A stretch of 64,000 nucleotides of DNA, taken from Vicugna vicugna (taxonomy: Eukaryota). The position numbers and the translations under genes are program-made. Location of the stretch: NCBI GenBank assembly GCA_013265495.1, contig MU057840.1, positions 1 to 64,000 of the forward strand. Direction: 5' to 3'. The notes below the pieces were generated by a model. The model saw nothing but the letters and a program-made list of their open reading frames with translations, was not told the origin of the DNA and ran no database searches. How positions within the stretch are numbered: position 1 is the stretch's first letter; each line of letters starts with the position of its first letter. Positions 1 through 64,000 of this stretch are shown piece after piece.

Positions 1-104
1 ACTCTGATTTAATGCTGCTGGGGGTAAAAATCACTTTGGAAAGCAATCCCACCCCAAGTGCACACATGCATCAGAAATGCATGATATGTAACTAAAAAAA
101 CATG

Positions 105-297
105 CACAATACATATAAAATAAACAAGCTTATACTGTACAGCGCAGGGAAATATATTCAAGATCTTGTAGTAGTTCATGGTTAAAAAAAAGAATATGAA
201 AATGAATATATGTATGTTCAGGTATGACTGAAGAATTCTGCTGTACAGCAGAAACTGACACAACACTGTAAACTGACTGTAACTCAATAAAAAAAAC
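105..297 (+). mobile_element. L1 3' UTR fragment (young lineage family)
   Basis: tatactgtacagc...gaaactgacacaacactgtaaactgactgtaactcaataaaaaa tail. Confidence 0.75.
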
Positions 298-2418
298 GCA
301 CAAGCACATTCATAGAAGCATTATTCAGAACAGCTGAAACCAGCAACACCCCCAAATACTCACCAACAGCATAACAAACTGCGAAATACTCCCAAATATG
401 ATCACCCTATTCCTAGGTGAACAGTACGTACTGAACCCCGCAAACATGCTAAGTAGAAGTCAGCCTTAGACCACATGCTGGATAATTCCAGTTCCATAAA
501 GTTTGAAAACAGGCAAAATTAGTATTTGGTAATAAAAATCAGAAAAACACCCAGCATCTTTTGGGGGAGAGATGGTTAATGAGAAGAAGAGGCGTAAGGA
601 ATGCACTGTGGTGTGTTGGTATGGGTAGTGTTCATTTCTTAATGTGGGCGGTGACTGCACAGGTGAGTTCATTTTGCAGAAATTTATTACATGCTTATAG
701 TCTGTGTGATTTTCCATATGTTCATTATAATTCAATTTTTAAAAGTTTATGTTAAAAATACTCCTTCTGCAGCCAATTAAGCCCGCCATGCTCTTTTCCC
801 CAAGGAGGCCTGGTGTGCAATGGCTGCAGACAGGAGCCCCCTCAGTAGTGCACACAGCCTGCTGCTTGTGTGGACTGCCCTACAGGACCTTGGAGACAGC
901 GCTTTCCAGTGGACATTCATGTCTAACTTCACGCTGTCCCCAGTCTAGGCTCCAGACAGGTATGCAGGGTGCCTCCGGAAAGTCCCAGCACACAGGGCCC
1001 AGGGGCCACACTGGCCAAGTCCTCGTGTCCACCCACACCAGCTGCAGAACAAGGAGCATGTGCATGTGTGTTAAATGAATATAACAACAAGAAATGGCTG
1101 AACTTAATTAAACCAAGAGTAAGTTTAATTTGAAATTAAAAAAAAAAAAGAAAATAGAACAAACTAACAATCTGAGTATGAAGTGATGAGAAAACACGAC
1201 ATTAGAAGTGAAAAGTAGATCTACACCAGAAATTAACACAACATTGTAAACTGACTCTTCTATGATGAAAAAGAAAAAAAGTGAAAAGTGGAAACTGTCA
1301 AGAGATAATGATGATTTTGGAATTACAAGATAATGTATGTAACTTTATATTGTAAATAAAAATGTATTGAAACATAATCATTTGACTTATAAAATTATTA
1401 GCAAAATCAACCCAAGAAAAGACAATAAACATAAATTTTGAAATATAGTATCTTTCACATATAATTTCTTTGCCCCGAAGGCACTAGACTCAGATCATTT
1501 AGGGCTGCATTCTCTTTTCCAAGGTCAGAAGTTTTCCTGTTACTTAAAACATTTTAGATAAAGATAGAATAAGCTGCCCTGTTTACTCCATGAGATTAGT
1601 GATGCTAAAATATTAGTACAAAGGAAGAATACAATGGTTCAATTTCACTTGATACACATACAGAAATCCTAAGTAAAATCTGAAAAAAGCAAGTATAGAA
1701 ATATGCTCAAAAATATAATTAAGGAATACAAGAATGATTTAACAGTAGAAGTGTATTAATTCATCACGTGAATTGATTAGAGAAGGACAGGATGATGATT
1801 TCAGTGTATGATAAAAAGGCATGTGGTGTATCTTGATGTTATGCTTCCTAAAAACTTAGCTCAAGTGGATACTTTTAAAACTTCTTAAGACTATCTGTTA
1901 GGTTCTCATTAATATGAGAAACAAGATTTCTAGTATCCTGTTTTTGTTTAGTAATTTGAAGGTCTTGAAAAGTGTGATTAAAAAGAAAAAGGAGTTTTGT
2001 ATAAGTTAAAGGAAGGGACAAAATTATAATTGGGTGATACGGCTGTTTACCAGAGAACTCAAGAACATCAACCGAAAGGCTGCTCTGGTGCCTCAGAAGA
2101 TAAATGTGTAAAAGCCAGTAACTTTCTTATATCCTAACAACAGGTTTTATCTATAGCTTGTTCAAAATCCATTAACTCTTGTATCCTAACGAGAAATATG
2201 CAACATAATGTATGTTCACAGATGGATATGTGTGATATGAAATGAAATAACTGAATGACCGTGCTGTACACCTGCAACCAACACAACACTGTCAGTCAAC
2301 CACACTTCAACGAAAAAAAGAAGAGCAGAGTTGGAGGGCTGATTCTTCAACTTCCTGATACAATTCACTTAACAGTCCTTTAACCTCTTGGGAAGGCAGC
2401 TGTATCATTAAAATAAAA

Positions 2419-2810
2419 AGCACTGAGCTCACTTATATGTGGAAACTAAAAAGGAAAAACTCAGAAACAGAAGACGGTGGTGGTTGCTAGGGTTTAGGAG
2501 TGGGGGAAACTGGGAGGTGTTGCTCACAGGGAACAGATCACCAGTTACAAGACTGACAGGTTTGGGGACCAGTGCTCAGCATGGCGATTACACAGAACAC
2601 TAGATCACGTACCTAAATGCTGCTGAGAGAGCAGGTCTTAAATGTTCTCACCAGGCACACACAAACTGGTGACTGCGACGGGGGCGGAGGAGGTAGCTGA
2701 CAATATCATGGTACTCAGTTTGCAATTTACAGAAAGATCTCATCAACACATCAGACGCCTTAAACTCACACAATGTCGCATGCCAATTATATCTCAGTAA
2801 AGCTGGGGGA
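2419..2810 (+). mobile_element. L1MA-type 3' end
   Basis: ctcacttatatgtggaa...ttaaatgttctcacca...caattatatctcagtaaagctgg. Confidence 0.7.
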
Positions 2811-3083
2811 CAATGAGCTGGAAAGGTTGGTTCTATTTCACATGGTTGCTGCGGCATTCATGAAATTACACAGAGGAAGGGACTTTGGAAATTTTAAACA
2901 GCTTCTATAATAAAAAATACTGTTAATATTTTAAAACCTACTTGAGCAAGAATACAGGAAGGCATAGAAATGTAATGATACAGCTTCATGAATAGAAAAT
3001 CTGAATAAAACATGGCAAAATGTGGTACATTATTTGGTTTTAGTTTATTTTGATAAAGTGAGTATTAACAGTATATGAGAGCA

Positions 3084-3210
3084 GGGATGAAGAATTAGTG
3101 ATAGAGTGCAGGCTTAGCATGAACAAGGTCCAGGTTTCAATCCCCAGCACCTTCATTAAAATCAATAAATAAAAGCCTAATTACCTCCCTCCTAAACAAG
3201 AATAAAAAAA
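3084..3210 (+). mobile_element. Vic-1-like SINE
   Basis: gcttagcatg...ttcaatccccagcacc...cctaattacctccc, A-rich tail. Confidence 0.7.
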
Positions 3211-4249
3211 GAGCACAGGGAACAACCTAAATGTCCATCTACATGACTGGATAAAGAATATGTGGTATATCAATAAAAAATGTTAAAAAAAATTAAAAAA
3301 AAATGTGGTATGTATTTATACAATGGAATACTACTCAGCCATAAAAAGGAGTAAAATTCTGCCATTTGCCACAACATAGATGAACCAGGAGGGTATTATG
3401 CTTAGTGAAAAATGTCACACAGAGAAAGACAAACACTGTATGTTAGCACATATACATGGGGTATAAAAAAATCAAACTAATGAATATATATATATATATA
3501 TATTTTTTTAAAGCATATGCTACACCTTCGAACAACAACTATCAATGGGGGAGTGGGGACGGGATGAGGGCACACTTAGATGGGCTTGGCACCCAGACTT
3601 CCACGGGTGACTGTCACGTAAAGGAAACTTTCCTATCTTTTGGGAGTTGTTGAAGGGAAAATCTGAGAAACTTAGGTTCTGGAGTAAAATTAATAATACC
3701 TTTTACCTATTATTTGGAAGCAGTTCTTTTTCAAGAACTGTGTGAAGCACTTTACAGACATCATCCATTATCTTATATCAGAGCCAAGCCTTTGCTTAGG
3801 AGAACCAGAATACTTAATTCATTTTCAAACTGAAGTATTGTCAGTTTACAATGCTGTGTCAATTTCTGGCGCACAGCACATAATGAGTAATTCATGATTA
3901 ACAACTTCAACCAGATGCATTACTTTCAAAGCTGAAAGATGAGAATGTACTACCCAACAGCCAGATGTTCCCATGTGTAAGTTACAAGCAGACCAGATGT
4001 AAGAGTAGAAATATCCCGTTATCTCTAGACTTTACTTGAAAGCAAGCATTGTATCAGACACTCTCCTACCCTCTGTGCCTGAGCCCTATGCTAATTAGAA
4101 ATAAGCTTAATGAGAGAATGAAGGAGGTACGAGTCAATGAATGAAGAAGTTTGCTGCCCTGCTAGAGGTTAAGTCGGATAAAACCATGCTGAGCAACTAC
4201 GCCTTCTCTGCACGGGGGAGAGTACTGACAGCCTCCTAGAGGGACTTAC

Positions 4250-4423
4250 TCCAGTATTTACCAACTAACAGAGTCATCAGTTCATCTTCAAATGTCATAC
4301 CAAAATTTTGATCCAAATCTATCTCAGTTCTCTCCGTAAAGCAGAGAAGGGCTAGTCCACATACCACGTAGCGCTCTGGAGTCTGGATTCCTGTGTTTAC
4401 TTCGTTCCTTGTCCTGCTCAACC
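4250..4423 (-). other. Candidate coding exon of an unidentified gene (LSRTRNEVNTGIQTPERYVVCGLALLCFTERTEIDLDQNFGMTFEDELMTLLVGKYW)
   Basis: cccttttgcctag acceptor, gtaagt donor, 174 nt, symmetric phase 1-1 open frame in non-repeat DNA. Confidence 0.45.
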
Positions 4424-6513
4424 CTAGGCAAAAGGGTTTCCAGGAAGGGGTTTCTCATTTTTAATATACTTTCTTTTGTATAGTTGGTTTACAATGTTGT
4501 GTTAGTTTCTGGTGTACAGCATAGTGATTCAGTGATTCCTTTTCATATTCTTTTTCATTACAGGTTATTACAAGATATTGAATAGAGTTCCCTGTGCTGT
4601 ACAGAAGGTGCTTGTTGTTCATTTCATATATAATAGTATCTGCAATAATAGACTTTTAATCATCTTAGATTTTTTTCATTTTTTGAGTCCATCTTTATGT
4701 CCTAGTGAAGTTAGAAAATCTAAAATTGAGCGCAGTAATTTGATGTGAAGTTAGTTGAGTCAGGGCCAATGGGCACGGGAGTGACTGAATCAAGCATTCA
4801 GGTGCTTTTTGAATATGTATATCCTGATCTCCTTTTTTTTCCTGAAATGATTGCTATTTCTCCTCACTTCGGACCCAGGGCATCTAGGAATGGCCATCTG
4901 AAAACTGAAGGGAAACCAACAAAGCAAGATCTGAAGTCAATTCAGAGATCTCTTTGGCTTTTTGATCCATGTTTATGGTCATGATCAGATCAGAGGGGCA
5001 GAGGAGAGCCCAGGGGTCAGATCCCACCCACCACCTCTTTTTGCTGTCTGGGAGCTAAGAATGGTTTTTGTGTTTTTAATGGTGACATTTGACAATTATG
5101 CAGGTATGCGCACTATCCTTGATGTTGACTCCTGCTCAGCAGCGCCTAAAATATTTACTATCTGACACTTTAAGGGAAAATTCCCCAACCTTCCCTCTTG
5201 ACAAATTTTTTTTTTCATAAGAAGAGGATCTTAAAGCTCTTGTGAAACAGTTATACTATTGGTAGGAGGGAACGTGGGTACGGAGTTCTCCGGGAAGCAC
5301 TTCTGGCTGTAACCCACTTAGAATCTTCTGTCTGGAATCTGTCACTTAGGATGTTCTTTGTCACTAATTGTGTGGCTTCTTTCCTCATAAACCATGGATG
5401 GCCGTTTCCTCCCAAGCCAAAACATTTTAAAAACAAACAATTCAGATAGAGCAAAACGGAAGACAACGGGAGTTTGGTATTTACTGAGACAAAATTTTTT
5501 TTCATATATTCAGTTTTCAAAAAAAGGCAGAACTGAGAGCATCTTGGAGCAGCGCCCACCGTGCTCCACCCTGGAGGAGATGGGAGGTGGGAGGAGGGGT
5601 CAGGAGCTCCCCAGAAGCAGTTTAAAGTGAGACCCCCTCCAACTTCTCCGCTCCTGCCCCCAGGCACTGAGCCTCTCTGCCTTGCTGAGCAAATGCTCTC
5701 CCAGGGAGCACACACAGCCACCCCTCTGGGGCACCGACTGGGGAAACCAAGGAGCTGTTACAAAGCCCTCCATGCAGAAAGCTAAGCATCTCTCATCCGG
5801 TTGTTAAACCAAGTCTGAGGCAAGATCGGCTCCACCAAGAGGGGTGCTTAGACAAAAACAAATCAGACTAACACCTGGACTGCAAACCTAGCTGTAACGA
5901 CTAGCATTGCTCTTGCAGGGCCACACAACCCCTGCGATAATCTTGTAGGGAAAAAATTCATGTGATTTGCCTCATTTTACCAGAAAAGCGGTGTGTTGTA
6001 TGATTTAAACTATTGGCACCTAAGCGGATTAAGAACACTGCTTGAGGCTACGCTACCTAAAGAGAAATTCATGAGTTAGAAGATGTTGCTACTTAACTAA
6101 AAATTAATAAATTATTTTTTAAAGTAAATGCAACAACACCCGTAGCATGATTTGGTCAAGTTCTCACCTCTGGGGAATTCGCAAATTTTTTAAATATTTT
6201 GACCTCTGTGGAATAGCTGGCCAATATAAACAAATCACTTGATAATTAAATTTTTTTACACTTCTGAAACCTTTCTCATGATGTGTACTTTTTCACCTCT
6301 GTGTCTGACAATGATCTAAACTAATAATGGGTAAGACATAAGACTGTTTAATCATAAAAGCTATCTTTTACTGTGCTCTCAAAATTCTAAACATTTTCAC
6401 TGTCATCGCTCATCTGCCAGGAAATTTGGGAATTTCTAGCCTACCGATGAGAAGATCTCATGTGCGAGGTATACATGATGCTTTCATAAATTCACAAAGA
6501 AAGTGGTTTTAAA

Positions 6514-6819
6514 GCAAACTTACCTACAAAAAAGAAACAGACTCACATACATAGTAAACAGTCTTATGGTTACCAGTGGGAAAGCAGGTGGGAAGGGGTA
6601 AGTTAGGAGTTTGAGATTTGCATATACTAACTACTCTGTCTAAAAATAGATAAACAAGTTTCTTGTGTACAGCACAGGGAACTATATTTAATACCTTGCA
6701 GTAACCCATAATGAAAAAGAACATAAAAACAGATATATGTATATGTATGTATGACTGAAACATTATGCTGTACGCCGGAACTGACACAACATTGTAAACT
6801 ATACTTCAATTAAAAAAAA
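6514..6819 (+). mobile_element. 5'-truncated L1 3' end with TSD
   Basis: L1 3' UTR with A tail, flanked by aaagtggttt(t)aaa on both sides. Confidence 0.8.
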
Positions 6820-7999
6820 GTGGTTTAAATTCTTGCTATTGATGCCTTCTCTGTGATTCTGTCTACCAAGCAAAATAAAAATTACAAAGGTATTAATAAG
6901 GTTAATTAATAAACAGAAAATTCCATTCCCAAAGTAAGCTTCAGTACCGACAGTCTCATTTGCTTGGAATGTGTGACTTGCCCAATCTCCATCCACCTTC
7001 TCTTCAGAGCAAATAGACATGCACAGAGCACAGTCAGGCACCTTCTGTTCCTGACAGTGACTACTAGCAGGGAAGGGACCAGAGTAAAAGCATGTCTTAT
7101 GCAAGATCAGGCTGATGGTAAACACTATGTTATAAACAATGAATAGCACTGTCAGGGTGGGACACGTGTGAGGCGCTCAAACAGGGAGGAGGAGGCTGAG
7201 GATCCACTTCCAGCACTTCCATGTCTTTTACCACTCCTATTTCTGACCTTTCTTTTGCCACTTTTCGTAGCATTGCCATCACTGGCAGGTAAAGGGGCAG
7301 CAATGTGACTTGGCCATGTGGCTGATGGGGCTACATTTCCCAGCACTGGAATGAAAAGGCACTGGAAGAGGAGCAGCATCAGCTGGAAGATGTGAACCGC
7401 GGTCCTGGCCTGTGCCCAACACTGACCAGGTGACCCTGGGTGACGCACTTAGTCTCTCTGAGCTTCCGGCTGTGTACTAATAAAATAAGGTTTTCTGATT
7501 CCACAAATATATCCAATATGAAATGTAACGTGAAAGTCAAACATAATAACATCTCACCTGCTTGTCTCAGGGAAACGTACAAGCACTGAACACTATGTGA
7601 ATGTAAATGCACAGTTAAGAAAATCATTGAGGTTAAGCACTAAACTCAACATAGAGATAAATTTTTATGGATTTTCTAGGCCTTCCTCATTTTCAATTAC
7701 AACACTGAATTAAAAGTTATTAGCTATGTTCCAGACCACCACCCCTGTGAATAAATCAACTAGGAAAGCACTGCCTGGATGCCCACTGTTGCCCGATGCT
7801 AAGCAGGGTGAGGGGTATAAAGGAGGCTGAACATGGGAGCCTTCTCCACTTACCAGCTAAGTGAGGAGAAACATTGGAAACCACCCGGGAATGGTACCAA
7901 GTCAGTACTCAAAGCCAAGATTACAGGCTATCGATCATAAACAGTGCAGGAATACAAAGAGGAGCTACAAGGAGTTGCAGTAAATAGGGAAGACTCTAT

Positions 8000-8645
8000 G
8001 AAGGGGATGGGGCTCCAACTGGTTCCTGGGGTAATACTAAGCTATTTTAACTGAGAACTGGATGGAAAAAAGCTGGATCCTCCTGGCTTGTGATAAAGCA
8101 CAGGCTACTCTAGGAGGCTAAGGCACATAATGATTGGAACAGATAAGGCAGGGCCAAAATGATGGAGGGCCGAGACTACCTGGATGAGAGATCTGGTTGC
8201 GGTAAGTCTTTGACTTGACTCTCGATGTTGGAGGGTCGAAACCGTAGGTGGACTGAAGGGTGGGGAGAGAACATCCAAGAGTTCAACAGAAGGAAACATT
8301 CAAGTATCAGGGATGAAAGCTCTCCATCAGAGTATCAGCAATCAGAATGGACACTTGAAACCAAGAATGTGCAGTTCCGGGAGCTGACAAAATGTGGAGG
8401 ATGGTGCGAGACAGAGAAATCAGAGACCATTCCAAGGCTTTGGGTATCCAGGACCGGAAGAATGATTCTCCCACTGAGTAAGTAGAGATGCTGCAAGTGG
8501 AAGTCAGTTCAAGAAAAAGATAATGAATTCAGTTTAAGTCATGTTGAATCTGACATGTGAGCTAAGAGTAGGTGTTCTCTAAGAAGCTCAAAATTTGAAA
8601 CTGAAGAACAGATCTAGAGTCTAGGATTAAGATGCAGATGGATAA
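8000..8645 (-). mobile_element. L2 fragment
   Basis: gataatgaattcagtttaagtcatgttgaatctga and other L2-like motifs. Confidence 0.55.
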
Positions 8646-8659
8646 GACACAATAAATCA

Positions 8660-9762
8660 GCTTAAAGAAAACATACGCAAAACATTCTCAGACATAATTC
8701 TTAGCAACGTTCTCCTAGGGCAGACTACCCAGGCAATGCAAATAAGAACACAAATAAACAAATGGGACCCAATTAAACTCATAACCTTCCCCACAGAGAA
8801 GAAAACCATAAGCGAAACAAAACAATAATCTACGCTACGAATGGGAGAAAATACATGCAAATGATGCGGCTGACAAAGGCTTAATTTCCAGAATATGTAA
8901 ACAGCTCATACAAGTGAGTAACAAAAAACAAACCCAACCCCAAAATGGGCAGAGGACCTGAACAAACAATTCTCCAAAGAAGACACACAAATGGCCAACA
9001 GGGACGTGAAAAAATACTATCACTATTATAAAAGAAATGCAAATCAAAACTACAATGAGCTATCACCTCACACCAGTCAGAATGGCCATCATTCAAAAGT
9101 CCCTGAATGACAAATGCTGAAGGTATGGAGAAAAGGAAACCCCCTACACTGTTGGTGGGAATGTAGTTTGGTGTAGACCTTATGGAAAACAGTATGCAGA
9201 TTCCTCAAAAAACTAAAAATAGACTTACCATCTGATCCAGCAATCCCACTTCCGGGAATATATCTGGAAGGAACTGTAATGAAAAAAGACACTTGCACCA
9301 TAATGTTCACAACACCACCCTATACAACAGCCAAGACTTGGAAGCAACCTAAAGGTAGCAACAGATGACTAGATAAAGAAATTGGGGTATATTTATACAA
9401 TGGAATACTACTCTGCCATAAAAAAGAATAAAATAATGCTATCTGCAGCAACGTGGATAGACCTAGAGATCATCAGTCTAAGTGAAGTAAGCCAGAAAGA
9501 GAAAGAAAAATACCATATGATATCGCTCAAATGTGGAATCCAAAGAAGGAAAGAAAAAGGACACTATGAATTCATTTGAACTCAATACAGAAAGAGTCAT
9601 ACACATAGTAAACAATCTTATGGTTACCAGGGAAAGGAGGTGGGAAGGGATAAATTTGGGAGTTTGAGATTTACATGTTAGTTACTACACATATAGATTC
9701 AAAAAAAAGTTTTTTCTGTATAGCACAGAGTCCTACCAATATCTACTAACATCCTATAATGG
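8660..9762 (+). mobile_element. L1 ORF2 3' part and 3' UTR
   Basis: ORF track gives YTMEYYSAIKKN; typical L1 3' motifs. Confidence 0.88.
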
Positions 9763-10080
9763 AAACACCGCTACAGCTACCACCAGAGAAAGCAAAAGAA
9801 AGGTTAGGAGAGTCAGCTACCCCAGGCTAGAACCCAGTCCTCTGGGAGTCCTTGCCCGCGGCCAGACACTGCCCACTCAGGGCACCGCGCCCTCCTCCCA
9901 GGAGCCGGCTGACCTGAGGACGCACCTCCAGAGAACCTGGGGCAACAGAGGCTGCCCCAGGCCAGGCCACTGGGGAGATGGGAGCAAATGACTGGCTGGC
10001 AAGGGGGAGCCCCTCTCCTCCCACCACTGCTACTGCTGCTGCCATCCTCCCAGCCCCCTGACCACACTGAGCCCCTGGTC

Positions 10081-12292
10081 TTACTAAACTGGGTATACAG
10101 GGAACATATCTCAACATGATAAAAGTTATTTATAACAAACCTACAGCCAGCATCATACTCCACACTGAAAAGCTGAAAGCCTGTCTGCTAACATCTGGAA
10201 CAAGACAAGGATGCCCACTCTCACCACTTCTACGTAATATAGTATTGGAAGTCCTAGTAGAGCAAATAGACAACAAAAAGAAATAAGAGATCCAAACTGG
10301 AAGAGAAGAGGTAAAGCTGTCACTGTATGTGGATGACATAATACTGTACATGGAAAACCCTAAAGGCTCCCCACAAAAATGACTACAGCTAATAAAAGAA
10401 TTCAACAAGGCAGCAGAACACAACATCAACATATAGAAATCAGTGGCGTTTATTTACACAAAGGTAATAATCCCTTTGAAAACTGCACCCAGAAAAAATA
10501 AAAGTCTTAGGAATAAATCTGACCCAGGAAGTGAAAGACTTACATGTGGAGACCTACAAAACCCTGATCAAAAAAATTAAAGAAGACTTACAAAGAAATG
10601 GAAAGATAGCCCAGATTCTTGCATTGGAAGAATTAATATTGTTAAAATGACCATATGCCCAGAGCAACCTACAGATTCCTATCAAATCACCCAGGACATT
10701 TTTCACAAAACTAGAACAAATCACCCTAAAACTTACACGGAATCACAAAAGACCCAGAATTACCAAAGCATTATTGAAGAAAATGAACGAAGCAGGAAGG
10801 ATAACCCTCCCAGACTTCACACACTACTACAGAGCTACAATCCAACCAGCATGGTCTTGGTACAGAAACAGACCTGCGCATTGATGGAACAGGATAGAGA
10901 GACCAGACATAAACCCACGAACTTTCACTCAAATCATCTTTGACAAAGGAGGCAAGAACATATAACGGAGTGAAAACAGTCTCTTCAGCAGATGGTGTAA
11001 GGAAAACTGGACAGCTGCATGCAAATCAATGATATTAGAATACCCCTTCACACCATACGCAAAAAGAAATTCAAAATGGCTTAAAGACTTAAATATAAGA
11101 CAAGACACTAAGTCTCTTACAAGAAAACATAAACAAAACATTATCTCACATACTTCTCAGTAATCTTCTCCTAGGGCAGCCTACCGAAGCAACAGAAATA
11201 AAAGCAAAAATAAACAAATGGGACCTAACTGAACTTACAAGCTTTTGCACAGCAAACGAAACCATAAACAAAACGACAACAAATGGGAGAAAATATTTGC
11301 CAATAATGCGACTGACAAAGGCTTAATTTCCAGAACATATAAACAGTTCATACAATAATAAAAAACAACCCAATCCAAAAACGGGCATAAGACCTAAACA
11401 CGCATTTCTCCAATGAAGACATACAAATGGCCAACAGGCACATGAAAAAATGCTCAATATCTCTGTAAGACAAATGTAAATCAAAACTACAATGAACTCT
11501 CACCTCCTACCAGTCAGAATGGCAATCATGAATGAGAAATGCTGGAGAGGGTGTGGAGAAAAAGGAAGCCTCCTACACTGTGGCTGAGAATGCCGTTTGG
11601 AGCAGCCATTATGGAAAACTGTATGGAAATTCCTCAAAAAACAAAAAATAGACTTCCCATTTGAACCAGCAATCCCACTTCTGGGTATATATCTGGAGGG
11701 AATTCCAATGCGAAGACACCTGCACCCCAATGTTCATAGCAGCACTATTTACAATAGCCAAAACATGGAAACAGCCTAAATGTCCATCAACAGGTGACTG
11801 GATAAAGAAGATGTGGTGTATTTATACAATGGAATACTACTCAGCCATAAAAACCAACAACATAATGCCATTTGCAGCAACATGGATGCTCCTGGAGAAT
11901 GTCATTCTAAGTGAAGTAAGCCACAAAGATAAAGAAAAATACCATATGAGATCGCTCATATGTGGAATCTAAACAAACAAAAACAAACAAACAAAAACAA
12001 AGTGTAAATACAGGACAGAAATAGACTCATAGACAGAGAATACAGACTTGTGGTTGCCAGGGGCGCGGAGGGTGGGAAGAGATAGACTGGGATTTCAAAA
12101 CTGTAGGATAGATAAACAAGATTATACTCTACAGCACAGAGAAATATACACAAAATATTATGGTAGCTCACAGAGAAAAAAATGTGACAATGAGTGTGTA
12201 TGTATGTCCATATATGACTGAAAAATTGTGCTGAACACTGGAATTTGACACAACGTTGTAAAATGACTATAAATCAATAAAAAATGTAAAAA
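10081..12292 (+). mobile_element. L1 (RT C-terminal ORF2 to 3' tail), decayed
   Basis: ggaacaagacaaggatgcccactctcacc (GTRQGCPLS); [24 protein letters not shown]-rich end. Confidence 0.92.
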
Positions 12293-13498
12293 ATTTTGAT
12301 TTCGGAGGGATTAATGATTAATTAATGACTAATGCAATCAGTATGATTAATTAATGATTAACACAATGTCATACATGGTATACAGTGCAAATAGATAGGC
12401 TGAAAGGATATTAATGTTAATCAAGGACACTGTGCATCTATGTAATTAGACATTTCATTGTTTGGTGCGTAATCAGTTGCGCTGTGCTGCCTAGAATGTA
12501 TTGATTGCCAATTAACTTCAATGGTATTTATTCCACTGTTCAAACATAAAGCATTCAAACTAACCAAAAAAAACAAAAAAAGGCAGGATTCCCCCAACAT
12601 CCCAAGATGGTCCCCCTCACCCCTCAGACTGTCCCCCTTTACCACAGGATCCCCCCTCACCCCTAATGCACCCCTACCCTAAGCTGACACCTGACACCCT
12701 CACCCCACACATGGGGCTGGGAATTCTGGGCTCTGGCCACTATGGCGACTGCCACCAGCAGGGGATCTGGCCTAGTGTGAGGCAGCACAGCCAATGTCTG
12801 AGGCTACAGGGCGCAGCAGGCCAGGCTGGAGGCAGCTCCAATTCCCCCTGGGTGCCCTCAACCCCGAGCCCTGTGCCTCATCTGAGCCTGGGGGTCAGGG
12901 TGGTCCCAGGCTGCCCACCACTGCCCTGTGGGCCTTGGGTGGTTGACATCCCAGATGGTGATCCGGACCCTGAGGGCTGAGGCGCTGGGCACTATGACCT
13001 GTTGGGGGATGAGGGTGCAACTGAGCCCAGGGATGGATAGCAGGTGGTGGGCTGTGTGAGGGGCCTGGGTTCAGCCCAGGTGGGTGCAGGGACCATGCAC
13101 ATTCGTGCCAGGAGAGGGAAAAGGGACAGGAGATTAGAAAGTGTCCATGTTGAGAACCCAAGGCTGGAGAACCAAGCAGGCAGCTGCGCTGGCCTGGCCA
13201 CCTTGGAATCTACCATGACCCTGGTCCCTTGCATCAGAGGAGACTTACTGTTGAGGGACCAATGAGATGTCCCCTGCCTGCCTCCTCCCACCCTCCCCCC
13301 ACCATGATATACTTTACAGGCAATTGAAGTGATTCTGACAGGTAATTTTAATCACTGATAATTGTTACATTCTCTGCAGATCAGGCCCTGCAAGAGATCA
13401 GTCATGGTGAACGTGGCAGGGCTCCTGCTTTGAACCCCAGCCTGGGACAGAGGAGGACCTGCCCAGGAAACATCCTCTTAACTCTCACCAAAAGGCAC

Positions 13499-14207
13499 TG
13501 TAGTAGAAAAGAACAAATCTGACTCCATATTAAATCTGTTTCTTTTCCTTCTACCCTGTGCCCTGTTTTCTAGGCTTACTCTTGCTGGCTCTGCACCTTT
13601 TGTAAAACAATGTTGCCTTTAGCCTGAAATGCATAGGAGAGCCTATTCTCAAGGCTCTGACCTTTAAGGATGTGAACACTTTGCACTCCTATAGAGACAA
13701 CAAGTTGCAGAATAGAAAGTAAAGTTTGTTTTGTTGGAGGTTTTACAAGGCACCATGACCTGACCCACTTGGACAGCTGGAAAGGATTCCAAGAACAAAG
13801 AAATCCTACACCAAGAAGTTTGCGACAACCAACCACAGCACCTCCCCTCTTCAGTAGAAAAGAAGCCTGAAGTCTGACTTGGGGGAAGATGGTTCTCCAG
13901 GACATCAGTCGGCCATTATCTTGGTCTGCAGCTGTCCATGTGGTGTCAGGTCATGGTGCCCCTGTAAAACCTCTAACAAAACAAAACTTTTTCTATTCTG
14001 AAGCTTGTCTTTATAGCAGTACATAAGTGTTAAATCCTTAAAAGTCAAAACCTTGAAAACAGCTCTCCTGTTTACCAGACAGGCTAAAGGCAACATTGTT
14101 TAACAAAGGGTGCAGAGCTAGCAAGACTAAGCCTCAAAAACAGGGCACAGGGTTAAAGCCAAAAGAACAGATCTAATGTGGAGTCAGATTTGTTCTTTTC
14201 TAATACA
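13499..14207. mobile_element. Two ERV LTR pieces of one family joined tail-to-tail as an inverted repeat
   Basis: Starts tgtagtagaaaagaacaaatctgactcca and ends tggagtcagatttgttcttttctaataca; arms about 13499-13779 and 13929-14207; same family as the solo LTR at 36702. Confidence 0.85.
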
Positions 14208-15948
14208 GAATCATCTATTCTTATGGTTTAAGTTTACAAGAATAAAGCTTAGCCTTTTCCCATTTTAAATTGTGCAATTCAGTACCATTAAGTGCACTCA
14301 CAATGCTGTGAGCCCAACACCACTGTCTATTTCAGACTATTTCCTTCCTCAGAGTAAAAGCTTGTAACCGAAGCACACACCATGTACTCCCTCCCCCAGC
14401 CCCTGACAAAAACTAAGCCCCTTTCTCTCTCTCTGACGCTTTACCTATCCTGGAGGTTCCCTATCACTGACATCATACAAAAGGTGGCTTTTTCTGTCTG
14501 CCCAAATCTCGTAAGTGAGGACTGGTGAATTTTTTTGTTTTTACATGAATTAACATTGTTATGTTTTGAGAGGAAAATCCAGACAGATTAAAGATGAGAC
14601 GTACAAAATGAAGCCCTTTTAGTAACTGTGCATAATCTCAGGGTAGACACTACTGTTCCCCCTGTGACACCACAGCCAGAGGACAGAAGGGAGATGCTTA
14701 GCTATTCCTGTGGCGAAACCACCACCAAACACATCAAAAAACAAGCAAAAGCCCAGAAAAACAGCTGGAAAGACAAACCACAACCTGAAATAAGTGTTCC
14801 TCATAACCCAATGTTGGAGAAAAGTTTCAAATCCCTGTGGTCCAAAATCCTCTTGAAATCCAGTGTTCCCAACAGAAACTGAACACACATAGGCAGTTCC
14901 AATGAGAGGCAGTGCAGGTGGCCAGTGTGTGCTAGAGATGCTCGACCTGTCAGGTGAGGACACAGGCAGACGGACATACTGCGGGACAGCACTGGTCACC
15001 ATCACGCTGGCAGGTCTTTAGCCTGGTGACAATGTAAGGAGGCAGTAGCCCCAGCAGGTCCCCTGGAGGGAAGAGTTAACAGACACTTCTCTCCAGGGGA
15101 ATAGGGTACAGAGCACATCAAAGGGCCACAGTTGCATCCGTGCCTCAGCAGTGCTGATCCTTAGAGTTCATCCCACTAAAGTCCTTGCACAGCTATTCAA
15201 AATGTCTTTTCAAGGGTGTTCATCACATCACTGGTTGAAACAGTGGGAATTAAAGCAACACTAAGGTTTGATGGAGAGGGAATGGGGTCCATCAGTTCTG
15301 GTTCACGTGGATGAATGAATGCGGTGCAGTTGGAAAAGTGGATGTCGGGTTTCTACTCGATGTCAAGGGAGGCCTCAGGGTGGAAGTACACAGACAGACT
15401 GTCTGCATCCTGGGTCCCATCTTCACGACCACATGTGTGTGAAATCAACATAGATGTAAATGAATCTGATTGTGACTCCCAGGAGCGCAAATAAGGCAGC
15501 CGTGGAGTCCCCAGCCATGCAGCAGTGACTGCTCCCATCCGCCAGATTATCCTGGGAAACTGCGACCACTCTAACCTGCGCCCGGGGAGGCGAAAAGACG
15601 CTAACCACTGTCCCCAGTTTTCTTAATAAATTAGAAATTTCTTGTCCAGCTTACTAGCCAAGAATTGTGCATATGAGCTAATGGCCAATAACTGTGCATA
15701 TAAGCTAAATCAAAGGAGGAATTTCTGAAGTTCATGACTGGCTGTTTTTGTGATGTGATATGGATCTCCTTGAAGGCTATTTGTAATCACTTGTCATTTA
15801 GTGTTTCCAATGTTGTAAATACCTCGGAATGTTTATTTTGGGTGGTGACTATTATTGATAATGGTGCATTATTCCAAAAAAGAGCTGGATAAAGACTTCG
15901 AATAGTTTATGAAAGAGGTATGTTTCTATTTTTAAAAGCTATATTGTA

Positions 15949-16180
15949 TTCATATTCTTTTCCATTATAGGTTACTACAAGTTATTGAATATATAGTTTC
16001 TTGTGTTCTATAGAAGAAACTTGCTTTTATCTATTTTATACGTAGTAGTTCGTATCTGCAAATCTCAAACTCCCAGTGTATCCCTTCCCACCAGTAGACG
16101 CATGTTTGTGTATGGCTGGAACGTTGTGCTGTCCACCAGAAACTGACACAACATTGTAAACTGACTGTACTTCAATTTTA
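15949..16180. mobile_element. Twin-primed (5'-inverted) short L1 with TSD
   Basis: Inverted L1 3' UTR piece 15949-16092, then forward tail 16093-16180; TSD aaaagctatattgta / aaaaactatactgta. Confidence 0.75.
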
Positions 16181-16214
16181 AAAAACTATACTGTAAGTTC
16201 GTCTCATAAGCAAC

Positions 16215-16900
16215 TCCTTCAGTTCTCTCTTTCATCTGTAAGATAGTCAGTCAGTCTGTCACCGAGCTCTGTCACCTATGTCTCAGGAACATATCTGTCA
16301 TCCCTCTAGTTCTCTCCCTCTTTACTGCCACCGTCCTCACCCAGGACACTGTCATCTCACCTAGGCCACTGAGACAGTTCCCAAGGACTGTCCCAGTGTT
16401 CCTTCACCACAGTGCAGCCAGCCTGGTCTGTGACATAAATCAGACTCTATTCCTCCCCAATATAGAACACTCCGTTGGCCTCCCATCACATGAGAATAAA
16501 CTCCAGACTCCTTGCAGTTTATAAAGCCCTGGATGGGTTTGCGAGTGTCCAACTCGCTGACTTTATACCACTCTTCCCCCTTGTCCATTCGTGCTACAGT
16601 GGCCTTTCTTCTCCCCCAGACTTCCCAAGCTCATTTCATGTTAGGAGCTTTGAACTAACTCTTCCCTCTGCTAATAATGCTGTTTGTTTCCTTGTTCTTT
16701 ACCTGGTAGGTGAATATTTCTCCTAAAAAATCACTACCTGAGAGAGGTTATTTTCTGTTGATCCAGTAGAAGAGTAACCAAGTCATTTCTTAGTACACTG
16801 TGTCCTTAATTCTCTATGCAGCCCTTGGAACCACTCACTGTTTGACTTCTTCAGCTCGATTTTCTGCCTCCCATAAGAATGAACCGTCCATGGCATGATG
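16215..16900 (+). mobile_element. L2 3' region
   Basis: ctctccctctttactgccacc...agaataaactccagactccttgc...aaagccctg. Confidence 0.65.
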
Positions 16901-17896
16901 GGTGTATTTTTTGTATTGAAGTGTGGTTAATGTACAAGATTATATTAGTTTCAGGAGTACCACATAGTGAGTCTATATTTTTGTAGATTATACTTCACTT
17001 AAAGTGATTATAAAATACTGGCTGTATTCCTGTGCTGTACAATAAATCCTTGTAACATTTATTTTATACATAGTAGTTTGTACCTTTTAATAGCTACCAA
17101 AATTAGAAATGTAAAACGAAGACGAAATCTCCTCACCCAAAAATGAGAATGTTAACAACCATTTACATAAATTAAAAATAAATGAAAATAAATGTTCATT
17201 AAAAGATGTAGACTATGATTTAAAAATGTTTGTCTTCCCTTCGTCTCAAAACCCCCTAAAATAACAAAGGAATAAAAAGGCATAAAAAGTACAAAGAGAA
17301 CAGGAGATGAAGTGACTACAGAGAGGAGATGTCAGAAAACTCTAGAAGACAGAACGTTGATAGACAAGGAGTAACTAAGAAAAAATGGCGCTAAACCTAA
17401 GTTCCTGCGGCAGAGCGTTCAGCAATAACCAGCCAACGCCTGATGGTTTCACCCTAGAAAAGGTCAGAAATGAAGTCACTAGTCGCCCCTGAAGGCGTGG
17501 GCACAGGGTAAAGTGGAAACCAAGCCTTTCCTTCTGAATGGACAGCCCAGGATCACCAGACATTTGACAAAAGTCTAAGATGAAAGCAAAAAAGAAAACC
17601 TGGAGAAAACTGAGACAATACACAAGAAGAAAAGGATCACAGACGGTGTTAAAACTTTAAGATGGAAGGCACGGGATGGTTGGTTGTGCTCCTGAAGCTG
17701 AGTGTCACCTGATGAGGTGCATGAAGAACACGGCATCACTTTTGGTGGTGATGTTCCTGCCAAACTGAAGGCTATTGCACAAAATAATTGGCTGCAGTCT
17801 TCAAAAGTATCAAGGTCATGAAAGTCAAAGAAAGACTGAAAAAACTTTTCTGACTAAAGGACACTAAAGAGATGTGACAAATGCAACACACATTCT

Positions 17897-18036
17897 TTGT
17901 TTGTTTTGGTTTTGGGGGGGAGGTAATTAGATTTCTTTATGTATTTTAACATTAAAATTAATTTTATTTTTTATTGGAGGTACTGGGGATTGAACCTAGG
18001 ACCTTGTGCACGCTAAGCACCCACTCTACTGCTTAG
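17897..18036 (-). mobile_element. Vic-1-like SINE inserted in an old L1
   Basis: ggggaggtaattag...ggaggtactggggattgaacc; flanked by the acacattct direct repeat. Confidence 0.78.
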
Positions 18037-19929
18037 CAACACATTCTGAAGTGTATCTTTTTTTTTTTTTTACTATAAAGGATATTACTGGAATGATTGA
18101 TGAAATTTAATAAAGGTCTCAGGATTGGGTAATATGAATGATTTATGTTCACTTTCTTATTTTGATGGTTGTGTTGTGATTATGTAGGAAGATGAACGAA
18201 GTACCCCATTAAGTGTATGGGGGTGATAGGGCATCAGAGGTTGGTAACTCACTCCCAAATGGGAGTTAATAAAAAAAAGTTCTTTATATTGTACTTGGAA
18301 TTCTGTAAATTTCAGATGGTTTTAAACTAAATAAAAATAATACTTATTTGTGCTTTTAAGGGGGAAATGAATAACCATTCTTACACATGGGTCTAAAAAA
18401 CTTCAAATGTAACTAATAAGATGTGTTTTGCAATGTTGTAAGAGAGTAAAAAGCCAATCATCTGGAGATCACCAATTCATTCATTAAAAATGATCCTGAA
18501 ATTGCTTTTACTCCTCCTCCCCCTGAATGCAGGCTTCTGTAAGAGCCAGCACTTTGAATAGGAATGTTTCAACCATACACAAAAATAGAAAAATGCAATA
18601 GAAACAGTAGAGCCAACACCTAGATATCACACAATGTTAACATTTTCCCATATTTGCTTCAGCTCATTTTTTAAATGAAAACTTTATTAAGACATTCACA
18701 TGTCATATAATCCCCCCACTTTAAGTGTATAATTTCACGGTTTTCAGCATAGTCATAGATTTTGTCATCATCGTCACAATACATATTACAACATTTTCAT
18801 TACCTCCAAAGGAAACCCCATATCCTTTAGCTATTATGCCCTGTCTCCATGTCTATGCCCCAACAACCACTAACCCTCTTACTGTCTCTGCAGGTTTCCC
18901 TATTCTGGACTTCCACATGAATGCAATCATACAACATGTGGCCATTAAAGTCGGCTTCTTTCACTTAGACTGTTTGTCAGGTCCATTCATTCAGAGTGCT
19001 GTGAAGCACTCTGTTCCTGAAGAGGATGAAAATTTTTTTTTTAATGAAGTTTAACTAGTCTTTGTACCTAGCTAGCATACTTGGTAAAACATTCCCTCAA
19101 TGCATTTCTAAAATTATGACCTAATTCGAACACGTTTCTGAAATAAATCTGCTTGTAAGAGTAAAATACACTAAACTTCCAAAATTGTTAACAACACTAA
19201 TTAAGGAAAACAGGGAGTTAAAAAAGGGGTCCCGCAACTGAAACAGATTCTCAGTCTGCAACCTCAAGTCCGACTCTAGTTGTGCGACCTTAGGAACCGG
19301 CTTCACCTCGAAATACATTCTCATCTGAAGAAGAGACCTGCCCTTCCCTCTCCGCAAGGCGGTGGACACGAATTTTCATAAATAGTTTGCTTCCTTCATT
19401 CAACACGAAAGACACACTCACATGAAACTTAAGGTGTAAGGGAGCCTACACATCCACAAGTCTCCGTCAGCACAAAATATGACAGGTAGCTGGTTCTAAA
19501 CAAAACAAAACAAAACAAAACACACCTTCCCCCCCGTTCGACAAACGCTTCTCAGGGATCTGGAGCCACACAAGGGAGCCTGTATGCGGTTTGCAAGAAC
19601 TCCATCAGGGCTGCAAACACACTGAGCACTAAAGGAGTAACTGGGAAAGTCCACAGCCATTGTATTACAACGTCTAGGTGCCTTTATGCTAGTACCAGAG
19701 CTCACACGCGGTAAAAGGAGAAAAAAGTCAAATTAGGCCCAACTCCAAACGACCCCTGCAGAAATCAAGACAGGAACGCCGACTTATCCTTCCTGAAGCG
19801 GGAACAGTACCACATCAACATCCACTTTAAAACTTCAAGATTGAAACACTCCACACCAACACTACTGCCGCTCATACTGCTTAGAAAGGCTGCGCAGGAG
19901 AGCAGCCCTGGCAGCACGGAAGGGGCTCA

Positions 19930-20795
19930 AGCAAAGCCGGCCGCGGAAAACGCAGGCGAGGGGGGCAAACAAGATGATTTCGGGGCTGTGCACACACGCC
20001 GCTGCCGACCGCTTTCCAGACCACGGCCCCGCCGCGAGCTTCTCAGGACTTACTGGCTTCCCAGTCGGACGTCAAGGGAAAGCCGCGCGGGGAGCACCCG
20101 GGGGTCGGGGCCCTGTTACGGTCCTCGGAGTCCCTGAGTGCCCGGGTCCCGGCCTCCACCTCCCACCCCCTCGCCACTCCCCTACTCAACGCGCCCAGCG
20201 AGGGCCGGCCCGGGAAGCGCCACGAGTAACGCCCCAGCGCGAGCCGCCTGGCTCCGCCCGAGACCCCCGGTGCGCGGACGGCGGGGCAATCCTGCTGGGG
20301 TCGGGGCCGGGCTCGCGGTTGGGGTCGCGGGTCCGGGGCCTACGCCGCAGCTGCGCCCGCCGATGCCGGACGGGGGAACGCGCGGGCGGGCGCGGCCGGC
20401 AGGCGGGGCGCGGACACTCACCACAGGACGCCGGGGGAGCCCTCGCCGGTGTAGCAGGTTGCTGGAGCGCCGCCCACGTCGAACACCTGCCCACGCACCA
20501 TCTCGGGGCCGCACCGCCGCCGCCGCCGCGCTGGACAAGAAGCTCCGCGGCCGCCGCTCGGCCAACACCGCGCCTCCCGGAGGGACTGCGCTGCCGCCGC
20601 CGCCGCCGCTGGCCGGAGGGAGCAAGGCCGGCGGGAGCAAGGCCGGCGCGGCTCGCGAGAACCGCAGAACCGCCAGCTGCTCCGACATGCTGCCGCCTGA
20701 CCGCCTGGCAAACTGACCTTAGGGTGGGTGGAGGGAGGGGCGGGGCCAGGAAGCGTGCACTCGGATTGGCTCTCGTGTCCCTGGGGGCGGGTCTG
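19930..20795. promoter_or_regulatory. CpG island and MAPK1-derived promoter (GC boxes, CCAAT, ETS-like GGAAG)
   Basis: Very high GC and CpG density; gggcgggg at about 20738, gggcgggt at about 20786, caggaagcg at about 20747, attgg at about 20766. Confidence 0.85.
20422..20745 (-). pseudogene. MAPK1: Degenerate MAPK1 (ERK2) exon 1 with 5' UTR; native ATG deleted
   Basis: Minus strand encodes EMVRGQVFDVG...YTGEG...G followed by TG|gtgagt, matching the end of ERK2 exon 1. Upstream blocks GCCCCTCCCTCC, GCGCAGTCCCT-CGGGAGG and GAGCGGCGGCCGC match the recalled MAPK1 5' UTR. Confidence 0.88.
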
Positions 20796-20863
20796 GTGTC
20801 CCTACAGATTTGTAACCTTTTTGCCTATTAGGATTAATTCTGCTGTGAATATTTGTATACAAG

Positions 20864-21454
20864 TTTTTTTTTTACACCAAAATTGTTCATTGTAATTTTA
20901 TTTGAACTTAATAGAAGAAAAAAACTAAAACAAAACTGGAGAAATTACTGCATTTCAAATGAATGTATCTTTGTGATGGGAAATCAGTAAGTAAATAAAA
21001 TTATGAAATGCATTAAGAGGTTGTGAAATAAATTAAAGACATTATGTATTTTCTAAATTCTGTATTTCCAATTTAGAAATTATCTATTGAGTCTGTTTTG
21101 AAAAGTTAACAGATTCTCTTCTACCACTGTTCTCCCCAACTCAAATTTTGAATAGTTATATATTTTAAAAACATTGTTCATGCTTCCAATATTTCAAGTA
21201 TAGTTGGTGACTATAATTCCTATGGTTTCTAAACATGTTTCAAATTTAGAACACATTCACAATTTAAAGTTAAAATAACAGAATGCTGTACATTGAGAAG
21301 TTTCACTTCCACCCTTACGACACCTTAGTTCCCCTACCATCATTAGATAACTACTTCGTTTCTTATATGGTATTTCCAATGTTTCAGATACAAGCAAAAA
21401 TGAAAATATACCTTATTTTCCACTTTTCTCACAATTATGCATTATATCATAAGG
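20864..21454 (-). mobile_element. Retroposed polyadenylated transcript fragment (processed 3' end or orphan transduction) with TSD
   Basis: Poly(T) at 20864-20873; AATAAA on the minus strand about 22 nt before the tail; flanking direct repeat ttctgctgtgaa(t/c)atttgtatacaag at 20838-20863 and 21455-21480. Confidence 0.7.
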
Positions 21455-23459
21455 TTCTGCTGTGAACATTTGTATACAAGCTTTTGTGGGGAAATATGTT
21501 TTCATTTCTCATAGCTGTATACCTGAGATTGTCATGGCTGGGTTTTGATTCTTGAAGTAACGAGAGGGCAAAGTTTACTTATTGAAGATTGCCTCCCTGC
21601 AGGAGGAAGACTGGCCTTCCTCAAGACTTCATGGGCACTGACCGCAGCCAAGGCACACATGTGTCAAGGCTGGTAAGTGCTACTCATTGACTCAGCCATG
21701 GGTCTGCTGAGCATTACAGCGGCAACCACAGCTTGTGCCAGCCCTGACCAGCAGGAGAGAGGCTGGTGCTTCCCTCATCTGGAGTGCTCCCCTCATCTGG
21801 AATGCTCATCCCGTGGAGAAGCTGGACCTGGGGCCTGCGTGTCACAGTGCTGGTTCCAGTCCCTGCCTACACTGGGCCTGGGCTTCTCTGATAATACCGT
21901 ATAAAGCATCTGCCTGCTTCTCCAATTCTCAGGGCAGTGGTTTGCCCTGCGACCTCAGTTCTCTGATGGGTCTAGGAAGAGTTGTTTCTTTTCGGTCTGT
22001 TCATCTTTTCTTGTTTTGAGGATGGGAGGGATGACTTCCAAGCTCCTCGTACCCTAGACTAGAAACCAGAAGCGTATGATTTCTGTTAGTTTCTTCTCAC
22101 CTCCGTAGCTTGTCTGTGTTTGACTTTGGCAATGAGCACTAGCAGCCCATGCCAGCGCACCATTTGGGAGGGCAGGGAGTCCCTGAAGACAGACCTTTCT
22201 AGTCCCTCTCCCTGCCGGTGACTTCAGTGGCAGTCGAGGCCCCACTCCCAGGCTCACTGGCCTCCTTCTGTCCTCTGCTTAGCCCTTTCGCTCCACCCCT
22301 ACCTTAGTCTCTCTGTAGTGGGCATCTGGGGTTTGCTCTTGGGACAGGTTAGAGTAAGCCTTCCCCAGGTGATGAGGGAAAGTCAGACAGAGTAACAGGC
22401 ATCTGGGTACAACATGCAGGAGTGAGAAGGACAAAGACGTTCAAGTTCTCTCAAGAGATATCAAGTTTTCAATTTCTGTTCCACTGCTTCCTATATCATC
22501 TCTGAAAAGCTACTTAAAACCTACTAGGCTTCAGTTTATCTTAAAAAAAACATTAAACCAGGATAATAATACTAAGCACTAAGATGGTTTCAGGCAATGG
22601 GGAAACTGGGCTGGAGCTGAAGTTTGGTCAGTGTGTTGTGCAGATGAGATATATATTGGGATCCCTTGGTTAGAGGTCAGAGCATACAAGATGGGCAGAG
22701 AATCACCTAACTTCAGGAATAGGGTATATGAAGGCCAGGCCCCCGGTGCACGGCCAGCCCAGGTCTGCTGTGGTTGGGTGCAGAATAGGAGTTTAGGGCC
22801 AGTGGAATAGCTACTACTGCAGCTGAACTGCCTGAGCTCCCCCGATCCAGTGGAGAGCGTGGGTGAACAAATGTCATCTCAGTAATTCACTGACATCCAG
22901 GGCCTGAGCAACCCAGCCTGAGACCCCTATAACTGAGTTTACCATCAAGGGAGGGAATGTTTGTCTTCCCCCTTCCAGAAACAGCTGAGCTCTTAAGGAC
23001 CGATGCTGCTGGTGGGCACACAGCTAGGCGTAATGGTACCTCAGTGGTAGAGCTGCAACTAGAGAGATGGCCAGAGATAGGACTGCTGGCAATGCCTAGA
23101 TGGGTGTGGATGCTGGGAAACCACTTTCTTGAGGCCTCCCAAGATTATCTTGCAAAGGGAGTTCCTGCGCACATTCCTGCTCAAGCCGGTGAGATCCCAC
23201 TGTCAATGTGCACGTGAGTCCATTTGTGCCCACCTGCCAGTGAGGGTCAAGGACACCTGGGCAATGCCAGGATTGGAAAGAATTTGCACTGAATTGTTTG
23301 AATGTCATCTGGTCAATATTGGATATATGCTAAATGGGGACTCTGCCACATAATCATGGTTTCTAAGGGCTGGGACAAGTGCACTGAGGCCTCCTGGGAT
23401 CCTGTCTTATTGTTTGTGTATATGTGTACACACACACACACATACATACACACATATAT

Positions 23460-24208
23460 TATTGAAGGATAGTAAGTTCACAATGTGTGTCAATTTCTGG
23501 TGCATAGCACAATGCTTCACTCATATATGAACATACGTGTATTTGTTTTCATATTCTGTTTCATCATAAGTTACTGCAATGTATTGGATATAGTTCCCTG
23601 CGAGATACAGCATGAACTTGTTTATCTTTTCTATACGTATCAGTTAGTATCTGCAAATCTCTATCAGAAAAGGAAAGTAAAGAAACAATCCCTTTTAAAA
23701 TTGCATTCAAAAAAATAAAATATTTAGCAATAAACCTGACCAAGGAAGTGAAAGACATATGTGGAGAAGCACAAAACACTGACTAAGGAAATTAAATATG
23801 ACCGAAAGAAATGGAAAGACATCCCATGTTCTTAGATTCAAAGAATTAATATTAAGATGGCCATACTACACAAAGCAATCTACAGTTTTAAAATCCCATT
23901 CATATTAAATTACCCAGGACACTTTTCACAGAACTAGAATAAATTATACTAAAATTTAAATGGAATCACAAAAGACCCAGAATTGCCAAAGCAATACTGA
24001 AGAAAAAGAACGAAGCTGTAGAAATGACTCGCAGACTTCAGACATTCCTATAGAGCTACAGTCATCAAGACAGCATGGTATTGGTACAAAACCAGACATA
24101 TGGATCAATGGAACAGAAGAGAGAGCCCAGAAATAAATCCACAAACTTTTGGTCAATTAATCTTTGACAAATGAGTCAAATACATACAGTGGAGTAAAGA
24201 CAGTCTTT
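23460..24208. mobile_element. Minus-strand L1 3' tail joined head-to-head to a plus-strand L1 ORF2 piece
   Basis: Orientation switch at about 23660 (…atctgcaaatctc|tatcagaaaaggaaag…). Confidence 0.7.
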
Positions 24209-24644
24209 CTCAGGCAGTCTGTGAAGTTATTCTCTACTTTTAATAAGCTATATAATCAGGGAGAATCTTTATGAGAAGCTGGATCATCTACATAAAATAC
24301 TTCAGTGTTGGAAGAGGCTTTCTTCTCTTTTTAAGGCATGGCGGACTATGGAATTTTAAAAGTATTTAACACTGTAGACGGAAGAGAGGGTGCATGAAGG
24401 GCAACCAAGGGCACGAAAAAATTTTTAATGACTTTCCTAAGAAGAAATAGATTGTTCCTAGAGAGATTCACCAAGTAACTTGATGGAATGAATGAGAAAA
24501 CTGCACTTATCTTACCAGAATGAAGAAATTCAGCGTATAGTAAATGTTACTAGTCAAACCAGCGTTTTGTTTTGGACCAAAAAGACAGTATTTGATTCTT
24601 GAAACTACCTACCTTACTAATGTACTAAATGAATATATTTAGTG

Positions 24645-24688
24645 TATGTGTGTGTGTGTGTGTGTGTATACACTCACACACACACACG
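24645..24688. repeat. (TG)n directly followed by (CA)n microsatellite
   Basis: tatgtgtgtgtgtgtgtgtgtgtatacactcacacacacacacg. Confidence 0.85.
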
Positions 24689-24929
24689 TATTTATATAAA
24701 ACATATACAGTAGATATAGACTTAGTATGTATAACATAAGCTTTAAACTATGTATTATTTAAAACCACTTATTAAAGCATTCATATTGAACAAAACAGCA
24801 ATAAAACTACATGATCATTCTGTGATCAACCTCCCTTGGGAAACGGTGCTCTGCTGAACAGCCAGAGGGCCGATCCAATACAATGGAGGTAAGAGCTGCA
24901 CAAAACGCAGCCTGAGCTTTAGCTTAAAT

Positions 24930-26800
24930 TATGATTGCATCAAAAATAAAATACCTAGGAATAAACTTAACACAGAAGGTGAGAGATCTTCACACTATTA
25001 ACTGTAAGGCACTGATGAAAAAACTGAGGACAACAATAAATGAAAAGTTACTTTGGGCTCGTGGATTGGAAGAATTCATATTGTTAAAATGTTCATGTCA
25101 CTTGAAGCAATCTACAGGTTCAATGTAATCTCTACTAAAATTCCAATGAGATATCCCCCAGAAACAGAACAAACAATCCTAAAATGTGTATTAAGCCACA
25201 AAAGACCCAAGTAGCAATCTTAAAAAACAATCTTGAGAAAGATGAACAAAGCTAAAGGTATCACGTTGATTTAAAATGCTACAGAGCTACAATAATCAAA
25301 ACAATATAATACAGACCTTAATAAGGACAAATAGATCAACGCAATAGAACAGAGAGCCCAGAATTAAACCTGCATATCAGTGATCAATTGGTTTATGACC
25401 AAGAAGCCAGGAAGGGTGTGGGGAAAGGACAGCCTCTTCAATCAATGGTGTTGAACAAAATGGACAGAAACCTGCAAAGAGTGAAACCAGACCCTATTTT
25501 ATACCATTGACAAAAATCAACCAAAATGGTTTAAAGATTTGAACGGAAAACCTGAAATTATCAAACTCCTATGAGAAAACACATCAGTAAATTTCTTGAC
25601 ATTGATCTTGGTTATGATTCTTCAAATTTCACACCAAAAGCAAAGACAATACAAGCAAAAATAAGTAACTACATCAAACTTCACAATTTCTGCACGGCAA
25701 ACAGAATAATAAGAAATGAAAAGGCAACCTATGGAATGAGAAAAAATATTGGCAAATTATATCACTGATAAGGACTAATATCCAAAATACACGAACTCAT
25801 ACTACTCAATCCAAAAAAACAAACAATATGATTAATAAATGTGCAAAGGAACTGAATAAATATTTTTCCAAAGAAGACATACAAATGGCCAGTAGGGACA
25901 TAAAATGCTGCTCCACGTCACTAATCATCAGGGAAATGCACATCAAAGTGACAAAGAGGTATCACCTCACACCCGTTAGAGTGGCTGTCATCAAAAAGAC
26001 AGACACAACCTGAGTTGGAGAGGATGCAGAGATTAGGAAACCCACATACACTGTTGGTGGAAATGTAAGTTCGTATAGCCATTATGGAAAACAGTATGGA
26101 GGTTCCTTAAAAAAAATTAAAAACAGAACTATCATATGATTCAGCAATTCCACTTCTGGGTGTACATCCACAGAAAGTGAAAATAGAATTCAGAGAGGTA
26201 TCTGCACACCCATTGTCATGCGGCATTATTCCCGATAGTCAAGAGACAGAAACTAAATGACCACCCAAGGATGCACGGATATGGAAGTCACACACACTCA
26301 AGTGGAATATTAACCAGCCATGACAAAGAAGGAAAGCCTCCTATTTTCCAAACAACACGGATGGAACTTGAGGGCATTATGCAAAATAAATAAGCCAGAC
26401 TGCGTGGTATCAGGCAGATGAGAAATCTAAAAAAGAAAAAGTGAATTTCAAAGAAATAGAGAGTAGAAAAGTGACTGCCAGTGAATGGAGGGTGGGGAAA
26501 TAATGAGAGGCTGGTAAAAGGCTAGAAACTTTCAGCAATGAGAAGAATAAGCTTTGAGGATCTAATGTTACATATGGTGACTATAGTTGACAACACTTAC
26601 TGTATAATTAATGCTTCTCAACCAACAACAACAAAAAAAAAGACAAATATTTGAGCTGATGTGTGTTAATTAACTACGTGGAGAGAATCCTGTTACTGTG
26701 AGTATGTGTATCAAACCACTGTGACATACAGTATGTTTTCTACACGTATCTGTCAATTATGCTTTACTAATACTGAAATTTTAAATGTAAAAATAAAAAT
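24930..26800 (+). mobile_element. Older L1 (L1MA-like) ORF2 3' half and 3' UTR
   Basis: [22 protein letters not shown]...RYHLTPVR in the ORF track. Confidence 0.88.
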
Positions 26801-28611
26801 CAATGCATGAGATTTTACAATCTTTTTACCTGATTTTCCCAGTTAGTAATTAGCCTAGACATTATTTATTCTGTAAACAGTTAACCAATCCTAGAAGTCC
26901 ACCTCAATCCAACATATTACTAAGACCAATTTGATCCAGACTCTCTGATAAAAACTGGGGTTGAAAACAAAGTGAAAATCCTACATATTATGGTGAATTG
27001 ATAGAAATTTCAATACTCATCCTGTTGTAATTGTTGGTTGTGAAAACTCTGGCAAGTCACTTAGGTAATATGAATCTCAATATTCACGTGTATTTATTTG
27101 AAGTTACAAGAAGCAGCATTGGGTTTGGGGAAGAATTTTGCAAACTGGGAAAAGCATATATGGAAAGCAAGTATCTTACTTGTCTTGAATGAAACAAATA
27201 ATCCTTTATTATTTTGTTATTTATTGGATGGACAGGTATTTAGCTTGGTGAAAAGTATTTTGCACATAAATAATAAGATGTACCCAAATGGCATTCACTG
27301 ATACCTGTTTTAAAGATTTCTATTATCAATAAATTAACTATATTTTAAGGCTCTGATACTTTAAGCCTAATGCACTGCTTATTGAATACACAGTATTTCT
27401 AAGGTCTTTCAGAATCTTCAAGATTTTATTTTTATTTCTGCTTCATCCATCTTTAACAGTTGTCTGTCTATGAAGGGTAATGCTAGAATATTTACTTAAT
27501 AAGAATACCCCGTCCATCTTTTATACTTAATGATTAATGCACACCCAATACAATTCATATTTAAATTCCTTTAATGCTTTTCCATTTAATTTTTAAAGTA
27601 CAACAGTTGAACCATTGGGAGAAATCACTTACTAACACAGAGAACTTTATTTTAGTATTCTCTGTGTCATATAATTCAGGCATAGAGTTAAAGAGAAGTT
27701 TGTAAAAACCCCTACTGAAACCACAATCATTGTTACTTTTTTACAAAGAGCTGTTGGTGTTTTGAGTTGCCTTTCCCTTGAATATCAAAAACTACCAGTG
27801 GGAATATGCAGGTGCATTTACACAAATGGCTGCCCTTGATGAAAACACAGAAGTTCATGTGATCTTCAACTTACTTTCTCAGTTATATACAAAAGTGGAA
27901 TTTTTAAAAAAAACTTCTATTGAAGCATAGTTGACTTACAATGTTAGTTTCTGGCGTATAGCAAAATGATTCAGTTATGCATATACATACATCTATATTT
28001 TTTCTTTTCAGAGTCTTTTCCACTTTATATGACAAATATTTCACCACAGTTCCCTGTGCTCTACAGTAGGTCCTTGTTGTTTAACTGTTTTATATATACT
28101 AACTTGTGTGTTAATCCCCAATCCCTCATTTAGCCCTCCCTGCCTGAAAAATGGATGCTTAAATATTGTGATAGGCATAAGACTGTACAAAAAAGGAACA
28201 GTAAAAAGAAAGTTAAGCAACCAAACAGCAACTGAGCCATTTATATCTAATCCTTAGACAGATGTGATTTTTAAATTTAATTTTACAGAAATCATCAAAC
28301 AAAAAATGGTATTGTAAGTTATTATTGTTTGCTGCAAACAATATAACTTTACTACAGGAAACATTAAGGAAACAGACTTTTACTTCTATGGTTGACAATA
28401 CAGCTCTACTTATACATACTACCATTACTCAAAGCATCTGATGTAATTGTTATCACACGTTTATATCTGGTGTTATTATATTATTTTGGTAGTATTGTCT
28501 CAATATTTCTTTAATTTATTGGATATATATTAAGAAATATTTATTATTATATACATTATTTTGGTTGCTGCTCCCACAATTACAATCACACAATCATAAA
28601 GAGCTTATGCA

Positions 28612-30541
28612 GTCGCTTTTAAAATAGCACCCAAATGAATAAAATACCCAGAAATAAATCTAACCAAGGAGGTGAAAGACTTACACGTGGAGAACTGCAA
28701 AACATTGATTAAGGAAATTAAAGAAGACTTAAAAAAACAGAAAGATATCCCATGCTCCTGGATTGGAAGAACCAGTGTTGTTAAAATGAACACACTGCCC
28801 GAGGCAATCTACAGATTTAATGCGACCCCTATCAAACTACCCAGGACGTATTTCACAAAACTAGAACAAATCATATTAAATTTATATGGAATCACAAAAG
28901 TCCCAGAATTTCCAAAGCATTACTGAAGGAAAAGAAAGAGGCTGAAGGAATAACCCTCCTAGACTTCAGACAATATTAGAGCTACAGTAGTCAAAACAGC
29001 ATGCTATTGGTACAAAAACAGATATATGGACCAATGGGTACAAAAACAGACATACAGACCAACAGAACAGAACAGAGAGCCCAGAAAGGAACCCACAAAC
29101 TTTTGGTCAACTAATCTTTGACAAAGGAGGCAAGAACATACAATGGAATAAAGACAGTCTCTTCAGCAAATGGTGCTGGGAAAACTGGACAGCAGCATGT
29201 AAAGCAATGAAGCAAGGAAGCTAGCTTTCTTACGCCATACACAAAAATAAATTCAAAATGGATCAAAGACTCAAATGTAAGACAAGATACAATAAACCTC
29301 CTAGAAGGAAACATAGGCAAAACATTATCTCACATACATCTCAACAATGTGCTCCTAGGGCAGTCTATCCAAGCAACAGAAATAAACGTAAGAATAAACA
29401 AGCAGGACCTAATGAAACTTATAAGCTTTTGCATAGCAAAGGAACCCATAAGCAAAACAAAATGACAACCTACAGAATAGGAGAAAATATCTCCAACAGA
29501 TGCAACTGACAAAGGCTTGATCTCCAGAATATATAAGCAGCTCATATGACTTAATAAGAAAAAAAACAAAAAACCCAACCCCAAAATGGGCAGAAGACCT
29601 AAACAAGCAATTCTCCAAGGAAGACATATGAATCATCAATAGGCACATGAAAAACTGCTCAATATCACTAACTATCAGAGAAATGCAAATCAAAAACTCC
29701 AATCAGCTCTCACCTCACATCAGTCAGAATGCCCATCATTCAAAGGTCCACAAATGACAAATGCTGGAGAGGCTGTGGAGAAACAGGAACCCTCCTACAC
29801 TGCTAGTGGGAATGCAGTTTGGTGCAGCCACTGTGGAAAACAGTATGGAGATTCCTCAAAAGACTAGGAATAGACTTACCATATGACCCAGCAATCCTAC
29901 TCCTGGGCATATATCCAGAAGGAATCCTACTTTAAAAAGACACGTGCACCCCAATGTTCACAGCAGCACTATTTACAATAGCCAAGACATGGAAACAGCC
30001 TAAATGTCCATCGACAGATGACTGGATAAAGAAGTTGTGGTATATTTATATAATGGAATACTATTCAGCAATGAAAAATGACAACACAATGCCATTTGCA
30101 GCAACATGGATGTCCCTGGAGAATGTTATTCTAAGTGAAGCCAGAAAAATATCATATGATATCACTCATATGTGGAATCTAAAAAAAAAAAGGAGACAAA
30201 TGAACTTAAATATAAAACAGAAACAGACTCATAGACATAGAATACAAACTTGTGGTTGCCAGGGGTGAGGGGGGGTGGGAAGGGACAGACTGGGAGTTTG
30301 AAATTTGTAGATACTGACTGATATATATAGAACAGACAGACAAGTTTATACTGTATAGCACAGGGAAATATATATAGATCTGTGGCATCTCATGGAGAAA
30401 AAGAATGTGACAATGAATATATGTATGTTTATGTATGACTGAAAAATTGTGCTCTACACTGGAAATTGACACAACAGTGTAAACTAACTATAACTCAGTA
30501 AAATAAAATTGAAAAAAAAAGAATATTAAAAAAAAAAAAAA
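28612..30541 (+). mobile_element. L1 ORF2 3' half with poly(A)
   Basis: [30 protein letters not shown] tail to 30541. Confidence 0.92.
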
Positions 30542-30544
30542 GAT

Positions 30545-33500
30545 GTCCTGGGGTCTCCTCCTCCTCCCAACGCCAGAACCCCAGGCTGGGGAGCCTGATG
30601 CTGGGCTTATAACTCTCACTCCTGTGGGAGGTTCTCTGTGACTTATTCTTCAGCTTGTAAGTTGCCCACACCGGGGGGTATGGGGCCCAACTACATCATG
30701 AGAATGCCCCTCCCACCATCCTGCTGTGGTTCCCTCTTTACGTTTCCAGTTGAAGATCTTTTTTTGCTAGGTTCCAGTCTTTTTTCCAATGCTTATTTAA
30801 CAGTCAGTTGTGGTTTCACTGTAGTCACGAGGAGAGGTGAGCTCATGGAAGCCTATCAGCTAGCTTTCAGCAGTCATTACAGGACAGAAGGAATAGCCAT
30901 GATATACTTACAGCACTCAAAGGGAAAAACCTAGAATCCAGGCTACCTACTCAGCAAAGTTATTTATCAAAACTGAAAGAGACTTAAAGAGCTTCTCAGA
31001 TGAGTAAAAACTAAGTGTTCATCAATTCTAAACTGACCTTACAAGAAGTATTAGGTTTTCTTTATGTGAAAAAGAAAAAGAAATAAGAACTTATATAAAG
31101 AGGAAAATCCCACTTTAAAGTAAAAATGGAGCAATAGCTGTGAATCAAGCACTTAAAGAAGCTGCTACAAAGGCTAAAAAACAAAAATTGTAAAAACAAC
31201 TATACTTGCAATAAACACTTATAGGAGGCACATGAAGATGTAAAAAATAAAACTAAAAAAAGAGGAGAGAGGGAGTAAAACAGTAGATCTTTTAGAACTT
31301 ATAGGACCTTAAACGATAATCTCTTTAAAACAATCAGATACGTAACAGAGCAACTTATATGAACCTCATGGTAACCATAAATCGAAAACCTACATTACCT
31401 ATGCAAAAACAAGTAAGAGAAACACAAATGTAACAATAAAGAAAATCAACTAACCATAAGAAAAGAGTATGAAAGAAGGACAGAGAAGAACTACAAAAAC
31501 ATATAGCAAGGTGGCAGGATATAACATTAACATGCACAAATGAGGTGCATTTCTTTACACTAACAATGAAATAGTAGGAAAAGAAAGTAAAGAAACAATC
31601 CCTTTTAAAATTATATCCAATAAACAATAAAATACTGAGGAATAAGTCTGACCAAGCAGGGGAAAGATTTATCCATGGAGAACTACAAAACATGGATTAA
31701 AGAAATTAAAGATGCCTTAAAGAAATGGAAAGATATCCCATGCTCTTGGACTGGAAAAATTAACATTGCTAAAATGGCCATACCACTCAAGGCAATCTAC
31801 AGATTTAATGTGATCCCTATCAAGTCACCCAGGACATTTTTCACAGAACTAGAACAAATAATCCTAAAATTTCTGTTGAATCACAAAAGACCCAGAATTG
31901 CCAAAGCAATATTGAAGAAAAAGAATGAAGCTGGAGGAATGAGCCTCCCAAACTTCAGACTATTCTACAGACCTACAGTAATCAAAACAGTGTGGCACTG
32001 GCATAAAAACAGACATATAGGTCAATGGAATAGAAAAGAAAGCCCAGAAGTAAACATGCAGACCTACAGTAAATTCATCGTCGACAAAGGAGGCAAGAAT
32101 ATACAATGGAGAAAAGACAGTCTCTTCAGCAAGTAGTGTTGGGAAAACTGGACAGCAGCATGGAAATGAATGAAGTTAGGACACTCCCTCACACCATACA
32201 CAAAAATAAACTCAAAATGGCTTAAAGACTGAAATGTAAGACATGACACCATGAACTAGAAGAGAACACAGGCAAAACATTCTTTGACATAAACTGTAGC
32301 AATGTGTTCTTAGGTCAGTCTCCCAAGGCAAGAAATAAAAGCACAAATAAACAAATGCGACCTAATCAAACCTAAGTTTTTGCACAGCAAAGCAAACCAT
32401 AAAGAAAATGAAAAGACAAACTACAAAATCAAAGAAAATATTTACAATCAATGTGACCAAAAAAGGCTTAATTTCTGAAATACACAAATAGCACATAAAA
32501 CTCAACAACAACAAAACAAATGACCCAAACTCTAAAATAGGCTGAAGACCTAGTCATTTCTCCAAAGAAAACTACAAATGGCCAACAGGCACATGAAAAG
32601 ATGCTGAACACTGCTAATTATTAGAGGAATTCACATCAAAACTACAATGAGGTATCACCTCACACCAGTCAGAATGGCCATCATTAAAATGTCTACAAAT
32701 AATAAATGCTGGAGACACTGGGCAAAAGGGAACCCTCCTACACTGTTGGTGGGATTGCAAATTGGTATAACCACTAAGGAAAATGGTATGGAAGTTCCTT
32801 AAAAAACTAAAAATAGAGCTATCAGGTGATCCAACAATCCCATTCCTGGGCTTATCCAGAGAAAACATTAAATTAAAAAGACACACACATCCCAATGTTC
32901 AAGCAGCGCTATTTACAGCAGCCAAGACAGGGAAGCAACTTACATGTCCCTTGTTAGATAAATGGATAAGTGTTTTATATATACATCTATGTATACACAC
33001 ACACACACACTAGAATACTACTCAGCCATAATAAAGAATGAAATGATACCATTTGCAGCAACATGGATGGACATACTAAGTAAGTTGGTTAGATAAAGAT
33101 AAATACCATATGATATCACTTATATGTGGAATCTAAAATATGCCACAAATTAACTTATTTATAAAACAGAAATAAACTCACAGACATAAAAAACAAACTT
33201 ATGATTACCAAGTGGAAAGCAAGAGGGAGGACAAATTAGCAGTTTTGGATGAGCAGATACAAACTACTACATATAAAATAAATAAAAAACAAGGTCCTAC
33301 TATACAGCACAGGGAAACTTTTGCAATATCCTGTAACAAACCATAATGAAATAGAATGTGAAAAGGAACACACACACACACACACATATATATATATCTG
33401 AATGACTATGATGTACACATTCAAACAAAATATTATTTGTGAATTAAGCCATCATATAAACATAATAGAACAGTAGACTATATTGAAAAATGCAAGACTG

Positions 33501-35170
33501 GTCAAGATTCAAAAATAATTGTGTAAATTATCCTATTAGCAGAAAAGCACAATGAGAAAACAATAATTAAGTAGGATAAATGTAAAAAGGTATTTAATAA
33601 ACTCATTGACTAGCCATGAAAATAACTCTTAACAAAACTGTAGAAGAAAGCAACTTCCATTACAAAGTGAAAATCATCAAGAGAACGGCGTTGGCTTGGA
33701 AACAGACACATATATCAATGGAACAGAACAAAGCTCATAAAGAAACCCGTGCATATATGATGAATAATTAACAACAAGGGAGCCAAGAATATACAATGGG
33801 GAAAGGACAGTCTCTTCACTAAGTGATGCGGGGAAACCTGCATAACTACATGCGGAAGAATGAAATTGGACCCCTGTCTTATTACCAAACACGAAAGTCA
33901 ACTCAAAATGTGTGAAGGACTTGAATGTAAGACCTGAAACCATAAAACTACCATAAGAAATTATAGGCAGTAAGCTCCCTGACATCAATCTCGGTGATGA
34001 TTTTTTGGATTTGACACCAAAAGCAAAGGAAACAAAAACAAAAATAAGCAAGTGGGGTTACATCCAGCTTAAAAGCTTCTGCACAGCAGAAGAAATCAAC
34101 AATAACATGGAAAGGCAACTTACTGAATGGGAGAGAAGAACTGCAAGTAATATACCTGAAAAGGGTCTGACATACAAAACATAAAAAACTCCTACAACTC
34201 AAATAACAGCAACAAAACCCCCAATCTGATTAAAACATGAAAAGGACCAATGGCCCTTATCACAAAGGAAACAGAAATCAATACCACAACAAGATGTCAC
34301 CTCACATGTGTTAGAACAACAATTATCAACAAGACAAAATGTAGCAAGTGTTGGCAAGACACGGAGAAAAGGGAAACCTGTGACTGTTGGGAACGTAAAT
34401 TAGTGAAGCCACAGTGTAAAACAATATGGAAGTTTCCCAAAATATTAAAAATAGGGCTACTATGTGATCCAGCAATTCCACTCTTATTTATCTGAAAGAA
34501 ATGAAAACACTAACTTGAGACAGTACCTGCATGTCCATCTGAACCGCAGCATTAATGACAATAATCAAGATATGGAAACAACTAAAGTGTCCATCAGTGG
34601 ACAAATGGACAAAGGTAATCTGGTATGTCGTGTGTGTGTGTCTATATATATGTATGTATGTATATATATATAAATACCATTAAGTCATTGAAAAGAATGA
34701 AATTTCGCTATTTGCATCAACATGGATTGACCCTGAGGGCATTATGCTAGATCAAATAAATTAGATAAACATGCATGACTTCACTTACAGGTGGAAACTA
34801 AATAAGACAAAACCAAAAACAAGCTCATAGATACAGAGAACAGACTGGTAGTTACCAGGTGAGGGGAGTGGGAGAGGGGAAATATTGGTCAGTGGGGTCA
34901 AAACATAGAAATATCCATTTACAAAACAAATAACATGAGGTCATGAAACATACAGCATGGGGACTATAGTAATTATACCACATAAAATATTTGATATTAC
35001 TAAGGGAGTAGAATCTTATCACAAGAAAAAAATGTGTAAATATATATAATGATGGACGTTAACTAACTTGATAGCCATTTCACAATACATTTAAGTATCA
35101 AATCATTATGTTGTATACCAGAACCTAATATAAAGTTATATATTTATATCTCAATAAAAACAAACACAAA
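30545..35170 (+). mobile_element. Cluster of nested or adjacent L1 fragments (antisense 5' piece at about 30545-30850; ORF1 end, ORF2 and 3' UTRs at about 30860-33420 and 33430-35170)
   Basis: ORF 31675-32136 ([19 protein letters not shown]) and further L1 motifs. Confidence 0.85.
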
Positions 35171-36701
35171 AACACTATGCAATTTGTAAAAGGATACATT
35201 TGGGATAACATGAACATTTAGCAACATTAGTAATAATAATAATGGTAACCCTGGGCACTGCCTTTGGTGATCATTGTGCTAACGGTTTAATTCACATTGT
35301 CTCACTTGCAAGATAATCAATCATAAAAAGATCTGTATCATAGATGATTTTTCAGAGAATGAAGCTGTGGCTTGGAGAAGAGTTAAGCAATTTTCCCAAG
35401 ACAGCCAGTGGCAGAGCCAGGACTCAGACCTGTCCTTCAAGTAGCTAAAACCTGGCACCAGAACAAAGTGCACAGACTGACTTTCATCCTACTAGACTAC
35501 ATCTTACTACCTAATCACTTCTGGTCCCAGCTACTTCAGCTCTCTCAACTTCAATTTTCATATACATATAAAACGTAGGATATGAAAACCTGCGTTTCCT
35601 ATCCTGCAAGTTGTATTGAGAAAGAATGGGGTTAACGTTGCTTTGAAAATTGTAATAAGATAAATACAAGGAAGACAGGCAGTGGTCATGGCATAGTGGT
35701 AGCCTCAGCCACAGCAGACGTAGTAAAAGCAGCACAGGTTAGTTCTGGTCTCTGCACAAGATACAAATTGGACACTCCGTTGTTCTTATTCATTTTCTTG
35801 CTAAATAAAAATATCTAAATGAAGCTTAAAAGAGTACAGCACATCCAGAATCAGCTCATTAAGCAGGGAGGGTTTGGGGCGGGCGGGTGGGGCGGGGGGG
35901 AAGTGTACGTTTTGCTTTGCAATAGAAGAGGGCTGCTATTAACTCTAAAAATACAGTGACTGTTTAATTGTGGTTCTGTAGTAAAAATATATTTTGGGTC
36001 CTATTCTTGCAATTTCCGGAGTGGGTAAGGAAGGGGGGGGTGGCAAGGACAGGCTTACTCTACTGCACAGTGACGTATGTCCGCGCTAACACCCCATTCT
36101 AATGAGTCAGCGCAAACACTTCAGGATGAGCAATGTTGGAATAAAGAGAAGGCATCCTGGACCAGGCATTAATTTTCATAGACTCCAGGTGCCCAACTAC
36201 AGGAATCACACACTCAGCAGTTAAACAAAATGCAAACAACATGAGAAGAACATAAAAAGACAGCAAGTTCTTGCTTTTTGTTCAAAAACAAAAGTGACAA
36301 TTCCATTTTGCTTTACAGAAACCTGCAACTGTTCAGGCAGGTCCTGCAGGCGGTTGCAATTATCCAGGTCACCTCAGCTGTAGTTATTCCTCCCCTGGAG
36401 GTAGAAGAACTCTAAATAAAGATTGCCATCTTTATTTCTTTACCAATAGAAATTCCACTCACAGTATTGTCCATGTTCTTCGGAAGGAAACAGACTGAAA
36501 ACTGGCTTTTTACTAGACAAATGCGAAGTGAGGTGCAGACGAAGGAAATAGAAAAATGAATCTAACAAGAGTGAGCATGATGAGTCCAACAATATTTAGA
36601 ATCCAGACAGGAAGAAATAATCTCAGAGCACCATGAACTAGAAAAAAAACAAAAGGAAAGAAGGGAGCTTCCTGAATCTGATTATCTAAGTGAACTGACA
36701 A

Positions 36702-37250
36702 TGGAATAGCAAAGAAGAAACCTTACTCCACACTAGATCCATTCCTTTGACTTTAACCCTGTGTTGTTTCCTAGGCTTAGTCTTGCTGGTTCTGCACCTT
36801 TTGTAAAACAACATTGCCAACAGCCTGAAATAGACAGGAGAGCCTGTTCCCAAGTCTCTGACCTTTAAAGATATTAACACTTTTCCATTCATATAAAGAA
36901 TACAAGTTGCAACATAGAAAATAACACTTGTTTGGTTGGAGGTTTACAGGGACACCATGATCTAACCCACATGCACAGCTGCAAGAACACAGGATTCCAA
37001 GAATAAAGAATTCCTACAAGAAATTTGCAACAACCACGTATTCCCTTTTCCTTTTTTTTTTTTTCTTATTTTAGTATAGAAGAAGTCTTAAGTCTGAGTT
37101 GGAAAAGATGGTTCTCCAGGACATTAATGGGCCATCTTCTTGGTCAGCTGGATTACTGAATAAAGTTGCTATTCCTTGTGCCCCAACACCTCATCTCCTG
37201 ATTTACTGGCCTGTCATGCAGCAAGCAGAACAAGTTTGCACTCAGTACCA
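36702..37250 (+). mobile_element. Solo ERV (probably ERV1-class) LTR
   Basis: TG...CA ends, AATAAA near 37159, collinear similarity to 13499-13927. Confidence 0.8.
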
Positions 37251-38355
37251 ATAACAAACAATACAATTTTTAATAGGCAAATATTGAGAGTTTTCTCTGT
37301 AACCAGAACGAGATGCCAGCTTTCACTCCTGTTCAGTATGTACTGAAGACACTGTCAGGATAAGAATGCAGTAACAACAAAATAGGAGGCATAAAGATCA
37401 AATTTTAAGTGAGGAAACTGTCACTCTGTGTGCATGGCATTATTATGCATGGAAAATCCACCATAATCCAAAGACATTTACAATTAGGAACGGAATTAAG
37501 GCATGGTTACTGGGTTGAGACTCAGTATATAAAATCAACTGGATTATTCTGCATGAGCAAGAAGGAAACAGTAAATAAAATTAACCTGCAAATACTAGAC
37601 TAGAAAACGAGTATCCACAGGAGAAAAGAACCAATAAAAGATTAACTTATACGACATAAAAGAAAATGCTTCAGGCCTCATGGGGCCTGGCCTGTCCACC
37701 CTACAGGGGCCGAGAGGTCTCCCAGCCAGACTGGGTCCAGCCCGGGCTGTGGGGTGCTGTGCACAGGCCGGCAGGGGCCCAACATCGGCCTCCCTGTGCA
37801 GCTGGTGCTCACACCACACTGGCCCTGGTCTAGCACCTCTGAGCCCAGAGGCTCTGGGTGATAGAAATTTTAAAAATAGGTCTTCAAATCAATATAAGAA
37901 AAACACAGAGAACCAACAGAAAGTGAGCAGACAATATGAAGAAAAATAAGCCCAGGAGGCTGACAGACCTTCTGAAAGGTACTCCCCTGATGCCAGTCCA
38001 GGTGAGAGGATCCCAGCAGGGCCCCAGGACAGGAGGGCCAGGAGGCAGGACCACCAGGGAGGTGACAGTGTCCCCTGCTGTGGGAGGGTCCAGGACCCAG
38101 GACTTCCAGTGGGGGCTTCAGGTCTCCTGCCTCAGCCTCGGCCCCCACTGCACCTTCAAGCACAGCCCCACATCACCACCCCCAAGCCGGGGAGGATTCT
38201 GATTGTCCAGGTCAGAGAAAGTCATGTAACATGTGACTGTCACACAAAAGTCAAAGTCTCAACTGTCATCACAGCACTTCCTAAAGAAGAAACCTTAACT
38301 TCACCCTCCAATCAGACAAGAGGTTACAAAACGCTCAAATGAGTATCAGACTCAC

Positions 38356-38472
38356 GTATTCATCGACTGGGTCACCAACAGTAGGAGCGAAAGTGATCCT
38401 GTGCTGAACTGGCCCATCAGCTGGTGGCTGTCTCCCCAAAAACACTCAGATTCCTCGGTCCCCTGCTGGGTC
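38356..38472 (-). pseudogene. COL12A1: COL12A1-like exon from a later FN3 repeat, PSRGPRNLSVFGETATS/ADGPVQ/RITFAPTVGDPVDEY, internal deletions
   Basis: tatttag acceptor, gtgagt donor, 117 nt versus 143 expected. Confidence 0.85.
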
Positions 38473-38808
38473 CTAAATAAATCAACACAATAGAGTCAGT
38501 GGCCTGTCCGTGAGTAGGCGCACACAGGGGTGGAGGGAGGGGTGTAACAGAGCTGTAAGCAGGTCAGAGCGCCTGCACAGGAATGTCACCACTGTCTGGG
38601 GGGTGTGCTCCCTTGTGATAAAATCCACGTCTCCTACAGTTCTCGCATGGACCCGAAAACAGTAGAAAGTGCTCCATTCAGAGCTTTTCAGGCAACAGAG
38701 GCAACACATATTTCAAACAAGTTTCCCTATAATGAAATGGGATCTTAAAAAAAAAAAAAAAAAAGGAAAGAAAAGAAAAAGGGAAGAGAAAGAAAGACTT
38801 AACATTAC

Positions 38809-38949
38809 CTCCATCTCATCTGAGCTTCCAGAAGGGGCCCAGGTGATTCTGCAGAGAGAGACACGTCAGAAGCTCCGTGATCCCATGCCCCTCTGAGACT
38901 CTCTGGTGCTACCTTAGCATCTGCAGGTGTGCTGGGGCTGGTACAGTAC
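38809..38949 (-). pseudogene. COL12A1: COL12A1-like exon TVPAPAHLQ/AKVAPESLRGAWDHGASDVSL/RITWAPSGSSDEME, two frameshifts
   Basis: tggcag acceptor, gtaatg donor, 141 nt (-1, then +2 in a CT run). Confidence 0.88.
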
Positions 38950-40207
38950 CTGCCATGAGGAAAGACAGCACGACGTTTTTGGAGGTGACCTACAAACTGC
39001 ATTTAATGAAACTTGTTCTAGTTTCATGGACACGGGGAAACTGGCTGACACCATGGCTTAGAACCAAGTATCTTACCAGTTCAGTCCATTTGAAAGTTAA
39101 CTATGAGACAGGGCTCTGAAAACCACAAGCATTTTATGGATGTAATAGGTTACTATTTATATTCTACTAAAATGGTGATTTTTTTTTTAAAGCTTACATT
39201 TAGTCACACTGTTCTAACTCAGTGGTTCTTAATCACTTTGCACCTCACACTTTTGGGGGAATCTAAGGAAAACCATGGACTCCTTCACACAACAATACAT
39301 ATTAAGTACAAACTTCAGCCCACAATACAGACAGCACAGGGGCCTTCGGGGTCCATAAAATGTTCTGCTCTAAGTCAGTCACATGTAAGCTTTGCCTATA
39401 GATCACTCACCTTAAACACAACGTGCCGCTGACCATACTGACTCTATCCAGAGACAGGAATAGCCCTGCAGTGCTGGTGACACTGAAATCCCAATTAAGA
39501 GCCCTGCTACTGACCAGCAGTCTAGTTAGTTTGCAGCTCAAGCCATCTGGAATGTCTGCCACCAGTTCGGAGCTTTCATTGTCAATTTCTCTATTTGGTA
39601 ACCAAAGCCAAATACACAAAACCCAGAGCCATCAAAATACTTGTTTCTAATCATTATAATGAAAAGGCCCACTGAGATCAAGAGACTGGTACCACTTTCA
39701 CAAGCACAACTGCAAAGCAAACCAATCATAAGGTAATGCACTTTGGATGTATCTGAAAGTTCTTAGGAAATCTGAAGGATCACAAACATACATTAAAAGT
39801 ATCCCTTTGGTATATTAAATGACCTGCTTCCACTGGTCTTTCTTCCTGACATTTTCTTCTCTTGACCACTCCTGCTGTTGATGAAAAACCTGTCCCTCTG
39901 CTCATGTGGACACATTTCCATCTCTAGCCACTACCCTTCCAGGTAAGAACTAATGCCAAGAAGGCAACTGAAGTTGCTAAGAGGTATTGCCTGGCCTGAA
40001 AAGAGCAGAAGTGGGTACTGGCTGATGCTCGGAGCAGGCTGGGACACCTGACAAGATGTCTTAAGCATGGACAGACGCTGGGCCCCAAAGGAGAAGTTTC
40101 TAAGCCTCCATGAGACTTGCTGGATAGGAAGGAAAAGTCCCAGACTATAGCTCTGATCCCACCACGCGCTTCCTGGGCCAGGCTGGGCAAGTCATTTAAA
40201 TTCTCTA

Positions 40208-40512
40208 GGCCCGTGCTGTCCACCATGGGAGCCACCAGCCACATGCAGCCATTGAGTACTTGAAATGTGGCATCTGAATTGAGATGTACTATAAATGTAA
40301 ATTAATATACACTGGATTGAAAAAAAAATTACCAAAAAGATGTGAGATCTCTCATTAATAATGATACTGATAAATGTTAAAATGCTAATATTCTAGATAT
40401 AGAGTAAAACATAACACATTATTAAAATTCATTTCATTTTTCTCTTTACCTTTTCTAATGTGGCTACTAGAAAATTCTGAGTTACCTGTGTGGCCCCCAT
40501 GATATTTCTTAG
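40208..40512. mobile_element. MER33-like hAT-Charlie fossil
   Basis: gtgctgtcca...agccacatg...tgagtacttgaaatgtggc...tgtggctactagaaaatt. Confidence 0.7.
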
Positions 40513-41319
40513 GATCCTAGCTGGTTCCAGACCTCAATTTCTTAACCACTATTCAATTAGGAAATTATGTGCTGAGCACTGGGCCAGAAACTGGAGACAC
40601 AAATTGAGCAAAATAAACCTATCTCTGCCCTCATTAGGAGGGGAAAGTCCAATAGACAGAAAAAGACCAACAGGCAATGATAACTGGGTTACACACTATG
40701 CAAGTACCATGAGAGGGACAGAAAGGGATACCTATTCCTTGAAGTGGCCTCGGAATGGAGCAGGGAAGGCGGGGCCCGGGCAGGGGCCCAGCATCTCCCC
40801 CACATTTCCACTGCGGAAGTCGACCCTCCCTCTGAGAGCCACGCGCCTCACCTACCTTACATGATCTCAGGTACTGTTACCTCTGCAACGAAATCACGAA
40901 CTACTGAGGGCAAGGATGCTTAGATTTTCCTAGCCCTGATAGCACTTTACATATAGGAAGATCTCAAAACATCTGATAACTACTGCATGGTTTCCAGAGA
41001 CAATGTCCAACATACATCAAGAATATTCTTTCTCCCCACCCCTCTCCACACACACACACACACACACACAGAGACATCAAGCATCTGGAAGATGAATGAG
41101 TGACAGTGGCAGGTAGACTAAAAGGAGAGAAATTATCATAAAAGGAACGGACACAAAGATAGAAGATGGGAAGAAAATTAGCAAAAAACAGTCTAGGAAC
41201 CCAAACATTATCAAACCTGGGCAAAAAAATAACATGAAGAAATGAAGTAACCAAGGAGGTTCAGTGACACGCGCACAGTGTTGTTTCCCAAGGATCAATA
41301 AAGCGCAAGCGCAGATCAC

Positions 41320-41445
41320 GGGTGCTTTCCTGAGCAGCTCCTGGGGGAGCCCCCCGTCACACCTTGCAGAAACGCCGACTGTGCACATGGTCTGTGAGAA
41401 GAGGTCTTCAAGGGGCGTCCTGGCCCGTGACCTGTCCACCTCTAC
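41320..41445 (-). pseudogene. COL12A1: COL12A1-like exon VEVDRSRARTPLEDLFSQTMCTVGVSARCDGG/PPGAAQEST, 4-nt deletion
   Basis: cttatag acceptor, weak gtgatc donor, 126 nt versus 130 expected. Confidence 0.87.
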
Positions 41446-42394
41446 CTATAAGAGAGCCTAAAAATGCATGGACCAGAGCCATGTCTCTCACCACTGTCTG
41501 GTAAATGTCAGCCTAGGAATTCAAACAACAGAATCGTTTCCCCTGCCTCCCTTCACATCACTGCCTTATTCCTCTCAGAGAAATTCTCCTGTGTATTAGC
41601 TTATTTATTACACACAAGAAGTGAGACCCCATGGTCATTGTACTCCTTTTGAAATTGAACCCTGGAAAGAAATGAACATGTTCATGTGTATAAATGAGCT
41701 TCTGGACAACCCAAAGGAGCAGCACAGGCATAACTGGGAGCTTACAGAAACTATCTCTAGCTTCCAAAAATGCCTCTGAGATCCTCACATGAATGGCCCC
41801 TCCAGCAAACGTGTTTTAAATCCATTTGCAGCTGAAGCCCCTCGACTTGCTCCCACTTGGAAGCAGGTTGTCACGGATACAGCTCTCCACCCCCAACATC
41901 ATCTCAAAAATGCTCAGTGCCAAGGCACACTCCTCTAACATGCTATTCATGCTTTCCCTTCATCCTACTCAACTGTCCTGTACTCCTTTTACCTGACAAC
42001 CCCCCGTCTCTTTCGAGCATCCCCTTGCTAGCTCTCATTTTTAGAAACATTATTATGACAATTTTTAGTCATCCATAGATGGCAGAGCACCATAACAGGT
42101 ATCTGGACGAGAGGGAAACACCACCTAGAGTCTATAACTCTTCATCTACTAAGGGATGATGTTTCTGAGATTAACATCACACAGCAAACCATTTCTAAAC
42201 AAAATGCGAGACAGCCCAACATATTATCAATATTCTAACAGTGCTTTATTAATATATAATAGAACAAGTTTCCAACACTAGATCAATGAAATGACAAGTA
42301 TGCAAAATATGCTACCATCTATGCTTGTTTAGGTTCTTTTGTTAAACCTACTAGGAAAACAAGTATTTCTAAACCCATTCTAATCTCAACCTAC

Positions 42395-42531
42395 CTCTCT
42401 GACAACCTCTTCTGGTGTTTTGCAGCGGACAATGTATTTATGCACTTTTCCAGGGGCAGGTTCCCACAAGACATTCCTGGTGCTGCGAGTCACATCTCGG
42501 AGTTCCAGGTCTCAAGGACTGGGCAAAGGCC
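42395..42531 (-). pseudogene. COL12A1: COL12A1-like exon [44 protein letters not shown], in-frame TGA at 42512-42514
   Basis: tctccag acceptor, gtaggt donor, 137 nt. Confidence 0.9.
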
Positions 42532-44435
42532 CTGGAGATGCAGGACAAATTAGGTCCAGAAGCGGTTCTCAACCACAAAGCTCTAAAGCATCCACACAAG
42601 CTTTCAAGAAGTTGTTTGGAGAAAACTTAAAGGTGCGCAGCAGAGTAACAAACTGGTTATGATGACACAAGCACCATGATTCTACCAGGTACAGCTGCAT
42701 TCTTCTTAAGAAGGCTTCTTAAAAATACGGTAAATTTAAATTTTTATTCCAACTCTAACTTCTCTATGTTAAATTTCTTCTACTCTATTTAAATAAGTCT
42801 TATTTGTTGCTCGGCTATAATAAAGCATAATTCACCATTAAGTGTATAGCTCATGTTTCTTTACAGATAGTTACAGCAGTTCAGAAAGAAATCAAAATCG
42901 GCGATATGCTCCCTTAAGAATGTTACAGAAAAACAAACGGTTACAAGGGTGAAGGGTGAAGATGAGCTGAACTTCAGCGCAGAAGTCTAAACGGTTGGGA
43001 GAAAATCCCCATGAAAAATCCACGACGTTATTGTGGTACAATCTCTGTACAGTAAACTACACATATTTTAGATGCACAATTTGATGAATTTTGACAGATG
43101 TGGACACCTATGAAGCCACCACCACAATCAAGAGACCTAACATTTCCACTGGGAGTTTGAAATTTGCACTTGGAGATTTTCTTCTGCTCTCTGAGACATC
43201 TCTCAGTCTTTCTAGCTGTCTATCTAACCAAGTTCCTTTGTCTCTTTCAGCTCTGTGCATCTCTCTTCCCGAATCTCTGTCTCCACCTCTGTCCCTTCAG
43301 TGTTTTTGTCTCTGTGCCCTCCCATCCTCTGCTGCTGCAGTCCAGACCCACATCCCAACCTAGAACCACACTCATCTCTCCTCGCACCGTGACTCTTGGG
43401 ACTTCTCCCCCAGCACTCCCAGCACACGCCTCCACCCCTGGCTGGCTCCTCACTCTTCCCATCTGCCACCACTCCACTCCTGCAGACCACCAGCTCCCGA
43501 GAGGACCCAACATATACAAGACAATTACTTGCTGTCAATTAACGTCTCCTGCCCCACCTTGCAGGTGCTTCTTTTCTGTCTCACCATGCTTGTCTCATCT
43601 CCTTCCCCCGTTGAAGGCTCTTTCCAACATCTTAATTTCCTCAGAAATGTGAGCTGAGATTCTTGACATTTAAGCCATCTCATTCATCCCAGTGTGCCCA
43701 CCTCAAGAAGCAAGAAACAAAACTAGGCAAGGCCAGGGTCCTAGATGCAATCACTGACACTTTTCAAGAAATAACACCTAAATGCTACTGACACAAACCA
43801 GGAACACAAAAGGGGCTGAGCACACACATGAGAAGTGCAAACCACGAAGGAGTCCATGTGCTCCGTGCTGTCTGTATTATTCATTCCCAACACCTAAGCA
43901 CAGGACTGGAGTGTCCTAGATGATCAGTATGTTGTGACATTGAGTTTGTTGATTAAATAATTTACTTAACTGAAAGAGATTACTCATATGTGCCACAGAA
44001 TTTCTACTTCAACAAGAATGTGGAACATCTTGATCTTAAACTTAGTATCTTCCACCAAAACTGCACTCACCAAACATTCCTGTCTCGCCAGTGCTATACA
44101 CCATCTTTCATGGATCTACAACATAGACTGTAAGATGCTCCAATCCTTTCTGTCTTATTCCCCGACTGACACCTCACCAAAAACAACTGTCAGACACCAC
44201 TCAAAATCAGGCATGTTTAATACGGAAAGATAAATGCAAATCCTAGAACCAATGCAAGATGCTGCCGCAAGGCTAGAAATTATCTTAATTCTCAAATTTG
44301 ACTGCAGTAAGTAATTATCCTGTAACTTATGTACAAATGATCAAATTATTGTTGGCATCATCGAGTAGAAGAAACAGCCTAACAAACATGATGTTCACAG
44401 CAACAAGGGAAGAAGGAAAACCAGCGACGTCTTAC

Positions 44436-44565
44436 AGGTGACCTCCCTTGTGCTGACAGGTTCGCTGGCGAGGTCACACACGATGGCCTGGACCATGACC
44501 GTGTACTCGGTGTTGGCAAAGAGCCCCCTCAGCAGCATGCCGCTCACTGTCAGCCCCACTCGCAT
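44436..44565 (-). pseudogene. COL12A1: COL12A1-like exon MRVGLTVSGMLLRGLFANTEYTVMVQAIVCDLASEPVSTREVT; open
   Basis: tctgcag acceptor, gtaaga donor, 130 nt, phase 0-1. Confidence 0.9.
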
Positions 44566-44624
44566 CTGCAGATGGACATGCCGAAGGGAGTGAGATGCTC
44601 AAATTACACTAACTTGTAACCACT

Positions 44625-45062
44625 AGATTTTGTTTTCTTTTCCATTATACTTTATCAAAAGATATTGATTACACTTCCCGTGTACACAGTAGGTCTTTGT
44701 TGTTTTATCTCTTTTATATATAGTAGTGTGTATCTGCTAATCCCAAACTCCTCATTCTTCCCTCCCCTCTTTCCTATTTGGTAACTGTAAGCTTGTTTTC
44801 TGTACCTGTGAGTGTGTTTCTGTTTTGTAAGTTCATTTGTATCATTTTTTTAGATTCCATATGTAAGAGATATCATACAATATTTATCTTTCTCTGTCTG
44901 ACATAGTTCACTTAGTGTGACAATCTGTATGTAGGTCCTTCCATGTTGCTGCAAATGGCATTGTTTCATTCTTTTTTATGGCTGAGTAATATTCCATTGT
45001 GTGTATGTGTATGGATAAAGATGAATATTCCACTTATTTATCCATTCATCTGTCCATAAACA
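44625..45062 (-). mobile_element. L1 3' fragment inside a COL12A1-like intron
   Basis: ttagattccatatgtaag...ttttatggctgagtaatattccattgtg. Confidence 0.8.
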
Positions 45063-45282
45063 TGCACATGAGACAACTTTTATTTTTCATTTCTCTGAAC
45101 TGCTTTTCCTTTCTCATGCTAGTGTTTCCTAAGATGTGTCATGGGCCACAAATCTAACCTGTTTTTCTATTTCACATGTAAAGATATATAAATGAGTTCG
45201 TAAGTCACTGCTGTTTCATGGAGACTCTAAAACAGTGAGGTCTTAGGAAGACCCAAAGATAAAGAAAACAAACATCTCCCAC

Positions 45283-45425
45283 CTCTTTGGGTTTGGTCGG
45301 TTCTATGGCATTAATGGGTTCATATAACAAGGTGTATCCAGCAGCCCCTCCCACTGGCTGCCACTGGACCTGCCTGGTGGTAGAGCCAACATCATAAAGA
45401 TTGAGGCTGACTACAGGGACTGGTA
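45283..45425 (-). pseudogene. COL12A1: COL12A1-like exon [47 protein letters not shown]; open
   Basis: cctacag acceptor, gtggga donor, 143 nt, phase 1-0. Confidence 0.92.
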
Positions 45426-46888
45426 CTGTAGGAATGTAAAAGCAGACATCAGTCTAATTCCTCTTACTCTGCTCATTTTTCAATTGCTGTCTCCCACTTA
45501 ATCATTGATATCTGTACGTACTAAATAGAGAAGGGATTGCTGTGAGAAATCAGTGGGAGTTAATACAATTCTTTCCTTTCCAAAAAAAAAAGCTCCTCAG
45601 GCTCATTGTTTATCTCCACCTCATACCCAGGGACTTCATGTTATAACTATTTCACAGAGAAAAGAAGTTTAAACTTAAAACGCCATTCCAGTGAGTCCAT
45701 ATGGCAGCCAGAACAGACCAACCTCCTGAGATTTTGATCTGTTTTTCTGGAACATCTTTAAGTTGATTTTTGTTCTTCAATCAGAGAATTTCATACATAA
45801 AAAACCAACACAGTATTTCATTTCATCCTTCTTTTTTAAAAATTTTAAACAAGCGTGCCATATACTAGTAAGTGAAACCTAGGGGACGATGGGCTTTTTG
45901 TAGATCAGCCCATGAGGCAGAGTAAAAGGTTTACAGTCTCCTCTTCATGTAGCACCCACACAGCTTTTTATTTTTTGTCCAAAGATTAAGTTTAAGGTTT
46001 TAAGGAACTATCAGATTAATCCTGCCCATTATGAAATACATTACTTCCCACCTCTGCTGGTCTAACATGAAAGGAAATGAGAGAAGGGATAAGGACCTAA
46101 GAGACCGGGCAGTGAGTAGGGTCAATTCTTGCCTTGGAAAGAGTTACGCCCACTCCTTCCTCTTACGAGCAACCTCCCTCCTTCCCAGAGACCAGCCAAG
46201 AAGATGGGAGGAGGAAAGGGTATTTTCATATGGCTTCAGACACCCTACCGGGAAGAGGAGTGAGGAACATCTTGCCCAAAAGCTCTACTCAAAGCCAAAG
46301 CCATCAGAGCTTCTCTAGCAAAGGCCAGAGTCCAAAAGGCAGGGGAGAAAAAGGGGAGATCTCACTGCCAGCATGAAGATCTGGCCACGTGCAGCACTGA
46401 ACCCGGTCATTCCTGCACAGCTGCTCTTCAAGAAAATCCTAGACCCACTCCCTACACGGTCTCTTCCCTTAAGAAGTGGAGAACTACTTGTAGATAGGTC
46501 ATGGTTAGAGTAAAAGCCATATAGTTTAGGTGCCTAAGCAAATGACATTTTGGGTGTTGACAGCTCTGATTTCATTAATAAATTGTAAGTAATTCTAAAA
46601 ACGTGAAGAAAAAAAGTGTGTAACTGAGAAGGGTACTTTTCCCCATGAGGTATCTGTGGCCATGACTACCCATTCCACCCCTGGGGCCCCGTGACGGCAG
46701 GACCAGTCAGCGCAAGCAGAAAACCACACGGTGTTTGTCGAGCACGAGCAGCGCACTCAGTAACTGTGCGCTGAATGGATACTGAATAAAGGAATGCTTC
46801 GGAAGGCTGACAAAAATCCCACATGGACTTTCACCTCTTTATCTTAAAAAATAAAACAAGAAGATCTTTTTTTAAAAAATGGACTTAC

Positions 46889-47000
46889 AGGTTTTTCTGT
46901 GTCCTTCATCCTCTACCACTGAAGACATGTCAACAACGCACTCAGTGTCGGGCTTCAGGTCTTTCAGGACTGCGCTACTTTCCAATCGGCTCACGTAAAA
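46889..47000 (-). pseudogene. COL12A1: COL12A1-like exon [37 protein letters not shown]; open, 18 nt shorter than expected
   Basis: ccccctag acceptor, gtaagt donor, 112 nt, phase 0-1. Confidence 0.9.
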
Positions 47001-47543
47001 CTAGGGGGAAAGTTAAAAAATAAAAACAACTTATGTTATCGCTTCCCTGTTTTCTACTACAATTGCACTGCAGTAGTTCTGCAACGACCTTTGAAATTAG
47101 ATTTTAATGAGGCTCTTGTCATTTGTTTTTGGAAACCACCAGATTACAGTGAGATCTTGGACAATTCACACAATTTATTCTCCCAGCTGCTGCTTATCTG
47201 TAAAATGTGTGGGCAAAACTAGATCATCTTCCATGTTCCCTTCCTCCTCTATGATCTTGCATAAACTCATGGATAAATTAAGCATCCTCTAAGAAAATTT
47301 AAATTAAAAATTGTATTGCTATTCTGCAACTCTTAGAAACTGTAAGAATTTAAGTCAAGTCCTTTCCTTCTAATTAAGCCCAAACAGAAGTGCCTGCTTA
47401 CCAAGAAATGGAAAGCACCCTAGACTCAGTTCAGCCCCGTCTCCATGCCTCTTGCTCCTCGCCCAGCACTGTGCTCAGAGCCCTGACAAGGAGGCCCCGA
47501 GCTCTCGACCAGGAGGAGGGTGCTGCAGGAGGTGTCTACTCAC

Positions 47544-47681
47544 TGCTTGCCATTCCCCTCCAGAAACTGGGTGGAATTCCACCTTGTATCTACGTACGCT
47601 GTCAGAAGGAGGTGCCAGCTCACTCTCAAAGGACAATGCATTTGCTCAGAAATGATAGGTTAGGAGGTGCTTGCAAGTCAC
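47544..47681 (-). pseudogene. COL12A1: COL12A1-like exon DLQAPPNL/ISEQMHCPLRVSW/PPSDSVRRYKVEFHPVSGGEWQA, two 1-nt deletions
   Basis: gagtag acceptor, gtgagt donor, 138 nt versus 140 expected from the protein. Confidence 0.87.
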
Positions 47682-47756
47682 CTACTCGTGGAAATAAAGT
47701 GCATACGCTTTCTCCACTGTTAAGTAAGGTGATGACATTTAAATTAGGTTGAAAAG

Positions 47757-47880
47757 AGGGGCGGGTATAGCTCAGTGATAAAGCGTGTGCTTAGCATTCA
47801 CAAAGTCCTGGGTTCCAGCCCCAGTACCTCCATTAAAATAAGTAAATAAACCTAATTACCTTGCCTCATGAAAAGACAAA
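47757..47880 (+). mobile_element. tRNA-derived camelid SINE (Vic-1-like)
   Basis: gggtatagctcagtg (A box), ggttccagccccagtacctcc (B box), taaacctaattacc tail. Confidence 0.8.
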
Positions 47881-48404
47881 TTTTTTTAAGTCATACTTTA
47901 GAAAAATAAAAAATAAATTAAGTTGAAATGACTTTCCTCTCCATATTTCAAGCTTATAAACATATTCTTTCACATACTAAGTAGTCACAGTAAGTCAGTT
48001 TAGAGGCCCAGTCCCAGAAGTCCTCTCTGAATGGACGGTCAAAGGGCTCCTCAGCCTCAGAAGACTCAACCCTGAGCTCATTCTCATTAAAACTTGCTCC
48101 CCTTCTTCCGGTTGGCACCCCAAGTTTATCAGTCACCTAGAGCTCAAAACCTCTGAATCATCCTTGAATACTTTCTCCTTCTCTTTAACCTGGTACATGT
48201 ATCAATAAATGACTGGGGTCCTGACAGTTCCACCGCCTCTATCACTTGGCACCACCCAAGTTCACTGCCCTCATTGTCATTTTGATTATCTATATTCATG
48301 TCTTATCTCCTTAACTGCAAGTTATGCTCCGTGCGGACAGAACTGGTTTCTTACTCACATCTAGTTCCCTGACAAGATCTAATTCAGCGATAAAAGCAGC
48401 TGAC

Positions 48405-48484
48405 CATTTTCTCATCCAAAACAGAGGAAGAACCACCAAATTTTCTAAAACTTGGTAAGATTCTACTGCCTGTGATTGTTTTCC
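48405..48484 (-). other. Candidate exon, unidentified (KTITGSRILPSFRKFGGSSSVLDEKM or GKQSQAVESYQVLENLVVLPLFWMRK)
   Basis: gtttccacag acceptor, gtcagc donor, 80 nt, two open frames. Confidence 0.3.
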
Positions 48485-48884
48485 CTGTGGAAACCAGTAT
48501 AGGTGAGATGACTAATGCAGAAATATATTTGGAGTAAATATTAATGAAAATAGAAATATTCAGTTCAGTAAGACCATTAGAAAGATGTCCCAAATAATCA
48601 TTATAGGAGAACTGATCCAATGACTTCATGAGCATGCCTTTCATTCTCAAATAAATCCATTCTACTTTCTTTGTAAGCCAAAGCTGGGAAAAAGCATTTC
48701 CATTCTTAGTGTATCCTAATCTTAATTGTACCAAATTATCAAGCAATTTTACTGCCTGGGAAACTAAATGGATGCAACTAGTACACAGTGTGTATTAAAA
48801 AAAATTTTTTCAAACAGATAAAAGACGTTTTCATCCACATTCAAAGTTCTGACTAAATAAAACTACAACTCTCTTAGCTAATCC

Positions 48885-48925
48885 AGGGAGGAGGGGGAGG
48901 AGGAGGGGGAGGAGGGGGAGGAAGA
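48885..48925. repeat. G-rich (GGA/GGG) simple repeat
   Basis: agggaggagggggaggaggagggggaggagggggaggaag. Confidence 0.8.
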
Positions 48926-49233
48926 GGCAGCTTTTTCCCCCTTACCTATGCCCAGAACAGAGATCTGCTTCCACAGGCCTTGACTAGGGGCTTATTGGTG
49001 GGAGGAGATGGTGCCTACCCACAGCTGGTTTTTAAATTAAAATATCCTTAACTGTGGTTATTTCTGTACAGTAGGCTTATAAAGGATGTTTATTTTCCTT
49101 TGTGCTCTTTTAAATTGTCCCTAAGTTCTAGAATACACATAAAAACATTTTTCCTTCCTTGATCAAAACATACACACACAAACACCTCTTTAAAAGGAAG
49201 ATTGCCTAGATACAACACCTCCTCAACACTCAC

Positions 49234-49279
49234 AGCTTCGGCAACTGCCGTTTTCACTATCCGAAAAGTCTGAATGGCC
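49234..49279 (-). other. Candidate small exon, unidentified (GHSDFSDSENGSCRS or AIQTFRIVKTAVAEA)
   Basis: catttcag acceptor, gtgagt donor, 46 nt. Confidence 0.3.
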
Positions 49280-52200
49280 CTGAAATGCATTACTTCAATA
49301 TTTTGCAGCTTCATGAATATGAATCTCACCTCAGAGCTCATAGGTAGAAGTGAGTCCCGTGGCCAGGGGACAGTCCCCTAGGCACCCAGCACCCACATCT
49401 CAGCCCAGCTTTGTTCTCTATGTACCTTCACGTCTCTCATGAAGGATCTGAGGAAACTGCTTGATCTTTTCATTAGTACTTTACTGTGCTTCATGAGGGA
49501 ATAAAATATATTTATGCACCATGGTTTTTGAAACACCTAACATTGTTCAAGGTTTCAGGACATACATTTTACAAGCGTCAGTCTCCCACAGTATATGAAC
49601 GGTTAAACAGCATCCCTGTGGAGGACAGGGAGTAACACTGGTTTGTTGAAGCTGCTAGATGAGTTTATGCACTACATAAATTTAACAAAGCAGTAAGTGA
49701 AAAGTATTCATACACAATCCACATCTTGTTTCATTCCCCCAAAACAAATATAAAAAGGTGATACAATACGTCAAAAAAAAAAAAACTCGAATATGAAAGA
49801 GATGAAAAGATAGCCCCAGGTCCACTGCTCTCCTACTCCCCGCTGAGGTCATCACTGTGAGCAGAAGGCGTACACTGCTGAAGAATTTTAATGCACATAT
49901 TTTTTCCACCCTTATACAAATGGTAGAATTCATGGAGTAATCCTATTCATATTCCATGGATAGTGTTTTTTACTCTACAGTATTTTATACCTACCTTTCT
50001 GTGGCCTAGCTGTTGATCAGTTTTATCTTTCTTAAATTCCACAAGATACTAAACCAGGGCCCTACTGGTGGACACTGTTTCCATGAATATCTTTTACATA
50101 CGTTACTGTCCACATTCACAAGGGAAACGACTATGCCTAAAAAAACACCTGTTAAAAATGGTGATCACCACCCTCTGAAAACAACTGTGCCAACTCATAC
50201 TCCTTCCATCAGTATGAGAGCGCCCACTTCCCTGAACCGTCACTAACAATGGATTCATCTACATCGTTTTGACCAATTTTGCTTCACTTACATTTTCTTG
50301 AATAAGTGAGACTCAGTATTTTCTTCAGATGTAAATTGACCACGTGCATTTCTCCTCCTTATTCATGTATTTGCCCAACTACTTTTTTTCATATATACAT
50401 TACAAATATTTGTTTCAAGTTTATCATCTTTTTCTACTTTTGTTTACGGCATCGTTTACCATTATGCAGTTAAATCTATGCATTTCTGGCCTTGGTGATA
50501 TACTTGGAAGGATCTCCCTCCGACAACAAGATCAAAAAAGATGTTTTCCTATAATGTCCCTGTGGTTTTATTTTTCACACTAAATCCTGAAACCTCTCAT
50601 TACTTTGGGAAGATATGAGTTAGGGATGAAATTCATGTTTCCCACATAAATTGTCATTTACAGTAATACCATTTATTGACTACTTTCTTCTTTCCTCCAC
50701 TGATTTGAAATTCTTCCTTTGCCGTATAACACATCCCCACCTACACATTCCTGCCCAGCACCTGCTGCTTTAGTACTTCTAGGCCATGACTTGCTTCATC
50801 TCTGCCCTGCTCCATTATGTTTAAAACTTTTTTAGTCTCTCTTAACAATATCTGTGTATGGAAGAAATGCTTAAGTAATTAGAATAAGTTTAGGGAGTAA
50901 TTTTGGGGAAAACTGACATCTCTGTCATGTTGGGTCTTCTCACCCAAGAACATGCCATGGCTCTGTCTGTCCTGTAACGCTTTATAATTTGTTCATCGGG
51001 GTCTTGCATAGTTCTCATTAACTGTATTCTTCAGTACTCTGAGCTTTCACTGCAACTGCGAATAGGATCCTTTGCTATATACAGGAAAGCAATTGTTTTG
51101 CCTATTAATTTTCTATTTGGCCAGCTGACTAAACGTTTTAGCTCCATGTTAACAACTTATTTATCCAATTAGTATCTGTATTTAATTTTTAATTGAAGGC
51201 TGGAAAGGCAGACTTCCTGCTCAGCCCTGCTCTCCAGAGACAGCTACTGTGACACATTCCTCCCCACTTCCAGCTGACCCTCTTGAAACGTTCTAGGTGT
51301 GTCGATACCTTGGTCTTTCCTCTTCAGTATTTATTCTTGGTTCTTTTCCTCATCTATTGCCTCGTCCCTCACTCAGATTCCTGACTGTAATGGAAAGTCA
51401 TTAGTGCACCACTAGTAGTTATGACATGGATAATCCATGTCTATTTCTATAATAACAGCACGTTTTTTCTTCTAATATTAGAAAGTATGATTTTTGGGGA
51501 GAAAAAAATTAAAATGCCCAAATGTAGATTTTGATAAAATTCCAAATCCATTACTGATTAAATCAGTCTTGCATTATTGGAATACATCCTCCCTGGTTTC
51601 CATTGCTTTAGTACAGCACTAAATTCTATTTGCTAGCATTTTACCTAGGATTCTTTGATTTATATAGTATTAGTAAGAATAAGCGACATTCTCTTTCCTT
51701 TTTGATGATACCAGTTAGGTTTTTAGACCTGGGGTTATTTTAACCTGTCTTACTACGCATCCTTTCAAAGTTAAATAATTTCAGATGCCAGAGGTCTTTC
51801 TCACCATTACTTTTCCTTTTTAAATGAAAGCTAACTTTAACAATTACAGATCCAAAAAGCACACAAGAAATTCTTGCCAAGCAGACTTATAAGCATGTAA
51901 AAGCAAAACACTTATCAGGTAATCACACATCTCCATCCCCATTTAGTAAAGAAATGGGCATCAGTCAACTCTAATTCATCACACTCTGCATTGTCCAAGA
52001 AAAAATCAGAGCTCTTAACTGATATTAGTGGTAAACAAAAAGAGAATGCAGCACTACCAGACCCTATCATACACTTTTTAAAGCGGACAGTAAGCTCTTC
52101 AACAAAATAAAAATCAAATCCGACAGTCCACAGGAAAGCCAGCTGAGATACAGGAGACACGTTTCCAGCCAAACCTAAACACCTCAGGGTGGTCTGGGCC

Positions 52201-53061
52201 TCCTGACACGAATACCAGTCACATCAGATGCCAAGAAGAACACTACTTGGGATGTGAGGCGAATGCCATCTGCCACTGTCCTGTATGTAGCCCCAGTCAG
52301 CCACCTCGGGAAGCTGTCAGACATGCTCCTTGGTGCCCTCAAGAAAGGAAAGTCTCCCATGAGAGCACTCAGGGATAAGCATAAGTGAAATGCTACGGAA
52401 GGCAGTAAGAACCATGTATAGGACCAACCTGGGATGGGGGTGGGGGACTCAGCACAGAAGGAAGGAAGGAAAGAATCCTGAACAAGTGAGTGTCTCTGGG
52501 TCTTCCAACCAAAACCCATCTGGACTAACTGGATTTTGTTAAACATGAGGAAATAGTTTTCAAATACATGCATATATATAGAATATATATGTTATTGTAT
52601 TTATATATAAAGGGACATTATTTTTTGTAGTAACATCAGTATTACTGTTCTTAACAAAATTATCAGATGAAGTCATAATTTAATTTAGACTATATAGTGG
52701 GAAGCTAATTGCTGAAAATACTTACTTTTCACAGATTTCCCCTCTCAATGACCAAATGTTTGTTTTATGGTTCAGTTAGCCTATATTCATGTGCCATAAA
52801 TATAAAGGGAAAGTGGTGACATTTGCTATCAAGTACACTGTGATATTTTCTTAATCTCAAATAGGCCACAAAAAAGAGCTTTGGAGAAACATACTGTAGC
52901 CACGTATTTTAGGAGGAAGAGGAGTGGATGGGGGCTTCCTTAAATTTCTTCTGTACTTCTGCTCAAAAGAGACAATCAACACTGTTGGATAGGTGGGGAA
53001 CACACTAAAAGCATCTGCAAAGTGTATTCAGGTACATTTTGCAGGGTAACTTGATTCCAGA

Positions 53062-53246
53062 GCAGCACTGTCCAATAGAACTTTGTGCAGAAACGGAAAC
53101 GTTCTGCGTCTGTGCTGATCGGTAGAACAGCCACTAGCTGCACGTGGTTACTGAGCACTCTAAATGTGGCTAGTGTAACTGAGCAACCCAATTTTAAATT
53201 TTAATAGGCATCTGTGACTCACAGTTGCCATACTGGACAGTGCAGT
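53062..53246. mobile_element. MER3-like hAT-Charlie fossil
   Basis: cagcactgtccaatagaacttt...tactggacagtgcag terminal inverted repeats. Confidence 0.8.
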
Positions 53247-54033
53247 TTTAGATCAATAGAATCTTCTATTTTCTAAGAAAATATTATATTATATGTTTAT
53301 TAATCATTATGACAAAACTCCCTAAAACAGTTGAAGAGGAAAAGAAAATTACTTACAGTGGACAAGCAATTCAAGGTAGGAATTCTGTTATCTGCCTTTA
53401 GTGCAGAGGTGCTTAATGAGAATGCACACTAGATACTCTATCTTTTTTCTATCCTAGTTTCTTTTTATGAATGAAGAGAAAACATAGTCATGTTAGTGGT
53501 TGGTCACGGGCAGGTCTTTTGCCTTGACTAAGCAGTTAATACTCATCAAGGGAAAACGTTTGTTTCAAAGTATCTCAACGTAAATGTGAATTTTAATAAT
53601 CTTGCAATTAAAAGCAAGGCCTCAGGCTTAACCAACAGCTGTATCATCACTAGAGTTCTCAAATTATTAGTCATACAACAGATTAAATGTCACAGAAGTA
53701 TTCTTTCTTTCTCTTGGCTTCTAGTGGAATATCCAGAGAATAAACTGTTTCATTAGATCAGAAAAAGTTTTACTATAGACTTTCAAGTTTAAAATTAGTA
53801 TCTAAAAAGAGGAGAAAGGTGAGAAATGTTTAGTTTGACCTAAAATCTCTGGCAGGCATTCTTGCGAAACCGAATTTTTTTTGCTAGAAAGTGACATTCA
53901 AGTTTCACTTTTGTTAAGTTATAACACAAATTCATCAGAGCAGTTAACAACACAGCACATGTGGATGGAGCTTAGAAATCTGTCCAGCTACTCAAGGGGG
54001 GAAACGAATTCTAGACCGTTAAAGTATCTTTAC

Positions 54034-54114
54034 CTCGTAACGAACAAACTGGTCCATTTTCTTGATTCTTAGAGCGCTTACTTCTGAACTGACTTGGAAT
54101 ATCTAATGAAAGGT
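54034..54114 (-). CDS. USP3: USP3 exon (DLSLDIPSQFRSKRSKNQENGPVCSLR); last USP3 exon found
   Basis: tttttaag acceptor, gtaaag donor, 81 nt, phase 1-1. Confidence 0.92.
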
Positions 54115-54278
54115 CTTAAAAAGAAAGGAAAACAGATGACTGTTAAAAGCTTGTAACTACACTCAAAATACATCAGTTTTTGAAATTATTTTTTAACATT
54201 TATCTCTTTACTGCCTTCATTTTCAAAGGAAACATTACAGTTATTATTTTAATACACTATCATGCATCCAGATGTAAA

Positions 54279-54385
54279 ATAGGAATGGATCAAAGTTTCT
54301 AGATTCTGTCCCACATATGAGGCAGTTAACTTCATTTTGGAGAATGCCTCCGAATATTGCCGTGATGACTGTAGATGCTCCATTT
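54279..54385 (-). pseudogene. USP3: USP3 exon lacking its splice donor (NGASTVITAIFGGILQNEVNCLICGTESRNFDPFL)
   Basis: ttctttag acceptor is intact; after CCA TTC CTA the minus strand reads TTTTACATC with no GT. Confidence 0.88.
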
Positions 54386-57310
54386 CTAAAGAAAATCAAC
54401 ACACAGGAAACTCAGTAAAAAACCTAAATGTGTCTAAGAGCTCCTACAGGTGACTCCCTTTGGGGGGACATATACATCATATATACTCATTTAAATTTTA
54501 AAAATACAAAACTTTCAAAGCTCTAATAGATGTATACGAAATAAAAGGTATAAGCCACTGACTGGCCTTCCCCCAGCCCTCTTTCAGTCTCACTACTTTC
54601 TCCACGAGCAACACTGAACGCTTGCCGTTACTAACAAGCAGATCACGCACATGCCTGTTCTCAGGGCAGGCGGGCCCCTTTCTTCCCAAGCGTACCCTCA
54701 GGAAAGAGGGGGCTGTACACTGCAGCCTTTGCAAAGCCTCCTATTACTCAGGCAGCTCTCTCACTTTACTCTGAACAACAACTTCCATCAAAGGTGGTTT
54801 TAGATTTTTGAGATGGTCAGATTTGGGGCGGGGGTAAACAAATTTAATACATATTTAGTAATTACTGATGGAGGTATCAGTTTACAGTTGGAGTGCCAGG
54901 TGTTACTGTCAACAAGCCTTTTAAAAAGCTCACTTAAAACACTTATAATTCCACCATTATCCCCATTTCTCAGACCAGGAAGCTGAGGTTCAAAGGTTAA
55001 GTAACCTGGTCCAAGTTCACACAGCTGGTCTGACATGAGCACCTACTCTTAACATTGCGCTCCTTCTCTGAACTGAACCAATATTAATGGATACTGAGGA
55101 TGCTTCATTAACAGGACTGCAGCAGACACATACCCTCACCTAGTGCACTAACACACATGACGGCACTTCTGCAGTTACTTAGGCCTGTGATTTGCTCTTT
55201 TTTCTTAACAGCAATTTGAGGTGGTTTCTGTCACTTATAATCAGTAACACTTCCAGCACACTGAACTGTACTGTGAGTTGCTCCAAGCTAAACCTATTGC
55301 AGAGACAGACAAAACCTACCCAAGCAATTCTCTTCTTTTTAAAGTTTGCTTCCTCTTCTAGGAAAGGGCTTCCTTCCTTACTGGCAGAAGAAATATAATG
55401 GCTTTTTTTCTTAAAAGTTGTTCATAAGATATATGGCTTTAGTTAATTAAAAAGGGAGGATACATTAGGAGTTACAGGATATAGTGGCTATTTCAGGTTT
55501 TAGATCTAATGGCTGTCATAAACCAAGGATACATTTTTTAAAAAACTACTGAAAATAAAGGGCCTGTGACTGATCCGTTCATACTGATGTTCACATACAC
55601 GGCTGCCTTTAATTAAAACGGAAACTGCCTTATTACAAAAACAATACATTTAAACTCCGTGTACTTCTTCCTTTAGAATTGCTTCATCTGAAAAAAAGAC
55701 ATTAATCAAGTCTTGGCCATCTGACGTGTATGACATTAATTTTAGGTATACAATGACTGAAAACAAGATCTGCAGCTGATTTCAAAATCGCTGCTCCATT
55801 TGTTATACTGCACACCAAGAGTGTTTCCATACTGGCTACTTGGACAGGCTGTTATGCTGCGAAGGTCCTTTTTATTGGCACTAATGATTTTCTACACATT
55901 AAAAAAACCATCTGCCATTTATGTCTACCACCCCCACCCCCACCTTCAGTAGGGCTGGATGTGTTTATACAAGTAAATAAATACTGCACAGGAAATCTGT
56001 TTTTGTAGTTTTAGCAAATACAATCCTGATCCTCAAATGTATCCAGTGAATTTAAGAAAATATAAGGAAACCTCATTTTGAATATCTGACATTAATTTTT
56101 TGTTCCTAACTCACTAAAGGAATGTACAATTACTATTCTTGAAAATACTATAAGAATTAATATTGAAAACTCATTAGTTACTGAAAGGATACCTTGTAAA
56201 TGTCACACGCTCACTCCAACAGGGCACCTGGGTGTCAAATAATAAAGACCCCCCCCACTTCACACAGACTGTCTGTGATAGAACCCAGCCTAATCTCCCC
56301 TGGGCCGGAGCGCACCAGCATCAAGGTACAGAGTGGTTTTCACTGACTGCCGTGTGTAATTTGGTGCTGGCAGCAAGGACAGTGCCCCCAGGTCACAGGC
56401 CCCTTCCCTTCTGTACTGGAGTCTAATGCGAATCTCAGCCACAGGACCTGGAGGGCCAAGCATTTGAAGAAGTAGGCAGTTCTTAGTGCCCGCTGACAAG
56501 GCCAGGGTCGCTGTGAGATTGCTCTCTGATTAAAAAGCCCCATCTCACATGAAATCTGATTTGTGGACGGCCAGGCAGTAATACTGCAGCCGCCCCTGTA
56601 TATTACTTACTCTTTCGCTCTTTCTTTGGGGAGTCTGCCTTATACGTTCCTTTCCTGCACAGGTCAATGTAAAACTTTTTTTTTTATCTGAGCAATAGGA
56701 GACTACAATTAACCAAAATCCAAGCTGAAATACAACTCAACTATCCCTTCCTCAAGCAAAACAAACATTCTGAACTCCATGTACATTTGGGGGCCTTAGT
56801 ACCTGGGAAAGCTAACTAAAAGGTCTGTTTTGTTCATATTGAGAGGCAAGAAAGAATTCTGAAAACGTACAAATGCCTCAATTTGATTAAAAAACAGACA
56901 TATTCTAGGAAAATTTGAGTCCAAAATGAGGCTTTAGGAAAATTCACATTGAAAATATTGTAAGCTTTCGTTATCAGTGAACAAATTATTTCAGTATATG
57001 AAAATTAAGTTGCCTACCTATTATTCAGTACATTTGGAGGAAAATTTTTAAATACATAAATTGTAAATAAGTTAAAATAATTTATAGTAAATAACAATCT
57101 AGCTACACCAAGATGGAAATAATTACAAGATGCCTCTGGTCTAGAAGCAGGAGACATGTGTTAGTCCACTTGGTCACAAAGTTCAAGTGCACAAAAGTTT
57201 CAGCAGAGGTCCAGGAACATTCTCCGCTGTCCATTACAAATGCAATAAACTATAACAGCCATAGGAATGCCTCAAGTCTTCCTAGAAAGCAAAAGGAAGC
57301 CAAATCTTAC

Positions 57311-57457
57311 ATGCAATGTTTGTTACTTGCAGACACAGCAGAATTCTCCTGCAGCATTGCTGAGCGGGAAATCCCGTTGAAACCGCCCTGGAGTTCCAAG
57401 TGCAGGTGGTCGAGCAGGTAGCGCATGAACTCGTGGGCGTCCTGCTGCTGATGGCCC
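57311..57457 (-). CDS. USP3: USP3 exon with QQDAHEF motif (GHQQQDAHEFMRYLLDHLHLELQGGFNGISRSAMLQENSAVSASNKHC)
   Basis: ctccaag acceptor, gtaaga donor, 147 nt, open frame. Confidence 0.93.
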
Positions 57458-59639
57458 CTTGGAGCAAACAGAAACTGTCAGTCCCCGTGCGGCCCCGTGG
57501 GCCCCGCTGGAGCGGGAGGGCAGCGCGCCCAGAAGGGCTGCTGCTCAGAGCTCAGGGAGGCTCCCTGCTCCTTCCTCCACGTGTTATACATTAAATTCTC
57601 TTCAAGAAAGAGTTCTATAACTTAAAAACAAGTCTGAAAATACGAACTACAACCAGAATTTCCCTCAATACATATTTTCCCCCTTTCCTTAAGTTTCTTC
57701 TGGAAATTATAAATTATGGAAATGATCTGCCTAATCAATGGAACTTAAATCAGAAGTCAATTTAGCATTTCACTGTAAATGTTTCTATTTAGCAACTAAA
57801 TATCAACATATGTTCAAGCATTTCTTATAAGATTATTATGAATAAAATGCTAAAATTCAGTCAAAAGTATTCAAAGTTAATAGTTCCTTTCGATATCCAA
57901 GGAGGTGCTTTAAACTTTTTCAACACAACTTTTTTTTCGTAACTCAAAGGTAAGATTAGTATTTCCGGTCACATCTCAAATTCTATCACACATAAAAATG
58001 TTTTTTTCTCTTACCAAAATAACCTAGTGTCTAAGCATTTTCTAAAATGGATCATGAAAATTAGGACCTTGTAGTTACACCAATTTGCATTTTCATCAAA
58101 CACACATCCATCCCTTTTTAAAACAATCTGCCACTGTGCATTAACAAGTATATGGACTTGTACTTGCATAAATAATATACATTATCCAAGTATATGTGCT
58201 TGTACAAGTAATGTACATTGTACATTAACAAGTATATCCAACCACACCATGATTCTCTTGATTCTCTTTTCTTGTATCAAAATACATTATTTTCTTATGT
58301 TCCCTTTACCATTAGAAACACATTTTTTCACCTACAGGAGATCATGGAACACTCAGCTGTTTTATAAAGGTTTATAAAGATAAGTTACAGGCATCTGTTT
58401 CAATTTGTGACCTTCCCCAGACAACAAAAAGCCTCTATTTCTAAGACTAGGAAGTGCTTTGATTCTGACTAAACAGAAGTTATTTTTATATAATAATAAA
58501 ATAGAAATATTAAATCTCTATCAACAGTCTGAATAGGTGATTGTTAGAAATTTTCTAATAAATCTGAGCCTGATTAATGGTAACTTAACAGTCATTTCTA
58601 CCTTTCTATTTAGAGTCAAGAAATTCTATGATTCTTGCAAAATTAGTCTCACCTGAGAGGGGATTTAAATGACATCAAACATAAAAGAAGTTTCCTTCAC
58701 AACAAAGACCAGGGTAATGAGAGTCAACTACATCTGATCCTCAAGGCTAGACTCTTCAGTAAGGCAACAAATCACAGTCCTTTAAAGTTGTTACCCTTTA
58801 AACATTTCTCCAAACTATCAATACATCTAAACCACTGTTAGGCAATATAGCCAGACACATTGCTGTCTCACTACAGCATGCTGTTTAAAAAGAAGGAGAG
58901 AGATGTACTTCAGGTGCCAAAACCATGACTAGGAAGAACCACGACTTGCTTCACAAGGATAAAATCAGCAGAAGGTGGCAAAGGCTGCTGTCAAACACCT
59001 GCAGGGCCTCAAATCTGCTGACACCTGATTCCCCACAGGGATGACCAGCCTAGGGCAAGAGGGCACATCCTCTAACAGCACGGCTGGCTGCCCACTCACA
59101 CAAGACTATACAGAGAACGTAGAAAACACGGTGACTTTACAGCCACATTAGAAGGTGACCCTGGTCATCGTGCTACCTCCTGGAAAGTGAATCCCAGTGG
59201 ACTTCACTCGTCTTCTAAGGTCTTCAGAATCCAGAACAGTGAATACAATACCAGTTTTATACTGACTACATGTGGAATTTCTTTTAAGTTGAAATAACAA
59301 TATAGTGTACGATGATAATTATTGCTTACAAGATTTTGAAAGAATCAAGGAAAATGTGTCCAGTTTGTTTTCCAAAGGCACATAAATTATTTAGAAGGGC
59401 TTTGGTTTTATACAACAAAATGTCCTACCCTCTAGTTAAAGACATTTCTAAGGTCTACCTATTATTTATATAAACACATTTATCTAGTTGAATATATCGA
59501 ACTTCTGCTCTTCTTTTAAAAAGCCAACACACACTAGCCTTTATTGTTTAGAATACCACCACTTTGTTGGAAATTGTCTCAGGAACAGAGTAAGGACTAA
59601 TATTAATATTTCAAATAGCCCTCATTACATAATACTTAC

Positions 59640-59753
59640 CTCAAATTCGGCATAATCCTCCAAACAACATAAAATAAGGACTCTGGGCTAAAAGCAGTCT
59701 GGCTACCCTGCCATGAAGCACACAGTGTCTTTCTAAACTCTTCCACCAAAGAC
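59640..59753 (-). CDS. USP3: USP3 exon (SLVEEFRKTLCASWQGSQTAFSPESLFYVVWRIMPNL)
   Basis: tttccag acceptor, gtaagt donor, 114 nt, open frame; three substitutions versus recalled human (L>S, K>R, F>L). Confidence 0.93.
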
Positions 59754-60509
59754 CTGGAAAAGAGGAAGGGATGATGGTTCCCTTAACATTTAGTGAGAGG
59801 CTACTATTTCAATACACAATGTTCAGTTGTCTGAAATTCGTAATAAAAAATGAAGACATAAAAAGGCTGTGGTCTCTTCTGAACGAAGTCTGACAGTTAA
59901 GTAATAGCATCTCAAAAACCCACATAAACAGCAGTAATTACTGACAAAACTAGTTTTTTAACGTATAGTGAACTCTGAGTTTGCCAAGTACTGTCATACT
60001 TGTAGAATAAACCAATGGGTAGGTTACAAACCAATTAGTTAAGAATGTTCATTTTAAAAAACTTAAAATAAGGAACAGCATCTTTCTTCTTCTCCTTCTC
60101 GTCGTCGTCTTCTCCATTTTTCCTTCTTAGCCCTCACTAGGAGCACTCTTCCCAGACCTCAGTGTGTGACCATCTGCTCATCTCTGCCTCAGAGAGTTCA
60201 TCTGGACTCAAGGATCAACATTCAAGTTTATACCAATGACTCTCAAAGCCAAATCTGAAAGCCAGATTTTTTCATCACCGCTTTGATTCAGGAGTCTCCC
60301 AGTTCCAACAGGAATTCTCTACTGCATGTCCTCTTGTCTCTTGAGAAGCAGTGTGCACTAAACCTGCTCTCTGCATCCTCCCTGCTGTCCCTCTATATCC
60401 GATCGCCCCTTCTCTCACAGGAATACAACTTCCATTTTCTCCTTTGAACGTGTCCAACTTCTGAGAAATTTCCTTAAAGAGAAAGAGTAGCCCTTCTTGT
60501 TAAGCCCTT

Positions 60510-60760
60510 CCTTCTTCCTTCTAGCTAGAATGAGGACGAAATGCTGCTGCTCCAGCATCACCCTGGACTCTGGATGAGAGCCTCACCCCAGGGAGGGTGC
60601 AGCAGAGCGCCAGAAGGAGCCTGATGGTCGTGTGAAATAAACCTAGATGGATAACCTCCAACTTGACGTGAGAAAATAAACCACGAAAGTTCAAGTCACT
60701 GTCAGTCTTGGTTTTCTGTGCACGGAGGTCAACTGATAAACGTCCACTTCAGACCGTGTC
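60510..60760 (+). mobile_element. MLT1-like (MaLR) LTR fragment
   Basis: agagcgccagaaggagcctg...gtgagaaaataaac...ttcaagtcactg. Confidence 0.45.
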
Positions 60761-62155
60761 CGTCACTTCAGCTGCCGTACTCACGGACACCTGCCCGATG
60801 CCCCCGAGGATCTCAACCCCCGTCATCCAACAGGTTCGTGTCTCTTACTTCCCAGCCCCTGAACCCTCTTCCTGTGTTTGAGGAGCCCCACCTGAAGGGT
60901 CTTGTGGGAGTCCGAGCCTGCCTCCCACTACGGAAGCTGCAAAGGCCAGATACTTGCTTTCTCAGCACCCCTGGCAGCCAGGACTTGGGCACGTGGCCTG
61001 GGTTCTGCCTCTGTGAAGCAGGAGTTAGTGATGCAAAGAAGCCGCGACAGTGCCAAATCCTTCCTGGTGGCCAAGAGCACCATCGGGAGGGCAGGGACAG
61101 CAGTGACAGCAGCATCCAGCCGGCACCCAACTCCAGCCGTGCGGGCAGTGGGACCTCCGCTGCGGCCCTGGGCAGGGGTCCTGATGAGACATCCTTATGC
61201 AGGCCTGGACTCCAGACCCCATTTTCTACCCATCCAGTAACGGTGAGCTCACCAACACGCTTTCCGGACATTCCTTTTCTGCCGAAGATGGCCAGAGGCA
61301 ACTTCTGCAATGTGTAACTACACCCTAAACGACGCTAATGCATCGAGTGCTCCTAATTCTTCCCGAACTTCTGTGCACGTGTAGTTCTTCCTTGTCATTT
61401 CACCGTTTCCTCTAACCAATTACTCTAAAGTGTGAAGTCTCCTGGAACACAGCACGCTCCAGCTCATCCATGTGCTGCTACTGAATTAAGCTCCTGACAC
61501 AGCGCTTCCAGTGAGATCACGCCCTCCCTGCTCCCGTGCCCGGCGTGGGGGTTCCCGCCCACCCTGGCCTGCTGCGCGCTCCGTGCTGCACACTGTTCTA
61601 GCACGGTCTCCTGTTCCCCCTCAGCCATCAAGGCTTTCATAATATGATGCATCTTTAAACCCAAACGAGAACATGGCTGCACTGAATTTGAATGCATATT
61701 GGTTTGGTTCAATTGTCAATTTTTTTCCCTTCCACTTCACATAAAAATTGACTGTACTGCCCCCGCAAGTAATTTGGTAACTACAAATTAATTTAATTAT
61801 CCAAGACCAGTTTACCTAACCAATGCAGACAAATCAATTCACAAAGCCTAATGATACTCATGCTGGTCTACACCCATAACTGTATTTCATACACACGTCA
61901 CTTTTAGAATGTCCAAATCCACAGACCCAGCAGGTAGACAGAGTACTAAATTTATCCTGCCTATTAGGTAAATAGACACAAAAGAATCCCAATAATTATT
62001 AAGACTGCCAGCTAGATACTTACATGCAATTTTTAGAAGAAGAGGCTGTTTTTGAAATGCATGTGCCTATTAACTCGCATAATGCAATGGAAATCACCAG
62101 TAAGGGTCATTTGCTCAGCAGCTCAAAGCCAGAAAGGACACATTCTTAGACTCAC

Positions 62156-62269
62156 ACGTTGTTGTCCCCCTGGCTCCTGGTGTGGTACGTCCGCCTTCCT
62201 GCTGTCTTCCCATTCCTTAACTCCACGGCGGGCAGTTCTTTGAAATAACAGCAAAACTGCTCAATGTTA
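62156..62269 (-). CDS. USP3: USP3 exon ([37 protein letters not shown])
   Basis: aaatag acceptor, gtgagt donor, 114 nt, open frame, phase 2-2. Confidence 0.93.
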
Positions 62270-63009
62270 CTATTTTAAAAGGAAGGGAAGAAAATTATTT
62301 TTTTTAATGTACTAAGACTGTGAAGAAAGTACTCTGAGACCTACATACGGACTTTGAAAATGTCACCTTTCAATTTCTCATTAGAACTGTACCTCAGTGC
62401 AATCTCTTCACTAAGTCTCCTCATTTACTCCAAGAAAACAATAGAAGCAGATGACTTTGCAGAAATAAAGACCTCAGAGCAAAACGTCTGTTCAAAAAAT
62501 CCCCAAGCCCCTCTCCTCCCCGCACCCCCAACACACACACACACAATCTATAGACTGCGGTCATTTCTTTTCAGGGTGTTTGCTCCCAAGCGTTCAATAA
62601 TTTCCTCAAATAAAAACAAATCACGAAACCAACCACACTGTTTAAATACGCCCCACAGAGTCACCAGGAGAATTCAGCAGTGACTAGAACTTCTTCCTTG
62701 AGCAAGACTAGGCAAGTCAGTACCTAGTAAAGTTCAGTACCTTTAAGGAGAGACTGAACTCGGCTTCTGCTCCTCATTAGCAAGGTGGCCTTGGGAAAAT
62801 ATAATTTATTCTGGTCTTTGATGCCACATTAAAAATCTAAAAGTACACAACTTTCAAAATAACTTCTTTTATGTACCAGGTCAGCCTTGTTGTCAGTTTT
62901 ATTTTTACTGCTCATCTTACATTTTCAAGATCTTCTAAACCTCTGATCTTATGACCATACTTAAGAATGAATCATTGAACCAAGTTCTCTGAACAAGGTT
63001 CCTTATAGC

Positions 63010-63208
63010 CCAGGAGTCTGCAAGCTGTGGCCCACGGGACAAATCTGGCCCTGCACCAGTGAGCTTTTACATTTTTAAAGTGGCTTCTATATTTCTGAAG
63101 AGTTGTGTAAAACGGAGGGGCTGCTGAAGGGAGGAGACTGGATGTGGCATGCAAAGCTTAAAAAGATGTATTTAACCTGGCCTTTTACAGAAGTTTGCAG
63201 GCCTGTGC
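63010..63208. mobile_element. MER58-like DNA transposon fossil (another at about 5010-5192)
   Basis: caagctgtggcccacgggacaaatctggcc...ctggccttttacagaagtttgc. Confidence 0.6.
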
Positions 63209-63239
63209 TCAACCCTATTCGAGAAGCAACAGGAACCAA

Positions 63240-63450
63240 ATAATAATAACAGCTAACAGTTATTAGCTGCCAGGCACTGTTCTAAGCACTTTGTACAAAT
63301 TGTGTAATAGCTTCCCAACCACCCTGTGAGGTTCACTACTATCCCCCATTCCACTGATGAGAAAAGCAAGGCACAGGGAGCTGGGGTACCTGCCCCAAGT
63401 TCCTAGAGTTAGTGGCAGAGACAGGATCGGAACCCACTGCCTTTGCTCCT
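63240..63450. mobile_element. MIR (others at about 35230-35440 and 54890-55050)
   Basis: ccaggcactgttctaagcacttt...caaccaccctgtgagg...cctgccccaagttcc. Confidence 0.7.
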
Positions 63451-63504
63451 AACCGTTCCACTCGAAACTGATGTCAGGTACTTAGGCTCTGGCTGTAACA
63501 TTAC

Positions 63505-63587
63505 CTGAGGGACTGAAGGATGGCATTCATGAAACACGTGTTCCCCAAATTCCGCAGGCCTGTGGCACAGATGGCAGTGGTGCTTCC
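63505..63587 (-). CDS. USP3: USP3 exon with catalytic Cys box ([27 protein letters not shown])
   Basis: ttttacag acceptor, gtaatg donor, 83 nt, open frame with [12 protein letters not shown] motif. Confidence 0.95.
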
Positions 63588-64000
63588 CTGTAAAATGGAA
63601 CAAGAGGCAGCCATCAGGAACGCCAAGAGAAGGCCAACTGTTCCGAACATCAAAGTGGAGCGAAGGGCTGGACTTGAAACTCTAGCATCCAGCCAGCTTG
63701 GAACTGATTCTTTTCTGCCCAGCGAGTATTTCAAATTCCTTTTCTATTCTCTGTATAAGTGTCTGGATATTTTTAGAAGGCTGTTTCTGATCCTAGAACT
63801 GTTCTAAATGGGAGTATCTTATGGAAGCTTATGAGAGATCGGCATTACTAACTACTGTGGAGTACACATTGCAGAAACCAGGCAGGTCCTTCAAAGAAAT
63901 ACGTTTAGGACTTAATACTTGTATAAGATTCTATTAAAGCTACTACAAATCAGAAAAAGTATAAATATGTACATCTCAAGTATTTCTGTCCCCCAACTTT

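Follow-up and report, generated by a model that had tools for sequence, protein, structure and literature searches.

The locus described here raises the question of whether a decayed copy of MAPK1 exon 1, with its promoter motifs, CpG island and splice donor in place, is inert debris or part of a promoter unit still in use. The window, that is the whole stretch of DNA analyzed, consists of 64,000 nucleotides of contig MU057840.1 from Vicugna vicugna, and all positions refer to it. Our best overall explanation, to which we give a probability of about 0.7, is a duplicated, spreading and partly active promoter-exon cassette. By every test run the cassette is a duplicated pseudogene fragment, and comparison of the sequences makes it close to certain that it is a multicopy duplicate with a real deletion of the start codon.

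Structure of the exon-1 copy

The MAPK1 exon-1 homolog consists of 5' UTR and a decayed coding part, and occupies 20422..20740 on the minus strand. Its 5' end (~20740) is approximate and follows the human MAPK1 start site. The frame EMVRGQVFDVG...GEGSPG on the same strand matches ERK2 chains in PDB (best ERK2 E 3.4e-4). Kelch-type PDB matches to the exon-1 frame were rejected as low-complexity chance. A query in the ERK2 frame gave nothing at E<=0.01 among 311 candidates. Neither metagenome contigs nor viral contigs contained the coding motif of the exon (0 matches in each set), and no native MAPK1 DNA was recovered there. The UTR contains a 15-bp tandem duplication (2.5 copies, 20611-20648) that is missing in the closest dromedary model.

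Ten or more substitutions and a net loss of 3 bases have accumulated in the 80 coding bases of the window copy. A frame-shifted stretch (-1 then -2) at 20454..20474 (minus strand) stands in place of GPRYTNLS, with seven codons where ERK2 has eight, which fits a -1 plus a -2 change. The Gly-rich loop reads GEGSPG, as the preliminary description had it, and this is confirmed in the ERK2-matching frame. Given the -1/-2 shift and the loop substitutions, the intact exon-1 kinase sequence (GPRYTNLSYIGEGAYGM) is not found in the window copy. The same description took the change in PRYTNLS for a compensated -1/-2 shift. Both shifts are seen, but they are two separate events: the -2 shift is present in all subgroups of the related camel copies, and the -1 shift only in the subfamily of the window copy. 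By hand reading, the -1 together with a +1 before Glu12 marks the window copy and the camel models P0001, P0003 and P0005/P0007. Met13 is kept in P0001, P0003, P0005 and P0007. The window copy is assigned to this subfamily, which is linked to AUH.

Loss of the start codon

The UTR block ends in a single (GCG)5 tract at 20515..20529, followed by CCC GAG ATG (P-E-M) at 20507-20499, all on the minus strand. This fused tract marks the place where the native start codon was deleted and where the window copy is 60 nt shorter than the wild-camel (C. ferus) locus LOC116663347. A functional ERK2 start, with Met1 followed by the poly-Ala N-terminus, is absent from the window copy. The ERK2 N-terminus can be aligned to one sister copy with no gap; Met1 is replaced by Val in that copy, and the window copy has TTG there. 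With TTG exactly at the Met1 position, protein alignment alone cannot separate a deletion from a point loss. In the model of LOC116663347 (P0024), SCPA and PE are separated by 27 codons, an Arg run and PGSQHGGG among them, and in the window copy by 7. P0024 thus retains 20 codons between both GCG runs that the window copy lost, and this extra segment shows that the deletion in the window copy is real. A point mutation of ATG to TTG was rejected because P0024 carries additional sequence at that place. The earlier observation that the UTR tract abuts the poly-Ala side, with the native start segment gone, is borne out both by this model and by the run of (GCG)5 into CCC GAG ATG.

The placement of the deletion between two repeat runs is well supported, and slippage or microhomology would be its cause. 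Judging from the possible codons, the native ATG may be contained, out of frame, in the Q-H-G of P0024, with a CGG run on one side and a GGC run on the other. The human UTR agrees in register and would imply a loss of ~40 nt. The start segment is missing in 10 of the 11 camel loci. P0024 has some substitutions in common with other, deleted subgroups, so either the deletion occurred twice or conversion between copies moved it.

Within 20380-20800 the only ATGs are at 20688 and 20501, with none between these two. The loss of the ATG proposed earlier therefore applies to Met1 but not to the whole exon, which keeps the Met13 ATG (20499..20501, minus strand) and has gained another at 20688. The Met13 codon lies 80 nt from the donor, in phase 2 as in the native gene. 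The new upstream ATG has an A at -3 and opens an 89-codon frame up to the donor (20422..20688, minus strand, phase 0). This is the frame of most of the camel fusion models, which have Leu at the ATG position where it is covered.

A family of copies in camels

The exon had been taken for a lone orphan, a view contradicted by 11 sister loci in three Camelus species. A query with the 89-codon frame returned nine matches at E<=0.001 among 1.84 billion representatives, and all nine are Camelus RefSeq models annotated as 'uncharacterized'. Two further protein searches returned 3 and 9 matches, in the same three species only, and added two loci. The family consists of 11 LOC models (3 dromedary, 5 Bactrian and 3 wild camel), which occupy three contigs of different length in each species, and none of the Camelus matches is marked as the window's own protein. 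These matches, like a tRNA-Ala-type SINE in the window, mark the DNA as camelid. The closest relative is dromedary LOC116153408, at 89% over the matched stretches and 77% by BLASTP. Three near-identical loci lie on one Bactrian contig. Among models P0002, P0006 and P0023, two tandem cassettes occur within a single model; the second of them is an internal exon, flanked by adenylyl-cyclase and GRID2 exons.

The window sequence itself recurs in sequencing data. Of 238 exact 31-letter words sampled from 19000-21200, a fraction of 0.55-0.75 is present in each of fourteen DNA runs, which come from 6 studies and carry three organism labels; the best of the 14 may be the source sample. Five RNA runs hold 0.10-0.20 of the sampled words and were given no weight as expression evidence. 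These DNA runs, together with the same lesions in the sister copies, uphold the suggestion that the locus is a transplanted duplicate and neither the native gene nor a sequence error. No paper describing a camelid MAPK1 cassette family was found in the literature searched, mostly outside subscription journals, and none of the papers listed for the ERK2 promoter has that phrase. The accessible parts of PMC7288448 and PMC9614664 contain nothing on the family.

Promoter motifs and CpG island

The core promoter motifs lie at 20738..20790 on the minus strand. They comprise a GC box at 20790-20785, a CCAAT box at 20769-20765 and a GC box at 20743-20738; both GC boxes read CCGCCC, and there is no TATA box. 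Camel models P0002, P0009 and P0021 align across this part. The splice donor GTGAGT, a strong one, is at 20416..20421 (minus strand). It is followed by the 5' part of intron 1 (19790..20421, minus strand), which is common to the C. ferus copies and of which stretches at ~20040-19900 (P0024) and 19925-19790 (P0023/P0027) serve as cryptic exons. Parental promoter and intron sequence are thus kept, as in an unprocessed pseudogene. A retrocopy (processed pseudogene) was rejected because the donor and intron and the CCAAT and GC boxes are present. The CpGs, GC boxes, CCAAT box and gtgagt donor said to persist in the preliminary description were all located.

The CpG island spans 19930..20795 (866 bp), with a GC content of 0.75 and a CpG o/e of 0.97, against thresholds of at least 500 bp, at least 0.55 and at least 0.65, respectively. 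Strict criteria return two CpG islands in the whole window, including this one. The island holds 117 CpG and its TpG+CpA o/e is 0.99, i.e. there is no excess of TpG or CpA. In the flanks the CpG o/e is 0.25-0.28 and the TpG+CpA o/e 1.21-1.25. Within the 80 coding bases the CpG o/e is 0.89 despite their divergence. Methylated CpGs would largely decay over divergence of that size. The simplest reading of this absence of decay is that the island is hypomethylated in the germline, which we consider very probable.

Base composition suggests an additional influence. Replacement changes in the window copy are W>S 5 to S>W 1 (P 0.093 under equal rates, 0.014 under a twofold AT mutation bias), and family-wide minimum events are W>S 13 to S>W 6 (P 0.061 and 0.001, respectively), small counts made by hand from the proteins at codon positions 1-2 only (26 A/T and 28 G/C sites). 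They are suggestive, not firm, indications that GC-biased gene conversion also helps to keep the island. A study of 52 placental mammals reports such conversion at hypomethylated islands in most of them; its main text names no camelid (PMC11161765). Silent duplicate genes with CpG islands occur in human, according to the accessible part of another report (10.1101/2021.05.26.445678). Because of the GC-directed excess and of such silent duplicates, retention of CpGs is no proof of promoter use.

Splicing in the camel models

The camel models exit the cassette at the donor. Its donor-end residues are carried by 26 of the 27 fetched proteins; the partner changes there, and alignments to the window mostly stop at 20422-20419. 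The partners include AUH exons (E 9e-31 and 6e-13), a GRID2 exon (E 1e-43), an adenylyl-cyclase exon (Pfam AC_N; presumably ADCY1), and EGFR kinase exons, beyond which follows an RA-domain piece that we take to be ARHGAP20. In P0008, P0009 and P0021, from the dromedary and wild-camel annotations, multicopy EGFR kinase exon pieces are joined to the RA-domain gene piece. Other models use cryptic exons within the cassette's own intron, matching window positions 20040-19790. Several loci have many isoforms (X1-X7, X8, X12), with exon skipping and cryptic exons without protein homology. The same junctions recur across separate annotations (ferus and Bactrian; ferus and dromedary).

The support for these junctions is automatic RefSeq annotation. 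The available text of two reports describes Gnomon as mixing alignments with ab initio prediction, so that it can join exons without RNA (PMC12605758, PMC3882889). Isoforms often escape ab initio prediction, and their number depends on supported models (PMC12605758); isoform sets and cryptic exons like those of the camel loci are seldom produced by prediction alone. The models are thus indirect support for splicing, and the donor is probably spliced in some copies. In many models, among them P0001, P0002 and P0003, the coding sequence opens before the CCAAT box is reached or the cassette is an internal exon, and such models are no proof that the cassette promoter starts RNA.

None of the partner exons of the camel models was found in window 1-19700, i.e. 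in the ~20 kb downstream of the cassette. Pfam gave no match in any of 76 minus-strand ORFs below the donor (at least 45 codons, outside repeats, within these 20 kb of downstream sequence). Predicted ORFs on cryptic acceptors in the window end at 95-120 aa. We would put the odds of the window copy being an active promoter at about even.

Surroundings of the cassette

Intron-containing pieces of unrelated genes adjoin the cassette, and a stop and a lost donor are found among them. The first is a set of decayed FN3-repeat exons with introns (38810..47000, minus strand), presumably from COL12A1, with exons at 47000-46889, ~45420-45283, 44565-44440, ~42530-42410 (containing the stop) and ~38848-38810. 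The second consists of ubiquitin-specific protease exons (54034..63587, minus strand) at 63587-63505, ~62100-62024, 59753-59640, 57457-57290, ~54370-54270 (no donor) and 54114-54034, which we take to be USP3. The Pfam UCH domain was found in 2 of 99 ORFs scanned, all on the minus strand and taken from a list of 235 or from hand-picked frames. L1-rich DNA separates the cassette from both pieces upstream. As read from this arrangement, the surroundings of the cassette form a duplication mosaic.

The FN3 exons are consecutive, with many replacements and a stop, and lie on the same strand as the USP piece upstream of them; a read-through chimera from USP to FN3 is possible. The six USP-type exons are nearly intact, although one lacks its donor and none of the later exons was seen, and look like a younger duplicon than their neighbors. 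An exon-like open stretch between the two pieces (51915-52015, minus strand; SSDFFLDNAECDELEL...) runs up to a GT donor and has no Pfam match.

Proposed history and alternatives

The explanation that we favor begins with a duplication at the DNA level, probably in a camelid ancestor, that took in the promoter and first exon of MAPK1 together with 0.6 kb or more of intron 1. The cassette would then have spread over several chromosomes inside mosaic segmental duplications, of which the family of copies and the mosaic around this one are the observed outcome. Kinase coding was presumably killed by the early -2 frameshift and the loop substitutions. The start-codon segment, whose absence is seen directly, would have been deleted afterwards between two CGG/GCG runs, by slippage or microhomology. 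The base counts suggest that the island escaped germline methylation, with biased conversion as a probable further push toward GC. The RefSeq models suggest that the promoter motifs and donor work in at least some copies, with splicing to any downstream acceptor. The products would be mostly non-coding or junk-ORF chimeric RNAs containing AUH, adenylyl-cyclase, GRID2 or EGFR pieces or cryptic exons.

If the exon were the native one and its GC-rich DNA had been misassembled or misread, some indels in G runs would be accounted for, and exon 2 could sit beyond the window start (native intron 1 is long). However, independent Camelus assemblies show identical lesions, 14 DNA runs each contain at least half of the exact 31-letter words, and the upstream neighbors are broken USP and FN3 pieces and not the PPM1F side expected from synteny. 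Since the sister copies share the lesions, those of the window are not sequence errors, and we regard a native exon as extremely improbable. It is also possible, although we think it unlikely, that the cassette merely hitch-hiked in larger duplications and that no copy starts transcription. CpG-rich DNA would then be unmethylated of itself and attract recombination with GC-biased conversion, and the RefSeq junctions would reflect read-through or ab initio joining. The GC-directed replacement excess fits such debris, as do the many models in which the cassette is internal or the model begins upstream of the promoter, the absence of a partner downstream in the window, and the frequency of biased conversion at hypomethylated islands in placental mammals (PMC11161765, in its accessible part). 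It is harder to reconcile with the many isoforms and cryptic exons at several loci in three species, and with a donor and CCAAT and GC boxes that are intact while the neighboring coding bases are heavily changed.

Conversely, some copies might be selected new genes, translated as shifted-frame fusion proteins, and the cassette might have spread by supplying expression, as a camelid core duplicon. In every subgroup one frame runs without a stop from the UTR as far as the donor. Within the subfamily of the window copy the +1 and -1 compensate each other in this frame, partner exons are joined in their native frame, and the window copy has its ATG with A at -3 in the open frame. However, sequence of 75% GC is open by chance and the odds of frame restoration are one in three. 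Gnomon picks the longest ORF, and isoforms differ in frame (P0003, P0005, P0023). The partners are small broken pieces, and ORFs on cryptic acceptors in the window stop at 95-120 aa. We judge selection for such proteins to be quite improbable. A bolder form of the favored history makes the cassette a portable promoter specific to camelids. As an unmethylated hotspot of recombination it would further its own copying, be kept GC-rich by biased conversion and repeatedly switch on unrelated gene fragments, some of them translated as selected shifted-frame fusions. We hold this combination to be doubtful.

If the duplicated, partly active cassette is the correct reading, it would be an independent camelid case in which a single housekeeping promoter-exon is spread across chromosomes and the constant part is the promoter and not a coding core. 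Its roughly one dozen natural replicates could indicate whether a CpG island persists only where it is transcribed or selected, or whether hypomethylation together with biased conversion suffices. A set of 'uncharacterized' camel RefSeq proteins would be explained as chimeras, and the copies are a warning of mis-mapping at camelid MAPK1 exon 1.

Comparison with known systems

To our knowledge, borrowed promoters and core duplicons have been described mostly in primates; NBPF1, for example, is said to have taken its promoter from EVI5. It is unusual that, outside the primates, a single promoter-exon is linked to four or more unrelated partners. As annotated for sister copies only, the camelid cassette would resemble the primate borrowed-promoter fusions in its working. 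An unprocessed pseudogene fragment with a CpG island likewise keeps promoter and intron beside a disabled frame, but the camelid cassette exists in many copies, and annotation repeatedly has it spliced to parts of other genes.

The published cases, as far as their accessible text goes, each share only some of these features. NPEPPSP1-TBC1D3 is also a promoter-bearing partial duplication upstream of another duplicated gene, with spliced fusion transcripts (PMC12871316). There, one promoter serves one partner family and long reads support it, whereas the camelid cassette has at least four unrelated partner genes, by annotation only. In LRRC37, promoters of unrelated genes (BPTF and DND1) were reused via segmental duplication (PMC3371713), but there a single recipient family draws on different promoters; in camelids a single promoter-exon is joined to different recipients. 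HYDIN2 has juxtaposed incomplete duplications, fusion transcripts, diverse splicing and ORFs under relaxed selection (PMC5345166). Unlike the camelid cassette, it acquired its promoter at the landing site and involves no multicopy promoter cassette. Primate core duplicons are segments common to many mosaic duplication blocks and tied to new transcripts (PMC3530683). However, their blocks are intrachromosomal and carry coding exons of gene families, whereas the camelid cassette is spread over several chromosomes and has lost its own coding function. The primate definition, a segment among the most abundant in the intrachromosomal blocks of one chromosome, fails for the cassette because its copies lie on three contigs per species, with one contig carrying three loci.

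Other features of the window

A second, weaker CpG island (61111-61630) lies in an intron of the USP piece and could be a scar of biased conversion. Two small exon-like units with good splice signals occur at 13280-13395 (plus strand), downstream of a GC-rich stretch at 12580-13250. Related copies of an LTR-like repeat are found at 13496-14208 and 36699-37148, and several L1 3' fragments at 8641-12293 and 23666-34596. The window also contains a tRNA-Ala-type SINE, presumably Vic-1.
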